From Parcubacteria group bacterium GW2011_GWB1_42_6 (GTDB taxonomy: Bacteria > Patescibacteriota > Minisyncoccia > Portnoybacterales > GWB1-42-6): a stretch of 64,000 nucleotides of DNA. Below the pieces are notes generated by a model that did no database searches, had not been told where the DNA came from, and was given only the letters and a program-made list of their open reading frames with translations. How positions within the stretch are numbered: the first letter of the stretch is position 1; the number at the start of each line of letters is the position of its first letter. This document shows positions 1-64,000 of the stretch, piece after piece. The stretch is from the NCBI GenBank assembly GCA_000997475.1, contig LCEC01000001.1:375-64374 (forward strand), read 5' to 3'. The translations under genes were made by a program, and so were the position numbers.

Positions 1-1
1 C

Positions 2-775
2 GTGATGCAGTCCGCTTTCGGGCAAACTTCCTCTTCGCTTTACTTCCAGCGCTTTGTCAAACACATTGAAGAAATTCTGACCGCGCCGCTTTCGTATTTG
101 GAGATGATTATCGGATATGTGGTGGCCGGAATTTTGCGGGGGCTTAAAGATGTTTTGCCCGAAATCGATGTTTTTGGAATCGAGCCGTCCATTGAAGAAT
201 CCGATTTTGCCAATCAAAAAGGCGTGAAAACCGAGACGACGCTTTTTGAAAATTTCAACGCCAAAAAATCGCGCCGGTTCGCGGCGATTTTTTGTATCCA
301 GAGCTTGAATCATTTGCTTGATCCCAAAAAGTTTTTCGATTGGTGCTTTGAAAATCTCGAGCCGGAGGGTTGTTTGGTTTTGGCGGTAAAAAATTTCCGC
401 GGCCAATGCCGCCGAGCCGGTTCCGTTTGGCGGGCCGCGCAAGTTGACCATCCTTTTATGTTTGTTCCCGAAACTCTCAAACTTTTTACGGAATCGGCCG
501 GATTCGAAATAATTTATTTTGACGTTGATGAATGGAAAAGCGCCAAAGAATTGCGGCTCCAGAAAGAAAAAGGAATTTCTTGCCACCACATAAGGCTTAT
601 CGCCAGAAAGAAAAAAGAAAAAGAATCCGTTTTGAACGTAACGGGCGGAAAAAACTGTCGGTCATCGCGTTTTTGGCTTTCTCCTTTGGCGCTCAAGATA
701 TTTTATTACCCGCTTTACGCCAATAAAACAAAATTTTTAAAAAAAATTTATGGCCGGATCAAAAATGGATTTTAA
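2..775 (+). CDS. Class I SAM-dependent methyltransferase, C-terminal part (5' end lies outside the window)
   Basis: ORF runs from the window edge. Methyltransferase-fold residues (LEPEGCLVLAV..) are present, and it sits directly upstream of the NeuB-like gene. Confidence 0.45.
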   Translation: MMQSAFGQTSSSLYFQRFVKHIEEILTAPLSYLEMIIGYVVAGILRGLKDVLPEIDVFGIEPSIEESDFANQKGVKTETTLFENFNAKKSRRFAAIFCIQSLNHLLDPKKFFDWCFENLEPEGCLVLAVKNFRGQCRRAGSVWRAAQVDHPFMFVPETLKLFTESAGFEIIYFDVDEWKSAKELRLQKEKGISCHHIRLIARKKKEKESVLNVTGGKNCRSSRFWLSPLALKIFYYPLYANKTKFLKKIYGRIKNGF

Positions 776-1832
776 TTTCAGCGGCAATCGCGTTTTTATC
801 ATCGCCGAAGCGGGCAAAAATTTCATCCAAACCCGGGAAGAAAAAACGTCCGAGGAATATTTGGCCAATGCCAAAGAATTGATCAGGCTGGCCTATGAAG
901 CCGGAGCCGACGCGGTGAAATTCCAAACCCACAATTTGGATGATGAGCAATTTGAAACGAATATAACTTCGCCCCATTTTTTAGGCAGCGATCGGTATAA
1001 TTGGATAAAACGCAATGATCGGGCGGCAACGATTGATTTTTGGAAAGAGTTAAAAGCTTTCGCGGATGAATTGGGCATAATATTTTTTTCCACTCCCATG
1101 AGCCGGGGAGCGGCCGTAAAATTGGAAGAAATCAATGTGCCGCTTTGGAAAGTCGGTTCGGGCGATATTCTTGATTTTGTGATGCTTGATTATTTGGCGC
1201 AAACGAAAAAACCGATAATTCTTTCTTCGGGGATGAGCACTTTGGAAGAAGTCGATCGGGCGGTGGAATTTTTGAAAAAAAGGGAATCCAAAATCGCGCT
1301 TTTGCATTGCGTTTCGCGTTATCCTTGTCCGCCCGACGAGCTCAATCTTAAGACTATAGAATTCTTTAAAAATCGCTACAAAGCGCCGATCGGTTTTTCG
1401 GATCACTCAATCGGCTTTGAAACGGTTTTGGCGGCCGTGGAGCTGGGAGCGGTTATAATAGAAAAGCATTTTTCATTGAGCCGCGATCTGTGGGGAGCGG
1501 ATCACAAAGTTTCCATGACTCCGGATGAATTTGAACAAATGGTCAAGGCCGCGCGCAAAACGCAGGCTTCCAAATTGACAAACTTGGGCTCAACGGATAA
1601 GCTTCTACAAGACGAAGAAGTCGTTTTCAGGCCGATTTTCCGCAAAATTTTGCGCGCCAGCCGCGATTTGAAAGAAGGGGAAATTTTGGAAAAAAACGAT
1701 ATCTACGCGATGAGGCCCCAAGAAGACGCCCAAGACGGGCTGCCTTCCGAAGATTACGAAAAAGTTTTGGGTAAAAAATTGAAAAGAGACATAAAAAAAT
1801 ACGATCCGATTTCTCGGGATGTTATTTTTTAA
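750..1832 (+). CDS. NeuB-family nonulosonic acid synthase (N-acetylneuraminate / legionaminic / pseudaminic acid synthase-like), copy 1
   Basis: N-terminal VFIIAEAGKNF..AVKFQTH motif typical of NeuB/PseI/LegI TIM barrel, with a C-terminal SAF-like segment; 360 aa. Confidence 0.8.
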   Translation: MAGSKMDFNFSGNRVFIIAEAGKNFIQTREEKTSEEYLANAKELIRLAYEAGADAVKFQTHNLDDEQFETNITSPHFLGSDRYNWIKRNDRAATIDFWKELKAFADELGIIFFSTPMSRGAAVKLEEINVPLWKVGSGDILDFVMLDYLAQTKKPIILSSGMSTLEEVDRAVEFLKKRESKIALLHCVSRYPCPPDELNLKTIEFFKNRYKAPIGFSDHSIGFETVLAAVELGAVIIEKHFSLSRDLWGADHKVSMTPDEFEQMVKAARKTQASKLTNLGSTDKLLQDEEVVFRPIFRKILRASRDLKEGEILEKNDIYAMRPQEDAQDGLPSEDYEKVLGKKLKRDIKKYDPISRDVIF

Positions 1833-3068
1833 TATTATGGAACAGCCAAAAAGAAAAAAAATATTGATTCCCATTTTAAACCGCGCCCACTACGGGCGTT
1901 TAAGGTCGGTTTTGAAAGCTGTCAACGACCATCCAAAACTCGAGCTGATGATTCTGGTCGCTTCTCCGCTGGCTTATAGCAGTTTTTTTTTAAATCTCAA
2001 ACACAGCCGGCCGGCTTTGAAAGGGCAGGCTTTGCGTTGGTATTTAAAAGCTCGTTTTCTCTCTTGGGCGGGAAAATTGAATCCCCGATTTTTAATCAAT
2101 AAAGATTTTTTGATAAAAAGCATTCTTGACGACGGGTTTCCCATTTACAGCCGCGTCCCTTTTTTCATAGACGGCGGATCATCCGTTTCCATGGCCAAAT
2201 CGGTCGGTTTCGGACTAATAAAACTGGCCGATGAATTTAACAGGCTGAAGCCCGATGCGGTTTTCGTGAATGCCGACAGATTTGAAATGATGGCGGTGGC
2301 GTTGGCGGAGCCGGTGACGTGAGCGGAACGATTGACGAAAGCGTCAGGCACGCCATTACGAAACTCGCTCAAATCCATTTCACTTCAACCCAAGCCAGCC
2401 GCAACCGCGTCATTCAAATGGGTGAAAACCCCCAAACCGTTTTCGCGGTCGGTTCGCCCTCAATCGATATAGTCAAAAATCTCGATTTGGACGCGCTTCC
2501 CAAAATTTTGCCGCCGGGTTTTCAAATCAAAGACCCCTATCTTTTGGTGGTTTTCCATCCGGTGGCTACGGAAAGTTCGCAAAAAAATATTGCTTTGACC
2601 GAAAATATTTTGAAAGCGGTTGAAAATATGGCGATGCCCGCTATTTTTTTGGGATCCAATATTGACGGCGGTTCCAAAGAAGTCGGTTTAATGGTGAAAA
2701 AATTTCTTTCCAAAAACTTGCCCTTCGTTCATTTTTACAAAACTTTGCCCCCGGATGATTTTTATCGTTTTTTGGCGGGCGCTTCCTGCGCCCTGGGCAA
2801 TTCGTCGAGCTTTATCAGGGAAGGCGCTTTTTTTGGCGCGCCGGCGGTTATTGTCGGATCGCGCCAGCAAAAAAGGGAGCGAGGAGAAAATATAAAAGAA
2901 GCCGGTTGCAAAGCCCAAGAAATAGAGAGAGCCGTGAAAGATCAGATCGCCCACGGACGCTTTGCTTCAAGTCTAATATTTGGTTCGGGGAAAGCCGGCG
3001 AACAAATCGCTCAAATTTTGGCCGAGACAAATCCTCCAATTCAGAAAACTTTTTTTGATCGGAGTTGA
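1819..3068 (+). pseudogene. UDP-N-acetylglucosamine 2-epimerase (hydrolysing) NeuC/LegG homolog, split by a frameshift plus a ~30-nt deletion near 2286-2322
   Basis: ORF 1819-2322 encodes the N-terminal half (..DAVFVNADRFEMMAVALA..). ORF frame +2, open from 2286, encodes the C-terminal half starting GGAGDVSGTIDESVRHAITKL, matching the conserved GGEVSGTIDE motif. About 11 residues of the active-site segment are missing between the two halves. Confidence 0.55.
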
Positions 3069-3117
3069 AATTCGCCTCATCCCCGGAGTTATTCGTAATT
3101 AACAGGAGAGAAGAAAC

Positions 3118-4572
3118 ATGAAAATTTTTTTAATCGGTTTTTCCAATGATATTTTCCGGGGCGTTGCCGAACAATTGGCCAAAGAACCGGATTTTGAAAT
3201 CGCTTATTGGACTTGCCGTTTTCCCGAAAAAGTTGACAGAACCAAGTTTCCCGAAGCGGTTATCCATTTTTCGGAAGACGCCATCAAGGGGATTCCGGCC
3301 CGCGATTTTAATGTTTTTGATTTTGAGCCTCTTGGCGAAGAATTGGCGGGCCAAATGTACGAATGCGAATCCCATGCCCTTACCATGATGAATCGAATGC
3401 ATTTTTCTTCTTCTTTGGGTGTTGATCAGCGAAAAAGAATATATTACGGCTATTTAAAATATTGGAACGGCATTTTGAAAAAATTTCAACCCGAAGCGAT
3501 TGTTTTTTCAACGATTCCCCATATGGGCTATGATTATGTTTTATACTGCTTGGCCAAAAATTTCGGCGTTAAAACTTTAATGTTTGATTTGACCAGAATT
3601 CCCGACAGGATTGTTCTGATGGATGATTTTAAAAAAGGGTTTCTTCCGTTAAAAAAATATTTGGCGGAAATGAAAAAAGACGTGAATTTGGCCGATCTGG
3701 ATGAAAAATTGCGAAATTATTATTCTCTTATGTCGGATAAAGAAAAAATTTATTATCCTCTTAATATCCCGACAGGATGGGAAAAGGCTTTAAAGAATAA
3801 AAGACGCGTAGTTCCTTCCGTTAAAATTAGATCTATTTTACGGGCCATAAAAAATAAAAATCTCGAAGAAAAATTGTTTGTCTTTCTTAATATTCTAAAA
3901 AGAAGAATATCGGTAAAAAAAATGGAAGAAGAATATTCGCGGCTGCAATTAAAACCCGATTTGAATAAAAAATTCATCTATTTTCCATTGCACGTCCAAC
4001 CTGAATGCACCACGTCTCCCTTGGGCGGAATTTTCGCCGATCAATTGCTCGTCGTTGAAATGTTGGCAAAAGCGCTGCCCGAGGATTGGCTGATTTATGT
4101 TAAGGAGCACAAATTTCAGCTGGTTAGAACGGCCGGGGGATACGCCAGATTCCCAAATTATTACAAATTTTTGACAAACCTCAAGAATGTCAATCTGGCG
4201 CCTATGAATTTTTCGAGCAATGAATTGATTTTAAAATCGCAGGCGGTAGCCACCATCACCGGCAGCGCCGGCTGGGAAGCTCTTTTTAGAGAGAAACCGG
4301 TTTTGGCGTTTGGTTATCCGGTTTATCAATTTTGCGACGGCGTTTTCCGCGTTTCAAACTTTAAAGAATGCCAAGAAGCGATTTTGGCCATTGTTAAAGG
4401 ATTCGCGCCTGACAAGCAAAAGGTGCTGAATTTTTTATCCGCTCTTAACGGAAGCGCGATAAAAGCCAATTTGAACTGCGGAGATTCCAAGGAAATTCGT
4501 CTTTCCGAAGACGCGAACATAAAAAATATTTCCGAAGCGATTCATAATCATTTATTTAAAAATCATGTTTAA
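3118..4572 (+). CDS. Capsule-polysaccharide biosynthesis family protein (KpsS/KpsC-like), putative nonulosonic-acid/Kdo-type transferase
   Basis: C-terminal motif TITGSAGWEALFREKPVLAFGYPVYQ resembles the Capsule_synth TVNSxxGxEAL..GKPV..G..Y signature; 484 aa, between NeuC-like and NeuB-like genes. Confidence 0.4.
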   Translation: MKIFLIGFSNDIFRGVAEQLAKEPDFEIAYWTCRFPEKVDRTKFPEAVIHFSEDAIKGIPARDFNVFDFEPLGEELAGQMYECESHALTMMNRMHFSSSLGVDQRKRIYYGYLKYWNGILKKFQPEAIVFSTIPHMGYDYVLYCLAKNFGVKTLMFDLTRIPDRIVLMDDFKKGFLPLKKYLAEMKKDVNLADLDEKLRNYYSLMSDKEKIYYPLNIPTGWEKALKNKRRVVPSVKIRSILRAIKNKNLEEKLFVFLNILKRRISVKKMEEEYSRLQLKPDLNKKFIYFPLHVQPECTTSPLGGIFADQLLVVEMLAKALPEDWLIYVKEHKFQLVRTAGGYARFPNYYKFLTNLKNVNLAPMNFSSNELILKSQAVATITGSAGWEALFREKPVLAFGYPVYQFCDGVFRVSNFKECQEAILAIVKGFAPDKQKVLNFLSALNGSAIKANLNCGDSKEIRLSEDANIKNISEAIHNHLFKNHV

Positions 4573-5578
4573 AAAAAATTCTGTTTTTATTATCGCCGAG
4601 GCGGGAATCAACCATAACGGTGATTTGGAAACCGCCGAGAAAATGGTTTTGGCCGCCAAAAAATGCGGCGCTGATGCCATAAAGTTTCAGTCATTGAAAG
4701 CCGAAGAGTTGATTATCGAAGAAGCGGGCAAGGCCGAACATATAAAAGGGAAGCAAAGCTTTTTCGAGATGATAAAAAGCTGGGAACTTTCCGAGAATGA
4801 TTATAAAAAGCTGGCTGATTTTGCCAAGAAAGAAGGAATAATTTTTTTCGCTTCGGTTTTCGGAAAGCAATCGCTTAATATTATGAAAAAAGCAGGAATG
4901 CCGCTTTATAAAATCGCTTCTTGCGATCTGAATAATCATTTTTTGCTTAAAGAAGTCGCTAAAACCAGAAAGCCGGTGATTATTTCCACGGGCATGGGCG
5001 ATATTAAAGAAATAAAAGAGGCGGTTAAAATTTTGGAAAAAGGGTCAAAAAAAATAGGCATTTTGCATTGCGTTTCTTTGTATCCGCCCGAGGCCCAAGA
5101 ATTGAATTTGCAGAGAATTCAATTGTTGGAAAAAATTTTTCCAAAATACGTTATTGGCTATTCGGATCACACCCTGGATATTTTGGCGCCCGCGGCGGCT
5201 GTCGCGCTGGGAGCGAATATAATCGAAAAGCATTTTACCTTGGATAAAAATATGCCCGGTCCCGATCAGCCAAGTTCCGCCGATCCCGCGGAATTTAAGA
5301 AAATGATTGAACAAATCAGATTTCTGGAAAAGGCGATTAACCGAGCCGAGAAAAACATTTTGCCCGGAAAACGCGAAAGCGAGATGAGGAAAATTTTTCG
5401 CCGAAGCTTGGTGGCCAACGAAGAGATTGCAGGGGGTTCTATAATTACGGCGGCCAAGCTTGGAATAAAAAGACCGGGAACAGGCATTCCTGCTTCACAA
5501 ATTGAGAAGGTAATCGGCAAAAAAGCCAAAAGAAATTTAGAAAAAAACACAATTTTGAAATTTGGCGATTTAATTTAG
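4565..5578 (+). CDS. NeuB-family nonulosonic acid synthase, copy 2
   Basis: VFIIAEAGINHNGDLETAEKMVLAAKKCGADAIKFQ motif and a C-terminal SAF-like domain; overlaps the upstream stop by 8 nt (translational coupling). Confidence 0.8.
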   Translation: MFKKNSVFIIAEAGINHNGDLETAEKMVLAAKKCGADAIKFQSLKAEELIIEEAGKAEHIKGKQSFFEMIKSWELSENDYKKLADFAKKEGIIFFASVFGKQSLNIMKKAGMPLYKIASCDLNNHFLLKEVAKTRKPVIISTGMGDIKEIKEAVKILEKGSKKIGILHCVSLYPPEAQELNLQRIQLLEKIFPKYVIGYSDHTLDILAPAAAVALGANIIEKHFTLDKNMPGPDQPSSADPAEFKKMIEQIRFLEKAINRAEKNILPGKRESEMRKIFRRSLVANEEIAGGSIITAAKLGIKRPGTGIPASQIEKVIGKKAKRNLEKNTILKFGDLI

Positions 5579-5579
5579 C

Positions 5580-6554
5580 ATGCAAATCGACGCGATTGGG
5601 AAAGTGAACAAAGATAATTATAAGCTGTTTCGGGACGGCAGTCTTTCGGGTTACGAAATTTATTTGGCCTCGGAAGACGATTTTGTTTTTTTGCCGGAGA
5701 TGTTGAAAGCTCTCAATATTGTTTCGGCGCATCAGCCCGGCCGGGGATTTAACTTGTGCCAAGAAGGAGAAATTGGTTGTTGGTCTTTTCAGACAATGGA
5801 AAAAATGCTGGCTGTTCTTAAGTCATGCGGCTACAAAGGGATCATAGTTATTCACGGCAATAATTTTGACGAATCGTCGCAAAATAGAGACGAATGCATG
5901 AAATTGCTGGCTGGGCGGCTGGATAAACTTAATAAAATTTCCGGCAAAATAAGAATCAGTCTGGAAACCGATGTTTTATTTTTTAATTTAATCGGGGCAA
6001 AAAGAGCTTTGCTCGCTTTGCCGGAAAATTTTAAGTTATTGACGAGTTTTATGAAATCTCCGCTTTTAATGACACTTGACTTCGAGCATATCTGGATAAC
6101 GTCGTTTTTTGCGGGATTTATCAAAGAACTGCCGGAATTTTATAAAGAATTCGATTTGATGGGCGATTCGGAAAAAGAGCTTGTCAAAAAGTCTTGGTTG
6201 AGCTATACCAAAGAGAAACTGAACGAGGCAGATCGGATAGTCGGGGAATCTCTAAAAAGATATTCAGAGACGAAAATTCCCATAATTAATTTTCATATCA
6301 ACGGCACGAATCCCGAAAAATATTGGTTCGATGAGAAAACTTTTTTGCCGCTTGAAGGCGAGCATCTTTGTTTGGGAGAGCCAGATGATAAATTGGATTA
6401 CGGTTTGATCGGCGAATATTTGCCAAGATTAACCCAGGAAGATTCGGCTAATCTTGTCATGGAAATCTGGCCTCGCGGAGCTTCCGATCGGGAATATTTT
6501 GAAAAATCTCTTGAATCGGCCGGATATCTTGAGAAAAAACTATGCCAAGCCTAA
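5580..6554 (+). CDS. Hypothetical protein, possibly a TIM-barrel sugar isomerase/epimerase-like
   Basis: 324-aa ORF within the cluster; weak resemblance only (IVVIHGNNF.., ISLETD). Confidence 0.3.
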   Translation: MQIDAIGKVNKDNYKLFRDGSLSGYEIYLASEDDFVFLPEMLKALNIVSAHQPGRGFNLCQEGEIGCWSFQTMEKMLAVLKSCGYKGIIVIHGNNFDESSQNRDECMKLLAGRLDKLNKISGKIRISLETDVLFFNLIGAKRALLALPENFKLLTSFMKSPLLMTLDFEHIWITSFFAGFIKELPEFYKEFDLMGDSEKELVKKSWLSYTKEKLNEADRIVGESLKRYSETKIPIINFHINGTNPEKYWFDEKTFLPLEGEHLCLGEPDDKLDYGLIGEYLPRLTQEDSANLVMEIWPRGASDREYFEKSLESAGYLEKKLCQA

Positions 6555-7168
6555 AACGTAAAAAAATAATAATAATTGGAGCAAGCGAACATGGAAAAAT
6601 CGCTCTTAACATTCTTCGTTATCAGAAAAACCTCGAGTTTGCCGGTTTTTTGGACGATAATAAAATGGCGGACAAAGAAGTAATCGGAAAGGTTTTTGAC
6701 TGGCCTAAATACGCCAAATATTTTTTTCATTTGGCTATTGGCGATAATTCGATTCGCGAAAAATTCTTTAAGATTTTAAATAAAGGCAATTGCCGTTTTA
6801 TTAATTTAATTCATCCCAAAGCTTTTATTGAAAAAGACGTTGTTTTGGGAGAAAGTGTTTTTGCGGGCGCGAACGCGTATATTAATATTGGCTCCAGAAT
6901 CGGCTCCGGAACAATCATAAATAATGGTTGCAATGTGGATCACCATAATATTATAGGTGATTTTTGCCATCTGGCCCCGGGAGTGATTACCGGCGGCGGA
7001 GTCAAAATCGCCGCCGGCGTTTTTGTCGGCCTTAACAGTGCGATTCGCGACCACATTAAAATAGGCGAAAACAGCTTTATCGGCATGGGGAGCGTAATAA
7101 CGAAAAATATTGAGAAAAATCTTTTAGTTTATAATAGACTGGAAATGAAAATCAAGAAACTTTCATGA
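6542..7168 (+). CDS. Hexapeptide-repeat sugar N-acetyltransferase (NeuD/PglD/LegH-like)
   Basis: N-terminal Rossmann-like IIIIGASEHGK, then left-handed beta-helix hexapeptide repeats (GANAYINIGSRIGSGTIINNGCNVDHH..). Confidence 0.75.
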   Translation: MPSLKRKKIIIIGASEHGKIALNILRYQKNLEFAGFLDDNKMADKEVIGKVFDWPKYAKYFFHLAIGDNSIREKFFKILNKGNCRFINLIHPKAFIEKDVVLGESVFAGANAYINIGSRIGSGTIINNGCNVDHHNIIGDFCHLAPGVITGGGVKIAAGVFVGLNSAIRDHIKIGENSFIGMGSVITKNIEKNLLVYNRLEMKIKKLS

Positions 7169-7186
7169 ACGATAAATAAAAAACCC

Positions 7187-7867
7187 ATGAAAAATATTTG
7201 CATTATTCCCGCCCGGGGCGGATCAAAAAGAATTCCCAAGAAGAATATTATTGATTTTCACGGCAAGCCGCTTATCGCCCACACCATTGAGGCGGCTGTC
7301 AATTCCAAGCTTTTCGGCAAGCATATTTATATCAGTTCGGATTTGGATGAAATTTTGGACGTGGCCGACAATTATTCTCAAGTTCAAAAACTCAAGCGCC
7401 CGGATGAAATTTCCGGGGATCGCGCGTCGCTCGAAGACGCCACTTTGCATCTGCTCGAATCGGTTGGAAAAGATTTTGATTATCTTTGCATGCTGATGCC
7501 CAGCTGTCCTTTGCGCAACGCGGAAGACGTCAAAAAGTCGTATAAAATTTTATTGGAGAAAAAAGGCGATTTTCTTATGAGTGTTATTGATTATTATTGG
7601 CTTTATCCTTTTTGGGCCATGCGGGAGAAAAAAGAAAACATTAAAATGTTTTTTGGCAAAAAATATTTGATTGATTCCAAAAAATTACCCAAGAATATTT
7701 ATTGCCCGTCGGGAGCAGTCCGCTGGGTCAGGGTGGAAAATTTTAAAAAAGAAAGAAAATACTATGGAAAAAATATCTTGAAATACGAGATACCTTTTGA
7801 GCGGGGAGCGGACATAGACAGTTTCGAAGATTTAGAACTGGCCAAAAAATTATACAAACTTTTATGA
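7187..7867 (+). CDS. CMP-nonulosonic acid synthetase (acylneuraminate cytidylyltransferase NeuA/LegF-like), copy 1
   Basis: ICIIPARGGSKRIPKKNI..GKPLIAHTIEAA motif of the CTP_transf_3 family. Confidence 0.8.
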   Translation: MKNICIIPARGGSKRIPKKNIIDFHGKPLIAHTIEAAVNSKLFGKHIYISSDLDEILDVADNYSQVQKLKRPDEISGDRASLEDATLHLLESVGKDFDYLCMLMPSCPLRNAEDVKKSYKILLEKKGDFLMSVIDYYWLYPFWAMREKKENIKMFFGKKYLIDSKKLPKNIYCPSGAVRWVRVENFKKERKYYGKNILKYEIPFERGADIDSFEDLELAKKLYKLL

Positions 7868-8985
7868 AAACGTATTCGATCGCCAAACCTCATATTGGCG
7901 AAAAAGAAATCAAAGCGGTTATCGAAGTTTTAAAAAGCGGCTCTTTGAGCCTGGGGCCGTATTATAAAAAATTTGAGGAAAGTTTCGCAAAAAAAATCGG
8001 CGTGAAATTCGCTTGCGCCGTTTCCAGCGGCACGGCGGGCTTGCATTTGGCAATGATCGCGGCGGGCGTCAGAGAGGGCGATGAGATAATTACTTCCCCC
8101 TTTTCTTTTATCGCTTCAGCTAATTGTATTTTATATGTTGGAGCCAGACCGGTTTTTGTTGATATTGATCCGGCCACTTGCAACATTGATCCCGAAAAGA
8201 TAGAAGAAAAAATCACCAAAAAAACCAAGGCGATTTTAGTCGCGCATATTTTCGGGCAAACCGCCGATATGGATCCGATCAGAGCTTTGGCGAAAAAATA
8301 CGATTTGAAAATAATTGAAGACGCTTGCGAATCTATTTTAGCCGAGTATAAAGGAAAGAAAGCCGGAACATTCGGGGAATCGGCCGTTTTCGCTTTTTAT
8401 CCCAACAAGCAGATGACGACGGGCGAAGGAGGAATGCTTGTGACGGATCAGGAAAAAATTTATAAAATGGCTTGCAGTTTGCGGAACCAGGGACGGTCGG
8501 AAAATATGCAATGGCTTGACCACCGACTTTTGGGATATAATTACCGGATGGATGAAATGAGCGCGGCATTGGGATTGATTCAGCTTCAAAAGATTGATTG
8601 GCTGATCGAGGAGCGCCGGAAAGTCGCCAAGCTCTATGAAAAACATCTTTTCGGACACAATGATCTGTTGCGGTTGCCGGTTGCCGTCGAAGGCAATACG
8701 CATACTTGGTTTGTTTACGCAGTCAAAATAAAAAACAAAAAGACGAACAGGAATGAAGTAATCGAAAAAATGAAAAATCGCGGCATAAGCGCAAAGCCTT
8801 ATCTTCCCTCAATTCATCTTTTTAAATTCTACCGGGAAAAATTTGGTTTTAAAAACGGCGATTTTCCGGTATCGGAAGAAATCAGCCGTTATTCCCTGGC
8901 TTTGCCTCTTTACATCGGGCTTAAAGAAAAGGACATAAAATACATTTCCGGTGAACTGGCCGGAATTTTAAAAAAAATCAAATGA
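7864..8985 (+). CDS. DegT/DnrJ/EryC1/StrS-family PLP-dependent sugar aminotransferase (LegC/PseC/PglE-like)
   Basis: 373 aa with a typical fold-type I aminotransferase pattern; start overlaps the upstream stop (ATGA). Confidence 0.85.
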   Translation: MKTYSIAKPHIGEKEIKAVIEVLKSGSLSLGPYYKKFEESFAKKIGVKFACAVSSGTAGLHLAMIAAGVREGDEIITSPFSFIASANCILYVGARPVFVDIDPATCNIDPEKIEEKITKKTKAILVAHIFGQTADMDPIRALAKKYDLKIIEDACESILAEYKGKKAGTFGESAVFAFYPNKQMTTGEGGMLVTDQEKIYKMACSLRNQGRSENMQWLDHRLLGYNYRMDEMSAALGLIQLQKIDWLIEERRKVAKLYEKHLFGHNDLLRLPVAVEGNTHTWFVYAVKIKNKKTNRNEVIEKMKNRGISAKPYLPSIHLFKFYREKFGFKNGDFPVSEEISRYSLALPLYIGLKEKDIKYISGELAGILKKIK

Positions 8986-9980
8986 CTCCGAATATATTCA
9001 AAAATAAAATAATTCTTGTGACGGGCGGAACCGGTTCAATCGGGTCTAAAATAGTGGAACGCCTCTTGGATCTTGAACCGCGCCAAATCCGGGTGCTTTC
9101 CAGGGATGAAAGCAAGCAATACGATCTGATTGAAAAATACGGCCACCCGAATAGTTTGAGAATGTTCATCGGCGACATCAGGGATCGGGAAAGATTGGAT
9201 TTGGCTTTTAAGGGTGTGGATATCGTTTTTCATGCCGCCGCTTTGAAGCATGTTCCTTTTTGCGAGTATAACCCCTTTGAGGCGGTAAAAACCAATATCG
9301 TCGGATCGCAGAATGTGATAGAAGCGGCTTTAAGGCATAATGTTTGGCGGGTGATCGGCATTTCAACGGACAAGGCGGCCAATCCCGTCAACATTTTAGG
9401 AACTTCAAAACTGATGATGGAAAAGCTTTTTATTAACGCGAACAATTATGTCGGGTCGGCTTCCACCAGATTTTCTTGCGTCAGATTCGGCAATGTCGCT
9501 TGGGCGAGGGGATCGGTTTTCCCTCTCTGGCAAAACCAGGTGAAAAAACATAAAAATATCGATGTAACCGACGGAGAAATGACCAGATTTTTAATGTCCA
9601 CCGTGGATGCGTGCGAACTTGTTTTGGATGCAACCAAATTGGCCAAGGGCGGAGAAATTTTTATTTTAAAAATGCCTTCCATAAAATTATTGGATTTGGC
9701 GGAATTGTTCATAAATAAGTATCATCCCCGGGAAAACATAAAAATCAAATTAATCGGTTTGAGACCCGGAGAAAAAAAACACGAAGATTTGCTTGATGCC
9801 AATCTGGAAAACGCCGAGATTCATGAGGGCAAAAAGATGTTTATAATCGTTCCGCAGATGGAAATTTACGGCTGGAAAGGAAAAAAAGCGGTTTATGCCG
9901 GTTTCAAGAAGATTTCAAAACAAGAAAAGTATTCTTCCGAGGATCGGATTAACAAAGAAAAAATAAAAGATATTATCTAA
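8982..9980 (+). CDS. UDP-N-acetylglucosamine 4,6-dehydratase (PseB/LegB/CapD-like short-chain dehydrogenase)
   Basis: IILVTGGTGSIGSKIV Rossmann motif and Polysacc_synt_2-like organisation. Confidence 0.8.
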   Translation: MTPNIFKNKIILVTGGTGSIGSKIVERLLDLEPRQIRVLSRDESKQYDLIEKYGHPNSLRMFIGDIRDRERLDLAFKGVDIVFHAAALKHVPFCEYNPFEAVKTNIVGSQNVIEAALRHNVWRVIGISTDKAANPVNILGTSKLMMEKLFINANNYVGSASTRFSCVRFGNVAWARGSVFPLWQNQVKKHKNIDVTDGEMTRFLMSTVDACELVLDATKLAKGGEIFILKMPSIKLLDLAELFINKYHPRENIKIKLIGLRPGEKKHEDLLDANLENAEIHEGKKMFIIVPQMEIYGWKGKKAVYAGFKKISKQEKYSSEDRINKEKIKDII

Positions 9981-9986
9981 AAAGCG

Positions 9987-11015
9987 ATGGAAATTTTTAT
10001 GACAAAAAAGTTTTTCAGCGAAAATGAAATCAGGCCCGAGAAATTCAAATCTCGAATGGAAAAGGTCAAGTCGCGGGACATAAAATATCTTTTCAGCAAA
10101 AAAAATCGGTTCGTCAAAGTCAATTGTCCGGCGTGCGGAAGGAATAATTTTAAAAAAGCTTTCAAGAAATACGGTTTCACTTTTGATTCATGCGGCGATT
10201 GCGGCACCGTCTTTATGAATCCGAGAGCCACGCCGGAAATATTGGACGATTTTTATTCCCAATCCGCGGTTTACGCGTATTGGAACAAAACAGTCTATCC
10301 GGCTTCGGAAGAATTGAGAAGAGAAAAAATCGTTAAGCCCAGGGTAAAAAGAATTCTCGAAATTTGCGATAAATTCAAGATTCCAAAAAAATGTTTGGTT
10401 GAAGCGGGGGCGGGGTTCGGAACTTTCTGCGACGAGGTTAAAAAGACTGGAGAATTCCAGAGAGTCGTAGCCATTGAGCCTTCGGCAACGGCGAAATCAT
10501 GCCGCCAGAAGGGGATAGAAACCATAGAAGATTTCATTGAAAATATAAAAACCTTGAAATTCGCTCCAAATGTCGTGGCTTCTTTTGAAGTTATAGAACA
10601 TCTTTTTTCTCCGGAAAATTTTTTAACGGGCTGCAAACGGCTAATGTCAAAAGAATCCATCATCGCGGTCAGTTGCCCCAATTACAATGGTTTTGACATT
10701 TTGACCTTGGGACTTGATTCGGAAAGCATAGATCACGAGCATATTAATCTTTTTAATCCGGATTCTCTGTCAAAGCTTTTCAGCCGCTGCGGTTTTGAAG
10801 TTTTGGAATGTTTTACTCCGGGCGAAATAGACGCCGATATCGTGAGAAATAAAATAATTTCCGGCGAATTTGAAATAAAGGACAAGCCGTTTTTAAAACT
10901 TTTATTGATTGACGAGTGGGACGAAATGGGGGCAAAATTTCAAAGTTTTCTCCAAAATAACAATCTTTCTTCCAATATGTGGCTGGTAGCCAAAAATAAG
11001 CAGTCAGCAATTTGA
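9987..11015 (+). CDS. SAM-dependent methyltransferase with N-terminal Cys4 zinc ribbon, paralog 1
   Basis: CPACG..(22)..CGDCG zinc ribbon, then class I MTase motif EAGAGFGTF; probable start at MTKKF (9999). Confidence 0.6.
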   Translation: MEIFMTKKFFSENEIRPEKFKSRMEKVKSRDIKYLFSKKNRFVKVNCPACGRNNFKKAFKKYGFTFDSCGDCGTVFMNPRATPEILDDFYSQSAVYAYWNKTVYPASEELRREKIVKPRVKRILEICDKFKIPKKCLVEAGAGFGTFCDEVKKTGEFQRVVAIEPSATAKSCRQKGIETIEDFIENIKTLKFAPNVVASFEVIEHLFSPENFLTGCKRLMSKESIIAVSCPNYNGFDILTLGLDSESIDHEHINLFNPDSLSKLFSRCGFEVLECFTPGEIDADIVRNKIISGEFEIKDKPFLKLLLIDEWDEMGAKFQSFLQNNNLSSNMWLVAKNKQSAI

Positions 11016-11016
11016 T

Positions 11017-11634
11017 ATGGGCGACAAGCTTTGCATTTTAGATTATGGTTCGGGGAACGTGGGGTCTGTTTTTAATATGTTCTCGACAATAATGGACAGA
11101 GTGGTTGTCTCTAATCGGCCGCCCGATTTGATTTCCTCAACTCATATAATATTGCCGGGCGTGGGCGCTTTTGGCTCTGCCATGGAGAAAATCAAAAAAA
11201 CTATTCCTTTGGACGTTTTGGAAGAAGAAGTTTTGCGAAAAGGCAAACCTTTTTTGGGAATATGCGTGGGTATGCAAGTATTGGCCGACAAAGGTTTTGA
11301 ATTTGGCGAATGCAAGGGATTGGGCTGGATTTCGGGAACGGTTGAAAAAATGGAAAGCGGAGATTTTTCCCTGCCGCACGTGGGCTGGAACAATATTGAA
11401 GTATCGAGGCAAACGAAATTATTTGAAGGCCTTTCCGATAATCAGGATTTTTATTTCGTCCATAGTTATGTTTTCAAGGAAAAAAATTCCAATGACGCGG
11501 CGGCCAAAACGGATTATGGCGAAAAGTTTACTTCCGTTGTCGCGAGAGACAATATTTTCGGTGTTCAATTTCATCCGGAAAAAAGCCAAAAAGCCGGCCG
11601 GATTATTTTAAAAAATTTTCTCGATATAAAATGA
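11017..11634 (+). CDS. HisH-like glutamine amidotransferase (WbuY-like)
   Basis: Class I GATase motifs ILDYGSGNVGSV, GVGAFG, HVGWN, QFHPEKS. Confidence 0.8.
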   Translation: MGDKLCILDYGSGNVGSVFNMFSTIMDRVVVSNRPPDLISSTHIILPGVGAFGSAMEKIKKTIPLDVLEEEVLRKGKPFLGICVGMQVLADKGFEFGECKGLGWISGTVEKMESGDFSLPHVGWNNIEVSRQTKLFEGLSDNQDFYFVHSYVFKEKNSNDAAAKTDYGEKFTSVVARDNIFGVQFHPEKSQKAGRIILKNFLDIK

Positions 11635-12437
11635 AAAAGAAACGCCTCATCCCCGTTCTTCTTTTAAAAAACGGCTGGCTCGTGCAAAGCAGGGAATTTA
11701 AATTTTACAGGAATTTGGGGAATCCGGTTGACGCGGTAAAAAGGCTAAACGAATGGGTTTCCGACGAACTGATTTATTTGAACATATCCAAGGAAGAAGT
11801 GTATGATATAAGAAGAGACGATCAAAATTATCCCAATCGTTGTTCGTTTGAAGAAATTATAGCGGATGTTTCTAAAGCGACTTTTATGCCAATGACGGTG
11901 GGCGGACGAATTGGAAACTTAAACAATATTGAAAAATTATTGTCCCTTGGAGCGGATAAAGTTTCCATTAATTCAAAAGCATTGGAAGACAAAAAATTTA
12001 TTGAGCAATCGGCCAGAGAATTCGGTTCCCAATGCGTGGTTGTTTCGATCGACGCCAAAATTATTAATGGAAAATATATTGTGATGTCGCAGGGAGGATC
12101 GAAAGAGACTCTTTACAATCCGGTTGAGTGGGCAAAAACCGTTGAATCGCTCGGAGCCGGAGAGATTCTTTTAAATTCGATTGATCGCGATGGCATGAAA
12201 AATGGCTACGATATTGATTTATTGGCTGCCGTTTCGGATGCTGTAAAAATTCCGGTAATTGCCTGCGGGGGCGTTGGCGAATGGGCGCATTTTGCCGAAG
12301 CGCTCCAAAAAACGAAGGTTGACGCGGTGGCCGCGGCGAATATTTTTCATTATATCGATCAGAGCGTTTATTTGGCCAAAAAATATCTTTATGAAGAGGG
12401 TTGCAATGTCAGACCTTGCGATCTGATGCCGGCCTGA
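11631..12437 (+). CDS. HisF-like cyclase subunit (WbuZ-like)
   Basis: IPVLLLKNG.. N-terminus and ..ACGGVG.. C-terminal phosphate-binding motif of HisF/HisA (beta/alpha)8 enzymes; overlaps the hisH-like stop. Confidence 0.8.
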   Translation: MKKKRLIPVLLLKNGWLVQSREFKFYRNLGNPVDAVKRLNEWVSDELIYLNISKEEVYDIRRDDQNYPNRCSFEEIIADVSKATFMPMTVGGRIGNLNNIEKLLSLGADKVSINSKALEDKKFIEQSAREFGSQCVVVSIDAKIINGKYIVMSQGGSKETLYNPVEWAKTVESLGAGEILLNSIDRDGMKNGYDIDLLAAVSDAVKIPVIACGGVGEWAHFAEALQKTKVDAVAAANIFHYIDQSVYLAKKYLYEEGCNVRPCDLMPA

Positions 12438-13471
12438 AAATTATTTTTGGCGGTCAATCCTATTTTCGGGATCCTCTTATGAAAGAAGAAGAAATCAGAC
12501 CCGGCAATCTAATGGCTGAAAATAGCAAACTGCACGCAAAAGATGTGGCCGAAATTTTGATTCGCCGAAAAGAATTTAAAAAAATAGCCTGTCCCGCTTG
12601 CGAATCAAAGAAGCAAAAATTCGCGTTTAAGAAAGATGGATTCAATTTCGCGGTTTGCTTGAAATGCGGCACTCTATTTATCAATCCAAGGCCTTCCCGC
12701 GAATTGTTGGCGGATTTTTATAAAAATTCGCGCAGCATCCGCCATTGGAGCGATAAAATTTTTCCGGCCAGCGAAAAACAAAGAAGATCGCAAATTTTTT
12801 ATCCGAGAGCGAAACGGATTATCGGTCTTTGCAAAAAATTTAAAATTAAAAACGGAGTTCTGGCGGATATCGGCGCCGGTTTCGGCACTTTCTGCCAAGA
12901 AGTCAAGAAATTAAATTTTTTTAAAGAAATTATTGCCATAGAGCCTTCAAAAAAATTAGCGCAGGTTTGCCGGCAAAAAGGTATTTTTGTGATTGAAGAA
13001 ATGGCCGAAAACGTAAATTTGGAAAAAATTGACGTGGTGACCAGTTTTGAATTGCTGGAACATCTTTTTTGGCCAAAAAACTTTCTTTGCGCTTTGTCCA
13101 AAAATATGTCCAAAAATTCCCTGTTTATTCTCACGACCCCAAACATAAGAGGATTTGATTTGCTTACTCTGGGAGAGCTTTCCAATAATATCAAGGGGCC
13201 GAACCATTTGAATTATTTTCATCCCGGTTCAATCAGCCTTCTATTGGAAGGTTGCGGATTTGAAGTGGTTGAGGTTCTGACGCCCGGAAAACTTGACGCG
13301 GAACTGGTAAGGAAAAAAATTTTACAGGACGATCCGGGCATCTTTTTAAATCGTCCTTTTATTCGGCACATCTTGGTGGACAAATGGAAATCCGTAGGAA
13401 ATTCTTTTCAGCATTTTTTGGCAGATAATAATTTATCTTCCCATTTATGGGTCGTGGCGAAGAAAAAATAA
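12401..13471 (+). CDS. SAM-dependent methyltransferase with N-terminal Cys4 zinc ribbon, paralog 2
   Basis: CPACE..CLKCG ribbon and DIGAGFGTF MTase motif; the same architecture as 9987-11015; probable start MKEEE at 12479. Confidence 0.6.
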   Translation: MQCQTLRSDAGLKIIFGGQSYFRDPLMKEEEIRPGNLMAENSKLHAKDVAEILIRRKEFKKIACPACESKKQKFAFKKDGFNFAVCLKCGTLFINPRPSRELLADFYKNSRSIRHWSDKIFPASEKQRRSQIFYPRAKRIIGLCKKFKIKNGVLADIGAGFGTFCQEVKKLNFFKEIIAIEPSKKLAQVCRQKGIFVIEEMAENVNLEKIDVVTSFELLEHLFWPKNFLCALSKNMSKNSLFILTTPNIRGFDLLTLGELSNNIKGPNHLNYFHPGSISLLLEGCGFEVVEVLTPGKLDAELVRKKILQDDPGIFLNRPFIRHILVDKWKSVGNSFQHFLADNNLSSHLWVVAKKK

Positions 13472-13475
13472 AAAT

Positions 13476-14690
13476 ATGAAATATTGCGAAAGGTGCGTTT
13501 ATCCAAAAGTCTCGGTAAATCTTGAATTGGACAGCGAGGGAGTTTGTTCAAGTTGCCGAACTTTTGAAAAATTCAAAGCAACCCCTTCCCAAATATGGGA
13601 AAAAAAGAAAAAAAAGTTTGAAGAAATTATCGCCAATTCCAAAAAAAGCGGCGTTTCCAATTATGACTGCGTTATTCCCGTTAGCGGCGGCAAAGACAGT
13701 TATTTTCAAGCGCATGTGATAGTTTCCGAATTTGGCTTGAAACCCTTGCTTGTAACTTATCATGGCAATAATTACCTGCCCGAAGGAGATTATAACCGCG
13801 ACAGGATGCGCCAAGTATTTGATGCCGATCATCTTGTTTTCGGTCCAAGCGTCGAGGTCTTGAAAAAACTCAACAGAATTGGTTTCAAGAAAATGGGAGA
13901 TATGAATTGGCACGCTCATTGCGGCATTGTCACTTATCCGATAATCGCCGCGGTTAAATTCAATATTCCGCTTATTATTTGGGGAGAGGTCGCGTGGGAT
14001 ATTTCGGGAATGTTTGATCCGGACGATTTTGTGGAGTTTAGCGCGCGGGTGCGTCACGAACATTATGTGAGAGGCTATGAATGGAGCGATATGGTAAATA
14101 ATGATCCCAAAGACAGATTAACCGAAAAAGATATGCTTTGGGCCAAATATCCTTCCGATGAAGAAATCTTGAAGGTTGGCGCGAGGGGATTATATATAGG
14201 AAATTTTTTCCGATGGGATCCCAATAATCATGTAAAATTGGTTCAGAAAAAATACGGGTGGAAGGCTAAAGAAGGACAGTTTGAAAGAACTTATCGCAAA
14301 TTTTCCAATTTGGATGACAGATACGAAAATGGCGCGCACGATCTGATGAAATTCATAAAATTCGGCTATGGCCGAGCTTCCGATCACGCCTCCAAAGATA
14401 TCCGCGACGGTTATATGACTCGCGAGCAAGGAGTAGCAATGGTAAAAAAATATGATCATGTGATTTCAAAAGATCTTTATTATTGGCTTGAGTATGTCGG
14501 TATGAGCGAGAAAGAATTTTGGCGCATAGCCGATACTTTCAGGGATCCTCGGGTTTGGCGGATTGAGAGCGGCCAATGGGTGAAAGATAATATCTGGGGC
14601 GGTTCATCAGCTTATGGGCCGGTTCATCTGAATGTTAAACAAATTAAAGCTTATAAAGAACGCCAGAAAAAGATAAATCGGATAATTTAA
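13476..14690 (+). CDS. N-acetyl-sugar amidotransferase (WbuX/PseA/WbpG family, PP-loop ATPase)
   Basis: N-terminal zinc-binding CERC..CSSC followed by the PP-loop SGGKDS; 404 aa. Confidence 0.75.
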   Translation: MKYCERCVYPKVSVNLELDSEGVCSSCRTFEKFKATPSQIWEKKKKKFEEIIANSKKSGVSNYDCVIPVSGGKDSYFQAHVIVSEFGLKPLLVTYHGNNYLPEGDYNRDRMRQVFDADHLVFGPSVEVLKKLNRIGFKKMGDMNWHAHCGIVTYPIIAAVKFNIPLIIWGEVAWDISGMFDPDDFVEFSARVRHEHYVRGYEWSDMVNNDPKDRLTEKDMLWAKYPSDEEILKVGARGLYIGNFFRWDPNNHVKLVQKKYGWKAKEGQFERTYRKFSNLDDRYENGAHDLMKFIKFGYGRASDHASKDIRDGYMTREQGVAMVKKYDHVISKDLYYWLEYVGMSEKEFWRIADTFRDPRVWRIESGQWVKDNIWGGSSAYGPVHLNVKQIKAYKERQKKINRII

Positions 14691-14700
14691 GATTAAAAAA

Positions 14701-16230
14701 ATGAAAATCTCTCTCATTGTGAGCGCCGATATCACCGACAGCTACGGCTTCAACGTTTTGGCGGCGCAGCTTAAAAAATTCAAAGACAGAAACGTCGAGG
14801 TTGGGCAGTTTTATATTTTTTACGATTTCAACAAATCCTATCCGCCCGAAGCGATTGAGGATTTGGTTTCTTTGTGCCGAGGGAGCGATCTTATCGGCAT
14901 TTCGCTGCTTTCCAGCGCTTTCAAAAATTCCGTCGCGATTACCAAAGCTCTGAAAGAGAAAATAAATTGTCCCGTAATCTGGGGCGGCAAACATCCCACG
15001 GCTGATCCGGAAGAATGCGTCAGGTATGCCGATATGATTTGTTTGAGCGAAGGAGAAGACGCGCTTTGCGAACTGGTGGAGAGAATGCTGGAAAACAAAT
15101 CTTACGATGATATCCAAAATCTTTGGGTGAGAAAAGGCGATTGGATAATCAAGAATCCGTTAAGGCCGGTGGAGGAAAATTTGGATCGTTTTCTGCCGCC
15201 CGATTATTCTCTGGAAAACAAATTTGTTTTGGACAAAAAAACTTTGCGCATTCGGCCGATCGAAGATCGCGATCTGGAGAATATGCGTTTGTGGTATCCC
15301 ACGATGATGACGCGGGGATGCCCCAATTGCTGCACTTTTTGCACCAACAGCACCGATCTGCGTTTGCGAAAAATGCGTTCGCGCGGGCTGGATAATGTTT
15401 TTGGCGAAATCAAAATTTTTTTGAAAAAATATCCGGACACAAAAAGGATTTTTTTCCGCGACGATTGCATCAGCGCGATGCCTCTTGATTTCATCAAAGA
15501 ATTCTGCCGGCGGTGGAAAGAGGAAATCAATTTGCCTTGCAGCTGTTCGGGAGTGATCGCGACCAGCCCGGATTTTGAGGAAAAAATAAAATTGCTCACT
15601 GATGCCGGATTCACCGGTCTGAAAATGGGAATACAATCGGGTTGCGAAAGAGTGCGCCGGTTTGTTTTTGCCAGAGTCGGCGAAACCGATGAAGTGATTA
15701 TGAAGGCGGCGAGAATTCTGCGAAAATGGGCCCACGGCAAGAATTGTTATTATATGATCACCGATAATCCTTATGAATCGGAAGAAGAATTGGTTCAATC
15801 AATAAGATTCACCAGCCGCGTGCCGCGCCCTTTTTCTTTATCCCTTTATTCTCTCAATTTCTATCCCGGCACCGCGATTTACAATCGGGCCATAAACGGC
15901 GGGATTATAAAAGACAAAGAGCAGGCGCTTCAGGAATCAACCATGGATTTTAAAGACACTTATTTGGGCCGGGTTTTCCTTTTGCTCCGTTTTTTCGAAC
16001 TTCCGCCTTTCTTTGTGAATTTTTTGACGAACAAGAAAATTTATTCCAATAAAATTTACCGAAAATCATTCAATCTGTTTTTTTGGTTTCTTTGCCGGAG
16101 TAAATTGCCCACCCGATGGATAAGGGCGCCCAGGCTCAAAGATCCCGACACTTGGGAAATTATCAGATGGATTGTCTGGCAGGGCATTGAACGCGCAAGC
16201 CGCTGCTATCACCGGCGCTTTGTGAAATAA
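14701..16230 (+). CDS. B12-binding domain radical SAM protein
   Basis: N-terminal cobalamin-binding-like Rossmann segment (LIGISLLSS..CPVIWGGKHPT), then the CxxxCxxC cluster in MMTRGCPNCCTFC. Confidence 0.75.
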   Translation: MKISLIVSADITDSYGFNVLAAQLKKFKDRNVEVGQFYIFYDFNKSYPPEAIEDLVSLCRGSDLIGISLLSSAFKNSVAITKALKEKINCPVIWGGKHPTADPEECVRYADMICLSEGEDALCELVERMLENKSYDDIQNLWVRKGDWIIKNPLRPVEENLDRFLPPDYSLENKFVLDKKTLRIRPIEDRDLENMRLWYPTMMTRGCPNCCTFCTNSTDLRLRKMRSRGLDNVFGEIKIFLKKYPDTKRIFFRDDCISAMPLDFIKEFCRRWKEEINLPCSCSGVIATSPDFEEKIKLLTDAGFTGLKMGIQSGCERVRRFVFARVGETDEVIMKAARILRKWAHGKNCYYMITDNPYESEEELVQSIRFTSRVPRPFSLSLYSLNFYPGTAIYNRAINGGIIKDKEQALQESTMDFKDTYLGRVFLLLRFFELPPFFVNFLTNKKIYSNKIYRKSFNLFFWFLCRSKLPTRWIRAPRLKDPDTWEIIRWIVWQGIERASRCYHRRFVK

Positions 16231-16287
16231 GCATATTTTTTACAAAAAAGAGATCGGGCGAAATTAATTCGTAATTGGCTAGCAAAT

Positions 16288-17247
16288 ATGAAAATTCTAA
16301 ACGCAATCGGCAAAGAATTCAGCCTTTCGGCCAAACCTATTCTTGAAAAAGCGGGAGAAGTCGATTATTTGAATTTGGCGCAGGATGAATTTGAGGAAAA
16401 AATTGTCTCTTACGACGCTGCTGTTTTGGGATTAGGCTTGAATTTGAACGAAGAAGTTTTGCGGAAAGCCAAGAATCTGAAAGTGATTGCCACAGCCACC
16501 ACGGGTTTGGATCATATTGATTTAAAAACAGCCCAAGAAAAAGGAATCGAAGTTTTGAGCTTGAAAGGCGAAGAAGAATTTTTAAAAACCATCGCGGGAA
16601 CGGCCGAACTGGCTTTTGGATTGCTTATCGATCTTTCCAGAATGGTTTCAGCCGGCTTTGAATCGGTAAAAAAAGGCGAGTGGGATCGCGAAAAATTCAG
16701 GGGACATAATCTGCGAGGCAAAACTTTGGGAATTTTGGGTTTGGGCCGGCTTGGGCAAATGATGGCCAAATACGGTTTGGCTTTCGGTATGCGCGCAATC
16801 GCTTGCGATCCTTATGTTAAAAAGGAATCTTTCAGCGATTCCGGCTGCCGGCGCGTTGATTTTGAAACTTTGCTCAAAGAGAGCGATGCCGTTTCAATCC
16901 ACGTCCATTTGAGCGAAAAAACGGAAGGTCTTTTTTCAAAAGAATCTTTTGAAAAAATGAAAGACGGGGCGCTTTTAATAAACACCTCAAGGGGGAAAAT
17001 AGTAAATGAGGAAGATTTAATCCAATTTTTAAAAAACGGCAAGATTGGGGGATACGCGGCTGATGTATTGACAAATGAGCTTAAATTTGGTAAAAAGTTT
17101 GAAAGCGATCCGTTGGTTGAATGCGCCAAAAACGGCCAAAATGTCATAATCACTCCGCATATCGGCGGAATGACCTATGAATCGAGGGAAGCCACGGATA
17201 TGTTTATTTCTCAAAAATTGCTTGATTATGTCCAAAATAACGAATAA
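16288..17247 (+). CDS. D-isomer-specific 2-hydroxyacid dehydrogenase (NAD-binding)
   Basis: GKTLGILGLGRLGQ dinucleotide-binding motif and the catalytic-domain pattern of the D-2-hydroxyacid dehydrogenase family. Confidence 0.75.
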   Translation: MKILNAIGKEFSLSAKPILEKAGEVDYLNLAQDEFEEKIVSYDAAVLGLGLNLNEEVLRKAKNLKVIATATTGLDHIDLKTAQEKGIEVLSLKGEEEFLKTIAGTAELAFGLLIDLSRMVSAGFESVKKGEWDREKFRGHNLRGKTLGILGLGRLGQMMAKYGLAFGMRAIACDPYVKKESFSDSGCRRVDFETLLKESDAVSIHVHLSEKTEGLFSKESFEKMKDGALLINTSRGKIVNEEDLIQFLKNGKIGGYAADVLTNELKFGKKFESDPLVECAKNGQNVIITPHIGGMTYESREATDMFISQKLLDYVQNNE

Positions 17248-17962
17248 AAAGAAAAAAGTTTTGGGAATTATTCCGGCCAGAGGCGGCTCCAAAGGAATTC
17301 CCGGCAAAAACATAAAAAATTTTTGCGGCAAGCCCCTGCTCGCCCATATTTTTGAGGCGGCCAAGAATTCCGGAGTGTTTGACCGGATAATCGTTTCCAC
17401 GGATGACGAAAAAATCGCTCAAGTTGCCAAAAAATGCGGCGCCGAAGTCCCGTTCATTCGTCCGGCCCGACTCGCTCAAGACAAAACTCCCACTTTGCCC
17501 GTGATTCAACACGCCGTAAATTATTTAAAAGAAAATGAAAATTATAACCCCGATTATGTGATGATTTTGCAGCCCACCGTTCCCTTGACGCAGTCCAGGC
17601 ATTTGAAAGAGGCGGTTGAACTTATTTTGAATAAAAAAGCGGATACGGTTTTGAGCGTTGCCGAAATTCCCGAGAGTTTTAATCCTTGCAACGCGATGGT
17701 TCTGGATGAGGGATTCTTAAAGCTTTATAACGGCTTGCCGGTCCGCCAAAGAATTCCCCGCCGCCAAGACAGGCCGCAAACTTTTTGGAGCATCGGTTGC
17801 ATTTATCTTTTTAGAACCGATCTGATTTTTGATCAGAAAGAACCTTCTTTTTACGGCAATAAAATTTTGCCATATATTTTGGAAAAAGAATGCATTTGCG
17901 ACATCAATACGCCGGAAGATTGGGATATCGCCGCAAAGTCTTATAAAAAATTGAGAAAATAG
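17228..17962 (+). CDS. CMP-nonulosonic acid synthetase (acylneuraminate cytidylyltransferase), copy 2
   Basis: VLGIIPARGGSKGIPGKNI..GKPLLAHIFEAA; the ORF-track entry begins at 17177 but the likely start is MSKIT at 17228. Confidence 0.75.
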   Translation: MSKITNKKKKVLGIIPARGGSKGIPGKNIKNFCGKPLLAHIFEAAKNSGVFDRIIVSTDDEKIAQVAKKCGAEVPFIRPARLAQDKTPTLPVIQHAVNYLKENENYNPDYVMILQPTVPLTQSRHLKEAVELILNKKADTVLSVAEIPESFNPCNAMVLDEGFLKLYNGLPVRQRIPRRQDRPQTFWSIGCIYLFRTDLIFDQKEPSFYGNKILPYILEKECICDINTPEDWDIAAKSYKKLRK

Positions 17963-18046
17963 AAAATTATTATTTTTTCTCCGGGAATAAACGGAGAATT
18001 AGGGGTTAATACTTTTATTGTTTCTCTTTCGATTATTCCCGGAGCT

Positions 18047-18640
18047 TTGTTCGACAGATTTATTTTTGGCCATTGTCTCAAATTGAGGCAATGGTTTGGA
18101 ATATTTGTTGCGATAATCGCTGGATATTCCATTCTGCAATGGCCGTCTTTAAAACAATTGCTGAAGATGCCATTATGGATTTGGCTCTCATCCGTTGTAT
18201 CTTTAAGTATGGCGATTGGCCAGTTGATCACTCAGAGAATAAAGGATATCGAAATCTTTCGCAATAATTTTTGGGCGGGAATAACTACATTTACGCTAAA
18301 CTTCTTTTTTCTTTATGCGATGGATTCTTTAGGCCTCCTTAAAAATTTTTCCGAGCCGATGAGATTTTTATGGCTGTTTTCATTACTTATTGGGGTTATA
18401 TTCATCGGAAGCTGGTCATTTAATCTGATGGCTTACAAAAATGAAGCTTATATCGCTCTGAAGAAATTAACGATGAATGGGATTTATTTGACGTTAACCA
18501 TGGCAGCTGGAGTAATTTTCTTCGGGGAGTCATTAAGCGTCGGAAAGATTTTGGGAGTTGTTCTTTTTTTTGTTGCTTTTGTTCTTGTTGATGAAAAAAC
18601 TTGGAATTTTTTCCGTCGGTGGTCAGATAATCAAAGTTGA
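18047..18640 (+). CDS. Small EamA/DMT-like membrane protein (possible lipid-linked sugar flippase subunit)
   Basis: Multi-TM protein with EamA-like C-terminus FFGESLSVGKILGVVLFFVAFVLV. Confidence 0.4.
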   Translation: MFDRFIFGHCLKLRQWFGIFVAIIAGYSILQWPSLKQLLKMPLWIWLSSVVSLSMAIGQLITQRIKDIEIFRNNFWAGITTFTLNFFFLYAMDSLGLLKNFSEPMRFLWLFSLLIGVIFIGSWSFNLMAYKNEAYIALKKLTMNGIYLTLTMAAGVIFFGESLSVGKILGVVLFFVAFVLVDEKTWNFFRRWSDNQS

Positions 18641-18643
18641 GAA

Positions 18644-18677
18644 AATAAAAAACCTCGCTTGCAAGCGAGGTTTTTAA
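18644..18677. terminator. Bidirectional rho-independent terminator between convergent genes
   Basis: A-run, hairpin cctcgcttg/caagcgagg, then T-run. Confidence 0.7.
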
Positions 18678-18698
18678 ATATTGAAATAAGATATAATC

Positions 18699-20048
18699 CT
18701 ATCTTCCCCCTCCGCTCAAAACCGTTTTTACCGTCTTGAGAATTATCGCCGCTTCCAAAAACAAGGAGCGGTTTTTTATATAATATAAATCGTATTGAAG
18801 TTTTTGAAGAGTATCCTTGATTGAAGAGCCATAAGGATATTTTATCTGCGCCCAGCCGGTGAGTCCCGGTTTGATGGTGTGGCGGATTTGATAAAACGGG
18901 ATTTCGGAAAGTATTTCATTGGAGAAAGCAAACTCCGGGCGTTCCGGCCGCGGACCCACGAAAGACATGTCGCCTTTTAAGATATTCCAAAGCTGGGGAA
19001 GTTCATCAAGGCGCGTTTTGCGCAAAAAATTTCCCACTCGGGTTATTCGGCCGTCGTTTTTTTTGGCCCATTGGGCGCCGTTTTCTTCCGCGTTTTTAAT
19101 CATTGAGCGAAATTTTACGACTTCAAAAATTTTATTGTCCTGGCCCACTCTTTTTTGAGAATAAAAAATGGGACCGGAGCTGTCCAGTTTTATGGCCAGC
19201 GCTATAAACGGATAAAGAATCAGTGCGATAATTCCGCCCAAGATTGAAGCAATCATGTCAAAGACTCTTTTAACCGCCTCAAAGACGATTTTTTTTCCGG
19301 TCATCAAATTTTCCAGAAACCAAACTTCTTCGATCGCGGAAACCGGAACTTTGCCCGTGATTTTTTCGTAGAAACTGGGAAGATCCGCCAGAGTGATTTT
19401 AAGCGGTATGCATTGATAAAGATTGCGCACGAGCTCGCTGTTTTTGTGCGGATTGACGCTTGTGATAATCACCTGTATTCTGTCTTGGGCAATCACGTGC
19501 GTAAGATCATAAAGGATTTCCACTTCATTGGGTTCGACTATTTTTTTGATTCGATAGCCAAGCTGCGGGCTGTCATTGATGTATCTGATCAGTTCTTTGG
19601 CTTCTTGGCTTTGGCCGATGACCAGAACATTATTAAGCAGGGCTCGGCTTCTGATAAAACGGTTGAAAAATTGCCGCCAAGCGACGAATAAAACGGCGAA
19701 AATCAAAAGGTTTATGAAAAGATTGGTTTTGGGAGTAACCTTGAAAAAAGGAAAAAAATAAAAGAAAATTATCGCCAGTCCCGCGTCTATGGCCAGAACC
19801 TTGGCCAGAGTGATGAAAAAATAAAGATTATTGCGCGCCATGCTGATTTCGTAAAGCCCGATGATATAAAAAGCCAGAATCCAGAAAGCGTAAATAATGG
19901 AAAAGGGAAAAAAATGTTCCTGCCATTGAAGAGAGCAGTTTTGGCCGTAACGCAAAACAAGCGTTGCCAGGAGCGCCAGATATAGGATCGCGATATCCCC
20001 CGCGACCAATATGAAAACTTTTATCCTGCCAAGCAATGTGCTCATCAT
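18699..20048 (-). CDS. Polyprenyl-phosphate glycosylphosphotransferase (bacterial sugar transferase, WbaP/PglC-like initiating enzyme)
   Basis: Multi-TM N-terminus and C-terminal domain ..[35 protein letters not shown] typical of Bac_transf. Confidence 0.8.
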
Positions 20049-20122
20049 TTAAATTCTAACTAATTTTTTGGTTTTTGGCAATATTTTAAAAGATTGTTTT
20101 ATCTGATAAAATATAAGCGGTT

Positions 20123-21907
20123 ATGAAAAGATTAAATCGGAAAAGAAGCAGACTTTGGGTTTTTGGCTTGGCAAGCCTTGTTTTGTGTTTTATTTTTTTA
20201 GGATCGGCTTTGGCTGGCTCGGCGCAGGCGTTTTTTCCCGGAGAAACAAAAGGTTTTAACATTAACTCGGAATATGATTATTTCGGAAGAAATTCAATCA
20301 GCGCGACTTTAAGGCAAGCGGGCGACAAAGCTCTTTTTTACGTGGATGATGAATTGTGGAACAGCGGAGGCAATGATCAAATAAATTCCGCCGTTTTGAA
20401 ATTATTGAGCGAATTTGACGAAATCATTTATCCCCGCGTGACCAAGGTTTTTGGCGCGGAATGGAATCCGGGCATAGACAACGAGGGAAGAATCACCATT
20501 CTTCTTTTTAAAATGAAAGACATCGCCGGCGGTTATTTTAACACAATCGATGAATTTCCAAAAAGCGTTTTTCCTTTGTCAAATGAAAGAGAGATGGTTT
20601 ATCTCAATTCCAATTTCTTGGGCACGGCCAGAATAAACAATTTTCTGGCCCATGAATTTCAGCACCTGATAAATTATTATCAAAAAGAAAAACTTCGCGG
20701 AGTCGTGGAGGATATTTGGCTCAATGAAGCAAGATCGGAATATGCGCCGACTCTTTGCGGCTACGACGAGGCGTTGGCGGGGAGCAATTTGGAAAAAAGA
20801 TCGCGCGAATTTATCCAGAATTCTTCCGATTCTTTAACCGAATGGCGGGAAAAAATCGGCGACTACGGATCGGTTAACCTTTTTATGCAATATCTGATGA
20901 GCCGCTACGGGGAGGTTTTTTTGAAGGAAACCATGAGGTCGGAAAAAACCGGCATTGCCAGCATCAATGACGCCCTGGAAAAGCTTGGGTTCAAAGAAAA
21001 ATTCGAAGATGTTTTTATGAACTGGCTTGTCGCCAATTACGCCAATGACTGCCTGCTGGGAGAACAAAAGATTTTTTGCTATCTTAATTCCAATCTGGCC
21101 GATTTTAAAATTATTCCCAACCTCACGACTTTTCTTCTTCCGGTCAAAAACAAAATTTTTTCTTTTTCCGACAATACCAAGGATTGGTCGGGGCGCTGGT
21201 ACAGGATTTCAGGCGGCGGCGAAAATTTGGATTTAAAGCTGGAATTTAAAAGTCAAACGGGCGAAAATTTCAAGGCGGCGGTTTTGGTTTTGAAATCGGA
21301 CGGAAAAAAAGAAATTCAGTTTTTTTCAACCGATCCGGAAGGAAAATTTTGGAAAATTTTTAAGGGTTTTGGCAGTGAAATTGATTCGATCGTTCTTATC
21401 CCTTTCAGCTACGGAAAAAAAGAAAATTTTACCGCCAATGAATCTTTGAAAAATTTTTCTTATTCCATGGAACTTGGAGAAACCGGTTCTTTGGCCGTTG
21501 CCCCCGTTTTAACGCCTTCTCCGGCCGTTTCTTCCGTTTCCCAAAAAATTCCTTCATATCCGGACGGCTCATTGATTCGGGCCGAGGAAGATTACAAGGT
21601 TTACGTGATCAAAGGAAACTTCAAAAGATGGATCCAGTCTCCCCAAATATTGCTTTCGTATTCGCATTGGGATTGGAACAAGATTATCAAAGTTTCAACG
21701 GCTGATCGTGATTGGTATAAAGACGCCGGCTTGATTCGGGCGGAAAATGATTATAAAGTCTATGAAGCGAACGGAGATATGAGCAAACACTGGCTCAATA
21801 TCAGCACCCGGCAATTCACGGATTCCGGAAGAGATTGGAATATGATATTTGCGGTGAATAAGGCGGAACTGGATCTTTATAAAACGGGAGCGGATGTGAT
21901 GAGATAA
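20123..21907 (+). CDS. Secreted protein with HExxH zinc-metallopeptidase-like motif and C-terminal tandem repeats
   Basis: Signal peptide MKRLNRKRSRLWVFGLASLVLCFIFLGSALA; LAHEFQHLINY; C-terminal duplicated ~45-aa segments (LIRAEEDYKVYVIKGNFKRW / LIRAENDYKVYEANGDMSKHW). Confidence 0.45.
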   Translation: MKRLNRKRSRLWVFGLASLVLCFIFLGSALAGSAQAFFPGETKGFNINSEYDYFGRNSISATLRQAGDKALFYVDDELWNSGGNDQINSAVLKLLSEFDEIIYPRVTKVFGAEWNPGIDNEGRITILLFKMKDIAGGYFNTIDEFPKSVFPLSNEREMVYLNSNFLGTARINNFLAHEFQHLINYYQKEKLRGVVEDIWLNEARSEYAPTLCGYDEALAGSNLEKRSREFIQNSSDSLTEWREKIGDYGSVNLFMQYLMSRYGEVFLKETMRSEKTGIASINDALEKLGFKEKFEDVFMNWLVANYANDCLLGEQKIFCYLNSNLADFKIIPNLTTFLLPVKNKIFSFSDNTKDWSGRWYRISGGGENLDLKLEFKSQTGENFKAAVLVLKSDGKKEIQFFSTDPEGKFWKIFKGFGSEIDSIVLIPFSYGKKENFTANESLKNFSYSMELGETGSLAVAPVLTPSPAVSSVSQKIPSYPDGSLIRAEEDYKVYVIKGNFKRWIQSPQILLSYSHWDWNKIIKVSTADRDWYKDAGLIRAENDYKVYEANGDMSKHWLNISTRQFTDSGRDWNMIFAVNKAELDLYKTGADVMR

Positions 21908-22039
21908 TTTTCAAATTGCAAATTCTCCTCCTTCGCTCCTTCGGAGCTTCGGAAGGACATGGCAATTTCCAATTAAGGATGAAACTATTTATATAACTCC
22001 CCCAACCCCCTCTTATCTAAGAGGGGGAATCCGCCAAGA

Positions 22040-22135
22040 GAGTTTTATTCAGAAATTAGGCATTAAGAATTTTATCGTTTTATTGGAAATTATAATTTGT
22101 AATTTGGAAATTAAGAAAAATTTATCAATAAAGCA
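22040..22135. repeat. GGAAATT/AATTAGGCATT repeat block upstream of murB (related block at 23090-23235)
   Basis: aattaggcatt and tttgtaatttggaaatt are shared with the downstream block. Confidence 0.5.
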
Positions 22136-22150
22136 AATTAATTCATACAG

Positions 22151-23089
22151 ATGTTTTCCGTTGATGATATTCAACAAAACGTTCCCCTCTCTTCCTTCGC
22201 CACCTTCCGCATCGGCGGAGCGGCTAAGTATTTTTTGGTTGTCAAAACAAGAGAAGAATTGATTAAAGCGGTAAAATGGGCGCGTGAAAACGATTTGTCG
22301 TATTTTGTTTTGGGAGGCGGCAGCAATATTTTAATTTCGGAAAAAGGTTTCAGTGGTCTTGTTATAAAAAACGAATCGAACGGTTTAAAAATTGGCGAAA
22401 TGGAAGACGGAAAACTAAAAGTGAAGTGCGATTCGGGAGTTATGACGGCCAAAATAGTTTTTGAGACAACAAAGCTTGGTTACTCCGGAGCCGAATGGGG
22501 ATTCGGAATTCCCGGCACGATCGGCGGGGCGATTTGCGGCAATGCCGGCCGTTTGGGCCGGGAAACATCGCAAATCGTGGAAAGCGTCACAATGCTCGGC
22601 GGCGACTTATCGGAGAAAGAAATCGCCAAAAGCGAATGCGGATTTGAATATCGCTCAAGCCGATTCAAAAAAAATCAAGAAATTGTTTTAGGGGCGGAGC
22701 TGGAGTTTGTCAAAAAATCGAAAGAAGAAATTAATTCGGTTCTCAATGAGGCCAAAGAAATCGTCCGGCAAGGCGCTCCTTTTCCTTCGGCCGGCTGCGC
22801 GTTTAAAAACTATGTTGTGAGGCAAAATGACCCGCTTTTGCTGAATCACCCGGATTTAAATGAAAAAGTCAGGGGCGGAAAAATCGGCGTGGGATTTTTG
22901 ATTGATCAGAGCGGGCTTAAAGGCCGTAAAATAGGCGGAGCGCGAATTTGGGAAGGGCACGCCAATTATATTGTGAACGCGGGCGGCGCAAAATCGGGCG
23001 ATGTTTTGGAACTGATAAAATTGGCCAAAGAAAAAGTTAAAGAAAAATTCGGAATTGAACTTGAAGAAGAAATCAGGGTAATAAAATAA
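22151..23089 (+). CDS. murB: UDP-N-acetylenolpyruvoylglucosamine reductase MurB
   Basis: FAD-binding N-terminus (FATFRIGGAAKYF..LGGGSNIL) and MurB C-terminal domain. Confidence 0.8.
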   Translation: MFSVDDIQQNVPLSSFATFRIGGAAKYFLVVKTREELIKAVKWARENDLSYFVLGGGSNILISEKGFSGLVIKNESNGLKIGEMEDGKLKVKCDSGVMTAKIVFETTKLGYSGAEWGFGIPGTIGGAICGNAGRLGRETSQIVESVTMLGGDLSEKEIAKSECGFEYRSSRFKKNQEIVLGAELEFVKKSKEEINSVLNEAKEIVRQGAPFPSAGCAFKNYVVRQNDPLLLNHPDLNEKVRGGKIGVGFLIDQSGLKGRKIGGARIWEGHANYIVNAGGAKSGDVLELIKLAKEKVKEKFGIELEEEIRVIK

Positions 23090-23284
23090 TTTCCAAATTA
23101 CAATTTCCAATTTCCAAACGATTCCGAATTTTGAGCTTAAGATCAGAATTCGGAAATATTGGAAATTTAAGAATTAGGCATTTCATTAGAAATTGGGATT
23201 TGTAATTTGGAAATTTTCTATTGCATTCTTTTCCAAAAAGCTTATTATGAAAATATAAGCTTTTTTAATTGTTAAAAAATTTTA

Positions 23285-23313
23285 TTTACATTTGAAAAAA
23301 TAAAATATATAAT
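23285..23313 (+). promoter_or_regulatory. Sigma70-like promoter upstream of hpf
   Basis: TTTACA, 17-nt spacer, TATAAT; lies 30 nt upstream of the hpf ATG. Confidence 0.5.
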
Positions 23314-23343
23314 TAAAAAAGATTTTTTAAACTATAAAAAATC

Positions 23344-23760
23344 ATGAAAATAAATTTCAAAGCGAAGGATTTGGAATTGAACGAAGAGATAAAAAATCTC
23401 GTTGAAAAAAAGCTGGAGACTTTGCGAAGATTTTTTCAAGCGAGCGATCCGGAAGCCGTGCTTGCCGAAGTTGAACTTTCGCGGACCACTCTTCATCATC
23501 AAAACGCTCAAGATCTTTTTCGGGCGGAAATAAATCTAACCATCGCCGGAAAAATGTTTCGGGCGGAATCGGAGCAATCCGATCTCCGCACGGCGCTTGA
23601 AGAAACCCGCGATGATTTGGAAAGAGAGATAAATAAATTTAAAACCAAAAGGGAGACTGTTTTTATTCGAGGCGCGCGCAGCATAAAAAAGGCTTTGAGC
23701 CTTTCGCCCTTAGCGCGTTTCAATAGAAAGTCGCAAAATAAAGAAGATGGTACCGAATAA
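23344..23760 (+). CDS. hpf: Ribosome hibernation promoting factor (HPF/RaiA/YfiA family)
   Basis: [31 protein letters not shown].. matches the HPF N-terminal domain. Confidence 0.75.
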
Positions 23761-24304
23761 AGTGTTTTTCACCAAAGGAGTCGGCGTTCATAAGGAATAC
23801 TTGATGTCTTTTGAGTTGGCGCTCCGCGACGCGGGAATCGCTCCGTTTAATTTGGTGACGGTTTCAAGCATTTACCCTCCGGGTTGCAAAAGAATCAGCC
23901 GCGAAGAAGGATTAAAAATCATAAAACCCGGGCAAATTCTTTTTGTCGTGATGAGCCGCAATGCCACCAATGAACCAAACAGACTTATGGCTTCATCCGT
24001 TGGTTGCGCCATTCCGGCGGATGCCGATCAATATGGTTATCTTTCCGAGCATCATTCTTTTGGAGAAAATGATCAGAAAGCCGGAGATTACGCCGAGGAT
24101 TTGGCGGCTTCAATGCTAGCTTCAATCCTTGGCATCGAATTTAATTCGGATTCAGCTTGGGACGAAAGGGAACAGCTTTACAAAATGGGCGGCAAAATCG
24201 TCAAAACCACCAATGTCACGCAGTCGGCTTTGGGCAATAAAGACGGATTTTGGACAACGGTTTTGGCGGCGGCGGTTTTAGTGATGCCCGAAGACGAAAA
24301 GTGA
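23747..24304 (+). CDS. pdaD: Pyruvoyl-dependent arginine decarboxylase (PdaD, archaeal type)
   Basis: [24 protein letters not shown] with the Ser-Ser self-cleavage site characteristic of PdaD; 185 aa. Confidence 0.75.
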
Positions 24305-24309
24305 GTGTC

Positions 24310-24392
24310 ACCCTACGGAATTACGGATTGGTACGGATATTACGGATTTGATTTATCTGTATAATCCGTATATATCTGTAATTCAGTAGGGT
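24310..24392. repeat. TACGGAT direct/inverted heptamer array (copy 1)
   Basis: ccctacggaattacggattggtacggatattacggatt..taatccgtatat..gtagggtt. Confidence 0.6.
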
Positions 24393-24452
24393 TATGAAAC
24401 CTCGCCATAATTAACAAGAGTTAATTAACTCAAGAAAACCCGGCGGAGGGCC

Positions 24453-25694
24453 GTGATTTTCTTTTGGTTTATGAAGCATTTAACTAAAAGATTGGTTGGG
24501 CCCCGCGTTCTCAACGAACCGATTACCGGCTCGGAAACAACGGCGGAGCTGTTTGAAAAGGCGTTTGGCGCTTATGTCGGGCGCGAAGTAAAAACCGCCT
24601 ACAATATAATCAAGCGTATGGTTGAAAAAGATCACACGGTTGTTTTGGCGATTTCAGGAGCGATGACGCCGGCTGATTTTGTCGTGCCCTGCGTGATTCC
24701 CTTGATTAAATCGGGAATCGTGGATGTCATAACCACTACCGGCGCCAATATCTATCATGATGTGCAGCGTCTTGAAAGCGACGATTGGTTTCAGGTCAAT
24801 CCTAATGAAGGCGATTTGAAATTGCGCAAAGCGGGTTGGACGAGAATTTATGACACCGCTTTTCCCGAAGACGATCTTTGGGCGACGGATAATCTGATTA
24901 TTGATCTTGTCCGCCGGTCGGATTTCGCCCATCAGATGACAACCACGCAATTTCATTATCTTTTAGGCGAGCATCTTTCCAAGCACGGACGGAGAAGATT
25001 CGCCACGGCCGATTTAAACCGCAGCTTGCTGGTTCAAGCTTATCGGCATAAAATTCCGATATTTTGCGGCGCGCCACAAGACGGTTCAATATTTTTGAAT
25101 TTGGCTTTTCTCAAAAGAAAGCTTGGCCCCAAATACAAATTCGGCATTGATATGGAACTTGATATCCATGAATTCGGCGCTTTCCACTATTTCGCCAAAA
25201 ATAAGAGATCAAAAAAATTATCGGTGATAATTTTGGGCGGCGGAGTGCCTAAAAATTATTCTTTGCAGCCCGAGCCGTATTTGACGCAAATTTGCGGAAT
25301 TGACGCGGGTGGCTACGATATGGATGTTCAAATCTCCGACGCTCACGTTCAAAACGGCGGGCTTTCTTCCTGCACGGCCTCCGAAGCTCACACTTGGGGA
25401 AAGACTTCGGAGGCGTGTTTAAAAAATTCCCAATATGTTTTTGCCGATGTCACTTCCACTTTTCCTTTTATCGTTCACGCTTTGATGCAGGAAGAATTGG
25501 AGAAGGAACCTCGCAGACTGATGGAGCATCGCGATGAAGCGATTGAACTTTTGGACAAGGTTCTCAAAAGAAAAACCTTAAGGGAATACTATCTCAAAGG
25601 AAAAGTTAAAAAAGGCGAACTGCATCCGGAAGCTCATTTTGGATCAAACCACGCCGGCCATGTTGAAAAAACGGCCGACAATCCGGAGGCGTAA
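24453..25694 (+). CDS. Deoxyhypusine synthase-like protein (DHS family; possible homospermidine synthase)
   Basis: ..VVLAISGAMTPADF..IVDVITTTGANIYHD.. resembles the DHS NAD-binding core; probable start MKHLTKRL at 24471. Confidence 0.65.
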   Translation: MIFFWFMKHLTKRLVGPRVLNEPITGSETTAELFEKAFGAYVGREVKTAYNIIKRMVEKDHTVVLAISGAMTPADFVVPCVIPLIKSGIVDVITTTGANIYHDVQRLESDDWFQVNPNEGDLKLRKAGWTRIYDTAFPEDDLWATDNLIIDLVRRSDFAHQMTTTQFHYLLGEHLSKHGRRRFATADLNRSLLVQAYRHKIPIFCGAPQDGSIFLNLAFLKRKLGPKYKFGIDMELDIHEFGAFHYFAKNKRSKKLSVIILGGGVPKNYSLQPEPYLTQICGIDAGGYDMDVQISDAHVQNGGLSSCTASEAHTWGKTSEACLKNSQYVFADVTSTFPFIVHALMQEELEKEPRRLMEHRDEAIELLDKVLKRKTLREYYLKGKVKKGELHPEAHFGSNHAGHVEKTADNPEA

Positions 25695-25695
25695 A

Positions 25696-25818
25696 TTATC
25701 GCGGATCTGACGCGGATCTTTGGACTGTGCCGCGGATAAACGCGGATTTTCAACCGCTCGGCGCCGTTGACGGATTTCTATTCGTAATTGGTTTTAAATT
25801 CGTAATTAGTGAGGATTC
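25696..25818. promoter_or_regulatory. CGCGGAT x4 array followed by a tandem ATTCGTAATTRG module upstream of the agmatinase gene
   Basis: cgcggatctgacgcggatc..ccgcggataaacgcggatttt .. attcgtaattggttttaaattcgtaattagtGAGGAttcATG. Confidence 0.5.
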
Positions 25819-26763
25819 ATGAATTTTCTCGACATCAATCAATCTTACAAAAACGCGAAATTCGTTGTCGCGCCTTTTGGCTTTGAAGCCACCACGAGTT
25901 ATGGCGGAGGAACGAATAAAGGCCCGGCGGCAATAATCAAAGCCAGCGCCCAGGTTGAGCTTTTCGACGAAGAACTCTGGCGGGAAATCTACAAAAAGAC
26001 AGGCATTTTCACTTTGCCCGCAATAAAACCCGCCAAAAATATTCCCGGCGCCAAGAAACAGATTTCAAAAATAATCTCAAAAATTCTTGCGGATAAAAAA
26101 ATCCCGATTGTTTTGGGCGGCGAACATAGCATCACGCCTATGATAGTTGAAACATTTTCGGATTTCCTCCTCCCCTCGTCGAGGGGAGGCCATGGAGGGG
26201 TAATTAATCCTAAAATTACCTCCCCCGAACCCCTCCCTAAAAAGGAGGGAAGGAATTCCGCCGCTTCTTTCTCCATCCTCCAATTTGACGCCCACGCCGA
26301 TTTGCGCGATGGCTACTTGGGGCAAAAATATTCCCACGCGGCCGCCATGCGCCGATGTTTGGATAATGAGGGTGTTAATTTAGTCCAAGTCGGGATCAGG
26401 AACATCAGCAACGAAAATGATGAGTTGGTTTTTTGGGAAGCAAACAAAGATCGCATTAAAACTTTCTGGGCCAAAGATAAAAAAAATTGGAAGCTTTCCG
26501 AAATTATGGGTTCTCTTAGGGAAAATGTTTATTTAACCTTTGATGTTGACGCTTTTGATTCTTCGATTATGCCTTCAACCGGCACGCCCGAACCCGGAGG
26601 ATTGGATTGGTACGAAGTGATGGATATTTTGCGCGAAGTCGCCAAAACCAAAAACATCATCGGCATGGATTTTGTGGAGCTCGCTCCCATTAAAACCCTT
26701 CCCGCGCCGGATTTTTTGGTCGCCAAGATGATTTATAAGACGATAGGGTATATTTTAAAATAA
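25819..26763 (+). CDS. Agmatinase/arginase-family ureohydrolase
   Basis: Metal-binding motifs GGEHSIT, FDAHADL, SFDVDAFD; carries an in-frame palindromic insertion at 26166-26252. Confidence 0.75.
   Translation: MNFLDINQSYKNAKFVVAPFGFEATTSYGGGTNKGPAAIIKASAQVELFDEELWREIYKKTGIFTLPAIKPAKNIPGAKKQISKIISKILADKKIPIVLGGEHSITPMIVETFSDFLLPSSRGGHGGVINPKITSPEPLPKKEGRNSAASFSILQFDAHADLRDGYLGQKYSHAAAMRRCLDNEGVNLVQVGIRNISNENDELVFWEANKDRIKTFWAKDKKNWKLSEIMGSLRENVYLTFDVDAFDSSIMPSTGTPEPGGLDWYEVMDILREVAKTKNIIGMDFVELAPIKTLPAPDFLVAKMIYKTIGYILK
26166..26252. repeat. In-frame composite of three GC-rich hairpins inside the agmatinase gene
   Basis: cctcccctc-gtc-gaggggagg, ggaggggtaatt..aattacctcccc, ccctccc-taaaaa-ggaggg; the region encodes SSRGGHGGVINPKITSPEPLPKKEGRN. 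Confidence 0.6.
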
Positions 26764-26777
26764 TTCATCGGATAGTA

Positions 26778-26806
26778 AAGAGACCTTAAAACGGTCTTTT
26801 TTTATT
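26778..26806 (+). terminator. Putative rho-independent terminator after agmatinase
   Basis: Short hairpin agacc/ggtct followed by a T7 run. Confidence 0.45.
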
Positions 26807-26925
26807 TCAGATCCTTAATATTGACAAAACATGTATAATATGATAAAATGTAATAATAAGGGATATCAAACCAAAGGCAAAAGGATAGTTCTTATTCATA
26901 TCAAAAACCAGTAAGGGAGGTTATT

Positions 26926-27708
26926 ATGAAGCCGTTTTGGTTCAATTTGACGCGCAAGGTGTTGAAGTGGGCAATGGGAACGGATCGGATTGAAGTCTCT
27001 CTCAGGCCGGCTGAAAAATTCCAAGGTTCTGTAAAAATTCTCGGCATATCGGGAAGTCCGCGCGGCAGAAAGAGCCGGAGCTATAAAATGATGGCGAAGG
27101 TTCTGGAACATGCCCGGGTATTCGGCGCCCAAACGCAGGAGATCATTCTCTGTGAAAAGACGATGAAACCTTGTGAGGGGTGTCTCTCTGATCCGGACAA
27201 GGAATGCACATTTCCGTGTATTCATTGCGAGGACGATACGAACGAAATTCTCCAAATGATGATCGATGCGGACGCATTTGTTTTTGCCACACCGATTCAC
27301 TGGGCGGCGCCTTCGGCCATCATGAAAATCCTCATTGATAAGATGATCTCCCTCGAGGAGAATCATTATGAGATCGCAATGAGTGATGGTCGCGAGCCAC
27401 TGCTTGGCAAACCATGCGCCTTGATCGCTTCGCAAGAAGGAGACGGCGCAACCGGCGCGCTCGGTTGGATGGCGGCGGAACTACGGGAAATGGGAGTTTG
27501 GACTATTCCCTGGGGCCAGACTTTCAAACCCGCCCTTCTGGAAAAGAAAATCGTGAAGCTCGGAATGTTTGCCCTGGGGGAACGCAAGTTCGAGTGGATC
27601 GAAAATAACCTGGCGGCGGCGGGAAGAAACCTTGCTTTGGTCACCAGACTCCTTAAAGAAAGCGGTTATAAGTGGGACGATTACGATGTAATCGAACCCA
27701 ATTGTTAA
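26926..27708 (+). CDS. Flavodoxin-like NADPH-dependent FMN reductase / iron-sulfur flavoprotein-like
   Basis: KILGISGSPRG..(FMN_red-like) with a CEGC..C..C cysteine cluster; strong SD AAGGGAGG upstream; GC-richer than its surroundings. Confidence 0.55.
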   Translation: MKPFWFNLTRKVLKWAMGTDRIEVSLRPAEKFQGSVKILGISGSPRGRKSRSYKMMAKVLEHARVFGAQTQEIILCEKTMKPCEGCLSDPDKECTFPCIHCEDDTNEILQMMIDADAFVFATPIHWAAPSAIMKILIDKMISLEENHYEIAMSDGREPLLGKPCALIASQEGDGATGALGWMAAELREMGVWTIPWGQTFKPALLEKKIVKLGMFALGERKFEWIENNLAAAGRNLALVTRLLKESGYKWDDYDVIEPNC

Positions 27709-27711
27709 AGA

Positions 27712-27745
27712 ATAAAAGGCTGTGAAATTCACAGCCTTTTTAAAT
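27712..27745 (+). terminator. Rho-independent terminator
   Basis: Hairpin aaggctgtg/cacagcctt followed by a T-run. Confidence 0.6.
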
Positions 27746-27824
27746 TGCGCAAAAATGGATTGTTGATGTATAATATAAATGTCGCTCTATTTATAAAGCG
27801 AAAATAAACTTTAAATAAAAAAAT

Positions 27825-28760
27825 ATGATGAATCCAGAATCAAATTTAGGCATTCCCGAGAATGTCCAAGCCGGGCAGAATTTAGAAAAACGCGAGGAAG
27901 AAAATGAATACAATCCCCTGGAGATATTAAGAGAAAGAGAATTTTATCCCGGAGTAATCGAGGTTGAGGAAGGCAAGGAAATCATTACAGACGAGGATTA
28001 TAAAGCTTGCTTTGAATTTTTGAGGGAAAATATCAAAGACGGCAGTCTTTTGAACTTGAATTTTGGATCCGGCATCACTCATTGCCATTATATGCTTCCG
28101 CTGATTGACAGACTTTCTCATGTCACGGCTTTGGATATCAGCGCCAAAAACAATCAACTTATCGGAGAACTGCTCAATTCTATCCAAGACAAAGGAAATC
28201 CTGAAATAATCGAAGAGGAAGACAAGAAGATGTTGAGGGATCTGGCTCAAGCCGTTTCCAAAGATGAAGATTTTGGAATAAAAGAGAGTGGCGAAGAACT
28301 GCTGGCCATGCTTCACGAAAAAAGCCAGCACGAAGGAAAATCCGACATTATTACCGCCGATATGATTGAAGATATGGAGAAACTGGGTTCAGGAGAGCTG
28401 GTTGGCGATAGAAAATTTGATAATATATATCTTTCGTTTTCTATTTACGCTCGAACCAGAGAAGAACTGGTTGGATTCTTGAAGAACGCGAAAGAAAGAT
28501 TAAACGAAGGCGGAAATCTTTTGATAATAGATTGCGAAAATTATACTAATGAGAGCGGGGAAGAGAAAGAGCTCTTCTCGGAGGATAAGGTCATAGAAGA
28601 AAAATATGGCGAAGTTTTTGATTGGACTTTGGATGAAATGAAAGAGATTCTAAATGAAGTTGGATTCAGCAGCGTTAATTCGCAAATTCGCGAGATAGAA
28701 GCCAAAGAAGATGAAGCGGAAGAATTTGGAACCTATCTTTTCATCAAAGCGCAAAAATAA
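27825..28760 (+). CDS. Hypothetical acidic protein (possible methyltransferase-like fold)
   Basis: 311-aa ORF, very Glu/Asp-rich, with an LNLNFGSGITH segment. Confidence 0.35.
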   Translation: MMNPESNLGIPENVQAGQNLEKREEENEYNPLEILREREFYPGVIEVEEGKEIITDEDYKACFEFLRENIKDGSLLNLNFGSGITHCHYMLPLIDRLSHVTALDISAKNNQLIGELLNSIQDKGNPEIIEEEDKKMLRDLAQAVSKDEDFGIKESGEELLAMLHEKSQHEGKSDIITADMIEDMEKLGSGELVGDRKFDNIYLSFSIYARTREELVGFLKNAKERLNEGGNLLIIDCENYTNESGEEKELFSEDKVIEEKYGEVFDWTLDEMKEILNEVGFSSVNSQIREIEAKEDEAEEFGTYLFIKAQK

Positions 28761-28780
28761 ATTATATTTTAAATAAATAA

Positions 28781-28812
28781 AAAAGAACCGCAATTTTTTG
28801 CGGTTCTTTGGG
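28781..28812. terminator. Bidirectional terminator
   Basis: Hairpin agaaccgca/tgcggttct with flanking A-run and T-run. Confidence 0.6.
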
Positions 28813-28831
28813 GTTTGTATCGCTGCGGGTT

Positions 28832-29251
28832 TTATTCTTCCGGCTGGAAGAACTTATCCCAGAGGAGGTTATCGGAGAAGTGAGTCATGAATTCCGTCAT
28901 GGCCGTTTTGTTTTCGGCGAACGAATCGGGGATAAGGGAGATGACTTCTTCGATTGTCGGCTCTCCCTCAAATTTGATGACCGTATTTTTCTCCTGGCCG
29001 TCGTCTTTGAACATAACTTCCATTGAGACATAACGACCTTTCCAGGTGGAGATGTTGGTGTAGATCCCGAAAGCTTTTTTGCCATCATCCATGAGGATAT
29101 ACCGGAAGTAATTCCTGGAACGATGGCTTCGGCTGTGGCTGGCGAATCCTTCGGGCTTCCTTGCCATCATCCTGTCGATGATGGCCATTTCCAAGCCTTC
29201 CCTTAGCTTTTTCATTGAATGCTCCCTTGGATGAGTTTTATTTAGATGCAA
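28832..29251 (-). CDS. Hypothetical small protein (PEGFA-motif family, paralog of 29353-29808)
   Basis: ORF in a GC-richer island; shares a PEGFA..YF..G segment with the neighbouring gene. Confidence 0.3.
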   Translation of the reverse strand: MHLNKTHPREHSMKKLREGLEMAIIDRMMARKPEGFASHSRSHRSRNYFRYILMDDGKKAFGIYTNISTWKGRYVSMEVMFKDDGQEKNTVIKFEGEPTIEEVISLIPDSFAENKTAMTEFMTHFSDNLLWDKFFQPEE

Positions 29252-29311
29252 AAGGTACTATCTGATTGATATTGGAATATATCATATCTGGTCTATCTTG
29301 TCAAGATGTAA

Positions 29312-29342
29312 TAAAAAAGCCGCGTTTTTTTGCGCGGCTTTG
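29312..29342 (-). terminator. Rho-independent terminator (minus strand)
   Basis: Hairpin aagccgcg/cgcggctt; T-run on the minus strand. Confidence 0.5.
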
Positions 29343-29352
29343 GCGGACGGTT

Positions 29353-29808
29353 TTAATAACCGGAGCAGGCTGTTTTTGCTGAAGGTTTGGAAATGAAATC
29401 CTTCGCTATTCTCATTCCCGCTTCGGAAAGGAAATCCTCCGGAATCGTTTTGAGAATATCATCGCAAGAAGGGCTGTTTTCTCCCGCGGCTGATATTTTG
29501 GCTCCGAACTTTTTTTCTCCTTGCCGGATAAAAAAAATCACGGAGACTTTTCTTCTTCTCGAATTGGAAATTCGCGAAAAAACGGCCAGAACCGTTTCTC
29601 CTCTTTTTTCGAAAAATCTTTCCATCAGAAAATAGCTTTTTTCCGGCCTATTCTTCAAAAAGTTGGCGAATCCCTCGGGATAGTTATAGATCATCGCCTC
29701 TATCTCGGCGATTTCTCCGGAAGAAGCTTTTTCCGTTTTGATTGCGCCCGGGCCCTGCTCTGTTTCGGGAGGTTTGGAAAGAACTTTTTTTAGCGTTCCA
29801 ATCATCAT
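29353..29808 (-). CDS. Hypothetical small protein (PEGFA-motif family)
   Basis: 151-aa ORF followed by its own terminator. Confidence 0.3.
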   Translation of the reverse strand: MMIGTLKKVLSKPPETEQGPGAIKTEKASSGEIAEIEAMIYNYPEGFANFLKNRPEKSYFLMERFFEKRGETVLAVFSRISNSRRRKVSVIFFIRQGEKKFGAKISAAGENSPSCDDILKTIPEDFLSEAGMRIAKDFISKPSAKTACSGY

Positions 29809-29874
29809 TTGCTCCTTTTTGGATTGGTTTATTAAATTATATGTGATTTTCTTTTTTGGATCAATCGGGGAAAT

Positions 29875-29906
29875 TAAAAAAGCCCGCGGTATTTCTGCGG
29901 GCTTTG
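29875..29906 (-). terminator. Rho-independent terminator (minus strand)
   Basis: Hairpin agcccgc/gcgggct; T-run on the minus strand. Confidence 0.5.
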
Positions 29907-29919
29907 GGATTAATAGGGA

Positions 29920-30321
29920 CTACGCCGGCCATTTGGTGACGGACCAATGTTTTCCCTCGAAAAGCTGGTGGCTGAATTCTTCGAAAACAGTGGCCCGGAA
30001 AAAGAGAAGATCTTCAGGTAGGAAGCCGATGATCCGAGCGAACATCCCGAAGGCGATGATGTTCTTGAGGCGCTGGTTGAACTTATGTTCTTCCAGCAGA
30101 CTCTTCGGTATAAAGGAGAAGAGCCAATCGATATCCGCTTGGCTGGAAATACCAATGGGGTATCCTTGTGCTTTCTTGTTGTCAAGACGATATAGAATCT
30201 GGCCGTTTCTGTCTTTGAGCTTTTTATAAACTTCCAGTTCCTCGGCCGGAATGCCGACATATGGAGCGAGCTTGTCGAGCTCGACCAGATTTCTTATCCG
30301 AGCGGCGATGGTCGTATTCAT
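29920..30321 (-). CDS. Hypothetical protein
   Basis: 133-aa ORF in the GC-richer island. Confidence 0.3.
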   Translation of the reverse strand: MNTTIAARIRNLVELDKLAPYVGIPAEELEVYKKLKDRNGQILYRLDNKKAQGYPIGISSQADIDWLFSFIPKSLLEEHKFNQRLKNIIAFGMFARIIGFLPEDLLFFRATVFEEFSHQLFEGKHWSVTKWPA

Positions 30322-30584
30322 TCGCTTGGCCTTGCCCCGGGCGCATTCTTTGAGTTTCTCCTTCGGATTTCAACAAATCTTTCAGCTGTCATATTATCCA
30401 TGGCTTGCTCCTTGAAAACGGGTTTATTTGGTTGGGAACGAACTTCTTTCTTTGATACATAAGTATATCATATATAATCAACTGTGTCAAGGTTTGGAGC
30501 ACAGAACTCAAATGGTTGATTTTTGACGGGATTTTTTGTATAATTCGGGGAGAAACATTTAATTTTAAAGGTAAAAATCCCTCT

Positions 30585-30680
30585 CTTCGAGCCTGTCATT
30601 CGACCCCGAGGGTCTTAGACCCGAACGGGAGGGCCTCAGAGCCTCGAAGGCCCAACCTCCCTTTAGAAGGGAGGAGAAAA
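30585..30680 (+). promoter_or_regulatory. secA 5' leader made of four consecutive GC-rich hairpins
   Basis: gggtct-t-agaccc, cccgaacggg, gggcct..aggccc, and cctccctt-TAGA-aagggagg overlapping the SD. Confidence 0.5.
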
Positions 30681-30683
30681 ACG

Positions 30684-33368
30684 ATGTCCATATTCACCAA
30701 AATTTTCGGCGGGACGAATGAAAAGTCTGTTGCCAAATATAAAACGGTCATTGAAGAGATTAATAAGCTTGAACCGAAATTCGAGTCTTTTTCGGATGAG
30801 GAATTGAAATTGAAGACCGCCCAATTTAAAGAAAGATTGGGCAAAGGAGAAACTCTGGATGATATTTTGCCCGAAGCCTTCGCGGCTTGCCGCGAGGCGG
30901 CCAAGCGCGCGATCGGCCAACGGCATTTTGACGTTCAGTTGATCGGCGGAATGGTTTTGCACGAAGGAAAAATCGCCGAAATGAAAACCGGCGAAGGAAA
31001 AACTTTGGCGGCGACTTTGGCGGTATATCTCAACGCGCTTTCAGGCAAAGGCGCGCACGTTGTAACGGTGAACGATTATCTTTCCAAACGCGACGCCAAC
31101 TGGATGGGATCAATTTATCATTTTTTGGGTTTGAGCACCGGCTGCATCCAGCACGAAAAATCTTATGTTTACGAACCCAAAAAAATCGATCTCAACGAGG
31201 TAACGGTGGAAATGGAAAATCTCAAACAGGTTTCGCGGCGTGAGGCCTATGCCGCCGATATCACTTACGGCACGAACAACGAATTCGGCTTTGATTATTT
31301 GCGCGACAATATGGTGCCGGATTTCAGCGAGATGGCGCAAAGACCTGTCCTCCGAAGCCTTGGCGAAGGGGGAAAACACAACTTCGCCATTGTGGACGAA
31401 GTTGATAGCATTTTGATCGACGAAGCGCGCACGCCTTTGATTATTTCCGCTCCCGACGAAGATTCGGGCAAACTCTACGAAACTTTCGCGCGGATTGTTC
31501 CCCGCCTCAAAGAAAACGAGGATTTTAACATTGATGAAAAATTGCGCTCGGCCACTCTCACGGAAGAAGGCATTGAAAAAGTGGAAAAAATTTTGGGTTT
31601 GGGGAATATTTACACCGAAGGCGGAATAAAATACGTTCATCACTTGGAGCAAGCTTTGCGGGCGCAGGCGCTTTTTAAAAAAGATCGCCATTATGTCGTC
31701 AAAAACGGCGAGATCATTATCGTTGATGAATTTACCGGCCGCCTTATGCCCGGCAGAAGATATTCGGAAGGCCTTCATCAGGCTTTGGAAGCCAAAGAAA
31801 ACGTTACGGTGCAAAAAGAATCGCGGACTTTGGCCTCAATCACTTTTCAAAACTATTTCAGAATGTATGAAAAACTTTCGGGCATGACCGGAACCGCCAT
31901 GAGTTCGGCCGAGGAATTCGGCAAAGTCTATAATCTTGAAGTGGTGGAAGTTCCCACCCATAAGCCTCTTTCCAGGGGTGATAAATCCGATTTGATTTTT
32001 CGCACCGAGATGGGAAAATTCAAAGCGGTGATCCGTGAAGTGGAAGAACGGTACAAAAAAAATCAACCGGTTTTGATCGGCACGGCCTCGATTGATAAAA
32101 ACGAACTTTTGGACCAACTTTTAACCAAAGCCGGAATCAAGCATGAAGTTTTAAACGCCAAAAATCACGAACGCGAAGCTTTGATTATCGCCAAAGCCGG
32201 GGAGCCGGGCGCGGTGACGGTGGCGACAAATATGGCGGGGCGCGGAGTGGATATAATTTTGGGGGGAAGAATTGAATCTCACAACTCTCCCCAACCCCTT
32301 CTTAACTTAAGAGGGGGAGAGGGGGAGTTATCAAAGGATAGCTCTCAAGAAAAAAGTGAATGGCAAAAAAAACACGACTTGGTTGTTTCTTTGGGGGGAC
32401 TGGCGATCATCGGCACCGAGCGCCATGAAGCGCGCCGGATTGACGACCAGTTGCGCGGGCGCGCCGGCCGCCAGGGCGATCCGGGTTCTTCGCGGTTTTT
32501 CGTTTCGCTTGAGGACGATTTGATGAGGATTTTCGCGGCCGATCGCATCAAGGGAATGATGGAATTTTTAAAGATGCCCGAAGACGAGCCGATTGAAAAC
32601 AAAATGATCTCCAAGGCGATCGAATCGGCGCAGGAAAAAATCGAAGGATTCAATTTTGACACTCGCAAACATGTTTTGGAATATGACGATGTGATGAACA
32701 AACAGCGCGAAACGATTTATCGCAAGCGCCGGGAAATTTTGGAATCAAAAGATCTTAAAGAAAAAACTTTGGAAGCGATTTTGGGGGAAGTCAAAAAAAT
32801 CGCCCAATTCCATGCCGCGGGATACAAAGAAGAATGGAACACGAAAGAGCTCAAAGAATCATTGGGCGCGATTATGCCTCTTCCGGCTGATTTTGACGAA
32901 GCGGTTGGGAAAATTGAAACTTCCGAAAATCTGGTTGGCTTTTTGGAAAAACTCGCCGCCGATATTTACGAGATGAAAGAAAAACAAATCGGTTTTGAGC
33001 AGATGCGAGAAATCGAAAAAGTTCTCTTTTTGCGCACCACCGATATGATGTGGATGGATCATCTGGACGAGATGGAGCATTTGCGCGATTCCGTTCGCTT
33101 GCGCGCCTATGGCCAAAAAGATCCCTTGGTTGAATACAAAAACGAAGGCCACAAACTTTTTCAGGATTTGCTGGCTGCCATTCAGGCGCAATTTACGAGC
33201 ATGATTTACAAAGTGACTCTAACGCCGCCGGAGAATCGCCAATCGCGCGTCGCCAATCGCCCTTCGACAAACTCACCACAGGCAAGCTCGGGAAATAATT
33301 CGGTCGGCAGAAACGATCCGTGCCCGTGCGGGAGCGGGAAAAAGTATAAGAAGTGTTGTGGAAAATAA
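30684..33368 (+). CDS. secA: Preprotein translocase ATPase SecA
   Basis: MSIFTKIFGG.. start, DEAD-like motor motifs, and C-terminal zinc-binding CPCGSGKKYKKCCG; the ORF-track N-terminal extension from 30516 is not credible. Confidence 0.9.
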   Translation: MSIFTKIFGGTNEKSVAKYKTVIEEINKLEPKFESFSDEELKLKTAQFKERLGKGETLDDILPEAFAACREAAKRAIGQRHFDVQLIGGMVLHEGKIAEMKTGEGKTLAATLAVYLNALSGKGAHVVTVNDYLSKRDANWMGSIYHFLGLSTGCIQHEKSYVYEPKKIDLNEVTVEMENLKQVSRREAYAADITYGTNNEFGFDYLRDNMVPDFSEMAQRPVLRSLGEGGKHNFAIVDEVDSILIDEARTPLIISAPDEDSGKLYETFARIVPRLKENEDFNIDEKLRSATLTEEGIEKVEKILGLGNIYTEGGIKYVHHLEQALRAQALFKKDRHYVVKNGEIIIVDEFTGRLMPGRRYSEGLHQALEAKENVTVQKESRTLASITFQNYFRMYEKLSGMTGTAMSSAEEFGKVYNLEVVEVPTHKPLSRGDKSDLIFRTEMGKFKAVIREVEERYKKNQPVLIGTASIDKNELLDQLLTKAGIKHEVLNAKNHEREALIIAKAGEPGAVTVATNMAGRGVDIILGGRIESHNSPQPLLNLRGGEGELSKDSSQEKSEWQKKHDLVVSLGGLAIIGTERHEARRIDDQLRGRAGRQGDPGSSRFFVSLEDDLMRIFAADRIKGMMEFLKMPEDEPIENKMISKAIESAQEKIEGFNFDTRKHVLEYDDVMNKQRETIYRKRREILESKDLKEKTLEAILGEVKKIAQFHAAGYKEEWNTKELKESLGAIMPLPADFDEAVGKIETSENLVGFLEKLAADIYEMKEKQIGFEQMREIEKVLFLRTTDMMWMDHLDEMEHLRDSVRLRAYGQKDPLVEYKNEGHKLFQDLLAAIQAQFTSMIYKVTLTPPENRQSRVANRPSTNSPQASSGNNSVGRNDPCPCGSGKKYKKCCGK
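32284..32328. repeat. In-frame GC-rich palindromic insertion within secA
   Basis: ctccccaacccc ttcttaacttaaga gggggagaggggg encodes SPQPLLNLRGGEGE. Confidence 0.6.
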
Positions 33369-33430
33369 GGAGAAAGAAATCCTCCGCCATTCGGTACCTT
33401 CTTTAGAAAAGGAGGAATAAATCAAATCAT

Positions 33431-33697
33431 ATGGCAATAATCAGAAAAAAAATTTGGCCAGGATATTTGGAACTGATTGAATCGGGAAGAAAAAAATATG
33501 ATTTCCGCCTTGATGATTTTGAAATCAAAGAAGGCGACACGATTATTTTTGAGGAATGGGATCCGAAAACAAAAAAATACACGGGAAGGAAAGTCCAAAA
33601 GAAAGCGGGCTATATTGGAAAACTGAAAATAGGTGATTCTTTTTGGTCCGAAGAAGAAATAAAGGAAAAAGGGATTAAAATCATTTCATTGGAATAA
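33431..33697 (+). CDS. ASCH/PUA-like small domain protein (DUF3850-like)
   Basis: IWPGYLELIESGRKKYDFRL.. pattern of ASCH-like beta-barrel proteins. Confidence 0.4.
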   Translation: MAIIRKKIWPGYLELIESGRKKYDFRLDDFEIKEGDTIIFEEWDPKTKKYTGRKVQKKAGYIGKLKIGDSFWSEEEIKEKGIKIISLE

Positions 33698-33728
33698 CTT
33701 TTCTGTAAAAATAAAAACAGGGTTGGTT

Positions 33729-33770
33729 TATAAGTGAGTTATTTACGCTATAGCGTAAATAACTCACTTA
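33729..33770. repeat. Perfect 18-bp-stem palindrome
   Basis: taagtgagttatttacgc tatagc gtaaataactcactta. Confidence 0.8.
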
Positions 33771-33849
33771 TGGAAATTTGAAGGGGACATTCAGAAATAA
33801 TTAAAATAATTAAAAAGGACGGAATTTTTCCGTCCTTTTGCGTTTTTAA

Positions 33850-34435
33850 CCAGATAAACCACCAGCGTAAGCTGGTGAGTGCGTTTAAAAGCGTAGCTAT
33901 TGTACAATAAAATCACCTCGGGAAAGGAGGTGATTTTAAACATGAGCAGAAGCTATCTGCTGTATCAACTCGACCACTGCACTTACCATTGCAGTTATCA
34001 TATCGTGTGGACACCACGATTCCGCGGTAAGGTTTTGGCCGACAACTATATTAAAGCAGAATTAAAAAGAATGTTCAAACAGATTGCCAACTGGAAAGGA
34101 CTAAGGATTTATGCTTGGCACATCGGAGATGAGCACATCCATCTGCACATCTGCATTCCTCCCAAATATTCTATTGCCTACATCATTCAAATTCTCAAGG
34201 GAAAAACTTCTGGCTGGATCAAAAAGAAAACCAAGAAGTTTCCCAAAGGAGTCCTCTGGGCCAGGGGATACTTTGTTTCGACCGTTGGCATCACGGAAAT
34301 CGCCGTGAAAAAATATATTGAAAACCAGCAACACCATCAAATTGAACTTTCTCAATTAAAACTTTGTTAGCCGGCTGGCGTCAGCCAGCAAAAAGATACC
34401 CCCAGCGTTTAAGCTGGGGGTAGTTCATTTTGGCC
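33850..34435 (+). mobile_element. IS200/IS605-family insertion sequence (tnpA only) with left-end and right-end hairpins
   Basis: Y1 HUH transposase ORF flanked by similar hairpins: accagc-gtaa-gctggt at 33861 and cccccagc-gtttaa-gctggggg at 34401. Confidence 0.55.
33942..34370 (+). CDS. tnpA: IS200/IS605 family Y1 (HUH) transposase TnpA
   Basis: YHCSYHIVWTPRFR and HIHLHICIPP (HuH) motifs. Confidence 0.8.
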   Translation: MSRSYLLYQLDHCTYHCSYHIVWTPRFRGKVLADNYIKAELKRMFKQIANWKGLRIYAWHIGDEHIHLHICIPPKYSIAYIIQILKGKTSGWIKKKTKKFPKGVLWARGYFVSTVGITEIAVKKYIENQQHHQIELSQLKLC

Positions 34436-34439
34436 TCTA

Positions 34440-34751
34440 TTATATGAGGCCGAGGATTTCCAACAGCCTCACGACTAACCATTCCCGCAGGAGGAACCGC
34501 CAGCGCGCGCGGGTCCACCATTGGTCCCCATCATGGTCGTAAGGAATTTCTTTCATCGTCGGCATCGGTTTGGCGTTGATGCCGAGCTTTTTGAGCGTCC
34601 GCAGAACCCGTGGCATATGGTCCTGGTGGGCCGCGGCATAAACTTGCGTGTCGGCGCCAAACATTTTTTTCGTTTTTGCGAAAAGATGCATTTGGGCCGT
34701 AACCTCTCTCGTGTCAAGATATTTTTTCGCGACACGATGAAAACGGACCAC
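34440..34751 (-). CDS. Hypothetical GC-rich orphan ORF adjacent to the IS right end (possibly a gene fragment)
   Basis: About 55% GC over 300 bp, in contrast to the ~40% genomic background. Confidence 0.25.
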   Translation of the reverse strand: MVRFHRVAKKYLDTREVTAQMHLFAKTKKMFGADTQVYAAAHQDHMPRVLRTLKKLGINAKPMPTMKEIPYDHDGDQWWTRARWRFLLREWLVVRLLEILGLI

Positions 34752-35085
34752 GAAAGCTGATCCAACTCCAATTCTTTCCAGCGCTTTATTTACTTCCCAC
34801 TGGGAGAGAATGCGAATCGGCTCAGAATAATCAGACCAAAAATCTTAGCTTATAAATCTTTTTGTTTCCCGGGCGATCGCTTCATTGCTTAGCCCGGGTT
34901 CCTCACCCCGCAGATTAAATGAAAATGCCAAAATGATTATCATTGGCAACCTCCAATATTAAGTGTGAAAAGGACTATTCGTATTCGTGATTTTTAATTA
35001 TACTATGCTTTTTCTCATTGTGTCAATAGTTGAGTTTCGCATGTTGAGTTTCGCAATTCAATTATTCAAAAAATCACTGATGAGT

Positions 35086-35118
35086 TAAAATTAAAAGGAG
35101 CGGGGTTTTTCCGCTCCA
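35086..35118 (-). terminator. Rho-independent terminator (minus strand)
   Basis: Hairpin ggagcgg/ccgctcc; T-rich tract on the minus strand. Confidence 0.5.
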
Positions 35119-35138
35119 CATATCGAAGGTTATTTTTA

Positions 35139-35513
35139 TTAAGGAGAACAAAAAAGAGGGAAATGTTCAACCGCCGAATTTCTCACTTCTTTTGGCATTG
35201 AAGCGAGAGAATTCTCGAAATGCTTTTCGAGGAGTTCAAAGATGGAATCTTTTAAGCTCCTGAAGAGTTTGTTTTTGGGATAATTCTCGAACAAATTGCA
35301 AGCAATTTCGAGTAGAGTCTCATATTCTTTTTGCTCCCGATACGATTTCCAGCGAGGCTTTGAATATCCTCTGCTTGAACTAGGAGCAAGAAACTGCATA
35401 CGGACAGATATCATGGACGCCGCCCGCTCTTCCCATCCTTCTTCCGCTCTTTCAATTCTTTCAATAATTTTTTGAATGGCTTCAAGGACGGGGTTTATTG
35501 CTGTTGCTTCCAT
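35139..35513 (-). CDS. Hypothetical protein
   Basis: 124-aa ORF. Confidence 0.3.
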   Translation of the reverse strand: MEATAINPVLEAIQKIIERIERAEEGWEERAASMISVRMQFLAPSSSRGYSKPRWKSYREQKEYETLLEIACNLFENYPKNKLFRSLKDSIFELLEKHFENSLASMPKEVRNSAVEHFPLFCSP

Positions 35514-35604
35514 CCGGCTTCTCCTTCTGATAGAGATTTTTTGCCTTGATATGGAAAGAACTGATTATTGGACAAAGTATCCAATAATTGATTATTATAC
35601 ATGA

Positions 35605-36204
35605 GTGGCGTTAAAGCGTCAAACAAAAATGGAAGAATTGAAAATAATCGTTTTTTTGATGGTTGAATTGCTGGCTTTGAGTATGGCTATTTTTTTGGCG
35701 GCAAATTTTTATTTTTGCGTTCGGGCCGGGGGATGCCCTTATGTGCCCACCGGCAAAAAGAGGATTGGCAGGATTATAGAAGAAGCTGATTTGAAAGAGG
35801 GTTCTTTTGTTTTGGAACTGGGTTGCGGCGATGGATACTTTTTGAGGCGGGCGGCGCAAGAACGCAAAATAAAGGGTTTGGGCGTGGATATTCACGGAAT
35901 CGCGCTTTTGAAAGGCGTAATTTTGGCGCGGTTGGCGAAAATAAAAAACATAAAATTTCAAAGAGGTGATCTTTTCGGTTGCGATATTTCGCGGGCGCAG
36001 GTGATTTATCTTTTTTTAATCAGCGGCGTTTTGGAAAAATTGGCGCCCAAATTAAAAAAAGAATGTTCTTCGGGAACGTTAATAATTTCCCACGGTTTCA
36101 AATTGCCGCGATTTGATAAGTATCTTTTCAAAGAATTGGATCATGGCAGTTGGAATATGAGTTATCAGAGAAAAACGTATTTTTACAGATATTATGCCGA
36201 TTAG
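35605..36204 (+). CDS. Membrane-anchored class I SAM-dependent methyltransferase
   Basis: N-terminal TM helix, then VLELGCGDGYFLRRA motif I. Confidence 0.55.
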   Translation: MALKRQTKMEELKIIVFLMVELLALSMAIFLAANFYFCVRAGGCPYVPTGKKRIGRIIEEADLKEGSFVLELGCGDGYFLRRAAQERKIKGLGVDIHGIALLKGVILARLAKIKNIKFQRGDLFGCDISRAQVIYLFLISGVLEKLAPKLKKECSSGTLIISHGFKLPRFDKYLFKELDHGSWNMSYQRKTYFYRYYAD

Positions 36205-36251
36205 TCTCGGTGGTTGACCAAAATGGATTTTCCCGCTAAGCTTACAATAAT

Positions 36252-37700
36252 ATGAAACCCCTCCAAAACTTTTTCTCGGCAATATTTACTCAAAAAAAGA
36301 TGTCGCAGACCACCTGGATAGTTTTTGTCATCTCTTTAGCGGCCGCTTTGGCGGTTTTTTTAATTTATCCGAAAGTTTGGAATAATTCCGTTGATTTTAT
36401 AAATGCCTTGAAGAATGAAGTCCCTGGCCTGAAAAGCATTTCCAATATTCCCCAATTTTGGGAAAGGCCATTCCGATTGGGTCTTGATCTGCAGGGCGGA
36501 ATCCATTTGACTTATGAAGCCGACCTTTCCAATATTGAAGAAGAAAATTATTCTCAAGCCATGGCGGGAGTGCGCGACGTGATTGAACGGCGGGTGAATC
36601 TTTTCGGCGTGACAGAGCCCTTGGTGCAGGTTGAAAGCGCCGGCGGACGCCATCGCTTGATTGTGGAGTTGGCCGGCATCGGCAATGTCCATGACGCGAT
36701 TCAAACGATCGGCGAAACTCCGTCTTTGGATTTCAGGGAGGAAAGAGCGCAGGAAGAAACCAAAGAAATTGCGGATCGTTATAATGCTTTATCCGATGAA
36801 GAAAAAGCCGATTTCAAAGAAGATCCTTATTTCAAGCCCACGGCTCTCACCGGAAAATTCTTGAAACAGTCAAATCTGCAATTTGATCCCACGACCAATA
36901 ATCCCCAAATCGGCTTGGAATTCGATGACGAGGGAGCCAAGCTTTTTGAAGAAATAACTTCGCGCAATGTTGGAAAAAGGGTGGCGATTTATTTGGATAA
37001 TTTCGCGATCAGCATTCCCACCGTTCAGGAAGCGATTACGGGAGGCAAAGCCCAAATTTCCGGAGATTTTACTTTAAAAGAAGCAAGGGAACTTGTTGCT
37101 CGGTTGAACGCGGGCGCTTTGCCTGTTCCGATAAATTTGGTCAATCAGCAAAGCATTGGCGCTTCTTTGGGAGAAAAATCTTTAGATCAAAGTTTGTTCG
37201 CGGGGCTGATCGGGATTCTCGCGGTTATGATTTTTATGATCGCTTGGTATCGCTTGCCGGGCGTTATGGCAGTGATCGCTTTGCTTGGCTACACGGCTTT
37301 CGTGCTGGCGATTTTCAAGCTCATTCCCGTAACTCTCACTTTGGCGGGAATCGCCGGATTCGTGCTTTCGGTGGGCATGGCGGTGGACGCCAATATTTTG
37401 ATATTTGAAAGAATGAAAGAAGAATTGCGTTGGGGCAAATCTTTGGGCGGAGCCATTGACGAAGGATTCAAGCGCGCATGGAGCTCGATTCGCGATTCGA
37501 ACGTTTCTTCTCTCATCACTTGCGCCGTGCTTTTTTGGCTGGGAACGAGCATTATCAAAGGATTCGCTTTGACTCTGGCGATCGGAATTCTCGTGAGCAT
37601 GTTTTCGGCGATATTCGTTACGCGAAACCTTTTGAAACTTTTTGTGGGCGAGGGAATGAAAAAACATATGTGGCTGTTTGGAGGAAAAAACAAAGAGTAG
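36252..37700 (+). CDS. secD: Protein translocase subunit SecD
   Basis: GLDLQGG motif and C-terminal 6-TM SecD/SecF domain; probable start MSQTT at 36300. Confidence 0.85.
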   Translation: MKPLQNFFSAIFTQKKMSQTTWIVFVISLAAALAVFLIYPKVWNNSVDFINALKNEVPGLKSISNIPQFWERPFRLGLDLQGGIHLTYEADLSNIEEENYSQAMAGVRDVIERRVNLFGVTEPLVQVESAGGRHRLIVELAGIGNVHDAIQTIGETPSLDFREERAQEETKEIADRYNALSDEEKADFKEDPYFKPTALTGKFLKQSNLQFDPTTNNPQIGLEFDDEGAKLFEEITSRNVGKRVAIYLDNFAISIPTVQEAITGGKAQISGDFTLKEARELVARLNAGALPVPINLVNQQSIGASLGEKSLDQSLFAGLIGILAVMIFMIAWYRLPGVMAVIALLGYTAFVLAIFKLIPVTLTLAGIAGFVLSVGMAVDANILIFERMKEELRWGKSLGGAIDEGFKRAWSSIRDSNVSSLITCAVLFWLGTSIIKGFALTLAIGILVSMFSAIFVTRNLLKLFVGEGMKKHMWLFGGKNKE

Positions 37701-37724
37701 CCGCTAAAACCTAATCGCTAATTT

Positions 37725-38633
37725 ATGATCAATATTGTCGGCAAAAGAAAAATTTATTATTCATTCTCAATTTCATTGGCTGTTTTAAGCTTGATCGCCA
37801 TTTTGGCTTGGGGGCTTAATTTCGGAATCGATTTTACTGGCGGCTCTCTGATGGAAATCGAATTTGCGGGTGAAACGCCGCAAGCGGACGCCATAAAAGA
37901 AAAACTTGCTTCAGTCGGAATTACCGAATCAACGGCGCAGCCGGCGGGAGAAAAAGGTTTTTTGATTCGCTTTAAGGATATTGATGAAGACACCCATCAG
38001 AAAATTTTGGCTTCATTGAATTCGCTTTCGCCGGTTGAAGAAAAAAGTTTTGAATCGGTGGGTCCGGTAATCGGCCAAGAGCTTAAAGACAGAGCTTATT
38101 CGGCGGTTGGCTTGGTTTTGGTTTTGATTTTGGTTTATATCGCTTTTGCTTTCCGCAAGGTTTCGCGGCTTATTACTTCCTGGAAATACGGAGTTGCCGC
38201 TCTTTTGGCTCTTTTTCACGATATTCTTATCCCAACCGGCATATTTGCCGTCTTGGGCCATTTTGCCGGAGCGCAGGCCGATCTTTTGTTTGTTACGGGG
38301 CTTTTAACGATTCTTGGTTTTTCGGTTCACGACACAATCGTGGTTTTTGATCGGATCAGAGAAAATTTGCGAAAAGGCGCGGGAAGTAATTTTGAAGATA
38401 CGGTGAATATTAGCGTCAATCAAACTTTGGCGCGTTCGATCAATACTTCTTTTACCACTTTATTGGCATTGTTCGCAATCTATATCTGGGGAGGGGAAAG
38501 CATCAAGTCTTTTATCCTGCTTTTGATAATGGGAATATTCTTTGGAACCTACTCTTCCATCTTCGTGGCGAGCTCGATTCTTGTCACTTGGGAAAATTGG
38601 CGCCGGAAAAAGCTGGCCAATAAATTTTCTTAA
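37725..38633 (+). CDS. secF: Protein translocase subunit SecF
   Basis: GIDFTGGS motif and SecDF membrane domain. Confidence 0.85.
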   Translation: MINIVGKRKIYYSFSISLAVLSLIAILAWGLNFGIDFTGGSLMEIEFAGETPQADAIKEKLASVGITESTAQPAGEKGFLIRFKDIDEDTHQKILASLNSLSPVEEKSFESVGPVIGQELKDRAYSAVGLVLVLILVYIAFAFRKVSRLITSWKYGVAALLALFHDILIPTGIFAVLGHFAGAQADLLFVTGLLTILGFSVHDTIVVFDRIRENLRKGAGSNFEDTVNISVNQTLARSINTSFTTLLALFAIYIWGGESIKSFILLLIMGIFFGTYSSIFVASSILVTWENWRRKKLANKFS

Positions 38634-38733
38634 ATACCATTTTTACTTGACGTCAATATTGACATATCTTTTTTGATATGATATATTAGGATTATCAATA
38701 ATAATTTGACGGCCGAGAGGGGCCGTTTGAAAT

Positions 38734-39801
38734 ATGATAAATCCAGTCAATTTAATCAGCGAAATGCTGCAAAATATACCTAATCCGCGCACCAAAGAAG
38801 TGATTGCGCGGCGTTTTGGCTTGAAAGACGGCCAAAGGCACACTTTGGAGGCTATCGGGCAGGACTATAAAATCACCCGCGAAAGGGTGCGCCAGATAGA
38901 AGAAAGCGGTTTGGCTGTTTTAAGGCAGGAAAAAATCGCCGCCAAATTCCAACCGGTATTAGATTTATTGGCCGAACATTTGTCCGAATACGGGGATTTC
39001 AAGCGCGAGGATTCTCTTTTTAATGATTTGAACTTTGTTTGCTTTCCTTCAAAGGAGATTGAACGTTTGCGCGAAGAGGATCCGATTGAGCTGAATCGCT
39101 GCCACGCGGCTTTCTATTTGATTATGACTTTGGGACGCAGATTCGAAAGAGTTCCCGAATCCGATCATTTCCATACCGCTTGGGCCGGCAACAAGGAATC
39201 GGTCAAAAAAGCCAAAAAAACCCTTGATTCGGTAGTTAAATATCTGGACGGCAAAAAAACCGTTCTTAAGGATTTTGAATTGGTCGGGGCCGTAAAAAAT
39301 CTTCATCCGGAATTGTCCGACAAAGCCATTTCTTCTTATATTGACGCTTCAAAAAACATTGAAAGAAATCATCTCGGCCAATACGGAATGGCCAAATGGC
39401 CGGAAATCAGCCCCAAGGGCGTCAAGGATAAGGCTTATATAATTCTCAAAAGCGCCGGGCATCCTTTGCATTTCAGCGAAGTGACCAGTCTCATCAACAA
39501 AAGCATTCCTTCCGCCCGTCCGGCCTACATTCAAACCGTGCACAACGAATTGATCAAAGATCCCAGATTCATTCTGGTCGGCCGCGGACTCTACGCTTTG
39601 TCCGAATGGGGCTATCAGCCCGGAACGGTTCTGGAAACCATCAGCGGGATTCTTAAAAAAGAAGGGCCTCTCTCCAAACAGGAAATTCTCAAAAAAGTTT
39701 TGGAAAAAAGAATCGTCAAAGAAAACACGGTTCTCATCAATCTCCAGAATAAAAAGTTTTTTGAGAGAAATCAGGAAGGAAAATACACCATCAAATCTTA
39801 A
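38734..39801 (+). CDS. Protein with N-terminal sigma-70 region-4-like HTH and C-terminal HARE-HTH (RpoE-delta-like) domain
   Basis: RTKEVIARRFGL..TLEAIGQDYKITRERVRQIE (sigma region 4-like); C-terminal ..PLHFSEVTSLI..FILVGRGLYALSEWGY (HARE-HTH signature). Confidence 0.5.
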   Translation: MINPVNLISEMLQNIPNPRTKEVIARRFGLKDGQRHTLEAIGQDYKITRERVRQIEESGLAVLRQEKIAAKFQPVLDLLAEHLSEYGDFKREDSLFNDLNFVCFPSKEIERLREEDPIELNRCHAAFYLIMTLGRRFERVPESDHFHTAWAGNKESVKKAKKTLDSVVKYLDGKKTVLKDFELVGAVKNLHPELSDKAISSYIDASKNIERNHLGQYGMAKWPEISPKGVKDKAYIILKSAGHPLHFSEVTSLINKSIPSARPAYIQTVHNELIKDPRFILVGRGLYALSEWGYQPGTVLETISGILKKEGPLSKQEILKKVLEKRIVKENTVLINLQNKKFFERNQEGKYTIKS

Positions 39802-39919
39802 GAGTTATACCCAACGCCGATATTCAAAATATTGGCGTTGTGTTATTATAAGAGGAGAAGACAACATTTTCTCTTTTTAAAAAAGAAGAATCCGTTGCTT
39901 TTTAATAATATTCAATTTA

Positions 39920-41089
39920 ATGTTGGGGACTTTATTTAGCCTTTACATAAAAGCGATTGTTTTGGTGCTGGATTTGGGCTGGATTTGGATGCCTTTTTTT
40001 CTGGCCGTCGCTTTTTTTGAAAGCTGGATGTATTATATCCGGCGCCGCTATTGGCGAAATCTCAAATGGATAATTTTGGAAGTAAAGCCTCCCAAAGAAG
40101 TTGACCACACCCCCAAAAATATGGAGTTGATTTTCGCCGGACTTTGGGGGTCTTTTGGCACCGTGGGAAACAAACTGGAAAAATACATCAAAGGATTTAT
40201 GCAAGATTATTTCAGTTTTGAAATAGTGGGTTTTAACGGAGAAGTTCATTTTTATTTGAGAGTTTTGGAAAAATTCCGCGATTTGGTCGAGGCGCAGTTT
40301 TATTCGCAATTTCCCCGGGCCGAGATTCGGGAAGTTCCCGATTATGTTTATTCAGTGCCGGCCACCATTCCCGACAAAAACTGGAATCTTTGGGGTTGCC
40401 TTTTGAGCTTGGCCAAAAGCGATGTTTATCCCATCAGGATGCATGGAGATTTTATGGATGAAGGAGAAAGGCCGTATCTTGACCCTTTGTCTTCGGTGGT
40501 TGAAATAATGGGAAAACTGAAGCCAAGCGAACAAGTTTGGATCCAAATGCTTTTTCGGCCGATAAAAGACGATTGGACGAAAAGGAGCGATAAGGAAATT
40601 GATAAGCTGATGGAAAGAAAAGTGGATCCGAAAACAAAAGACACGATCAGTTCCCGATCTTTGCTTTCTCTCTCTCCTTCAACCAAAGAAGCGGTGGAAG
40701 GCATTTCCAAAAAAGGGGACAAAAAAGGATTTCAAACGAAAATCCAATGGGCGTATATCGGCCGCAAGGAAATATTCACTATGGCCAATGTTTCGGCCGT
40801 TATGGGCGCTTTTAACCAATACAGCAATCTTAACGCCAACAGCCTTGTTCCGGACAAAAAGACGATGACTCGCGCCAATTATCTTTTCGCCAAAGTCCGC
40901 AAGGCCTACAAACAGAGAATTTTGATGAGGCTTTTGAGGCAAAGATCGTTTTGGGAAAAAGGTTATGTTTTTAATATCGAGGAATTGGCCACTTTCTACC
41001 ATATGCCCACCGCCATGGTTTCGGCTCCTTCGGTTTCGTTTGTGGAAGCCATCAAAGGCGGCCCGCCGGGAGAACTGCCGCTGGAATAA
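39920..41089 (+). CDS. Hypothetical membrane protein (two N-terminal TM helices plus a soluble domain), putative partner of the downstream ATPase
   Basis: 389-aa ORF upstream of the T4CP-like ATPase. Confidence 0.4.
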   Translation: MLGTLFSLYIKAIVLVLDLGWIWMPFFLAVAFFESWMYYIRRRYWRNLKWIILEVKPPKEVDHTPKNMELIFAGLWGSFGTVGNKLEKYIKGFMQDYFSFEIVGFNGEVHFYLRVLEKFRDLVEAQFYSQFPRAEIREVPDYVYSVPATIPDKNWNLWGCLLSLAKSDVYPIRMHGDFMDEGERPYLDPLSSVVEIMGKLKPSEQVWIQMLFRPIKDDWTKRSDKEIDKLMERKVDPKTKDTISSRSLLSLSPSTKEAVEGISKKGDKKGFQTKIQWAYIGRKEIFTMANVSAVMGAFNQYSNLNANSLVPDKKTMTRANYLFAKVRKAYKQRILMRLLRQRSFWEKGYVFNIEELATFYHMPTAMVSAPSVSFVEAIKGGPPGELPLE

Positions 41090-41107
41090 CTATATAATGC
41101 GAACCTA

Positions 41108-41186
41108 CGAACTTAATGCTAACTATGCGAACTGCGAAATCTGTTAAACCGGATTTATTTTCGCAGTTCGTAGGTTGGCATTAGAT
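41108..41186. repeat. GCGAA-motif palindrome
   Basis: gcgaacctacgaact ... agttcgtaggttggc inverted repeat with internal gcgaa repeats. Confidence 0.6.
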
Positions 41187-41210
41187 TCGCATATTTCGCA
41201 TCATAATTTT

Positions 41211-43043
41211 ATGGAAAACAGTAATATCACTCTCTTTGGCGAAACCGATTTCCGCAATCAAAAGCGGCGTTTTGGCATAAAAGAAGACGATCGCCGCCGC
41301 CATATGTATATCATCGGAAAAACCGGCACCGGCAAAACCACGCTTTTGGAAAATATGGCGATCCAGGACATTCAAAACGGCCATGGCATCGCCATTGTGG
41401 ACCCGCACGGCGAATTTGCGGAGAAGATGCTGGATTTTGTGCCTTCAAGCCGCATTAACGACGTGATCTATTTTAATCCCGCCGATTTGGATTTTCCGAT
41501 CGCTTTTAACGCCATCGAAACGGTGGATGCCGAACACAGGCACTTGGTGGCTTCGGGATTGGTGGGTGTCTTTAAAAAAATCTGGGCCGAAACTTGGGGG
41601 CCCCGCTTAGAGTATTTGCTGCGCAACGCCATTTTGGCTCTTTTGGAATATCCGGGAGCGACTCTCTTGGGAGTTATGCGGCTTTTGGTGGATAAGACAT
41701 ATCGCCAAAAAGTGATGGATAAAGTCACGGATCCCGTGGTTAAGAGTTTCTGGGTGGATGAATTTTCCAAATACAAAGGCAATTTTGAAGTTGAGGCAAT
41801 TGCTCCAATCCAAAACAAAGTCGGGCAATTTTTAACCAATCCTTTGATTCGTAATATTGTGGGTCAAACGAAGTCGTCAATCAATATCCGAGAGATTATG
41901 GATTCGGAGAAAATTTTTATTATGAATCTTTCCAAAGGGAAGATAGGTGAAGATACTTCCAATCTTTTGGGCGCGATGCTGATCACTCGTTTGCAATTGG
42001 CGGCTATGAGCCGCGTGGATATTCCCGAAGACGAAAGAAAGGATTTCTATCTTTATGTCGACGAATTCCAAAACTTCGCCACCGAATCTTTCGCCAATAT
42101 TCTTTCGGAGGCCAGAAAATATCATCTGAGCCTAGTCTTGGCGCATCAATATATCGCCCAAGTCCGCGAAGAAGTGCGCGACGCGGTTTTTGGCAACGTG
42201 GGGACGATGGTTTCTTTCCGCGTGGGAGCGGCCGATGCGGATTTCCTGGAAAAAGAATTCGAGCCCGAATTTACCGTTAACGACATGGTGGGTTTGGGAT
42301 TTGCCCAAATTTATTTAAAATTGATGATCGACGGTTTCTCTTCCCGGCCTTTTTCCGCCAGGACACTTGCGCCGATTCGATCAACCGAATCGAGCAGCAA
42401 AGAAAAAATTGTCAGAGTTTCGAGAGAACGCTATGGCCGTTCCCGCCAGGAAATTGAAGATAAGATTATGCGCTGGAGCGGACTTCTTGGCGGTGAGAAC
42501 GAAGGAGGATCAGCTCATGATTCAATCGGCGGATCGGAAAGAAGCAGCCATGGCGATCCAAATGTTCCGATGTTTAAGGATAAATGTTCCGAATGCGGCA
42601 AGGAAGTGGAAGTGCCTTTTAAGCCGGACGGGGTGCGGCCGGTTTATTGCAAGGATTGTTTGATTAAAACCAGGGAAAAAGGCGCTTCGCCGGGGACTCA
42701 AAAACCGGCTGAAAATTTCGCGCCGCAAAAACACAATAACTTTCCGCAGGATTTTAAAAACGGATCGGAGCCCGTGCTCAAAAGGGTGGGTGAGACGGTT
42801 TCATTAAGAGACGCGTTTAAAACCGGACCGGTTTTCTGTCCGCCCGCGCCAAAAAGACAACACAAGGAAGTTGACTTGCGGGATTTGAGGGAAACGCTCA
42901 AGGAAATAACCGAGGGGCAAAATAGACCTCCGCAAGAACCCGAAATAAAAGAAAAGCCGCATTCTTTCCATGAAGAAAAAAAGCAAGATTCTCCCGTTTT
43001 GCCGAAGAACGAATTGAATCCCGGCGAATCGGTGGATCTCTGA
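41211..43043 (+). CDS. FtsK/HerA-superfamily ATPase resembling type IV secretion coupling proteins (TraD/VirD4/TrwB-like), with C-terminal zinc ribbon
   Basis: Walker A GKTGTGKTT, VDEFQNFAT Walker B region, RKYHLSLVLAHQYIAQV (TraD/TraG C-terminal-like), CSECGKEVEVPF..RPVYCKDC ribbon; no TM segment. Confidence 0.55.
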   Translation: MENSNITLFGETDFRNQKRRFGIKEDDRRRHMYIIGKTGTGKTTLLENMAIQDIQNGHGIAIVDPHGEFAEKMLDFVPSSRINDVIYFNPADLDFPIAFNAIETVDAEHRHLVASGLVGVFKKIWAETWGPRLEYLLRNAILALLEYPGATLLGVMRLLVDKTYRQKVMDKVTDPVVKSFWVDEFSKYKGNFEVEAIAPIQNKVGQFLTNPLIRNIVGQTKSSINIREIMDSEKIFIMNLSKGKIGEDTSNLLGAMLITRLQLAAMSRVDIPEDERKDFYLYVDEFQNFATESFANILSEARKYHLSLVLAHQYIAQVREEVRDAVFGNVGTMVSFRVGAADADFLEKEFEPEFTVNDMVGLGFAQIYLKLMIDGFSSRPFSARTLAPIRSTESSSKEKIVRVSRERYGRSRQEIEDKIMRWSGLLGGENEGGSAHDSIGGSERSSHGDPNVPMFKDKCSECGKEVEVPFKPDGVRPVYCKDCLIKTREKGASPGTQKPAENFAPQKHNNFPQDFKNGSEPVLKRVGETVSLRDAFKTGPVFCPPAPKRQHKEVDLRDLRETLKEITEGQNRPPQEPEIKEKPHSFHEEKKQDSPVLPKNELNPGESVDL

Positions 43044-43044
43044 C

Positions 43045-43078
43045 AAAAAAACCTCCGTTTTTAGCGGAGGTTTTTTTG
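43045..43078. terminator. Bidirectional rho-independent terminator
   Basis: A7, hairpin acctccg/cggaggt, then T7. Confidence 0.7.
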
Positions 43079-43085
43079 TTTTTGA

Positions 43086-43652
43086 TTATTTATTAGCTCT
43101 TTCCGTGTATTCTCCGGTTTGCGTGTTGATCCGGATAACATCTCCTTCTTCAATAAACAGCGGAGCGTTAATCATGGCGCCGGTTTCGATTTTCACGGCT
43201 TTGTTGCCGCCTTGGGCGGTGTTGCCTTTGATAGAAGGAGGAGCTTCGATCACTTTAAATTCCATTTTGATCGGCAAATCGATATTGATAATCTTGCTTT
43301 CAAACATCACGACTTCCACGGAGGAATCGGGTTTGAGGAATCTTTTTTGTTCGCCGATGCTTTCTTCGGGCAATTCAAATCGGACGGACGGATTTTCCAT
43401 TTCGCAAAAAACGAATTTGTCGCGATGGTTGTATAGAAATTTGACTTTTTTGTAATCGATTTCGGCTTCCTTAAAATTGTCGGAATTTTGGAAATTGCGG
43501 TTGAGTACTTTGCCGGTGATGAGATTTTTTATTTTGGTCTGGGCGACCGGCTTGCGCTGCTGCATTCTTAAAAAATCAAATTCCAGCACCTCATAGGGCT
43601 GGCCGTCCAAAATAAAAAGAGTTCCGGGTTTGAGTTCGTTGTAGCTGATCAT
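43086..43652 (-). CDS. efp: Elongation factor P
   Basis: MISYNELKPGTLFILDGQPYEVLEFDF.. three-domain EF-P; the ORF-track N-terminal extension is not credible. Confidence 0.85.
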   Translation of the reverse strand: MISYNELKPGTLFILDGQPYEVLEFDFLRMQQRKPVAQTKIKNLITGKVLNRNFQNSDNFKEAEIDYKKVKFLYNHRDKFVFCEMENPSVRFELPEESIGEQKRFLKPDSSVEVVMFESKIINIDLPIKMEFKVIEAPPSIKGNTAQGGNKAVKIETGAMINAPLFIEEGDVIRINTQTGEYTERANK

Positions 43653-43728
43653 GAGTTTGCGCTCCCCCTCTTCCTTGCGCGCTTCATATTTATAGCATAG
43701 AATGAGGTAAATTACAAACCCCCGCACC

Positions 43729-43868
43729 TAATCGGCATAATTGAATTCTCTTTCTTCTCTGTCATCCCCGCGCAGGCGGGGATCCAGATTAATTCAGAAC
43801 CTGGATTCCCCCCGTAGCTGCGGGGCGGGAATGACAAATATAAAGCCAATGCCGATTAGGTGCGGGGG
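43729..43868. mobile_element. MITE-like element A with 19-bp perfect terminal inverted repeats
   Basis: TIR CCCCCGCACCTAATCGGCA / TGCCGATTAGGTGCGGGGG; internal multi-hairpin core. Confidence 0.6.
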
Positions 43869-43876
43869 CAAATCTC

Positions 43877-44959
43877 ATGAATAAGCCCGTCAAAAAAGTC
43901 ATTATCGCGATGTCGGGAGGAGTGGATTCCTCCGTTTCGGCCGCCTTGCTCAAAAAGCAAGGTTTTGAGGTTGAAGGGGTTTTTATGAAATTTTGGTCGG
44001 AACCGGAATCGAAAGACCCCGAATCGGTTTGCCGGCAAAATTTATGCTGTTCCAAAGAGGCTGAAGAAGCGGCGCGGCAAGTGGCCGAGAAACTGGGCAT
44101 CCCGTTTAAGGTTTTGGATTTCAGCCGCGAATTCAAAAAAGAAGTGGTTGATTATTTTTTGGCCGAACAGAAAAAAGGCCGCACGCCCAATCCTTGCGTC
44201 GTTTGCAATAAGAAAATAAAGTTCGGCCTGCTCTTTGATTACGCGCAAAAAATGAAAGCCGACTTTTTGGCTTCGGGCCATTATGTGGATAAGATTAAAT
44301 CAAAAGGCGTTTTTAAAATTAAAAAAGCCAAAGACCAATCCAAAGATCAGACCTATTTCCTTTACCGCTTGAATCAAAAACAATTAAGCAAATTGATTTT
44401 TCCGGCCGGAGATATCTTGAAAGAAGATATTTATAAAATTGCCAAGAAACTAAAACTGCCTTATTGGCGCGCCGAAAGCTTTGATTTGTGTTTTGCCCGC
44501 TCCGGCGCCGAAAGCTTCGTCAAAAAATATTTAAAGCTGGTTCCGGGAGAAATCAGGAATCTTGATGGCGAAATTTTGGGCCGCCACGAAGGTTTGGCGA
44601 TTTATACGATCGGCCAGCGCAAAAGAATTCCCGTTGCCCAAGGGCCTTGGCGGGTGGTTAAAAAAGATGAGAGAAAAAATATTCTTTTTGTGAGCAACGA
44701 TGAAAAAGATTTGTATTCAAGCGAGCTTAAAATGGCGCGGGTGAATTGGACAAGCGGCCAAGCTCCGGAATTTCCTTTGCGGGCGGACGTAAAGATTCGT
44801 TATAAAAGCAAGCCGGCGCGGGCAATGATTGAACCGATTGATAAATCGGCCAAAAAATTAAAGGTAAAATTTTCAAAACCGCAGTTTGCCGCGACTCCCG
44901 GGCAATCGGCAGTTTTTTATAAAGGCAAGGAATTGTTGGGCGGGGGAGTCATCGAATAG
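43877..44959 (+). CDS. mnmA: tRNA-specific 2-thiouridylase MnmA
   Basis: PP-loop IIAMSGGVDSSVSA and conserved catalytic Cys regions. Confidence 0.85.
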   Translation: MNKPVKKVIIAMSGGVDSSVSAALLKKQGFEVEGVFMKFWSEPESKDPESVCRQNLCCSKEAEEAARQVAEKLGIPFKVLDFSREFKKEVVDYFLAEQKKGRTPNPCVVCNKKIKFGLLFDYAQKMKADFLASGHYVDKIKSKGVFKIKKAKDQSKDQTYFLYRLNQKQLSKLIFPAGDILKEDIYKIAKKLKLPYWRAESFDLCFARSGAESFVKKYLKLVPGEIRNLDGEILGRHEGLAIYTIGQRKRIPVAQGPWRVVKKDERKNILFVSNDEKDLYSSELKMARVNWTSGQAPEFPLRADVKIRYKSKPARAMIEPIDKSAKKLKVKFSKPQFAATPGQSAVFYKGKELLGGGVIE

Positions 44960-45032
44960 CGAATCGCTAATAGCTGATCGCGAATCGGAAAGAAAAAATC
45001 AAAATCGCGAATTTAAAATAATCCAGGCAAAG

Positions 45033-45066
45033 AAAAAAGCCTCCAAATTTTTGGGGCTTTTTAAAA
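45033..45066 (+). terminator. Putative terminator after mnmA
   Basis: Imperfect hairpin aagcc(t)cc/ggggctt followed by a T-run. Confidence 0.4.
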
Positions 45067-45653
45067 TAATCGCGGGAAGGCCGGGGCCCAAAGCGTAATT
45101 TCGGAAATACCCGATTTTGACAGCTAAGCCGCTGTCTTGTCAGCCAATCCGTAACGGAAAGGCAAGCTTTGGGGATTGGGTTTGTGCCGTCCACGGTTTA
45201 TGTTTTTACTCGCTCTATTTTTGGATAGAGTCTCCGGTTGCTTCCCGCGACAGGAAGAACTTTCTTGCATCATGCCTCTGGCAAGGAATGATTTTTTGAT
45301 ATTAGCAAAATAATTTTTATTTGTCAATAAAAAAAACAAGGCTCTCGTTTTGTGAGAGCCTTGGTGCAGAAAGAAGTTTGTCTGGAAAAATTGCTTGCTC
45401 TGACGCATATAATGGGAGGGATAAGGAAAAAGAGAAATAATGAAGATAAGCGCTGATGAATCAGACAAACTCCTTTTTATAAAGAACTGATTGAAAGGGA
45501 AATCGGTATGGAACCGGGAAATTAAGGCTGCGCTCTTTCCCTTTCAATTATATTTTATGCTTTTTTAAAATTTTGTAAATAGAATTATCCACAGGCAATA
45601 TTCTTTTGCGAATTTTTTTTAAAATATAATTATTATAAATATTTTGCCATCTC

Positions 45654-45682
45654 TTGACAAGGTGATCAATAGGGAGTATACT
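45654..45682 (+). promoter_or_regulatory. Near-consensus sigma70 promoter
   Basis: TTGACA, 17-nt spacer, TATACT. Confidence 0.55.
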
Positions 45683-45688
45683 GGAACC

Positions 45689-46270
45689 ATAGGCTAAGGA
45701 TGGAGTCTGAATTTAACCGAAAAGGGCTTGTTTGAGCCAACGGCAGACCCCCTAGCTCGCACATTTATATAAAAATATCAATTAGATCTTCGCCCCGCCT
45801 GCCGGCCGAACCCATCAATTTTATTTAGATGGCTGCGCGACCAGGCATGTGTGGCGAATTCGGGTTTCTTTTTTCGGACAGGTTGCGGGACAGGCATCCC
45901 TTTTAATGACAGCATTGCGATCGTCATTATTACTGACCGAAAATGAACCCGGAAAAATTGGAAGAGGAGAGGAATCCCGCCCGCAGACCTCGCCCCGATG
46001 AAAATATCATCGACGATCCGTCATTGGACGCCCCTCTCCCTTCCGCCTAAAAAGTCCCCGTCATTTTCGTAAGTAAGGGTTGCCGTACCCGATAAGAGTT
46101 TTATTGAAAGAAGCAAAAACCCTCTTATCGGTAAAATAGCAACACCGTTTCAAAATCAGCGACGACGGGGCAAAAAAGAGGAGCCAGTGGATTAAATACC
46201 CATTGGCTCCTCGGAATTATTGTTTCTTAAGACACCGAAGCCCCCCAAAAACACGAGGGGCTTCTTTTTT
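45689..46270 (+). ncRNA. Candidate structured non-coding RNA (~580 nt, class unknown)
   Basis: Bounded by a consensus promoter and a strong terminator (gaagcccc/ggggcttc plus T6 at 46237-46270). Multiple stable hairpins, including a 10-bp stem at ccgataagag..ctcttatcgg. No ORF of 60 aa or more on either strand. Confidence 0.35.
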
Positions 46271-46767
46271 ATCTTTTATGATTTTAAAAACGACGCAATC
46301 CATCACACTCAAGAGTAAAACAGGTTGTGCTCTGATTATTTATTATTGCGGAACAAAATAAAAAGAGCGCTTCGTTTGAAAGCGCCCTCATTTTGATGCA
46401 GGCGAGAAAAAATTTTATCTAAGAATTCTCGAGTTCTCTCAGATATTTTTTCCTCGTCGGGAATTATCGTGTTAGACGACCGCCTTGTTTTCGCATTAGC
46501 GAATGTTTCGAGTTCTTAAGCTCGATCTTTTTAGGCGTTGATAACACTAACTCCCTTTATAACTTTTGGAAAATTTGGATTACCCGTCCTTCCCTTTTGG
46601 ACTTGGGAAGAGTTGGGGTGATGCTCGACTCATACTGCCTCCGTGGAATGGAGTTTTCTTGAGTGAGCGGAAGGTACTGACCGATCGAAAGCCGATAAAA
46701 ACAGCCTTCGATCATATATAGAGATTATAAAATAACGATGAGCTTGTCAAGTCTTTTCAATTTTACA

Positions 46768-46883
46768 CACACCTAGTCAGGATATTTGAATTTAATTTGG
46801 ATAATAAACAAGTTTACTCCCAATGGCTTGTTTGTCTTCGAAGGATTCTTTGAATAAAAAACAATCCTGATTAGGCGCGGGGG
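46768..46883. mobile_element. MITE-like element B, copy 1
   Basis: (c)cacctagtcagga ... tcctgattaggcgcggggg imperfect TIRs; interior is the reverse complement of copy 2. Confidence 0.55.
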
Positions 46884-46937
46884 CAAGGGAAAAGAAATCC
46901 GATTGAACTTTTGAATTTGCCGTGCTAAGATTTTTAT

Positions 46938-48809
46938 ATGACGGCCAAGGAATTACGCGGTAAATATCTTGAATTTTTCAAAGCTCGGGGGCACGCGGTT
47001 ATCCCTTCGGCTTCTTTGGTTCCGCAAAACGATCCCACAGTGCTTTTTACCACCGCCGGAATGCAACCTTTAGTGCCGTATCTTTTGGGCGAAAAGCATC
47101 CCCAAGGAAAGCGGCTTGTCAATGTTCAAAAATGCCTCCGCACCAACGATATTGATGAAGTGGGTGATGCCACTCACGGAACTTTTTTTGAAATGCTTGG
47201 CAATTGGTCTTTGGGCGATTATTTTAAAAAAGAATCGTTGAGTTGGAGCTATGAATTTTTAACTTCGCCTGAATGGTTGGGATTGGATAAAAACCGTTTG
47301 GCTGTTTCGGTTTTTGCAGGGGATGACGACGCGCCATTTGATGAAGAAGCTTTTGAAATTTGGAGATCTTTGGGTATTTCTGAAAAAAGAATCACCCGGC
47401 TTCCCAAAGAAAACAATTGGTGGGGGCCGGCCGGAGAAACCGGGCCATGCGGACCGGATTCGGAAATATTTTATTGGACCGGCGCTCCGGATCAGGTTCC
47501 GGAAAGTTTCAACGATGATAACGATCTTTGGGTGGAAATCTGGAATAACGTTTTTATGCAATATAATAAAAACATAAAAGGCTCCTTTGAACCGCTTGCG
47601 CAAAAAAATGTTGACACGGGTTTGGGGCTGGAAAGGGCGCTGGTTACTCTCAATGGCTACGACGAGATTTATAAGATTGACGTTATCCGGCCGATTATTG
47701 AAAAGATAGAAGAAATTTCAGGGAAGAAATACGATGAAACTATCTCTGAAATCCCCCTTAATCCCCCTTTTACAAAGGGGGGAAATCAGAAGGCTATGAG
47801 AATCGTGGCGGATCATTTGAAAGCGAGCGCTTTTTTAATCGCCGATGGAGTTGAGCCTTCCAATACGGAGCGAGGCTATGTTTTGCGCCGGCTGATTCGG
47901 CGCGCGGTGAGATATGGCCGGCAATTGGGAATTGAAGGAATTTTTTGTTTTAAAATCGCGCGGGTCGCGATTGAAATATACAAAGATATTTATCCGGAAC
48001 TTTCGCGGGAAGAAAATTCAATCGAAGAGCAATTAACGAAAGAAGAAGAAAAATTTGCCAAGACTCTTGAATCCGGATTGAAACAATTTGAAAATGTAAA
48101 AATCAAAATTAAAAATGACAGCGCAAAATCTGGAATTATTTCCGGGGAGATCGCTTTTAATTTGTATCAGACTTACGGTTTTCCCGTCGAGCTGACAAAA
48201 GAATTGGCCAAAGAAGCCGGATTGGAAGTTGACGAGGAAAAATTTAAGGATGAAATGAAGCGCCATCAAGAACTTTCCCGCGCCGGAGCCGAACAAAAAT
48301 TCAAAGGCGGTTTAGCCGATCATTCGGAACAAACCGTCAAATACCACACGGCGGCGCATTTGCTTTTGGCGGCTTTGCGTCAAACTTTGGGCGGAGACGT
48401 AAATCAGCGTGGCGCCAATATAACAAGCGAACGATTGAGATTTGATTTTTCGCATCCGCAAAAAATGACTCCGGAACAAATTAAAGAAGTTGAGGATTTG
48501 GTGAATGAAAAAATCAAAGAAGACTTGCCGGTTGCTTGCGAAGAGATGGCCTTGGATGAAGCGAAAGCAAAGGGAGCGACTGGAATTTTCGATTCAAAAT
48601 ACGGGGAGAGGGTGAAAGTTTATACAATTGGAAGCCCTTCGACAGGTCCTTCGACAGGCTCAGGGCAATGCTCGGGGTCCGCGGCTTTCAGCCGCGAGAT
48701 TTGCGGCGGGCCGCATGTTGAAAGAACGGGAGTTTTGGGAAATTTTAAGATCGTTAAAGAAGAATCGTGTTCGGCCGGAGTGAGAAGAATCAAAGCGGTG
48801 CTGAAATAA
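46938..48809 (+). CDS. alaS: Alanine--tRNA ligase, short form (catalytic, tRNA-recognition and editing domains; no C-Ala domain)
   Basis: N-terminal class II core, editing-domain HTAAHLL motif; 623 aa; contains two in-frame insertions. Confidence 0.85.
   Translation: MTAKELRGKYLEFFKARGHAVIPSASLVPQNDPTVLFTTAGMQPLVPYLLGEKHPQGKRLVNVQKCLRTNDIDEVGDATHGTFFEMLGNWSLGDYFKKESLSWSYEFLTSPEWLGLDKNRLAVSVFAGDDDAPFDEEAFEIWRSLGISEKRITRLPKENNWWGPAGETGPCGPDSEIFYWTGAPDQVPESFNDDNDLWVEIWNNVFMQYNKNIKGSFEPLAQKNVDTGLGLERALVTLNGYDEIYKIDVIRPIIEKIEEISGKKYDETISEIPLNPPFTKGGNQKAMRIVADHLKASAFLIADGVEPSNTERGYVLRRLIRRAVRYGRQLGIEGIFCFKIARVAIEIYKDIYPELSREENSIEEQLTKEEEKFAKTLESGLKQFENVKIKIKNDSAKSGIISGEIAFNLYQTYGFPVELTKELAKEAGLEVDEEKFKDEMKRHQELSRAGAEQKFKGGLADHSEQTVKYHTAAHLLLAALRQTLGGDVNQRGANITSERLRFDFSHPQKMTPEQIKEVEDLVNEKIKEDLPVACEEMALDEAKAKGATGIFDSKYGERVKVYTIGSPSTGPSTGSGQCSGSAAFSREICGGPHVERTGVLGNFKIVKEESCSAGVRRIKAVLK
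47752..47786. repeat. In-frame GC-rich palindromic insertion within alaS
   Basis: tccccctta atccccctttt acaaa ggggggaaat encodes PLNPPFTKGGN. Confidence 0.6.
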
Positions 48810-48856
48810 CAGTTAATGCAAAATGCAAATTTCAAAACGCAGATTACTCTCTTTTT

Positions 48857-48935
48857 GTCATTCCCGCGCAGGCGGGAATCTAGATTAATTCAGAATTAGA
48901 CTTGGGTCTGGATCCCCGTTTTCACGGGGATGACA
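48857..48935. repeat. TIR-less copy of the MITE-A core (GTCAT..ATGAC multi-hairpin unit)
   Basis: gtcattcccgcgcaggcgggaatctagattaattcagaa.. is about 80% identical to 43761-43837. Confidence 0.55.
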
Positions 48936-48973
48936 TCTATGGTTGGGTTTATTTTAATTTTAAAATTTATTTT

Positions 48974-49417
48974 ATGTCTGACATCAAAAAACCCGGCGTG
49001 GGCTTTGGGGTGATGATTGAAAAGAAAGGTAAAATCCTTTTGGGCCGGCGCCATAGCGATCCCAAGAAAGCTTCCAGCGAACTTCACGGCGAAGGCGCTT
49101 GGACGATGCCCGGAGGCAAATTGCATTTTGGCGAAACTCCCGAGGAAGGGGCTTGCCGGGAAGTTTTGGAAGAAATCGGCGTGAAAATAAATTCAAGAAG
49201 GCTCAAGCTCATAAGCGTTTCCAATGATATGGTGAGCGACGCGCATTTTATCACTTTGGGATTCAGATATCCGAGTTTTAAGGGCAGTCCCAAAGTGATG
49301 GAGCCGGATGAAATCGTTGAATGGCGCTGGTTTAATCCCAAGGCATTGCCCAGCCCTATGTATTTTCCCAGCGAACGGGTGTTCAAGCATTTTAAGAGAG
49401 GCAAAATATACGGATAG
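48974..49417 (+). CDS. NUDIX hydrolase
   Basis: Nudix box GGKLHFGETPEEGACREVLEEIGV. Confidence 0.75.
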   Translation: MSDIKKPGVGFGVMIEKKGKILLGRRHSDPKKASSELHGEGAWTMPGGKLHFGETPEEGACREVLEEIGVKINSRRLKLISVSNDMVSDAHFITLGFRYPSFKGSPKVMEPDEIVEWRWFNPKALPSPMYFPSERVFKHFKRGKIYG

Positions 49418-49530
49418 GTGGATATCTTTATTGCGGAGAAGCGTTTTTTTGGATATAATTATTTAAGAAAATATCGGGCGCGAAAGAATCCTTCGTTTTG
49501 CCGCGCGCGCTTTTGAGTTGTAAATAAACT

Positions 49531-49647
49531 CCCGCACCTAGTCAGGATTGTTTTTTATTCAAAGAATCCTTCAAAGACAAACAAGCCATTGGGAGTAAAC
49601 TTGTTTATTATCCAAATTAAATTCAAATATCCTGACTAGGCGCGGGG
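49531..49647. mobile_element. MITE-like element B, copy 2 (inverted relative to copy 1)
   Basis: cccgcacctagtcagga ... tcctgactaggcgcgggg. Confidence 0.55.
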
Positions 49648-49659
49648 ATAAAATAAACT

Positions 49660-51537
49660 ATGGCGAAATTGATTTATTTAAAACCGAATCAAGACATAAC
49701 TTCGATAATCGGCTATCTTTGGCAAACCAAAGAACCTGAAATCGCGCTCGTTGCTCCAAAAAATTCGGTTTTATTGGAGAATCGCATTGCGCTTAAAATT
49801 CTCAAAAGAGAAGCGGACAACTGCGAAAAAGAGATAATTTTTGTCATCAAGGATTCGGAAAGCCGCGAAGCGGTGGAAGATCTGGGCTTTAAAACCAAAG
49901 TTTCCTGGCCGAAAAGCGAAATAAGCGAAGAAGAATCCGAAGAGGAAGAAAAAGTTATCAAAGAAATGCCGGCTGAAGATTACCAATTGATGATTGGCAA
50001 TCAGCTGAAGATAAAGCACGGAGCGGCTTCCAAGATCCGCTTTAGCGACATCAAAAAACCCGGGAATAAGAAAAAAGATTCGGATGAAAAAATTAAGAAA
50101 ATAAAATCAGCCGAAGAAAGCGAAGATGATTTTATTTTGGGACATTTGGCGGAACCGGAAAAAGAATTTTCTTTGCCCATTCCCCAAGAAACCGATGATT
50201 TTAAGGAGAAAGCGGAGACTTTCCTTAAAATAAAAAATTTCGCTCCGCGCGAAGAAATTAAAGAAGAAACGGTTCAAGAAGAATCTGTTCCTTTTGAAAA
50301 AATATTTGGCCGGGAAGAAAAGGAGATATTCATTAAGCCGCAAATTCATAACTTTTCCAAGAAGAAATTTTCCGGTTTCAAATTTCCTGATTTTTCTTCA
50401 AAGATCGTCATGCTTTTTGTCGGTTCGGCCGTGATTGTGGCGGGATTGGTTTTTTATTTTGTTTTGCCCAAAGCCGAAATCGAGGTTGTTCCAAAGGTGG
50501 AGGCGACCGAACAAGATTTAAACGTTGTGGCCGACAAGGGATCGGCGTTTATTGATTTGGGGAAAGGCGTAATTCCGGCGCAAGTGATTCGTTTTGATAA
50601 AAAATCATCTCGGGAATTCAACACTACGGGTGAAAGCCAAGCCAACGAGAAAGCTCGAGGCGTTATGACGGTTTATAATGAATACAGCTCTTCGCCGCAG
50701 GGCTTGGTTGAAAAAACGCGTTTTGTTTCGGCGGATGGAAAAGTTTTTCGGACCGTCAAATCCATCACTGTTCCGGGAGCTAAAATCAGCGAAGGGAAAG
50801 TGATCGCGAGTTCAATAGATGTTGAGGTGGCGGCCGACGAAGCGGGCGAATCGTATAATATTTCTCCGGGAAAATTTTTAATCCCCGGTTTTCAGGGATC
50901 GCCAAAATACGAAGGTTTCTACGGCATAACCAAAGACGCCATGTACGGCGGCACGACGGGAATTTCTAAAATTGTTTCGGCGGATGATGTCGAAATGGCC
51001 AAAAATGAAATCTGGGCGGATCTTCAAAAAGATTTGGAGAGCGACATAAAAACGCAAACGCCCGAAGGGTTGAAACTTTTGCCGGAAGCCAAAAAATTGG
51101 AAATCAGCTCATTCGATCCATCCGTTAAGGCGGGCGGCCGGGCTGATAAATTCACGATGACGGTCAAAGGAACCGGAATTCTCATTTTTTTTGACGAGCG
51201 CGACATTATTGAATTAGCCAGAGAAAATTCGGAAATTGAATCTTTGGAAAGCAAAGATTATTCCGATAAATTGTCGGAAGTTGTTTATTCCGAAGTTAGC
51301 GCTGATTTTGAAAAAAGCAAAATAAGTTTTAAAGCAAAGGTGGGGGAAAAATTGGTTTGGAAAATCAATGATTCCATTCTTAAGAGATTGATCGCCGGCC
51401 GGAATGAAACTGAAATCAGAACGATTTTGAATGACCGCGAAGAAGTGTTGAGCGCCAGGATTCTTTTCTGGCCTTTCTGGGTGGATGCCGTGCCTGATAA
51501 CCCGGACAGAGTGAATGTGAGCGTTAAAACGGATTGA
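49660..51537 (+). CDS. Hypothetical single-pass membrane protein with acidic linker
   Basis: 625 aa; central TM IVMLFVGSAVIVAGLVFYFVL; no recognisable motifs. Confidence 0.4.
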   Translation: MAKLIYLKPNQDITSIIGYLWQTKEPEIALVAPKNSVLLENRIALKILKREADNCEKEIIFVIKDSESREAVEDLGFKTKVSWPKSEISEEESEEEEKVIKEMPAEDYQLMIGNQLKIKHGAASKIRFSDIKKPGNKKKDSDEKIKKIKSAEESEDDFILGHLAEPEKEFSLPIPQETDDFKEKAETFLKIKNFAPREEIKEETVQEESVPFEKIFGREEKEIFIKPQIHNFSKKKFSGFKFPDFSSKIVMLFVGSAVIVAGLVFYFVLPKAEIEVVPKVEATEQDLNVVADKGSAFIDLGKGVIPAQVIRFDKKSSREFNTTGESQANEKARGVMTVYNEYSSSPQGLVEKTRFVSADGKVFRTVKSITVPGAKISEGKVIASSIDVEVAADEAGESYNISPGKFLIPGFQGSPKYEGFYGITKDAMYGGTTGISKIVSADDVEMAKNEIWADLQKDLESDIKTQTPEGLKLLPEAKKLEISSFDPSVKAGGRADKFTMTVKGTGILIFFDERDIIELARENSEIESLESKDYSDKLSEVVYSEVSADFEKSKISFKAKVGEKLVWKINDSILKRLIAGRNETEIRTILNDREEVLSARILFWPFWVDAVPDNPDRVNVSVKTD

Positions 51538-51632
51538 TTCTGCGGTGGGGGTTGACGAAAGCGGCTTTTGGGTATAACATTGTAATAAGCTGAAAATCAG
51601 ACAAAAAGCTTTAATTTTAAGACCAGTTCCGA

Positions 51633-51851
51633 GTGGGAAAAGAAAATTTTATAAAAAAGAACGGACGTGTTGTTGAAGCGTTGCCTAATGCCACTTTCAG
51701 AGTGAAATTGGAAGACGATTCGGAAATTCTAGCTCATCTTTCAGGAAAGATGAGGATGAATTTTATCCGGGTGATGATGGGCGATAAAGTGGCGGTGGAA
51801 ATGAGCCCGTATGATAATACGAAAGGCAGAATTGTTTTTCGGGAGAAATGA
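51633..51851 (+). CDS. infA: Translation initiation factor IF-1
   Basis: ..[60 protein letters not shown]; GTG start. Confidence 0.85.
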
Positions 51852-51960
51852 TTTTCAACCAACCGTGCTAAGCAATCCTTCTTCTTCGATGAAGAGGTTC
51901 CGCGGAAGCAAAGCGGAGCTGACGGTGCGTTTAGCGCGTTTTGTATTGGTTTTTTTCCTC

Positions 51961-52065
51961 ACTAATTACGAATAAATTTACTCCAATTACGAATAATTAT
52001 AGATTAATTGCGAGATGATGCGCTTCATTCGTAATTAGTTCTTAATTCGTAATTGGCGAGGATTC
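51961..52065. promoter_or_regulatory. TTCGTAATT palindromic module upstream of rpmJ
   Basis: Two copies of YYAATTACGAAT, a spacer, two copies of ATTCGTAATTRG, then GAGGATTC ATG. Confidence 0.5.
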
Positions 52066-52179
52066 ATGAAAGTTCGCGCTTCGGTTAAAAAAATATGCCA
52101 GAAATGCAAACTCGTGCGCCGAAAAGGCAAATTGCGGGTTATTTGCGCGATCAAAAAACATAATCAAAGACAAGGATGA
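52066..52179 (+). CDS. rpmJ: 50S ribosomal protein L36
   Basis: [37 protein letters not shown]; TGA stop. Confidence 0.8.
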
Positions 52180-52189
52180 AATCATTTTA

Positions 52190-52262
52190 ACATTTTAGCA
52201 TTTTAGCATTTTAGCATTTGAATTATTGAATTTTGTTAATATGCTAACATGTTGATATGTTA
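52190..52262. repeat. ATTTTAGC x3 array plus inverted TGCTAACATG motifs upstream of rpsM
   Basis: cattttagcattttagcattttagcatttgaatt..tatgctaacatgttgatatg. Confidence 0.5.
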
Positions 52263-52274
52263 AAATGACTAGCC

Positions 52275-52664
52275 ATGCCCAGAATCGCGGGAGTAAATAT
52301 TCCGGATAATAAAGTGATCGTCATCGCCCTCACGTATATTTACGGAATCGGGCGGACTTTGAGCAATAAAATTTTAGCCCAAGCAAAAATCGATCCGGGG
52401 GCGCGGGCCAATAAACTTTCGGCTGATGAAATTAACCGATTGAGAGAAATTATCGAAAAAGGATTGAGAGTCGAGGGGGAATTAAGGCGCGAAAGGATGA
52501 TGAACGTGAAAAGGTTGAAAGATATCGGTTCATACCGCGGGATAAGACATATCAAAGGTTTGCCGGTTCGAGGCCAAAGAACGAAAACAAACACCAGAAC
52601 CGTTCGCGGAAATATCCGCAAGACTATGGGTTCGGGCAGGAAGGCTTCGGCGGAAAAGACATAA
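52275..52664 (+). CDS. rpsM: 30S ribosomal protein S13
   Basis: [26 protein letters not shown]. Confidence 0.9.
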
Positions 52665-52667
52665 ATC

Positions 52668-52845
52668 TCGCTTCGCCCGCTTCTTTTCAAAAAACGCCAA
52701 AGCCGCATAACAAACAAATCATTTGGCTTTGGCTAAGCGCTCAACGCGCCGCATAAGACTATTTCAATATAAACAGCTTATGCCTTGGGCGCGTCTCGCG
52801 ATTTTTTTGAAAAGAACGGGCTTGCTCGTCGATAATAAAATCTAA
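52668..52845. repeat. Structured intergenic element between rpsM and rpsK
   Basis: Outer ~25-bp inverted repeat (cgcttcgcccgcttcttttcaaaaaa / tttttttgaaaagaacgggcttgctcg) enclosing two hairpins (gccaaagcc..ggctttggc; cgcgccgcataag..cttatgcc..ggcgcg). Confidence 0.55.
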
Positions 52846-52849
52846 ATTC

Positions 52850-53311
52850 ATGGGAAAGAAAAAAATTCAAACACAAAGCGAACAGGAAGCGTTGAAAGAA
52901 AAAGAAGTTCAGGAATCAGCTCAAAAGAAAGCCGTTGCGGCTCAACAGACTTCCGTTAAAAAAGGCGTTGAAAAAGGCAAGGTTTTCATCCAATCGACCT
53001 ATAACAACACTTTGATTTCTTTTTGCGACTTCAAGGGAAATATTATAGCCTGGTCAAGCGCCGGTTCTTTGGGATTCAAGGGACCGAAAAAAGCGACTCC
53101 GTATGCCGCTTCCAAAGTTATTGAAACATTGGTTGAAAAAATCAAGAAAGTCGGTATGAAGGAAGTTGACGTGTTTGTCAAAGGAATCGGCAGCGGCCGG
53201 GAAGCGGCCGTGAGAGCGATTGCCGCGCAGGGGATGTTAATAAATTCAATTAAAGACGTGACTCCGGTGCCTCATAATGGCTGCCGGCCCAGGAAAGTGA
53301 GAAGAGTCTAG
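52850..53311 (+). CDS. rpsK: 30S ribosomal protein S11 (with Lys-rich N-terminal extension)
   Basis: ..VFIQSTYNNTLISFCDFKGNIIAWSSAGSLGFKG. Confidence 0.9.
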   Translation: MGKKKIQTQSEQEALKEKEVQESAQKKAVAAQQTSVKKGVEKGKVFIQSTYNNTLISFCDFKGNIIAWSSAGSLGFKGPKKATPYAASKVIETLVEKIKKVGMKEVDVFVKGIGSGREAAVRAIAAQGMLINSIKDVTPVPHNGCRPRKVRRV

Positions 53312-53312
53312 A

Positions 53313-53392
53313 ACCCTACGGAATTACGGATTAGTACGGATATTACGGATTCAAATTGGATTTATCCGTATATTCGTAAAAATCCGTAAATC
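53313..53392. repeat. TACGGAT direct/inverted heptamer array (copy 2)
   Basis: ccctacggaattacggattagtacggatattacggatt.. first 38 nt almost identical to 24310-24347. Confidence 0.6.
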
Positions 53393-53406
53393 TATAGAAA
53401 ACCACA

Positions 53407-54039
53407 ATGGCAAGATTAACTGAAGCAAAATGCAGAAAATGCCGCCGAATGGGTGAAAAACTCTTTTTAAGAGGTGATCGCTGTTTTTCGGCCAAGTGCG
53501 CCGTGACAAGACGAGCCGTTGCTTCCGGAAGAAGACAAGGCAGAGGCCGCCGAGGCGGAATTTCTGAATTTGGGCGCCAACTTTCAGAAAAGCAAAAAGT
53601 CAAAAGAATCTACGGCGTTTTGGAAAGGCAGTTTAAAAATTATTTTGAAAAAGCGCAAGGAAGCAAAGGCGACACTCGTCAAAATTTGATTCAACTTTTG
53701 GAAAGCCGCTTGGATAATGTCGTTTTTCGCTTGGGTTGGGCCAAATCAAGAGCGGCCGCGAGGCAAATCGTGAATCACGGCCACATTTTGGTTAACGGGA
53801 AAAAATTGGATATTCCTTCTTACGAGGTGAAGGTTAACGATAAAATTTCTCCGAAAGAAAAAATAAGAAAATCGAAGTTGATGGAAGAAATTATTCCGTC
53901 ATTGAAAAAACATGAATTGCCGGGATGGCTTGGAATGGATCCGGAAACTTTAGAAGCGAAAGCCTTAAGCCGTCCTTCGGTTGAAGATTTGGGAGATTTG
54001 AGCTCAATCGGCTTGATAGTTGAATTTTATTCAAGGTAA
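53407..54039 (+). CDS. rpsD: 30S ribosomal protein S4
   Basis: MARLTEAKCRKCRRMGEKLFLRGDRC. Confidence 0.9.
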   Translation: MARLTEAKCRKCRRMGEKLFLRGDRCFSAKCAVTRRAVASGRRQGRGRRGGISEFGRQLSEKQKVKRIYGVLERQFKNYFEKAQGSKGDTRQNLIQLLESRLDNVVFRLGWAKSRAAARQIVNHGHILVNGKKLDIPSYEVKVNDKISPKEKIRKSKLMEEIIPSLKKHELPGWLGMDPETLEAKALSRPSVEDLGDLSSIGLIVEFYSR

Positions 54040-54049
54040 TTCGCTCCTC

Positions 54050-54148
54050 ACCAATTACGAATAAATCCAATCCAATTACGAATTAAAGCCGGCTACGAAT
54101 AGTTTTATATTCGTAATTGGTTCCAATTCGTAATTAGCGAGGAAAAAT
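54050..54148. promoter_or_regulatory. TTCGTAATT palindromic module upstream of rpoA
   Basis: ccaattacgaat x2 ... attcgtaattgg ttccaattcgtaattagcGAGGAaaaatATG. Confidence 0.5.
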
Positions 54149-55078
54149 ATGCAAATTAATCTTCCGCAAAGCACGAAGCAAATAAAATCCGAGCATAACC
54201 GGGCAATTTTTGAAGTTGAAGGGCTTTATCCCGGATACGGAGTTACTTTGGGAAACGCTTTAAGAAGAGCGCTTCTTTCTTCTTTGAAAGGAGCTGCTAT
54301 CACCGGAGTTAAAATCAAAGGAGCGCAGCATGAATTTTCCGCGATTCCGGGCATTTCTGAAGATGTGATTGAAATTATTTTAAATTTGAGGCAAATTCGT
54401 TTTAAACTTCATTCCGACGAGCCGGTCAAATTAAATTTATCCGTTAAGGGAGAAAAAGAAGTCAAGGCTTCGGACATTCAAACAACTTCCGAAGTTGAGA
54501 TAATCAATCCTGAAGCGCGCATTGCCACTCTGAATGACAAGAAAGCGGAATTGGAAATGGAAATTGAAGTGGAAAGCGGCTTTGGTTTTGTTCCGGTGGA
54601 AATCAGGAGAAAAGAAAAACTCGAGATCGGTTTGATTGCCGTTGATGCCGTTTTCGCGCCGATTAAAAAAGTTAATTTTGAAGTTGAAAATATGCGCGTG
54701 GGAGACAGGACTGATTTTAATCGCTTGAGACTTGACATCGAAACTGATGGCAGCATTACTCCGCAGGACGCTTTTCACAAATCATGCGAGATTCTGGTCG
54801 CTCAATTCAATTCTTTGATCGGCGAAAAAAAGGAAGAAGAGGAAAGCGGCCAAAAGGAAGAAGAAGCGCAAGATTCGGGAAAAATAAAGATTGAAGATTT
54901 AAAGCTTTCCACCCGGACCGCCAACGCTTTGGCGGAAGCGGGAATAAAAACAGCGGGAGGCTTGGCCAAAAAGACCGAAGATTCTTTGAGGGAAATGGAA
55001 GGAATGGGAGAAAAAGGAATTACCGAAGTGAAGAAAGCTTTAAAGAAATTGGGATTGGGCTTAAAAGAAGAGGTGTAA
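54149..55078 (+). CDS. rpoA: DNA-directed RNA polymerase subunit alpha
   Basis: ..GYGVTLGNALRRALLSS.. and an alpha-CTD after the acidic linker. Confidence 0.9.
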   Translation: MQINLPQSTKQIKSEHNRAIFEVEGLYPGYGVTLGNALRRALLSSLKGAAITGVKIKGAQHEFSAIPGISEDVIEIILNLRQIRFKLHSDEPVKLNLSVKGEKEVKASDIQTTSEVEIINPEARIATLNDKKAELEMEIEVESGFGFVPVEIRRKEKLEIGLIAVDAVFAPIKKVNFEVENMRVGDRTDFNRLRLDIETDGSITPQDAFHKSCEILVAQFNSLIGEKKEEEESGQKEEEAQDSGKIKIEDLKLSTRTANALAEAGIKTAGGLAKKTEDSLREMEGMGEKGITEVKKALKKLGLGLKEEV

Positions 55079-55149
55079 TGCCAATCTGCGAATGACACGC
55101 AAATGCCGCAAATTTATTCGTATGCACGCAATTTGCATGCTATTCGCAG

Positions 55150-55184
55150 AATTTGAATAAAATTTGTAAATTGGAATTATATTT
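55150..55184 (+). promoter_or_regulatory. Conserved 34-nt module abutting the rplQ start codon
   Basis: atttgaataaaatttgtaaattggaattatattt immediately 5' of ATG; near-identical copy at 61467-61501. Confidence 0.5.
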
Positions 55185-55517
55185 ATGAGAAAATTCGGAA
55201 GAGAAACGGATCAGCGCCGGGCATTTATCAGAAGCTTGGCTTCCAATCTCGTTTTAAACGAAAAAATAAAGACCACCGAAGCTCGCGCAAAAGAATTGCG
55301 CTCTTTCGTGGAAAGAATTATAACCCAAACCAAAAGCGGAAATTTGGCCGGATTAAGATTGGCCAAAAAAGAACTTTCCGCGCCGGCTTTAAAAAAACTT
55401 TCAAAAGAAATAGCTCCTCGTTTTAAAGAAAAAAGGAGCGGCTATACCCGCATTACCAAACTTGGACGCAGAATGAGCGACAGCGCCAGCATGGCTTTTA
55501 TCGAGTTGATCAAATAA
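55185..55517 (+). CDS. rplQ: 50S ribosomal protein L17
   Basis: MRKFGRETDQRRAFIRSLASNLVLNEKIKTT. Confidence 0.9.
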   Translation: MRKFGRETDQRRAFIRSLASNLVLNEKIKTTEARAKELRSFVERIITQTKSGNLAGLRLAKKELSAPALKKLSKEIAPRFKEKRSGYTRITKLGRRMSDSASMAFIELIK

Positions 55518-55518
55518 T

Positions 55519-55887
55519 ATGAAAAAAGAAACATTGACTCACACAATTGACGCTTCGGGTAAAATTTTGGGAAGATTAGCGGTTGATATCGCCGTGTTTT
55601 TGCGAGGCAAACAAAAGGTTGCTTTTTTGCCCTATATTGAGCCAACTGATCAGGTTATTGTTTTTAATGCTGAAAAGATCAAGGTGACCGGCAAAAAAAT
55701 GGCCCAGAAGCTTTATCGAACTCACTCTCTTTATCCGGGCGGGCTAAAGGAAAAAAAACTCGAAGTGGCGTTTAAAAATAATCCTTCTTGGGTTTTGAAA
55801 GAAGCGGTTTACGGCATGTTGCCCAAAAACAGAACCCGCAATAAGATTATCAAAAATCTGAAAATTTATAACGGAGAAATCAAATAA
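55519..55887 (+). CDS. rplM: 50S ribosomal protein L13
   Basis: ..DASGKILGRLAVDIAVFLRGK.. Confidence 0.9.
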   Translation: MKKETLTHTIDASGKILGRLAVDIAVFLRGKQKVAFLPYIEPTDQVIVFNAEKIKVTGKKMAQKLYRTHSLYPGGLKEKKLEVAFKNNPSWVLKEAVYGMLPKNRTRNKIIKNLKIYNGEIK

Positions 55888-55907
55888 ATCAAAGAATAGA
55901 ATTTTTT

Positions 55908-56492
55908 ATGGAAAAGAAAACTACCAAAAAAACGGCCAAGCCGGCTGCCAAAAAGATTGCCAAGCCTCATCGCAAAGAAGAAAAAAAAGAGGAGATTATT
56001 GTCGCCCAGGCCGCGCCGGAAATAAACAAAGAGATAATCGCCGAATCGGCTGAAATTTCAGCGAGTGAAATCAAGGAAAAAAAAGCCAAGAAATATTATG
56101 AAGCGGTTGGCCGAAGAAAAAACGCCATTGCCCGCGTCAGACTTTCCACCATTAAACCTTTTGAAGGAGATGAAGGAAAAATAACGGTGAATGGAAAAGA
56201 TTACCGGGAATATTTTCCGGGGCTTAATCTCAAGCAAAATGTTGAATCTCCTTTGAGAAGATTAAAATCTCTTAATCGTTTTGAAGTGATCGCCAAAACC
56301 AACGGAGGCGGAATCAACGGCCAAGCCGAAGCGGTCCGCCACGGCATTTCAAGGACTTTGGTTGAATTCAACGCCGATTTTCGCAAGAAACTCAAGAAAG
56401 CCGGATTCTTGAAGCGCGATCCGAGAGTCAAAGAACGCCGCAAATTCGGCCTCAAGAAAGCCCGCCGAGCTCCGCAGTGGGCGAAAAGATAA
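55908..56492 (+). CDS. rpsI: 30S ribosomal protein S9 (Lys/Glu-rich N-terminal extension)
   Basis: ..YYEAVGRRKNAIARVRL...GGGINGQAEAVRHGISRTL...ARRAPQWAKR. Confidence 0.9.
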   Translation: MEKKTTKKTAKPAAKKIAKPHRKEEKKEEIIVAQAAPEINKEIIAESAEISASEIKEKKAKKYYEAVGRRKNAIARVRLSTIKPFEGDEGKITVNGKDYREYFPGLNLKQNVESPLRRLKSLNRFEVIAKTNGGGINGQAEAVRHGISRTLVEFNADFRKKLKKAGFLKRDPRVKERRKFGLKKARRAPQWAKR

Positions 56493-56541
56493 AATATATC
56501 TCGATCAAAAAAACTCTCTCGTTTGTCGAGGGAGTTTTTGA

Positions 56542-56922
56542 TTGACTTATAATCATTGGTATATTAATATAATTAACATTCAAATAATGGGCTGTTCTTG
56601 CAATTTTAACAAGGAGGAAAAGGTGGAAAGGAATGCAGAAAAACTGATTTGTCAGGTTGAGGCGAATGCGAGAAATGCCGCTTATGCGCTTTGTCTTCGC
56701 GTATTTGCCCTTATCACGGTCCTTATTGCTTTAGAGACTCGGATAAGAACATTGTATCGGCCATCAGATTTGTGGGTTTTATTATTTCTTTCGTTTTTAT
56801 ACATTGTTCTTTCTTTCAAACTCTCTTTTGATATAAAAAGGGAGAAAGAAGAAATAAACTCAAGGGAACTTGTAAAACACGCTTTGACTTACGATAGAGC
56901 AGGTTCGGATAATGAGATATAA
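56542..56922 (+). CDS. Hypothetical small membrane protein
   Basis: 126-aa ORF with TM segments; probable start MGCSC at 56587. Confidence 0.3.
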   Translation: MTYNHWYINIINIQIMGCSCNFNKEEKVERNAEKLICQVEANARNAAYALCLRVFALITVLIALETRIRTLYRPSDLWVLLFLSFLYIVLSFKLSFDIKREKEEINSRELVKHALTYDRAGSDNEI

Positions 56923-56956
56923 AAAAAATCCCCGAGAAAAACTCGGGGATTTTTAA
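56921..56956 (+). terminator. Rho-independent terminator
   Basis: A8, hairpin atccccgag/ctcggggat, then T5. Confidence 0.7.
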
Positions 56957-57050
56957 ATTCTTGACTTATTTACATAAGAGGATCAATAATTAGTTTAAGC
57001 GCGAGGTTTCGATCTCGCTTGCCCTCTCACAATCACACAAGGAGGAGACC

Positions 57051-57809
57051 ATGGCTTCGGTCGGGTCTAAAGAGAAGAAAAGCAGAGCAAGGGTGCTTCT
57101 CGATTTTGCTCTTGGGGAAAAGCGTGTTTCTCTGGGCGGATTGTCTTTTTCGGAATTTGATGTTTTTTTGGAAGAAGTTCTGAAAATTGTTGACTTGCGG
57201 GAGATACGCGGTTTCGTGCCGCTAAGAGATCTCCTGACGATTAAACCCGAGGCGGTTATTGGAAGGACAAGAATCCACACTCTCGACATTGAGCAACTTG
57301 GTGCGGCTTCGGAGTTGCGCTTTTCGGCATATGAGTTTGAAAAAAATCCGCCGGATTTGGATTCTCATGTGTTAAGAATTTCGCGCGGTTGGAATTTCCA
57401 CGATATTGTTTATAAAAGATACGAATCCGAAGAGGAAACTCAAGACCGGGAGACCGCTCAATCGTGGGGAAATTCGTCTTACCATGCTTCGGGAAAGGGG
57501 ACATTTTTGGTTGTTTGCCGGCCGCCCAATCACACCGGCGCGGAACAAAATTTGGCAATAATAGATTTTTTTTACAGAAAAGTTCCGCATAAGCCCAAGC
57601 ATGTTGTGCATAAAGTTCACGCGACTTTTCTTCCGATTGGGAAATTCAGGCATTATTTCGGCCAGTCTTATCCCAAGATGGCTTGGGAAATAATAAGTGA
57701 ATTAAGAACCGCTTGCTCTCGGACGGCCGCCGATCTGAGATCTCAAGCGACCGCCATGGAGAGGGACGAAACAAATCTGAAAAGAATCACAGAATCAACA
57801 ACCTCGTGA
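57051..57809 (+). CDS. Hypothetical protein (GC-richer, strong SD)
   Basis: 252-aa ORF preceded by AAGGAGGAG; no recognisable motifs. Confidence 0.35.
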   Translation: MASVGSKEKKSRARVLLDFALGEKRVSLGGLSFSEFDVFLEEVLKIVDLREIRGFVPLRDLLTIKPEAVIGRTRIHTLDIEQLGAASELRFSAYEFEKNPPDLDSHVLRISRGWNFHDIVYKRYESEEETQDRETAQSWGNSSYHASGKGTFLVVCRPPNHTGAEQNLAIIDFFYRKVPHKPKHVVHKVHATFLPIGKFRHYFGQSYPKMAWEIISELRTACSRTAADLRSQATAMERDETNLKRITESTTS

Positions 57810-57827
57810 TTTTTTGCAGAATAACAA

Positions 57828-57862
57828 TAAAGCCGGTTCAAAAAGAGCCGGCTTATTTTTAT
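57828..57862. terminator. Putative bidirectional terminator
   Basis: Hairpin agccgg/ccggct plus T-run. Confidence 0.5.
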
Positions 57863-57873
57863 TCTTTAAAAAA

Positions 57874-58899
57874 TCAAAAATTTTCCGAAAGATAATAGAA
57901 ATTTTCATTGCCAAAATCGTAATAAATTTGAGGGGATTTGGCGGTGATAAAATCGGCGATATTGCGGCGGTCGCGGCCGTCAAGCTCGATAATTTTTATT
58001 TTATTTTCAATCACAAAGCAAATATGATCGTTGTCCGGATAAAAAATCGCTTGTTCGATTTTTTGGGCAAAACGGGTGATCATTTCTTTCTCGCCCGGCT
58101 TCTTGTAGGGCTGGAGCATTATTTCTTCCGCGTATAGAACCCAAATTTCGCTTTCCGAAAAAAACAGCAATCTTTTGTTATCATTGGAAAATTCCGCGCC
58201 GATGATTCCCGAAGCGATTGATTCAAGAATTTTCATTTCATCGTTTAACAAAAACAGTTCCTTTTGGGGAGTAATGACAGCGAATTTGTTTCGGTCGTTG
58301 GACGCGATAATTTCATAAGAAGAATGTTCCGGCAGGGGATTTTTTGAAATTTGTTCTTTGAGGGAGCCGTTTAAATTTGATCTGTAGAGATTGCGGTTTT
58401 CTTCGGAAATATAAAAAATTTCGTTATCTTTCAAAATCCAGCCCGGGGTGCTGGACGCGGCATTTAAAGCTTGTCCTTGCTTTTTTTTATTGCCGGAATT
58501 TTCCAAAAAATCTTTTATTGTGGTGGTGGCATTTTGGCTTAAAAGTTCGGCTTGCGGATTGGTCGGTATAAGCAAAACGCTTCTTGCTTCAGTGACGAGC
58601 TTGGGAGAAATATTAAGATTTTTTTCCCAGGAATGATAACCTTCCATTTCTATTTTTACGTTATAGGCGCGCGGAGCCAGATGTGAAAAAAGAGAAGGAG
58701 TTCTTCTTTCTTTTTCTCCATCAATAAAGATTTGCGCCTGGTTGGGCGTTGATTTGATATAAAGCCCTCCGGTTTTGGCCAGCCGCCAATTTTTCCAGTC
58801 AAACGAATAACCCGCCGTGTAGAGAATCGTGGGCGGGACGCTTATGAGAAATATAAGCACAAACAGGTAAAAAATCAGCCGTCGTTTGTTTCTGGTCAT
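57874..58899 (-). CDS. Membrane-anchored PEGA-domain protein
   Basis: N-terminal TM, then a PEGA-like segment (TPNQAQIFIDGEKERRTPSLFSHLAPRAYNVKIEMEGYHSWEKNLNI); the ORF-track entry extends to 58935. Confidence 0.45.
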   Translation of the reverse strand: MTRNKRRLIFYLFVLIFLISVPPTILYTAGYSFDWKNWRLAKTGGLYIKSTPNQAQIFIDGEKERRTPSLFSHLAPRAYNVKIEMEGYHSWEKNLNISPKLVTEARSVLLIPTNPQAELLSQNATTTIKDFLENSGNKKKQGQALNAASSTPGWILKDNEIFYISEENRNLYRSNLNGSLKEQISKNPLPEHSSYEIIASNDRNKFAVITPQKELFLLNDEMKILESIASGIIGAEFSNDNKRLLFFSESEIWVLYAEEIMLQPYKKPGEKEMITRFAQKIEQAIFYPDNDHICFVIENKIKIIELDGRDRRNIADFITAKSPQIYYDFGNENFYYLSENF

Positions 58900-59002
58900 A
58901 GGTGAATTATAGCCATGAAACGGCTTAAAAATCAATGTTATATTTTCCTTGCCAGATGTGTTTCTTTAAACTAAGATAAAAGAAAGAGAGGTTGAAATTT
59001 TT

Positions 59003-60271
59003 ATGGATAAATTCATTATAAACGGCGGGCGTCCTCTTGCGGGCGAAATTGAGGTGCGAGGCTCCAAAAACGCGGCTACGCCGATTTTGGCCGCCTGTCT
59101 TTTAACCGAAGAGCCCTGCGAAATAGACAATTTGCCTTTGATCGAGGATGTGTTTAGAATTATAGAAATTCTTAAAAGCATGGGTGTCGAGATTGAATGG
59201 ACCGGCCAAAGAAAAATAAAAGTTCAAGCAAAAAACATTAATCCCGGGCAAATTGATCAGCATAAAGTTTGCCAATTGAGATCGTCGATTTTAATAATCG
59301 GCGGACTTTTGGGCAGATTCGATGATTTCAAAATCGGCCATCCCGGCGGCTGCATTATCGGGAGCCGGCCGGTGGAAACCCATTTTGAAGCTTTGATAAA
59401 ATTAGGCATTAATGTTTCGGAGGAAAACAATTTTTATCAAATAAAAAAGAACGATTCCCAAGATTCCGTTTCCAGAAAAATTGTTTTAAAAGAATTTTCC
59501 GTAACCGCGACGGAGAATGTTTTAATGGCCTCGGTTCTTAGACCCGGGAAAACTATTTTGCGTATCGCGGCGGCCGAACCGCATGTAAAAGAATTGGCCG
59601 TTTTTTTGAATAAAATGGGAGCAAGAATCAGCGGGGTCGGCGCTCATGAAATTGAAATTGAAGGAGTAAAAAAATTAAAAGGCGCCGATCATTTTATTAT
59701 GCCTGATCCGATTGAGGCGGGAACTTTTATTATCGCGGCGGCTGCCACGCGGGGAAAAGTAAGGATAATTAACGCGATTCCCGATCACCTCGATTCGGTT
59801 TTGGAGAAGTTGAGGGAAATGGGAGTTAATCTCTCGGTTGAAAATGGCAGCGTTTCAGTGGGCAGTTCTTCGCGTTTTAAGGCGGCTAAAATCCAGGCCT
59901 TGCCTTTTCCGGGAATTCCAACCGATTTGCAAGCGCCGATAGCTGTTCTTTGCACGCAAGCCGAGGGGACAAGTTTAATCCACGATCCTTTATATGAAGG
60001 TCGGTTTAAATACATAAATGAACTGGTAAAAATGGGAGCCAGCGCCACAATTCTTGATCCTCATCGGGCGGTAATCACCGGACCGTCTTTTTTGTCGGGA
60101 AAAGAAATTACCAGTTTTGATTTGCGAGCTGGCGCCACTTTGATCATCGCGGCGCTGGTAGCCAAAGGCGAATCGCGAATTTCCGAAATTTACCAAGTTG
60201 ACAGAGGGTATGAAAAAATAGAAGAAAGGCTTTCGGCTTTGGGAGCGGATATAAGAAGAGTAAAAGAATAA
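59003..60271 (+). CDS. murA: UDP-N-acetylglucosamine 1-carboxyvinyltransferase MurA
   Basis: MDKFIINGGRPLAGEIEVRGSKNAATPILAACLL.. two-domain EPT fold. Confidence 0.9.
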   Translation: MDKFIINGGRPLAGEIEVRGSKNAATPILAACLLTEEPCEIDNLPLIEDVFRIIEILKSMGVEIEWTGQRKIKVQAKNINPGQIDQHKVCQLRSSILIIGGLLGRFDDFKIGHPGGCIIGSRPVETHFEALIKLGINVSEENNFYQIKKNDSQDSVSRKIVLKEFSVTATENVLMASVLRPGKTILRIAAAEPHVKELAVFLNKMGARISGVGAHEIEIEGVKKLKGADHFIMPDPIEAGTFIIAAAATRGKVRIINAIPDHLDSVLEKLREMGVNLSVENGSVSVGSSSRFKAAKIQALPFPGIPTDLQAPIAVLCTQAEGTSLIHDPLYEGRFKYINELVKMGASATILDPHRAVITGPSFLSGKEITSFDLRAGATLIIAALVAKGESRISEIYQVDRGYEKIEERLSALGADIRRVKE

Positions 60272-60379
60272 AATTTCCAATTATCAATTTTCAATCAATA
60301 TCAAATATTTAATATTGAAAATTGCTTTGCCCTTTGAAACTCAAATTCCGATTTGAGCGAAGAAGGGGATTATTGAAAA

Positions 60380-61402
60380 TTGAAAATTAATAGCTTGTTT
60401 ATAAAAAAAATAGGAATTGACCTGGGAACGGCCAATACCCTGGTTTATGTGCCGGGAAAAGGCATTATCATCAACGAACCTACGGTAGTGGCTGTTTCCA
60501 TCAGCGACAATAAAATTCTGGCGGTAGGCAACGAAGCCAGAGAAATGCTCGGCCGCACACCCGATGCGATTATGGCTTTGCGTCCGATGAAAGACGGAGT
60601 GATTGCCGATTATCGGGTGACGGAAGCGATGCTTCGCTATTTTATAAATAAAACCGCCGGATCCCTGCGTTTTTTCAGGCCGGAAGTCATGGTGGCGGTT
60701 CCCGCGGGAATAACTTCAACTGAAAAGCGCGCGGTGGTGGATGCCACTCTTAATGCCGGCGCCAAAGCGGCTTATGTGGTTAAGGAGCCGGTTTTGGCCG
60801 CTATCGGGGCGGGGATTCCAATTAACGAACCGGCCGGGCATATGATTATTGATATCGGCGGGGGGACTTCGGAAGTGGCCGTGATTTCTTTGGGAGGAAT
60901 CGTGGCTTGCGCTTCGGCAAGAGTCGGCGGCAATAAAATCGATCAATCGATTGCCGAATATATCCGCAAAAAACATAATTTGGCCATTGGCGAAAGAATG
61001 GCCGAAGAAATAAAATTTACCATCGGCTCGGCTCTTCCGCAAAAAGACGAACAGAAAATGGACGTAAGAGGCAGGGATTTAATAGCCGGCTTGCCAAAAA
61101 CGATTGAAATAAAAAGCAACGAAGTCACAGAAGCGATTTCCGAAAATCTGCGCGAGGTGATCGTGGCGATAAAAAGCGTTTTGCAAAATACTCCTCCCGA
61201 ACTTTCGGCGGATATTATCGATCGGGGAATGATTATTTCCGGAGGCGGGGCATTGTTGCGGAATATGCCGGAGCTTATTGAAAAAGCTACCGGTGTTGCT
61301 TGTTACGCGGCCGAAAATCCGCTTTTTTGCGTGGCCAAGGGCGCGGGAATAGCCCTGGAGCATTTGGAAATTTATAAGAGAAGCGTGATGTCGAAGAAAT
61401 AG
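60380..61402 (+). CDS. mreB: Rod shape-determining protein MreB
   Basis: GIDLGTANTLVYV.. actin-like ATPase motifs; TTG or alternative start. Confidence 0.85.
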   Translation: MKINSLFIKKIGIDLGTANTLVYVPGKGIIINEPTVVAVSISDNKILAVGNEAREMLGRTPDAIMALRPMKDGVIADYRVTEAMLRYFINKTAGSLRFFRPEVMVAVPAGITSTEKRAVVDATLNAGAKAAYVVKEPVLAAIGAGIPINEPAGHMIIDIGGGTSEVAVISLGGIVACASARVGGNKIDQSIAEYIRKKHNLAIGERMAEEIKFTIGSALPQKDEQKMDVRGRDLIAGLPKTIEIKSNEVTEAISENLREVIVAIKSVLQNTPPELSADIIDRGMIISGGGALLRNMPELIEKATGVACYAAENPLFCVAKGAGIALEHLEIYKRSVMSKK

Positions 61403-61466
61403 TATGCGAATCGCGCAAATTCATGCGAATTGCGCACATGCGAATAAAATGCGAATCCCATTCGAG

Positions 61467-61501
61467 GCATTTGAATAAAATTCGTAGATTGGAATTATAT
61501 T
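61467..61501 (+). promoter_or_regulatory. Conserved 34-nt module abutting the GT4 start codon (copy of 55150-55184)
   Basis: atttgaataaaattcgtagattggaattatatt immediately 5' of ATG. Confidence 0.5.
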
Positions 61502-62605
61502 ATGACTATTGGCATTAACGCCTCGGCGGCTGTCAAAAAGAATAGAACCGGAGTGGAAGAATACGCTTATCAGCTCATAAAGCATTTGGCGATGATTCCC
61601 GAGTCCCAAAAGCATCGTTTTTTTCTATATTTGCCATCCGCAGTTTTAGCAAAGGAAGGTTTGCCCGACAATGTTTTTGATTTTTCTTTCCCTGAAAATT
61701 TTATAATAAAAAAACTTTGGTGGCCGCTGCCTTTCTTCTGGACGCAAATAAGATTGTCTCTGGAAATGATTTTTTTTGCGCCGGACGTTCTTTTCATCCC
61801 CGTTCATATTTTGCCTTTCATTCATCCAAAAAAATCCATTGTTTGTGTTCACGGCCTTGAATATGAATATCTGCGCGGATTCTATTCTTTTTCCCATCGT
61901 TTGTTTTTGCGTTGGAGCACCAAATTTTCCGCCGCGAAATCTTTCCGGATAATCGCGGTTTCTCAAAATACCAAGAACGATTTGGCAAAAATATATAAGA
62001 CAGATACTGATAAAATAAAAGTGGTAAAACACGGGATTTCCTTTCCCCCTTTAGAAAGGGGGATTAAGGGGGATTTTTTAAGGAAGAAAGAAAAATATAT
62101 TTTATATCTAGGCCGCATCGAAACCAAGAAGAATATCCAAGGAATTATTGAAGCGTATGAAATTCTGAATAACAAATATAGCATTCACCACAAGCTTGTT
62201 TTAGCCGGTTCAAAAGGATACGGCCATAAGAATTTAAAAATACCGAGCGATGTGATTCAGACCGGATTCGTGAGCCAAGAAAAAAAAGAAGTCTTGATGA
62301 ACAACGCCGCAATATTTCTATTTCCCTGTTTTTACGAGGGTTTTGGTTTGCCGATTCTTGAAGCTCAAGCGGCGGGAATTCCCGTCGTGACTTCTTATAA
62401 TTCTTCAATGCCGGAAGTGGCCGGGGAAGGGGCTTTATTTGTTGATCCGCGCAATCCGGCTCAAATCGCCCGGGCCGTTAAAAAAATAATTGACGACAAT
62501 CTCTTGCGTGATAAACTGATACAATCGGGATTTGAGAACATAAAAAAATTTTCTTGGGAAAAATGCGCTCGGGAAACGCTGGATTTTTTAAGCAGCTTGG
62601 AATAG
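61502..62605 (+). CDS. Glycosyltransferase family 4 (GT-B)
   Basis: C-terminal EGFGLPILEAQAAGIPVVT sugar-donor-binding motif. Confidence 0.75.
   Translation: MTIGINASAAVKKNRTGVEEYAYQLIKHLAMIPESQKHRFFLYLPSAVLAKEGLPDNVFDFSFPENFIIKKLWWPLPFFWTQIRLSLEMIFFAPDVLFIPVHILPFIHPKKSIVCVHGLEYEYLRGFYSFSHRLFLRWSTKFSAAKSFRIIAVSQNTKNDLAKIYKTDTDKIKVVKHGISFPPLERGIKGDFLRKKEKYILYLGRIETKKNIQGIIEAYEILNNKYSIHHKLVLAGSKGYGHKNLKIPSDVIQTGFVSQEKKEVLMNNAAIFLFPCFYEGFGLPILEAQAAGIPVVTSYNSSMPEVAGEGALFVDPRNPAQIARAVKKIIDDNLLRDKLIQSGFENIKKFSWEKCARETLDFLSSLE
62041..62075. repeat. In-frame GC-rich palindromic insertion within the GT4 gene
   Basis: ctttccccctttagaaagggggattaagggggat encodes SFPPLERGIKGD. Confidence 0.55.
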
Positions 62606-62616
62606 GAGGATGAGCT

Positions 62617-62799
62617 ATGGAAGAGAAGCAAATAATATCTCCCCATGACGCCGCGGGAAGATGCGAAAAATGTTCCAAAGTAATTTTTGGATGTTGCTCC
62701 GAAGGATTTGCTCTGTGTCCGGATTGCGGCGAACCGGTCAAGCTTGATCCGATAAAGCATCGCGGACCGTGCGGAGGTTCTTTGGAGAAAATCCACTGA
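62617..62799 (+). CDS. Small Cys-rich zinc-ribbon protein
   Basis: 60 aa with CEKC..CC..CPDCG..C pattern. Confidence 0.35.
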   Translation: MEEKQIISPHDAAGRCEKCSKVIFGCCSEGFALCPDCGEPVKLDPIKHRGPCGGSLEKIH

Positions 62800-62804
62800 C
62801 AAGT

Positions 62805-62838
62805 CAAAAAAGGAGCGGAGAATCCGCTCCTTTATTAT
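62805..62838 (+). terminator. Rho-independent terminator
   Basis: Hairpin aggagcgga/tccgctcct plus T-rich tail. Confidence 0.6.
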
Positions 62839-62871
62839 TATAATCGATTAATTTTAAAAAATAATTTGCCC

Positions 62872-64000
62872 GTGAAAATAGCTTTAATCCATGATTTTTT
62901 GATCAGATTCGGAGGAGCGGAGAGGGTGCTTTTGGAATTGGCGCGAATGTTTCCGGAAGCGCCCATTTATACCCTGCTTTATGATAAAGAAAAAATGTCC
63001 CAATGGTTTGAACCGGAAAGGGTAAAAGTTTCTTTTTTGCAAAAATTCCCCCGCTTTTTGCGCCGAAATCATAAATTGCTTTTGCCTTTGATGATAGTGG
63101 CGCCGGAAACCTTTGATTTGCGGGATTTTGATTTGGTTATTTCTTCTTCATCCGCTTATGCCAAAGGAGTAATCACGAGGCCTAAAACCATCCATATAAA
63201 TTATTGCCATAATCCGGCGAGGTTTATTTGGGATTATTCTTTTGAATATTTAAAAGAACAAGAGTTGGGTTTAATAAGCGGAGCTATTTCCAGAATATTT
63301 TTCAGCTATTTTCGCCTTTGGGACCGTTCGGCGAGCAAACGGGTGGATTATTTTATCGCCAATTCCCAATCTACGGCGCGGCGCATCCGGAAATATTACC
63401 GCCGTGATTCAAGAATAATATTTCCGCCTTGCCGGATTCCCCAAAACGGATTTAATGTCTGCGAAAAAAATTTGCAAGACATGGGCGCTGTTTTGCCAAA
63501 TGATTTCTTTTTGATAATTTCCCAGCTCGCTCCTTATAAAAAAATAGACGCGGCGGTTGAGGCTTTTAATAAGCTCGGCTTGCCTTTGATTGTTATTGGC
63601 GATGGTCCGCAAAAAAAATATTTGCAAAAAATTGCCAAATCCAACGTAAAAATCATGGGCTGGCTGGATGACAAAGAAACTTTTCAGTATCTTCGGGGCT
63701 GCCAAGCCTTAATTTTTTCGGGCGAGGATGATTTTGGCATTGCGCCGGTTGAGGCGATGGGTTTTGGCAAGCCTGTTTTGGCGCTAAATCGCGGCGGAGC
63801 ATTGGAAACGGTGATTCCCGGAAAAACCGGAGAATTTTTTGATTCGCCCACGCCCGAAGTCATAGCTGAAGGAGTGCGGCGCTTGCGCGAAAATATGCCC
63901 GAATACGATCCTATGGAAATTCATAACCATGTCAAACAATTTTCGGCGGAGAGGTTTAGAGAAGAGATAAAACAATTTATCGGTGAAAAATATCGATTGG
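62872..64000 (+). CDS. Glycosyltransferase family 4, second copy (3' end lies outside the window)
   Basis: GTG start; IALIHDFLIRFGGAERVLLELARMF N-terminus and ..EDDFGIAPVEAMGFGKPVLA; open to the window end; absent from the ORF track, presumably because it has no stop in the window. Confidence 0.7.
   Translation, partial: MKIALIHDFLIRFGGAERVLLELARMFPEAPIYTLLYDKEKMSQWFEPERVKVSFLQKFPRFLRRNHKLLLPLMIVAPETFDLRDFDLVISSSSAYAKGVITRPKTIHINYCHNPARFIWDYSFEYLKEQELGLISGAISRIFFSYFRLWDRSASKRVDYFIANSQSTARRIRKYYRRDSRIIFPPCRIPQNGFNVCEKNLQDMGAVLPNDFFLIISQLAPYKKIDAAVEAFNKLGLPLIVIGDGPQKKYLQKIAKSNVKIMGWLDDKETFQYLRGCQALIFSGEDDFGIAPVEAMGFGKPVLALNRGGALETVIPGKTGEFFDSPTPEVIAEGVRRLRENMPEYDPMEIHNHVKQFSAERFREEIKQFIGEKYRL

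What the first reader, a model, noticed from the sequence alone, without database searches (positions are those of the whole stretch)
46768..49647. Two inverted copies of a ~115-bp MITE-like element bracket alaS and the NUDIX gene
Copy 1 (46768-46883) and copy 2 (49531-49647) share about 95% identity in opposite orientation. Each has imperfect TIRs (CCCGCRCCTAGTCAGGA). Together they delimit a 2.7-kb segment containing alaS, a TIR-less MITE-core copy and the NUDIX hydrolase. This geometry would permit inversion by recombination between the copies, or could mark a composite mobile unit. The segment also sits next to the 1.8-kb non-coding region.
Basis: seen in the sequence. Interest (0 to 1): 0.6.

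Follow-up and report, generated by a model that had tools for sequence, protein, structure and literature searches.

The report
Inverted MITE-like repeats flanking alaS
Two nearly identical ~118-bp hairpin-forming repeats really do sit in opposite orientation on either side of the alanyl-tRNA synthetase and NUDIX genes of a groundwater Parcubacteria genome. They belong to a small, apparently undescribed family of miniature transposon-like elements, but nothing indicates that they flip or mobilise the genes between them.

Summary
Copy A1 (46765-46883) and copy A2 (49531-49647) are reverse complements, 97.3% identical over 110 nt, and each is closed by its own terminal inverted repeat (TIR).

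They belong to a wider set of short elements with conserved termini (CCCGCRCCTARTC). A third element, B (43719-43868), has the same termini and a different core. A-type or related elements occur in at least four other Parcubacteria-like contigs. One of these carries a tRNA-Glu gene and interrupts a resident tRNA gene that is intact in a relative, which is evidence of insertion.

Three of seven elements are flanked by 4-5-bp AT-rich direct repeats. No transposase partner was found, and public copy number is very low.

The inversion and composite-transposon reading is not supported:
- Eleven independent contigs that span both copies are collinear with the window.
- alaS keeps this position and orientation in four of five relatives examined.
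- The outer terminus of A1 is degenerate.
- No recombinase gene lies nearby.

Only NUDIX is lineage-specific. The "TIR-less core" between alaS and NUDIX matches the core of element B, not the core of A.

Verdict: a new, low-copy MITE-like family in a candidate-phyla-radiation (CPR) bacterium. It is ordinary in kind and modest in interest.

The parts
46765..46883 (-). Copy A1 of the type-A TIR element, in reverse orientation relative to A2. The inner end (46864-46883, ATCCTGATTAGGCGCGGGGG) is intact. The outer arm keeps only CCTAGTCAGGAT (46772-46783); the outermost 7 nt are ACACACA.
49531..49647 (+). Copy A2 of the type-A TIR element. TIRs are 49531-49548 (CCCGCACCTAGTCAGGAT) and 49629-49647 (ATCCTGACTAGGCGCGGGG). 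The AT-rich 80-nt core contains an internal hairpin, AAACAAG..CTTGTTT.
43719..43868 (.). Element B. It has a perfect 20-nt TIR (CCCCCGCACCTAATCGGCAT) with the same 13-nt termini as A but a different core made of GTCATYCCCGCGCAGGCGGGRATC-type hairpin repeats. It is flanked by CAAA/CAAA and ends 8 nt before the mnmA ATG.
48847..48934 (.). TIR-less hairpin repeat between alaS and NUDIX. It matches the core of element B, not the core of A. It gives a weak sub-threshold Rfam match to WsnRNA46. Two contigs break here.
46938..48809 (+). alaS (623 aa, short CPR-type alanyl-tRNA synthetase). It is syntenic and in the same orientation in most relatives.
48974..49417 (+). NUDIX hydrolase gene. It is absent from this position in relatives L015, L016 and L038, so it is a lineage-specific insertion.
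49431..49459 (+). Promoter-like site TTGCGG-17-TATAAT upstream of A2. The block is alignable with the region upstream of the orthologous gene in L015. If it is used, A2 lies in the 5' UTR of the next gene (inference).
   Evidence: sequence
49660..51537 (+). 625-aa gene with a weak GlxA beta-barrel Pfam match. Its ATG lies 12 nt after the right end of A2.
46903..46931 (+). Weak promoter-like site TTGAAC-17-TAAGAT between A1 and the alaS ATG. It lies inside the bracketed segment.
   Evidence: sequence; below the threshold

Best explanation
A1 and A2 are two copies of a ~118-bp non-autonomous, TIR-bounded mobile element (MITE-like). It belongs to a small Parcubacteria-restricted superfamily defined by conserved 13-nt termini (CCCGCRCCTARTC). 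The inner TIR positions vary between subtypes, but the two arms change together.

The copies arose within this lineage by copy-and-insert, or were later homogenised by gene conversion. They landed in opposite orientation in two AT-rich intergenic spacers: upstream of alaS, and in the leader of the gene after NUDIX. A1 has since lost its outer terminus and is probably immobile.

The bracketed alaS-NUDIX segment is a passive consequence of two nearby insertions. It is not a mobile or invertible unit.

Shown: the repeat, the TIRs, the family members, one filled-versus-intact site, synteny, and a single orientation in all assemblies.
Inferred: transposition in trans by an unidentified transposase, a 4-5-bp target duplication, and any effect on expression.
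For: Repeat and TIRs.

No coding capacity: the longest open frame is 35 aa.

Hairpin folding: A2 has z = -4.8 as DNA and -6.3 as RNA.

Same termini, different cores:
- element B in the window;
- L011 = L013 = L014, type A, 87% identical, with a perfect 19-nt TIR;
- L010, which carries a tRNA;
- L015 and L038, with CC(Y)CRCRCCTT termini.

Conservation: the element is 87% identical between two organisms whose coding DNA is about 70% identical.

Insertion shown at L010: the element interrupts a tRNA-Glu whose 26-nt 5' part and 30-nt 3' part are identical to the intact tRNA of relative L035.

Flanking direct repeats: CAAA (B), TTTA (L011) and TTTAT (L015).

Assembly behaviour: contigs break inside A1 (L008, L009), as expected for repeats.
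Against: - No autonomous partner or transposase was found. None is called in the annotated 1-61.4 kb of the window.
- Public copy number is very low. Exact two-termini scans found 1 locus in 185,579 species genomes and 4 metagenome contigs representing 2 distinct sites. A peptide-word search over six-frame translations found nothing.
- A2, A1, L010 and L038 lack a clean 4-5-bp duplication.
- No strain lacks either copy, so type A has no empty site.
- Arm covariation (5 of 19 pairs changed on both sides, 95.8% of cells paired) fits a structural role equally well. So does the recurrent position 7-17 nt upstream of start codons.
Confidence: 0.65

Rival explanations
1. The elements are, or have become, functional cis-acting hairpins in mRNA leaders. 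Possible roles are RNase III processing or stability sites, translation modulators, or insulators between adjacent transcription units. On this view selection, not mobility, maintains them, and the A1/A2 similarity reflects gene conversion.
For: - The two arms change together: 5 of 19 pairs have changes on both sides, and only 2-3 of 500 shuffles reach the observed values.
- All elements fold as long closed hairpins, with z from -4.3 to -7.7 for the intact elements; A1, which lacks its outer arm, is weaker (z = -2.2).
- Termini lie close upstream of start codons: 8 nt for B to mnmA, 12 nt for A2 to the GlxA-like gene, about 17 nt in L011, and about 7 nt in L015.
- The window and L015 both carry a TIR element between a conserved promoter-like block and the ATG of the same orthologous gene, although the cores are unrelated.
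- The element is more conserved than coding DNA between two organisms.
Against: - L016, L017 and L038 have no such element at these positions.
- The cores are unrelated between subtypes.
- A1 lies 54 nt from the alaS ATG, upstream of the only promoter-like site, and has a broken stem (z only -2.2).
- One family member is plainly an insertion that disrupted a tRNA gene.
- There is no Rfam match.
- Most genes in this window have no Shine-Dalgarno motif, so the GGGG terminus is unlikely to be needed as one.
Confidence: 0.2
2. The inverted pair mediates inversion of the 2.65-kb alaS-NUDIX segment, either by RecA-dependent recombination across the 67-nt identical stretch or by a dedicated invertase. 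This would give two genomic isoforms.
For: The geometry is right: 110 nt at 97.3% identity in inverted orientation, with identical runs of 67 and 31 nt. The alaS promoter-like site lies inside the segment, so an inverted form could still express alaS (sequence).
Against: - Eleven independent contigs from different samples and assemblers span both copies, and all are collinear with the window.
- The orientation equals the ancestral one in the relatives.
- No invertase or recombinase gene is called in the annotated 1-61.4 kb of the window.
- The flanks of A1 and A2 show no swapped-flank signature. A2 has the same 9-mer, AAATAAACT, on both sides in direct orientation.
- The three A1/A2 differences are fixed in all strains, with no hybrid copies.
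Confidence: 0.05
3. A1 and A2 are the ends of a composite transposon that carries alaS, NUDIX or both as cargo.
For: Two related TIR elements bracket the genes. NUDIX is absent at this position in relatives.
Against: - alaS is syntenic and in the same orientation in L015, L016, L017 and L038.
- The outer terminus of A1 is degenerate, ACACACA in place of CCCCGCG.
- No direct repeat flanks the whole unit.
- NUDIX lies between the TIR-less hairpin repeat and A2, not between two TIR elements.
- No second copy of the unit was found.
Confidence: 0.03

Closest known systems
Correia elements (CREE/NEMIS) of Neisseria, and similar bacterial MITEs such as ERIC/IRU and RUP (recalled from general knowledge, not tested here)
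   Same: About 100-150 bp, non-coding, bounded by TIRs, and able to fold into a long hairpin. They sit in intergenic spacers close to gene starts, so they can become part of mRNA leaders. Subtypes share termini but differ in their cores.
   Different: There is no sequence similarity. The termini are C-run/G-run (CCCGCRCCTARTC). The flanking repeats, where present, are 4-5-bp AT-rich sequences, not the TA of Correia elements. Copy number is very low, compared with hundreds of copies. One relative carries a tRNA gene. No transposase partner is known, and no evidence for RNase III processing or promoter activity was obtained here.
Composite transposons (two IS or MITE copies mobilising the DNA between them)
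   Same: Two related TIR elements in inverted orientation bracket genes.
   Different: The outer end of A1 is defective. alaS is ancestral at this locus. There is no duplication flanking the unit and no transposase.
Invertible DNA switches (Hin/Gin/Fim type) and recombination between inverted IS copies
   Same: Inverted repeats flank a gene-bearing segment.
   Different: No recombinase gene is called nearby. Only one orientation appears in 11 assemblies. The repeats are complete small mobile-element copies rather than short recombination sites.
REP/REPIN elements mobilised by RAYT transposases
   Same: Short intergenic elements that form long hairpins from two inverted arms.
   Different: The arms are not themselves palindromic REP units. 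There is no conserved GTAG motif and no RAYT gene is called in the annotated part of the window.

Membership tests
MITE (non-autonomous TIR DNA transposon) | Short (under about 500 bp) with no coding capacity | tested here: met
   117-150 bp. The longest open frame is 35 aa, and stops occur in the other frames.
MITE (non-autonomous TIR DNA transposon) | Terminal inverted repeats | tested here: met
   A2 has 18 nt with 1 mismatch, B a perfect 20 nt, L011 a perfect 19 nt. A1 keeps only 12 nt of its outer arm.
MITE (non-autonomous TIR DNA transposon) | Target-site duplication of fixed length | tested here: inconclusive
   CAAA (B), TTTA (L011) and TTTAT (L015) abut the termini. A2 has a 9-mer repeat offset by 3 nt. 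L010 and L038 have only CA. A1 cannot be scored.
MITE (non-autonomous TIR DNA transposon) | Multiple dispersed copies in a genome | tested here: inconclusive
   The 64-kb window holds two A copies and one B copy. The rest of this genome could not be fetched. Public scans found very few copies.
MITE (non-autonomous TIR DNA transposon) | Insertion polymorphism (filled versus empty site) | tested here: inconclusive
   Type A: all strains carry both copies, and the nearest relative has only 67% alaS identity. Superfamily: the L010 element interrupts a tRNA-Glu that is intact in L035.
MITE (non-autonomous TIR DNA transposon) | A related autonomous IS with matching TIRs | not testable with these tools
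   No transposase is called in the annotated 1-61.4 kb of the window. Single-TIR hits in viral contigs are unpaired and lie in high-GC phage DNA.
Composite transposon | Intact outer ends on both flanking elements | tested here: not met
   The outer end of A1 reads ACACACA, against the consensus CCCCGCG.
Composite transposon | Cargo is foreign to the locus | tested here: not met
   alaS is syntenic in L015, L016, L017 and L038. Only NUDIX is lineage-specific.
Invertible DNA switch | Both orientations present in the population | tested here: not met
   All 11 contigs spanning both copies are collinear. Minority isoforms in raw reads cannot be tested here.
Invertible DNA switch | Adjacent site-specific recombinase gene | tested here: not met
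   Pfam annotation of the neighbouring genes and of called genes across 1-61.4 kb of the window shows none; the last ~2.5 kb was not scanned.
Integron attC site | Core sites R'' RYYYAAC and R' GTTRRRY at the ends | tested here: not met
   The termini are CCCGCRCCTARTC / GAYTAGGYGCGGG.
Known RNA family (Rfam 15) | Covariance-model match at the gathering score | tested here: not met
   No match in the window at gathering threshold. At the E-value threshold there is only WsnRNA46 on the TIR-less repeat, 28.9 bits against a 65.3-bit cut-off.

The most novel reading that the evidence does not exclude
The CCCGCRCCTARTC-terminated elements may be a CPR-specific class of hairpin 'cassettes' moved by an unidentified enzyme. 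Such cassettes could carry a functional RNA gene: the L010 member delivers a tRNA-Glu(CUC) into the anticodon loop of the resident tRNA-Glu and replaces it. They may also preferentially settle in mRNA leaders a few nucleotides upstream of start codons, where the transcribed stem is processed or regulates translation. On this reading A1 and A2 would be cargo-less members acting on alaS and the gene after NUDIX.
Probability: 0.12. Interest if true: 0.6.

Novelty: new member of a known kind. Interest (0 to 1): 0.3.

Why it matters
CPR/Patescibacteria genomes are small and usually described as poor in mobile DNA. I found no description of MITEs in them in the searchable literature.

A low-copy TIR family shared between Parcubacteria lineages has several practical consequences:
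- It explains contig breaks and strain-level structural variation in these metagenome-assembled genomes.
- It gives markers for recent DNA exchange between co-resident CPR organisms.
- It cautions against reading every inverted-repeat pair as a switch.

The tRNA-carrying relative hints that such elements can replace essential RNA genes.

Tried and rejected
- Rfam at gathering and E-value thresholds gave nothing for A or B.
- ARAGORN found no tRNA or tmRNA in the window.
- An exact two-termini pattern scan of 185,579 species genomes gave one locus and did not recover the source genome. The same scan of metagenome contigs gave four contigs at two sites. Viral contigs gave none.
- A single-TIR scan of viral contigs gave seven unpaired hits in high-GC phage DNA, judged to be chance or unrelated.
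- A search with concatenated six-frame peptides of A2 against 5.8 billion proteins gave no hit.
- blastn against the plasmid and phage collections gave no match.
- A six-frame Pfam scan of the 1.8-kb gene-free stretch next to A1, looking for a decayed transposase, found nothing.
- An archaeal-type bulge-helix-bulge (splicing-endonuclease) tRNA intron or a group I intron reading of the L010 insertion was rejected. There is no complementary helix next to the splice sites, no intron model match, and the insert is only about 130 nt. Group I introns at tRNA position 35/36 are known in Patescibacteria (PMC13011429), but that paper does not mention tRNA-Glu or TIR elements.
- The idea that the GGGG terminus serves as a Shine-Dalgarno sequence was not pursued, because most genes here lack such a motif.
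- The swapped-flank test for a past inversion was negative.
Full report
**Observation**

The window contains one outstanding inverted repeat: 46761-46881 versus 49531-49651, 121 nt and 93% complementary. blastn refines this to 110 nt at 97.3% identity, 46772-46881 versus 49640-49531. There are three mismatches, at 46839, 46871 and 46876, and identical runs of 67 and 31 nt. The TIR 12-mer CCTAGTCAGGAT (up to 1 mismatch) occurs only at the four element ends, against 0.06 matches expected by chance.

A2 (49531-49647) has an 18-nt TIR with one mismatch. In A1 (46765-46883) the inner end is intact. The outer arm keeps only 12 nt, and its outermost 7 nt read ACACACA instead of CCCCGCG.

The elements have no coding capacity. 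A2, B and the related elements fold as long hairpins closed by the TIR stem. A1 folds much less convincingly (z = -2.2).

**Context**

The organism is a Rifle-aquifer Parcubacteria, named 'Parcubacteria group bacterium GW2011_GWA1_42_7' by NCBI. GCA_000998935.1 is 99.99% identical over the shared region.

The gene order is efp(-), mnmA, a 1.8-kb gene-free stretch, A1, alaS, a TIR-less hairpin repeat, NUDIX, A2, a 625-aa gene with a weak GlxA match, infA, then S13-S11-S4-rpoA-L17-L13-S9. No transposase or recombinase gene is called in the annotated 1-61.4 kb of the window; the last ~2.5 kb was not scanned for protein families.

**A family, not a pair**

A third element, B (43719-43868), has a perfect 20-nt TIR, CCCCCGCACCTAATCGGCAT. 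Its outer 13 nt match those of A, but its core is different. That core is made of GTCATYCCCGCGCAGGCGGGRATC-type hairpins. The 'TIR-less core' between alaS and NUDIX matches this B core, not the A core.

The pattern CCCGCRCCTARTC-N(90-120)-GAYTAGGYGCGGG found the following:
- One locus in 185,579 species genomes (L010).
- Four metagenome contigs. One is the A2 site itself. The other three (L011 = L013 = L014) are a single site in another Parcubacteria. That site carries a type-A element 87% identical to A1 and A2, with a perfect 19-nt TIR, although coding DNA of the two organisms is only about 70% identical.

Relatives fetched for synteny revealed two further elements with CC(Y)CRCRCCTT termini. 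One is L015 2245-2357, upstream of the orthologue of the gene that follows A2. The other is L038 7473-7571, between L36 and S13.

Across five elements, 5 of the 19 TIR pairs show changes on both arms, and 95.8% of cells pair.

**Evidence for mobility**

In L010 the element (1122-1250) carries a complete tRNA-Glu(CUC). It sits in the anticodon-loop region of another tRNA-Glu gene. The 26-nt 5' part and 30-nt 3' part of that outer gene are identical to the uninterrupted tRNA-Glu found at the same position, downstream of murF, in relative L035. Two other relatives, L036 and L037, carry at that position a tRNA of the type found inside the element. This amounts to a filled-versus-intact site comparison for the superfamily.

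Direct repeats abut three of seven elements: CAAA for B, TTTA for L011 and TTTAT for L015. The others show none, or only CA. A2 has a 9-mer, AAATAAACT, on both sides, but the right-hand copy is offset by 3 nt.

Contigs L008 and L009 break inside A1. L009 continues into a different 16-nt core behind the same TIR, which hints at further family members.

For type A itself, no strain lacks a copy. The nearest relative has only 67% alaS identity.

**Tests of the inversion and composite-unit reading**

- Eleven distinct contigs from different samples and assemblers span both copies: L001-L006 and L019-L023. All are collinear with the window, with no hybrid copies.
- alaS lies between mnmA and the infA / ribosomal cluster, in the same orientation, in L015, L016, L017 and L038. 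In L039 it is in a different context. alaS is therefore ancestral at this locus and currently in the ancestral orientation.
- NUDIX is missing between alaS and the next gene in L015, L016 and L038. It is a lineage-specific insertion upstream of a promoter-like block that is still alignable between the window and L015.
- The outer terminus of A1 is defective, no duplication flanks the unit, and no recombinase gene is called nearby.
- Occasional RecA-dependent inversion across the 67-nt identical run remains physically possible, but it is not seen.

**Mechanism**

The best-supported reading is a non-autonomous TIR element, mobilised in trans by an unidentified transposase, that inserted twice near alaS. 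A1 is now a decayed copy.

The main rival is that the hairpins are retained for a cis-acting role in mRNA leaders. Termini lie 7-17 nt upstream of start codons for B, A2, L011 and L015. The window and L015 both carry an element between the conserved promoter-like block and the ATG of the same gene. Against this rival, other relatives lack the elements, the cores are unrelated, A1 has a broken stem and lies upstream of the alaS promoter-like site, and there is no Rfam match.

**Comparison and novelty**

The elements work like classical bacterial MITEs such as Correia, ERIC and RUP. That comparison rests on general knowledge. They share no sequence with anything in Rfam, the plasmid collection or the phage collection. 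I found no paper describing MITEs in CPR bacteria. A 2026 paper on group I introns in Patescibacteria tRNA genes (PMC13011429) does not cover the tRNA-Glu case.

I class this as a new member of a known kind. Membership of the MITE class is only partly established. Size, TIRs and non-coding nature are met. Target duplication and copy number are inconclusive. The autonomous partner is untested.

Noticed in passing
L010:1078-1296 (contig CAYQPG010000007.1): A TIR element with the same 13-nt termini carries a complete tRNA-Glu(CUC). It interrupts the anticodon-loop region of a second tRNA-Glu gene, whose two halves are identical to the intact tRNA of relative L035. The outer gene also has extra nucleotides and looks inactivated. 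A further copy of the tRNA 3' end lies about 170 nt downstream (1455-1470).
   Followed up: partly
window:44960-46760: A 1.8-kb stretch with stops in all six frames, no Pfam or Rfam match, and no similarity in relatives. It nonetheless has strong sigma-70-like sites (45654-45682 +, 45660-45632 -, 45327-45299 -) and terminator-like hairpins on the minus strand (45363-45337, 46389-46363). It may encode unknown small RNAs.
   Followed up: partly
window:47749-47790 and 62042-62076: alaS carries an in-frame 12-aa insert (PLNPPFTKGGNQ) that is absent from four relatives. Its DNA is 89% identical to a sequence at 62042-62076, so a small repeat appears to have inserted into a coding region. A second variable insert (PSTGPSTGSGQCSGSAA) lies at about 48630-48690.
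   Followed up: partly
window:23088-23215; 41092-41186; 51956-52067 and 54045-54143; 52182-52268; 24310-24384 and 53313-53392; 55142-55188 and 61460-61505: Several other families of short TIR or hairpin repeats sit in intergenic spacers. Some are shared with the unrelated contig L011 at 85-95% identity. The TCCTCAC...GCGAGGA family ends 5 nt before the rpoA ATG.
   Followed up: no
window:43653-43688 and 57880/57881: Strain-level structural variants. Most other assemblies replace 43653-43688, just left of element B and upstream of efp, with an unrelated 99-nt sequence. L003 and L021 have a different left neighbour from 43672. A 97-nt indel occurs at 57880/57881.
   Followed up: partly
L009:1-40 (matches window from 46864): The contig starts with CAGGAT-GACTCAAAACAGAAAT-ATCCTGATTAGG. 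This is the same right TIR as A1, preceded by a different 16-nt core that is absent from the window. It may be a minimal hairpin variant or another family member picked up at a contig end.
   Followed up: partly
L015:2245-2357 and L038:7473-7571: Further elements with CC(Y)CRCRCCTT termini in relatives. The L015 element is flanked by TTTAT/TTTAT and lies between the conserved promoter-like block and the ATG of the orthologue of the gene downstream of A2.
   Followed up: partly
window:48974-49417: The NUDIX gene is absent from the alaS-downstream position in L015, L016 and L038, so it is a lineage-specific acquisition. It is bounded on the left by the TIR-less hairpin repeat. Its origin was not traced.
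   Followed up: no

What the first reader, a model, noticed from the sequence alone, without database searches (positions are those of the whole stretch)
47752..47786. In-frame palindromic insertion in alaS
tccccctta-atccccctttt-acaaa-ggggggaaat encodes ..EIPLNPPFTKGGNQKA.. within the AlaRS catalytic/tRNA-recognition region. A perfect cccccttttacaaagggggg stem-loop would form in the mRNA. It belongs to the same family as the secA, agmatinase and GT4 insertions.
Basis: seen in the sequence. Interest (0 to 1): 0.6.

Follow-up and report, generated by a model that had tools for sequence, protein, structure and literature searches.

The report
Selfish hairpin repeat inside alaS
A 36-base palindromic repeat sits in frame in a floppy surface loop of the alanyl-tRNA synthetase gene; it belongs to a short repeat family found in many bacterial phyla that also forms the two ends of tiny (~0.4 kb) modules encoding a DUF559 nuclease, a link I found described nowhere.

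Summary
alaS (46938-48809, +) carries 36 extra bases (47751-47786) encoding IPLNPPFTKGGN. They are absent from 119 of 120 homologues and from Aquifex AlaRS (1RIQ). They lie in a low-confidence coil between two helices.

The DNA is a "three-box" element: AAAT, a C5 box, a spacer, then a C5TTT-loop-AAAG5 hairpin. The window holds five copies: alaS, GT4 (reverse orientation), secA, the arginase-family gene (inside a 102-nt composite) and one intergenic.

The element is not confined to candidate-phyla-radiation (CPR) bacteria: the same motif, with an un-imposed conserved AAAT tag, occurs in many phyla, often in frame in real genes, including the same AlaRS loop in a Chitinophagaceae. Inverted copies also bracket DUF559 (Vsr-like endonuclease) genes, forming 385-504 bp units with sharp boundaries in unrelated contexts. 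Of 80 DUF559 loci picked by protein alone, 42 have the element within 150 nt. A model trained only on those flanking repeats scores the alaS copy top (E=1.5e-11).

Best reading: a translated, selfish solo terminal repeat tolerated in a permissive loop. That DUF559 mobilises it is inferred, not shown. It resembles Rickettsia palindromic elements and REP/RAYT but is a member of neither.

The parts
46938..48809 (+). alaS, a short 623-aa AlaRS typical of CPR (candidate phyla radiation) bacteria; the host gene
   Evidence: ORF. Pfam tRNA-synt_2c 1.6e-148 plus tRNA_SAD. 100% identical to AlaRS of Parcubacteria group bacterium GW2011_GWA1_42_7.
47751..47786 (+). 36-nt in-frame insertion, codons 272-283, IPLNPPFTKGGN
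   Evidence: Absent from 119/120 homologues. Exact 12-aa gap against 1RIQ. pLDDT below 50, coil. Present in all close strain variants.
47748..47783 (+). Three-box element as delimited by the family model: (G)AAAT tag, C box, TTAAT spacer, hairpin, A
   Evidence: Covariance model R1, trained only on DUF559-flanking repeats: 45.9 bits, E=1.5e-11, full length, top hit in the window. Family boundaries taken from the conservation profile.
47753..47757 (+). Outer C5 box. It directly repeats ATCCCCCTT 10 nt upstream of the inner box and is an alternative pairing partner for the G box.
   Evidence: Sequence; lowest-energy fold uses this box.
47763..47781 (+). Hairpin: CCCCCTTT, loop TAC, AAAGGGGG (8 bp stem, 3-nt loop)
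62042..62077 (-). Near-identical copy in reverse orientation, in frame in a GT4 glycosyltransferase (61502-62605). It encodes PPLERGIKGDF in the linker between the two Pfam domains.
   Evidence: 88% complementary to the alaS copy (I6). R1 45.7 bits, E=1.7e-11. Pfam domains end at residue 179 and start at 193; the element covers aa 182-192.
21993..22028 (+). Intergenic copy upstream of murB (CTCCCCC-AA-CCCCCTCTTA-TC-TAAGAGGGGG)
   Evidence: R1 32.5 bits, E=1.2e-7.
32281..32330 (.). Four-box double palindrome in frame in secA (SPQPLLNLRGGEGE)
   Evidence: Fold -29.5 kcal/mol, z=-4.2. 8-aa gap in E. coli SecA at this point. R1 20.7 bits on the minus strand and 15.8 on the plus strand.
26160..26262 (+). 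Roughly 102-nt composite of three hairpins, in frame in an arginase-family (agmatinase-like) gene; holds a diverged three-box copy at 26216-26251
   Evidence: Fold -49.7 kcal/mol, z=-3.8. Query residues 111-152 correspond to only 8 residues in agmatinase 3PZL. R1 15.6 bits, E=0.0095.

Best explanation
The segment is a solo copy of a short, dispersed "three-box" palindromic repeat: AAAT, C5 box, spacer of 2-5 nt, then a C5TTT-loop-AAAG5 hairpin, then A.

Shown: it is extra DNA relative to other AlaRS genes. It is 36 nt long, stop-free in the alaS frame, and so reads through as a Pro/Gly-rich 12-residue stretch. It sits in a coil that the AlphaFold2 model predicts with low confidence, between two helices, and that coil has taken independent insertions in other lineages. 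The same repeat family is present in many bacterial phyla. Inverted copies of it form the ends of compact 385-504 bp modules whose only gene encodes a DUF559 (Vsr-like PD-(D/E)XK) endonuclease.

Inferred: the alaS copy is selfish DNA that survives because only in-frame, stop-free insertions into permissive loops of essential genes escape selection. It has no role in AlaRS function. The family spreads as, or from, the ends of DUF559 modules, with the DUF559 nuclease acting on the hairpin ends in trans, much as RAYT transposases act on REP sequences.

The confidence of 0.8 covers the reading as a translated solo member of this repeat family. The step that DUF559 mobilises it stands at about 0.4-0.45.
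For: Insertion and tolerance:
- Absent from 119/120 homologues; exact 12-aa gap against 1RIQ.
- pLDDT below 50 and coil between helices.
- Fixed in all strain variants at 95% identity or more.
- Independent insertions of the same DNA family lie a few residues upstream in the same loop in other Parcubacteria (L001, L002, L004) and in a Chitinophagaceae AlaRS (L026).

Family:
- Five copies in the window against 0.01 in shuffles.
- The un-imposed 5' flank is AAAT in 69% of 164 copies, and conservation stops at -4 and +1.
- No Rfam family matches.
- Elements lie in frame inside Pfam-confirmed genes in other phyla: LeuRS, radical SAM, CbiG-CobJ, RecJ, FtsJ, GT4, an M19 peptidase and an ABC-F protein.

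DUF559 link:
- In 6 of the 7 loci (among those held) that contain a DUF559 domain, elements lie 5-50 nt from it.
- Reverse test: 42 of 80 metagenomic DUF559 loci, chosen by protein only, have an element within 150 nt, and 18 have one on both sides. Upstream copies are in minus orientation 30:8 and downstream copies in plus orientation 23:4.
- Element density is 2.86 per kb near the gene against 0.15 per kb further away.
- DNA homology between units in unrelated contigs starts and stops within 0-5 nt of the outer hairpin ends.
- A Parcubacteria contig with the same gene order (L205) has a full unit just upstream of alaS. Its left repeat, AAATCCCCCTTAATCCCCCTTT, is identical to the alaS copy over 22 nt.
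- Model R1, trained only on DUF559-flanking repeats, ranks the alaS copy first (45.9 bits, E=1.5e-11).
- The DUF559 profile matches PDB 3HRL (1e-31) and the intron homing endonuclease 3R3P (1e-4).
Against: - No DUF559 gene lies in this 64-kb window or in the four related CPR loci, so a trans-acting partner in this genome is unverified.
- No nuclease or transposition activity of DUF559 on these hairpins is known.
- No consistent target-site duplication was found. The GAAAT...GAAAT repeat around the alaS copy does not generalise, so the insertion chemistry is unknown.
- Only about half of the sampled DUF559 genes have flanking elements.
- The closest AlaRS without the insertion is 67% identical, so there is no recent empty site.
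- No expression or proteomic data show that the 12 residues are in the mature protein.
Confidence: 0.8

Rival explanations
1. The hairpin repeats and the DUF559 genes are separate parasites. The repeats spread by some other route (a host process or an unidentified transposase). DUF559 is a homing-endonuclease-like gene that cuts within inverted repeat doublets and copies itself into them. On this view DUF559 does not mobilise the alaS copy.
For: DUF559 is related to the Vsr-like intron homing endonuclease 3R3P. Gene-less minus/plus doublets with 16-50 nt gaps, which would serve as empty homing sites, are common (11 cases). About half of DUF559 genes lack elements. Solo copies far outnumber gene-carrying units in the element-selected loci.
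Against: No other enzyme family recurs next to the elements; all-against-all clustering of 2788 ORFs from 120 loci gave no candidate apart from DUF559. The unit boundaries coincide with the OUTER hairpin ends, not with the gene alone, so the gene and repeats travel together.
Confidence: 0.3
2. The hairpin was selected in alaS as a functional mRNA or DNA signal, for example a translational pause between domains, an RNase site, a stabiliser, or a regulator binding site.
For: A stable stem-loop of about -18 kcal/mol is predicted in the mRNA, with alternative pairings. It lies at a domain boundary. It is fixed in the population.
Against: It is not conserved in any of 119 other AlaRS. Near-identical copies occur in either orientation in unrelated genes and in intergenic DNA. 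The fold z-score is only -2.5 against shuffles. No Rfam family matches.
Confidence: 0.07
3. The palindrome arose locally, by replication slippage or template switching at a C-run, with no mobile source.
For: The element contains a direct repeat (ATCCCCCTT twice, 10 nt apart) followed by its inverted copy, a pattern that template switching can produce.
Against: It is identical over 22 nt to repeats in other genes, other genomes and other phyla, including the AAAT tag. A model trained on unrelated metagenomic copies gives E=1.5e-11.
Confidence: 0.03
4. The insert is not part of the mature protein: it is bypassed by the ribosome or removed, or it is an assembly artefact.
For: GC-rich hairpin inserts are bypassed in some mitochondrial systems (my own knowledge, not tested here).
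Against: All four genic copies in the window, and all the homologue insertions examined, are multiples of three and stop-free; bypass would not require that. The identical insertion appears in at least 7 independently assembled sequences from several sources.
Confidence: 0.02

Closest known systems
Rickettsia palindromic elements (RPEs; Ogata et al. 2000 and 2002, as summarised in PMC10969869)
   Same: Palindromic repeats inserted in frame into unrelated housekeeping genes, translated as extra peptide segments, and judged compatible with protein fold.
   Different: RPEs are about 100-150 bp, restricted to Rickettsia, and have no known associated enzyme. This element is about 35 nt, has an unrelated sequence, occurs in many phyla, and also forms the ends of DUF559 gene modules.
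REP / REPIN sequences and their RAYT (Y1 HUH) transposases
   Same: Imperfect palindromes of 20-40 nt in many copies, often as inverted doublets. Inverted copies flank a single small nuclease gene that is the presumed mobilising enzyme.
   Different: REPs carry GTAG or CGTC tags (PMC3733652, abstract seen) and are extragenic. Here the tag is AAAT, there is an extra direct-repeat box, copies are frequent inside coding sequence, and the flanked gene is a PD-(D/E)XK DUF559 nuclease, not a Y1 transposase.
[quoted passage not shown]
   Same: Non-autonomous short derivatives that share their ends with a gene-carrying parent. The minus/plus doublets look like units with the gene deleted.
   Different: No DDE transposase parent and no consistent target-site duplication. 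The solo copy is a single end of about 35 nt, below the usual MITE size.
Vsr-like homing endonucleases (I-Bth0305I, PDB 3R3P) and DUF559 protein 3HRL
   Same: The module's protein belongs to this nuclease clade. Selfish, gene-invading behaviour is known for the intron-borne members.
   Different: Those are carried in group I introns or inteins and home to one cognate site. Here the gene is free-standing between hairpin repeats and is found in many unrelated contexts.

Membership tests
Three-box hairpin repeat that flanks DUF559 genes (unnamed here) | Full-length match to a sequence/structure model built only from DUF559-flanking repeats | tested here: met
   R1: 47748-47783, 45.9 bits, E=1.5e-11, model positions 1-36 of 36; top hit in the window.
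Three-box hairpin repeat that flanks DUF559 genes (unnamed here) | AAAT tag, C5 box, 2-5 nt spacer, C5TTT-loop-AAAG5 hairpin, then A | tested here: met
   47749-47783 reads AAAT CCCCC TTAAT CCCCCTTT TAC AAAGGGGGG A; family profile.
Three-box hairpin repeat that flanks DUF559 genes (unnamed here) | A DUF559 gene present in the same genome | tested here: inconclusive
   None in the 64-kb window; the rest of the genome was not available. A Parcubacteria contig with the same gene order (L205) has a full unit next to alaS.
Rickettsia palindromic elements | In-frame palindromic insertion in protein-coding genes | tested here: met
Rickettsia palindromic elements | Length of about 100-150 bp and membership of an RPE sequence family in Rickettsia | tested here: not met
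   The element is 35-36 nt and the host is a Parcubacteria bacterium. RPE size taken from PMC10969869.
REP / REPIN-RAYT | Imperfect palindrome of 20-40 nt, multi-copy, with inverted doublets | tested here: met
   (11 minus/plus and 8 plus/minus doublets in other genomes).
REP / REPIN-RAYT | GTAG or CGTC terminal tag | tested here: not met
   The tag is AAAT in 69% of copies and CTCA in 12%.
REP / REPIN-RAYT | Extragenic location | tested here: not met
   4 of 5 window copies, and many copies in other phyla, lie in coding sequence.
REP / REPIN-RAYT | Flanks a Y1 (HUH) RAYT transposase gene | tested here: not met
   The recurrent flanked gene is DUF559, PF04480. ORF clustering showed no other recurrent neighbour. 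No direct HMM search for Y1 transposases was run.
MITE | Terminal inverted repeats plus target-site duplication | tested here: inconclusive
   A 5-nt GAAAT direct repeat brackets the alaS copy, but other copies show no consistent duplication.
Any curated RNA family (Rfam 15) | Score at or above the gathering threshold | tested here: not met
   No hits in the window or in 10 element-rich loci. Around the element only chance-level hits appeared (best E=0.083, scores 9.7-20 bits against gathering thresholds of 40 or more).

The most novel reading that the evidence does not exclude
The three-box hairpin repeats and the DUF559 gene together form a previously undescribed class of ultra-compact (~0.4 kb) mobile elements present in many bacterial phyla. 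The Vsr-like DUF559 nuclease is the mobilising enzyme. The ends of the unit, as solos or as doublets, colonise genomes and are repeatedly fixed in frame inside essential genes. This would give DUF559 a function. It would also explain the recurrent PPFxKGG and KSPLxPLxxRG peptide stretches encoded by these elements in proteins from many phyla (seen here in the sampled loci).
Probability: 0.4. Interest if true: 0.85.

Novelty: new variant of a known kind. Interest (0 to 1): 0.7.

Why it matters
For this gene the result is modest: a selfish repeat adds a harmless-looking 12-residue loop to an essential enzyme. That is the Rickettsia RPE phenomenon, now seen in a CPR bacterium.

The wider result matters more. 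The same ~35-nt element recurs across phyla, repeatedly lands in frame in housekeeping genes, and brackets DUF559 genes in discrete modules.

If DUF559 acts on these hairpins, three things follow:
- A large domain of unknown function gains a testable role.
- A new nuclease-plus-repeat partnership joins REP/RAYT.
- Annotators gain a simple explanation, and a model, for a common class of odd insertions and spurious small ORFs in metagenome-derived proteins.

Tried and rejected
- Rfam: the whole window at gathering score, the element region at E up to 10, and ten element-rich loci gave nothing meaningful.
- Transposase search: all-against-all clustering of 2788 ORFs from 120 element-bearing loci found no recurrent neighbour except generic families and DUF559.
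- Target-site duplication: the flanks of solos and of whole units show none that is consistent.
- Viral contigs: only 3 DUF559 relatives, one with nearby elements, so there is no sign of a phage vehicle.
- Presence/absence polymorphism: all 8 close variants carry the alaS insertion.
- Literature: searches for CPR in-frame palindromes, Patescibacteria MITEs, DUF559/COG2852/PF04480/YcjD and Vsr-like mobile elements found no description of this element or of the DUF559 link. The nearest is a table listing DUF559 as enriched among predicted inversion targets (PMC9881135). The library lacks most subscription journals, so prior description cannot be excluded.
- Rejected readings: an intrinsic terminator (no T-run; lies inside an ORF), a CRISPR repeat, a DNA uptake sequence (it is an insertion, not a substitution pattern), and an assembly artefact.
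Full report
**1. The observation**

The window is 100% identical in its AlaRS to Parcubacteria group bacterium GW2011_GWA1_42_7, a member of the candidate phyla radiation (CPR). They lie in the alaS ORF, 46938-48809 on the + strand (Pfam tRNA-synt_2c 1.6e-148 plus tRNA_SAD). Codons 272-283 (47751-47786) encode IPLNPPFTKGGN.

The stem is CCCCCTTT (47763-47770), with loop TAC and AAAGGGGG (47774-47781). The 20-mer has one match against 0.02 expected. C/G-run hairpins number 11 strand hits against 0.27 in shuffles.

In a 48-nt context the best RNA fold (-18.3 kcal/mol, z=-2.5) pairs the G box with the upstream C box and five flanking pairs. The two C boxes are therefore alternative partners.

**2. 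It is an insertion in a permissive loop**

- In a MAFFT alignment of the 120 best AlaRS homologues, the 12 residues are absent from all 119 others.
- Against Aquifex aeolicus AlaRS (1RIQ) the alignment shows an exact 12-residue gap, between "SGKKYGEKFE" and "TDVALRVIADHLRA".
- An AlphaFold2 model built on 74 sequences (mean pLDDT 84.9) puts residues 270-280 below pLDDT 50, as coil between helices 251-261 and 282-302.
- All eight close variants (95% identity or more) from independent assemblies carry the insertion. It is therefore fixed and not an artefact.
- Other AlaRS carry independent insertions a few residues upstream in the same loop: SPQPPLNLKGGEILNPPNPPLH, VSQNPPQPSFK and PSQPSLNLRGG. 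Their DNA is the same kind of C-box/hairpin element.
- A Chitinophagaceae AlaRS (L026) has PPSPLERGGGG at the same place.

**3. The family in the window**

Repeat finding gave four direct relatives and one inverted copy. Their gene context is as follows:

| Location | Coordinates | Encoded peptide or form |
|---|---|---|
| Intergenic, before murB | 21997-22028 | not translated |
| Arginase-family gene | 26220-26251 | TSPEPLPKKEGR |
| secA | 32287-32325 | SPQPLLNLRGGEGE; a four-box double palindrome |
| alaS | 47753-47784 | IPLNPPFTKGGN |
| GT4 glycosyltransferase, reverse orientation | 62045-62076 | PPLERGIKGDF |

- The GT4 copy is 88% complementary to the alaS copy. It falls between the two Pfam domains, which end at residue 179 and start at 193.
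- E. coli SecA shows an 8-residue gap at the secA element.
- In the arginase-family protein, residues 111-152 correspond to only 8 residues of agmatinase 3PZL. This matches a 102-nt, three-hairpin composite at 26160-26262 (-49.7 kcal/mol, z=-3.8).

**4. The family occurs in many phyla**

I scanned one genome per species with the pattern CCCCCN{2,5}CCCCCTYTN{2,8}ARAGGGGG.

- Positions the pattern did not impose are conserved. The four bases before the first C box are AAAT in 69% of 164 copies (CTCA in 12%, a Bacteroidota-type variant), and the base after the G run is A in 76%. Conservation vanishes beyond those positions.
- The alaS subtype, AAATCCCCCTTAATCCCCCTTT, recurs exactly in Schekmanbacteria, Thermodesulfovibrionia and Thermodesulfobacteriota.
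- About a third of copies lie in long stop-free frames.
- Pfam confirms real host genes: LeuRS, a radical SAM protein, CbiG-CobJ (two copies), RecJ, FtsJ, a GT4 (same inter-domain linker as in the window), an M19 dipeptidase and an ABC-F protein. The elements sit between domains or in loops.
- No Rfam family matches.

**5. The link to DUF559**

Two observations led to this. P0057 is a CPR AlaRS fused, through "INPPTPFNKGGIKN", to an upstream DUF559 ORF. The Cytophagales LeuRS (L015) contains a whole DUF559 domain in frame between two elements.

- Among the loci held at that point (those fetched by the element pattern, L001-L004 and the window), seven contain a DUF559-like domain. In six of them elements lie 5-50 nt from it, usually on both sides. 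All six seed sequences match PF04480.
- Reverse test. I fetched 80 metagenomic DUF559 loci by protein similarity alone. Of these, 42 have a three-box element within 150 nt and 18 have one on both sides. Upstream copies are in minus orientation 30:8; downstream copies are in plus orientation 23:4.
- Density is 2.86 per kb near the gene against 0.15 per kb elsewhere in the same loci, and essentially zero in shuffles.
- The architecture is [CCCCCTTT-loop-AAAGGGGG-N3-GGGGGATTT] - ORF (starting about 3-30 nt after the repeat) - [AAATCCCCC-N3-CCCCCTTT-loop-AAAGGGGG], 385-504 bp in total.
- DNA similarity between units in unrelated contigs starts and stops within 0-5 nt of the outer hairpin ends. Examples are L101/L143 (448 nt, offsets 0, 0, 1, -1), L164/L194 and L134/L194. 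The unit therefore behaves as a discrete module.
- Gene-less minus/plus doublets with 16-50 nt gaps are the commonest doublet type.
- In L205, a Parcubacteria contig with the same alaS-infA-rpsM gene order, a full unit lies just upstream of alaS. Its left repeat matches the window's alaS copy over 22 nt. A neighbouring copy is of the secA/intergenic subtype.
- A covariance model built only from 45 DUF559-flanking repeats finds the following in the window, and nothing else below E=0.9:

| Copy | Bits | E-value |
|---|---|---|
| alaS | 45.9 | 1.5e-11 |
| GT4 | 45.7 | 1.7e-11 |
| Intergenic | 32.5 | 1.2e-7 |
| secA | 20.7 / 15.8 | 3.1e-4 / 0.0081 |
| Arginase-family | 15.6 | 0.0095 |

- The DUF559 profile matches PDB 3HRL (1e-31) and the intron homing endonuclease 3R3P (1e-4). 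This agrees with the published grouping of Vsr, DUF559 and DUF2726 (PMC3424549).

**6. Mechanism: what is shown and what is inferred**

Shown:
- The segment is inserted DNA, in frame and stop-free.
- It lies in a low-confidence predicted coil that repeatedly accepts such inserts.
- It belongs to a repeat family found in many phyla.
- That family forms the terminal inverted repeats of DUF559 modules.

Inferred:
- The copy is translated and near-neutral.
- Selection lets through only in-frame copies in permissive loops.
- DUF559 acts on the hairpin ends. The main rival is that DUF559 is a homing gene invading pre-existing doublets.

Unknown: the insertion chemistry. No consistent target duplication was found. 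No DUF559 gene lies in the window, and the rest of the genome could not be scanned.

**7. Comparison and novelty**

Functionally this is the Rickettsia RPE phenomenon (PMC10969869) and is organised like REP/RAYT. It fails the defining features of both: size and taxon for RPE; tag, extragenic location and Y1 transposase for REP.

Eight literature searches found no description of the element or of its DUF559 association. The nearest is a table listing DUF559 as enriched (odds ratio 14.3) among predicted programmed-inversion targets (PMC9881135), which is what flanking inverted repeats would produce. The library omits most subscription journals, so an earlier description cannot be excluded.

**8. 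Verdict**

The feature is a new variant of a known kind: selfish palindromic DNA inside genes. It also gives a testable lead that DUF559 plus the three-box repeats is an undescribed compact mobile element class.

Noticed in passing
window 46761-46881 and 49531-49651: Two copies of a 121-nt sequence, 93% complementary, in inverted orientation, bracketing alaS plus the downstream NUDIX gene. Each copy has its own terminal inverted repeat (CCTAGTCAGGAT...ATCCTGAYTAGG), like a MITE. There are no other copies in the window.
   Followed up: partly
window 48630-48680 (alaS residues ~565-581): A second, low-complexity insertion in alaS (GSPSTGPSTGSGQCSGS), with a tandem CCTTCGACAGG repeat in the DNA. 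pLDDT is below 50 at residues 571-580. It is polymorphic between strains: P0123 is 7 residues shorter.
   Followed up: partly
window 31344-31373 (secA): A further possible GC-rich insertion in secA (PVLRSLGEGG; CCTGTCCTCCGAAGCCTTGGCGAAGGGGGA), just before the conserved FAIVDEVDS motif.
   Followed up: no
window 43760-43788 and 48907-48935: A different GC-rich hairpin repeat type (TGTCATCCCCGCGCAGGCGGGGATCCAGA and its inverted relative). The second copy overlaps the start of the NUDIX ORF, giving 'LDPRFHGDD'.
   Followed up: no
L015 5682-8000 (Cytophagales MAG): A LeuRS gene with a complete DUF559 domain (residues 350-454) in frame between the catalytic core and the editing domain. It is bracketed by two hairpin elements (TPGPSPEERGG ... 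SPSPVERGLGGE).
   Followed up: partly
L026 ~3310-3341 (Chitinophagaceae MAG): A Bacteroidota AlaRS with an independent element insertion (PPSPLERGGGG) in the same loop as the window's alaS.
   Followed up: yes
L011 59-246 (Bacteroidales MAG): Three element copies at an exact 78-nt spacing, with near-identical flanks. This is a tandem array rather than dispersed copies.
   Followed up: no
AlaRS homologues P0029, P0024/P0033, P0035/P0045, P0014 (same loop): Other, unrelated insert types in the same AlaRS loop (for example CHSREGHAYRQAG, KGNLGNEEMPKCW, TFVPSSGRGALTMDEKI, AFSFLPKADEAFDFLPKAED). The loop is a general hotspot for inserts.
   Followed up: no
L022 (Avigastranaerophilus MAG), ABC-F gene: Tandem, partly degenerate element-derived peptide repeats (TTPFIKGAHNT, twice, then TPFVKGGQGG) in the ABC-F inter-domain linker.
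   Followed up: no

What the first reader, a model, noticed from the sequence alone, without database searches (positions are those of the whole stretch)
54050..54148. Palindromic TTCGTAATT modules immediately upstream of rpoA, rpmJ and the agmatinase gene
All three modules end with the same layout: ATTCGTAATTRG-N8-ATTCGTAATTRG-Y-GAGGA-N3-6-ATG. That is two direct repeats spaced about one helical turn apart and fused to the SD. The rpoA and rpmJ copies carry two inverted copies (YCAATTACGAAT) 40-60 nt further upstream, giving a roughly 100-bp palindromic architecture. The conservation in front of unrelated genes implies a shared regulatory device, either a transcription-factor operator or an attenuator hairpin. 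Alternatively a promoter-carrying mobile module has been copied in front of genes.
Basis: seen in the sequence. Interest (0 to 1): 0.6.

Follow-up and report, generated by a model that had tools for sequence, protein, structure and literature searches.

The report
Heptamer-built palindromic repeats at gene boundaries
The ATTCGTAATT modules are real and far from random, but the evidence points to copies of a small dispersed palindromic repeat that fills the gap between one gene's stop codon and the next gene's start, in many candidate-phyla-radiation bacteria and also in Bacteroidota, rather than to a transcription-factor operator or a promoter.

Summary
ATTCGTAATT occurs 12 times in the window against 0.45 expected. 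All copies are intergenic, at five loci, and all eight + strand copies lie 11-17 nt before an ATG.

The unit is a tandem heptamer, ATTCGTA-ATTSG. The full module is ATTCGTAATTCG-N5-ATTCGTAATTCGTAG(G); this genome has R instead of C at position 11. The module recurs in at least 19 Patescibacteria and 24 Bacteroidota loci, before S7, L3, L35, IF-2, CTP synthase and similar genes.

It is patchy among relatives: 6 of 80 unbiased loci around rpoA carry it. At 90% RpoA identity the same spacer holds a different variant.

The window has sister families (ATCCGTA, ATTCGCA, octamer CATTTTAG) in the same stop-hairpin-start layout. In those 80 loci, 52% of the 128 same-direction spacers of 50-160 nt fold far better than shuffles, against 2% of coding controls.

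The rpoA and rpmJ copies lie inside an operon that has a conserved sigma-70-like promoter before infA. Their ends pair as anti-SD (CCTCAC) with SD (GYGAGG).

There is no sense/antisense folding asymmetry. Solo copies also follow stop codons.

Best reading: a repeat that multiplies at the DNA level and forms an RBS-occluding hairpin in the mRNA, possibly a translational-coupling device. How it spreads, and whether a factor binds it, are unknown.

The parts
54045..54143 (+). Four-copy palindromic element between rpsD (stop codon 54037-54039) and rpoA (ATG 54149). From left to right it holds TCCTCAC (anti-SD), inverted units at 54051-54062 and 54072-54083, a partial inverted heptamer at 54094-54100, direct units at 54109-54120 and 54126-54137, and the SD GAGGA at 54139-54143.
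   Evidence: Sequence read. Motif hits. RNA fold -35.9 kcal/mol, z -6.7. Identical in 11 strain-level contigs.
51956..52062 (+). Four-copy palindromic element before rpmJ (ATG 52066). It holds TCCTCAC, inverted units at 51962-51973 and 51983-51994, direct units at 52027-52038 and 52045-52056, and the SD GAGGA at 52058-52062.
   Evidence: Fold -34.6 kcal/mol, z -5.8. The left arm is 90% identical to the rpoA left arm (family D5).
25780..25815 (+). Half element: two direct units (25780-25791 and 25798-25809) followed by T and GAGGA, before the agmatinase-family gene (ATG 25819). There is no inverted partner. The spacer upstream carries four CGCGGAT repeats.
   Evidence: No significant fold (z -0.55). 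85% identical over 52 nt to the rpmJ right half (family D16).
3091..3102 (+). Single unit ATTCGTAATTAA, 15 nt before ATG 3118 (capsule-synthesis-like gene) and 22 nt after the upstream stop codon.
   Evidence: No fold.
16267..16278 (+). Single unit ATTCGTAATTGG, 9 nt before ATG 16288 (D-2-hydroxyacid dehydrogenase).
   Evidence: Grouped with the rpmJ and agmatinase right ends (family D8).
53315..53400 (+). Sister element of the ATCCGTA family filling the rpsK-rpsD spacer: four TACGGAT-type units, then ATCCGTA, ATTCGTA and ATCCGTA.
   Evidence: Fold -33.8 kcal/mol, z -6.25.
24310..24392 (+). Second copy of the ATCCGTA-family element (CCCTACGG...CAGTAGGG). It starts 5 nt after the stop codon of the arginine decarboxylase gene. 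Only a 6-codon ORF follows it.
   Evidence: Fold -44.8 kcal/mol, z -7.9. 80% match to the tuf-rpsJ spacer of another Patescibacteria contig, L102.
41115..41210 (+). Sister element of the TTCGCA/GTTCGTAGG family, with two further direct ATTCGCA-type units before ATG 41211 (TraG/VirD4-like coupling protein).
   Evidence: Fold -36.4 kcal/mol, z -6.5.
55085..55184 (+). rpoA-rplQ spacer with ATTCGTA, ATTCGCA and ATTTGTAAATTGG units. Its right half is 81% identical to 61448-61501.
   Evidence: (family D15). Fold z -2.3.
61403..61501 (+). Spacer before the gene at 61502, which matches glycosyltransferase genes in relatives. It holds four GCGAAT units, then ATTCGAGG and AATTCGTAGATTGG.
   Evidence: No significant fold (z -0.5).
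52182..52267 (+). Unrelated-sequence analogue: an array of 4.6 CATTTTAG octamers with its inverted partner. It forms a hairpin that starts 2 nt after the rpmJ stop codon and ends 7 nt before the rpsM ATG.
   Evidence: tandem repeat. Fold -32.9 kcal/mol, z -7.3.
51552..51580 (+). Sigma-70-like promoter before infA, scored by the scan as TTGACG-N17-TAACAT. I read it by eye as TTGACG-N15-TATAAC. It shows that the rpmJ and rpoA modules lie inside a longer transcription unit.
   Evidence: The same TTGAC..TATAAT arrangement precedes infA in L123-L126.

Best explanation
The modules are copies of a short dispersed repeat family built from the heptamer ATTCGTA. The full unit is ATTCGTAATTCG-N5-ATTCGTAATTCGTAG(G), and it is often paired with an inverted copy to give a 75-125-bp palindrome.

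The family multiplies and is homogenised within a genome at the DNA level, by an unknown mechanism. Copies survive where they fill the spacer between a stop codon and the next start codon.

Because the rpoA and rpmJ copies lie inside an operon, they should be transcribed as part of its mRNA (inferred). There the palindrome folds into a long hairpin. Its 5' foot (CCUCAC or CCUAC, an anti-SD) begins a few nucleotides after the upstream stop codon. Its 3' foot is the SD of the next gene (GYGAGGA or GUAGGA), 3-6 nt before the AUG.

The likely consequence is inferred, not shown. The downstream ribosome-binding site is occluded unless a ribosome terminating on the upstream gene, or an RNase cutting the stem, opens the foot of the hairpin. 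That would make the element a translational-coupling or processing device that also makes the insertion harmless.

Half elements and single units, such as those before the agmatinase gene and at 3091 and 16267, would then be remnants or partial copies that only contribute the leader and SD.
For: Shown:
1. Non-random, exact, strictly intergenic copies. The heptamers ATTCGTA, ATCCGTA and ATTCGCA are 85%, 69% and 60% intergenic, against 0-13% for five of six one-base control variants (the sixth, ATTTGTA, is 43% intergenic, 3 of 7) and a 14% baseline.
2. Repeat-family behaviour.
   - 11 of the 12 window copies have R rather than the usual C at position 11, and the internal spacers are alike (GGTTTTAA, AGTTCTTA, GGTTCCA).
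   - Elsewhere the 5-nt spacer is lineage-specific: CGCAG in the Uhrbacteria-type loci and TTAAA in eight Bacteroidota loci.
   - The whole ~120-nt palindrome of L027, L070 and L085 precedes different genes.
3. Patchy spread and fast turnover.
   - Relatives with 71-73% RpoA identity have 0-2 ATTCGTA in 20 kb.
   - 6 of 80 unbiased CPR (candidate phyla radiation) loci have the 10-mer.
   - At 90% RpoA identity the S4-rpoA spacer cannot be aligned and uses ATTCGCA.
4. The same layout is built from unrelated repeats in the window and in other CPR genomes.
   - 52% of 128 co-directional spacers have z < -3, against 2% of coding controls.
   - The main helix starts a median of 2 nt after the stop codon and ends a median of 9 nt before the ATG.
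5. The palindrome includes an anti-SD/SD pair. In other CPR loci CCTAC follows the stop codon by 0-2 nt.
6. A canonical promoter lies upstream of infA.
7. There is no strand asymmetry in folding: 7 against 8 for ATTCGTA elements, and 36 against 41 with G-U pairs 195 against 195 in general. This fits palindromes made at the DNA level.
Against: - The exact 10-12-mer is conserved across deeply separated CPR classes and in Bacteroidota. A purely structural element would not need that.
- Three of the five window loci have units but no hairpin, so the hairpin cannot be the whole story.
- The lack of a sense-strand G-U excess gives no positive sign that the RNA fold is under selection.
- At rpoA the hairpin foot starts 6 nt after the stop codon, so a terminating ribosome would open only 1-3 base pairs. 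At rpmJ the foot is 104 nt from the infA stop codon.
- No target-site duplication, transposase or other spreading mechanism was found.
- In the unbiased set, most hairpin-preceded genes lack an SD (6 of 57). SD occlusion is therefore specific to this family and not general.
- My gene calls in other loci are crude (first ATG of the longest ORFs).
Confidence: 0.5

Rival explanations
1. A purely selfish or neutral DNA repeat, resembling a miniature inverted-repeat element (MITE), a REPIN or a slippage-generated satellite, with no role in expression. Its position at gene boundaries would follow only from genome compactness, and its SD-like ends would be what lets insertions survive.
For: - Patchy phyletic spread, genome-specific variants and fast turnover.
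- No sense/antisense folding asymmetry.
- Symmetric ends.
- Solo double modules face a start codon (19) about as often as they face the 3' end of a convergent gene (17, of which 8 lie within 12 nt).
- Neighbouring spacers in one operon carry near-identical copies (L200 and L191).
Against: - The elements are kept in front of essential, highly expressed genes such as S7, L3, L35, L36, RpoA, IF-2 and CTP synthase, in very small genomes.
- The 10-mers are exact in both arms while the spacers drift.
- No target-site duplication or cognate transposase was found.
- The only Y1 transposase in the window has unrelated hairpins that occur nowhere else in the window.
Confidence: 0.25
2. The 12-mers are binding sites for a sequence-specific protein: either a double-stranded-DNA binder (a global regulator or nucleoid protein, the reader's operator idea) or an mRNA binder of the S1, cold-shock or RRM type, as proposed for TAACTGA repeats.
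For: - Exact conservation of the 10-12-mer in both orientations and across phyla.
- A fixed 17-nt period within an arm in 70 of 117 retrieved modules.
- Units occur without any hairpin.
- MacGregor 2015 (PMC4679880) proposed the mRNA-binder idea for heptamer repeats before start codons.
Against: - No candidate protein was found.
- The sites are absent from close relatives. That would require the factor and dozens of sites to be gained together.
- Different repeat families occupy the same positions.
- The 7-nt sub-period and the 17-18-bp period do not keep sites on one face of the DNA helix.
- The sites lie inside operons, next to stop and start codons, not at promoters.
- For an RNA binder, the inverted copies and the post-stop solo copies would present a different RNA sequence.
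Confidence: 0.15
3. A mobile module that carries a promoter, so that each copy starts transcription of the gene behind it.
For: - The module is always close to gene starts.
- By eye, a weak TTAAAG-N17-TATATT can be read across the loop and first direct unit of the rpoA copy (sequence).
Against: - The consensus scan finds no promoter in or at the modules.
- Nothing conserved lies upstream of the module in 70 aligned cases.
- A -10 element in the second unit would start transcripts inside or after the SD.
- The operon already has a conserved promoter.
- The equivalent positions in the rpmJ and agmatinase copies give no promoter-like match (my reading).
- Only 1 hit in 2.9 million viral contigs.
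Confidence: 0.04
4. A DNA uptake sequence for natural transformation. CPR bacteria are thought to depend on DNA import, and uptake sequences are known to occur as inverted pairs between genes with lineage-specific dialects (this background rests on my own knowledge).
For: - Exact 10-12-mers in both orientations.
- A lineage-specific variant at position 11.
- Inverted pairs in intergenic DNA.
Against: - The strict 17-nt doublets, the heptamer substructure and the complete absence from coding DNA are not typical of uptake sequences.
- The same sequence occurs in Bacteroidota.
- Density is only about 1 per 5 kb.
- Nothing was tested directly.
Confidence: 0.03

Closest known systems
TAACTGA heptamer direct repeats of marine Beggiatoaceae, Cyanobacteria and some Bacteroidetes (MacGregor 2015, PMC4679880)
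   Same: - A heptanucleotide unit in direct repeats.
- Mostly intergenic and in forward orientation within a few nucleotides of start codons.
- Found before ribosomal protein genes among many others.
- No common function among the downstream genes.
- Patchy distribution across phyla that includes Bacteroidetes.
- Mechanism unknown.
   Different: - A different heptamer: TAACTGA occurs once in this window, inside a gene.
- Here the repeats form fixed doublets with a 17-nt period.
- They are usually paired with inverted copies that make a stop-to-start palindrome.
- In CPR they carry the SD.
- Long arrays are the exception in the canonical form.
Cyanobacterial short tandemly repeated repetitive (STRR) heptamers and the heptamer repeats near start codons in Nostoc PCC 7120 (preprint 10.1101/2022.06.06.494920; the STRR background is my own knowledge)
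   Same: - Tandem heptamers close to or overlapping start codons, with suspected effects on transcription or translation.
- The cyanobacterial hits in my scan (for example L044) are ATTCGYN heptamer arrays that run up to the ATG.
   Different: - They are arrays rather than 2+2 palindromes.
- The sequences differ.
- None of the cyanobacterial hits has the canonical 32-nt module.
REP/BIME elements and REPIN doublets mobilised by RAYT transposases in proteobacteria (own knowledge)
   Same: - Extragenic and multi-copy.
- Inverted doublets that fold into long hairpins.
- Located inside operons.
- Families are genome-specific.
- A GTAG-containing end.
   Different: - The basic unit is not itself a palindrome.
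- GTAG lies at the outer 3' end of each arm rather than 5' of the hairpin.
- No RAYT gene was found.
- The same sequence is shared across phyla, which REPs are not.
Correia/NEMIS miniature insertion sequences of Neisseria (own knowledge)
   Same: An inverted-repeat element of about 100-150 bp, co-transcribed with neighbouring genes, folding into a hairpin that RNase III cuts, and able to change expression of the downstream gene.
   Different: - Correia elements have a TA target duplication and promoter-forming ends. Neither is seen here.
- They are confined to one genus.
Translational coupling through long-range RBS occlusion, for example rpmI-rplT in the E. coli IF3 operon or the coat and replicase genes of phage MS2 (own knowledge)
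   Same: The downstream ribosome-binding site is paired with a sequence at the end of, or just after, the upstream reading frame, so upstream translation unmasks it.
   Different: - Those are single, gene-specific structures, not a dispersed repeat.
- Coupling is inferred here and was not measured.

Membership tests
Heptamer direct repeats before start codons (TAACTGA/STRR type) | A unit of 7 nt repeated head to tail | tested here: met
   ATTCGTA-ATTCGTA doublets in most retrieved loci. In the window the second heptamer is degenerate (ATTRGYG).
Heptamer direct repeats before start codons (TAACTGA/STRR type) | Intergenic, in forward orientation, within a few nucleotides of the start codon | tested here: met
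   All eight + strand copies in the window lie 11-17 nt before an ATG. The modal distance in other loci is 9-12 nt. However, solo copies also follow stop codons.
Heptamer direct repeats before start codons (TAACTGA/STRR type) | Patchy distribution across phyla | tested here: met
REP/REPIN with a RAYT transposase | A basic unit that is itself an imperfect palindrome of 20-40 nt | tested here: not met
   The 12-mer and the 32-nt double unit are direct repeats, not palindromes. Half elements do not fold.
REP/REPIN with a RAYT transposase | A cognate Y1 (RAYT) transposase gene flanked by the repeats | tested here: not met
   The only Y1_Tnp gene in the window (33942-34370, E 2.8e-31) has IS200-type hairpins unrelated to the module. 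The rest of the genome could not be searched.
REP/REPIN with a RAYT transposase | Inverted doublets, extragenic and multi-copy | tested here: met
MITE | Terminal inverted repeats | tested here: met
   TCCTCAC-YAATTACGAAT pairs with ATTCGTAATTRG-YGAGGA.
MITE | Target-site duplication flanking the element | tested here: inconclusive
   No shared flanking bases appear at the two full copies in the window or in the left and right flanks listed. No empty site in a close relative was available.
MITE | An autonomous element with the same ends | not testable with these tools
   This needs whole genomes. None was seen in the loci held.
Transcription-factor operator | A fixed position relative to a promoter, plus a cognate regulator | tested here: not met
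   There is no promoter at the modules. The modules lie inside an operon that has its own promoter. No regulator was identified among the 48 window proteins I scanned; about 15 others, including 1-2322, 4565-14690 and 57874-63999, were not scanned.
Intrinsic terminator or attenuator | A G+C-rich stem followed by a U-run | tested here: not met
   The stems are A+U-rich and are followed by GAGGA and the start codon. The terminator scan reports nothing at the modules.
Sigma-70 promoter | -35 and -10 hexamers with 16-18 nt between them | tested here: not met
   No conserved upstream sequence in 70 aligned modules.
Known RNA families (ribosomal protein leaders, riboswitches) | A match to an Rfam covariance model at its gathering score | tested here: not met
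   No hits in the window. Only chance-level hits appear at E up to 10 (S4-Flavobacteria leader, E 7.8, on the - strand).
TIGR arrays (Tas guide RNAs of CPR and phages) | Box C/D motifs flanking spacers in a tandem array next to a tas gene | tested here: not met
   The feature is taken from preprint 10.64898/2026.09.09.750476. By my reading of the sequence, the module has no RUGAUGA or CUGA boxes, and no tas gene appeared among the scanned proteins.

The most novel reading that the evidence does not exclude
The ATTCGTAATTCG-N5-ATTCGTAATTCGTAG module would be the cis element of a so far undescribed gene-boundary system shared by CPR bacteria and a set of Bacteroidota. A conserved sequence-specific factor, protein or RNA, would recognise the 12-mer on DNA or mRNA. 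Together with the stop-to-start hairpin it would control intercistronic processing or termination-reinitiation in operons. The many genome-specific repeat hairpins in CPR ribosomal operons would then be variants of one general mechanism.
Probability: 0.15. Interest if true: 0.8.

Novelty: new variant of a known kind. Interest (0 to 1): 0.55.

Why it matters
Heptamer repeats sitting on ribosome-binding sites have been reported in cyanobacteria, giant sulfur bacteria and a few Bacteroidetes, but they have never been explained.

This case adds three things:
- a well-defined 32-nt module with exact conservation in two unrelated groups, Patescibacteria and Bacteroidota;
- a palindromic form whose ends are an anti-SD/SD pair;
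- the observation that about half of the longer intercistronic spacers near rpoA in CPR genomes are stop-to-start hairpins built from short repeats.

If these hairpins couple or gate translation, they would be a main layer of gene control in organisms that have very few regulators.

If they are selfish, they show how repeats can colonise essential operons of minimal genomes without harm.

Either way the module is short and sharply defined, so binding, reporter and metatranscriptome tests are straightforward to design.

Tried and rejected
- **Rfam, gathering threshold, whole window:** nothing. At E up to 10 around the modules only chance-level hits appeared.
- **Promoter and terminator scan:** nothing at the modules.
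- **tRNA scan of 32 loci:** no RNA gene lies behind the modules that lack an ORF.
- **Literature search for the sequence strings:** only primers. Searches for CPR or Parcubacteria intergenic repeats and hairpins found nothing relevant.
- **TIGR arrays:** considered and rejected because box C/D motifs are absent.
- **IS200-like transposase at 33942-34370 as a possible RAYT:** rejected. Its flanking hairpins (CCAGCGTAAGCTGG type) are unrelated to the module and occur nowhere else in the window.
- **Viral contigs:** one hit only, a heptamer run with related inverted copies.
- **Strain-level contigs, to look for presence/absence or copy-number polymorphism:** all 11 were identical at the rpoA module, so nothing could be learned about mobility.
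- **Alignment of the S4-rpoA spacer with the relative at 90% RpoA identity:** not homologous beyond the flanks.
- **Strand test for RNA-level selection:** no asymmetry.
- **Ideas I could not test or that did not hold up.** These rest on sequences recalled from memory, not on a tool:
  - complementarity or mimicry to 16S rRNA (530 loop, 3' minor domain);
  - T-loop mimicry;
  - LexA, CtsR, NarL or Spo0A-type boxes;
  - stop codons in all three frames (the module covers only two frames).
- **First attempt at the spacer-folding statistics:** it timed out and was rerun with 25 shuffles.
Full report
**1. What is in the window**

The window comes from Parcubacteria group bacterium GW2011_GWA1_42_7, a member of the candidate phyla radiation (CPR). 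Its RpoA is 100% identical to that record. G+C is 42.6%.

Exact ATTCGTAATT occurs 12 times, against 0.45 expected. The eight + strand copies are at 3091, 16267, 25780/25798, 52027/52045 and 54109/54126. Each lies 11-17 nt before an ATG. The genes behind them are a capsule-synthesis-like protein, a 2-hydroxyacid dehydrogenase, an arginase-family (agmatinase) protein, L36 and RpoA. The four - strand copies (51964, 51985, 54053, 54074) are the upstream arms of the rpmJ and rpoA modules.

All 12 copies are intergenic, although my gene map makes the window 86% coding.

- The period of the direct units is 17-18 bp, not one helical turn.
- The upstream arms have a 21-bp period.
- The inverted repeat extends to TCCTCAC...GYGAGGA, so it includes the Shine-Dalgarno sequence (SD).

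**2. The unit is a heptamer, and the module is widespread**

I scanned one genome per species for ATTCGTAATT-N6-10-ATTCGTAATT.

Two kinds of hit appear:
- Runs of the heptamer (AATTCGT)n, in Prevotellaceae, Saprospiraceae, Ignavibacteria and cyanobacteria.
- A canonical module, ATTCGTAATTCG-N5-ATTCGTAATTCGTAG(G). This is [ATTCGTA][ATTCGnn]nnn[ATTCGTA][ATTCGTA]G with a 17-nt period.

The flanking CG and CGTAG were not required by the search pattern, so their presence shows that these hits are related.

Canonical modules number 27 in 19 Patescibacteria loci, 27 in 24 Bacteroidota loci and 5 in 3 unlabelled loci (59 in all). There are none in the cyanobacterial or other loci. The Patescibacteria include Azam-, Moran-, Uhr-, Staskawicz-, Nealson- and Portnoybacteria and Saccharibacteria. 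Several Bacteroidota contigs are 0.5-1.7 Mb long. That is larger than a typical CPR genome (own knowledge), so they are not misbinned CPR DNA.

Further copies in the same loci, more than 200 nt from the selecting match, are again mostly intergenic: 62 against 12 in Bacteroidota and 4 against 0 in Patescibacteria.

The genes behind the modules are diverse housekeeping genes. They include S7, L3, L35, CTP synthase, a class II aminoacyl-tRNA synthetase, MurA, GatC, MraZ, IF-2 and RNase Y.

**3. It behaves like a repeat family, not like a conserved site**

Eleven of the 12 window copies have R where other genomes have C at position 11. The internal spacers of the three double units resemble each other.

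In other lineages the spacer, which appears to be unselected, is lineage-specific. It is CGCAG in the Uhrbacteria-type loci and TTAAA in eight Bacteroidota loci.

The family is patchy:
- Four syntenic relatives with 71-73% RpoA identity have 0-2 ATTCGTA in about 20 kb.
- In 80 loci chosen only by rpoA similarity (341 kb), 6 have the 10-mer and 9 have three or more ATTCGTA.
- At 90% RpoA identity (L120) the S4-rpoA spacer has the same length but cannot be aligned. It uses ATTCGCA with inverted GCGAAT copies.
- Eleven strain-level contigs are identical at the module.

**4. Sister families and a general layout**

The window itself carries related heptamers in the same arrangement.
- ATCCGTA elements lie at 24310-24392 and 53315-53400. 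The first also matches the tuf-rpsJ spacer of another Patescibacteria contig at 80%.
- ATTCGCA/TTCGCA elements lie at 41115-41210, 55085-55184 and 61403-61501.
- An unrelated octamer array (CATTTTAG) with its inverted partner precedes rpsM.

ATTCGTA, ATCCGTA and ATTCGCA are 85%, 69% and 60% intergenic. Five of the six one-base control variants are 0-13% intergenic. The sixth, ATTTGTA, is 43% intergenic (3 of 7) and is itself a weak member of the family, as 22095 and 23198 show.

Six of these spacers fold with z between -5.8 and -7.9.

In the unbiased CPR sample, almost every spacer of the ribosomal operon in loci such as L191, L200, L171 and L178 is a palindrome built from a genome-specific short repeat. 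Numbers for that sample:
- Of 128 co-directional spacers of 50-160 nt, 52% have z < -3, against 2% of coding controls.
- In the 57 most strongly folded spacers, the main helix starts a median of 2 nt after the upstream stop codon and ends a median of 9 nt before the ATG. It spans 85% of the spacer.

The ATTCGTAATT palindromes are therefore one sequence family within a general stop-hairpin-start architecture.

**5. Promoter, operator or RNA?**

A sigma-70-like promoter precedes infA. The scan scores it as TTGACG-N17-TAACAT at 51552-51580. The same arrangement is conserved in four relatives. No promoter-like site lies at any module, and nothing upstream of the module is conserved. The rpmJ and rpoA modules are therefore intercistronic parts of a longer mRNA.

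The operator idea fits poorly for these reasons:
- The sites are tied to stop and start codons.
- They have a 7-nt sub-period.
- They are replaced by unrelated repeats at equivalent positions.
- No regulator emerged from the Pfam scan of 48 window proteins. About 15 called ORFs were not scanned.

At the RNA level the palindrome pairs CCUCAC with GYGAGG, so the SD sits in the stem. In other CPR loci CCTAC follows the stop codon by 0-2 nt. A terminating ribosome would then open the anti-SD/SD pairing. That is the classical logic of translational coupling.

Four observations limit this reading:
- Sense and antisense strands fold equally well: 7 against 8 for this family, and 36 against 41 with G-U pairs 195 against 195 in general. 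There is no signature of selection on the transcribed strand.
- Three of the five window loci have units without any fold.
- Solo double modules face a start codon (19) about as often as they face the end of a convergent gene (17).
- The foot of the rpmJ hairpin is 104 nt from the infA stop codon.

**6. Interpretation**

The weight of evidence favours a dispersed repeat that is generated and homogenised at the DNA level and survives at gene boundaries. Its palindromic form necessarily acts on the mRNA as an RBS-occluding hairpin that joins stop to start. Whether this is used for coupling, processing or stability, or is merely tolerated, cannot be decided here.

The exact conservation of the 12-mer in two unrelated phyla is the one feature this reading does not explain. 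It keeps alive the possibility of a sequence-specific factor or of horizontal spread.

**7. Comparison with what is known**

The closest described phenomenon is the set of TAACTGA heptamer repeats of Beggiatoaceae, Cyanobacteria and a few Bacteroidetes. These also sit just before start codons, also occur in ribosomal operons, are also patchy across phyla, and are also unexplained (PMC4679880). Heptamer repeats near start codons in Nostoc are a second case.

REP/REPIN elements and Correia-type MITEs resemble it in being extragenic, hairpin-forming and co-transcribed. Their defining features were not met: a palindromic unit, a RAYT gene, or a target duplication.

I found no description of this module, or of CPR intercistronic repeat hairpins, in the searchable literature or in Rfam.

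**8. Verdict**

This is a real, non-random feature that is ordinary in kind (a dispersed intergenic repeat) but unusual in detail. I rate it a new variant of a known, unexplained kind, of moderate to good interest.

Noticed in passing
window 33855-34425: An IS200/IS605-type element. The Y1 transposase gene is at 33942-34370 (Pfam Y1_Tnp, E 2.8e-31). Similar hairpins flank it: CACCAGCGTAAGCTGGTG on the left and CCCCAGCGTTTAAGCTGGGG on the right. Its own SD lies inside a small hairpin (AATCACCTCGGGAAAGGAGGTGATT), as I recall for IS200. The hairpins are unrelated to the ATTCGTA modules.
   Followed up: partly
window 43720-43733(-), 43854-43867(+), 46869-46882(+), 49530-49543(-), 49634-49647(+): A second dispersed intergenic motif, GAYTAGGYGCGGGG. 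It has 5 copies against 0.04 expected. Two pairs are in inverted orientation. The copies lie before the efp, mnmA-like, alaS and GlxA-like genes.
   Followed up: partly
window 52182-52267: An array of 4.6 CATTTTAG octamers plus its inverted partner forms a perfect-looking hairpin (z -7.3) between rpmJ and rpsM. A related array precedes rpsM in L124. A weak Rfam Alpha_RBS hit (24.2 bits, gathering score 38) overlaps 52204-52307.
   Followed up: partly
window 45409-46937: About 1.5 kb without a long ORF and without any Rfam match. It contains several G+C-rich hairpins.
   Followed up: no
window 57880/57881, compared with L127 6734-6829: Some strain-level contigs (L127, L131, L133) carry 96 extra bases at the 3' end of the - strand PEGA-domain gene. 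The gene product is 361 aa there and 341 aa in the window. This is a strain or assembly variant.
   Followed up: partly
window 23344-26763: A polyamine/translation cluster: ribosome hibernation factor (HPF), pyruvoyl arginine decarboxylase, a deoxyhypusine-synthase-like protein and an agmatinase. Repeat elements sit in two of its spacers. The element at 24310-24392 is followed by a 6-codon ORF (24394-24414).
   Followed up: no
window 38734-39801: A 355-aa protein with a Sigma70 region 4 domain at its N-terminus and a HARE-HTH domain. This is an unusual combination.
   Followed up: no
window 22055-22112 and 23158-23215: Another repeat pair, 72% identical over 58 nt, ending in ATTTGTAATTTGGAAATT. 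That ending is a one-base variant of the motif. The pair lies before the murB and HPF genes.
   Followed up: no
window 25703-25760: Four direct CGCGGAT heptamers in the spacer upstream of the agmatinase module. As RNA they could pair with AUUCGU through G-U pairs, but the predicted fold does not use them.
   Followed up: partly
L200 503-3433; L191 2499-3496; L147 881-973: Other CPR genomes carry near-identical palindromic elements of about 95 nt in successive spacers of the same ribosomal operon. The rpoA-upstream family CGCTGAT/TCAGCGT is shared by L147 and L191.
   Followed up: partly
window 53407 versus 53449: The public gene call for S4 (196 aa) starts 42 nt downstream of the first ATG. 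The longer form begins MARLTEAKCRKCRR, which looks like a normal S4 N-terminus. If that is right, the repeat element ends 6 nt before the true start.
   Followed up: partly
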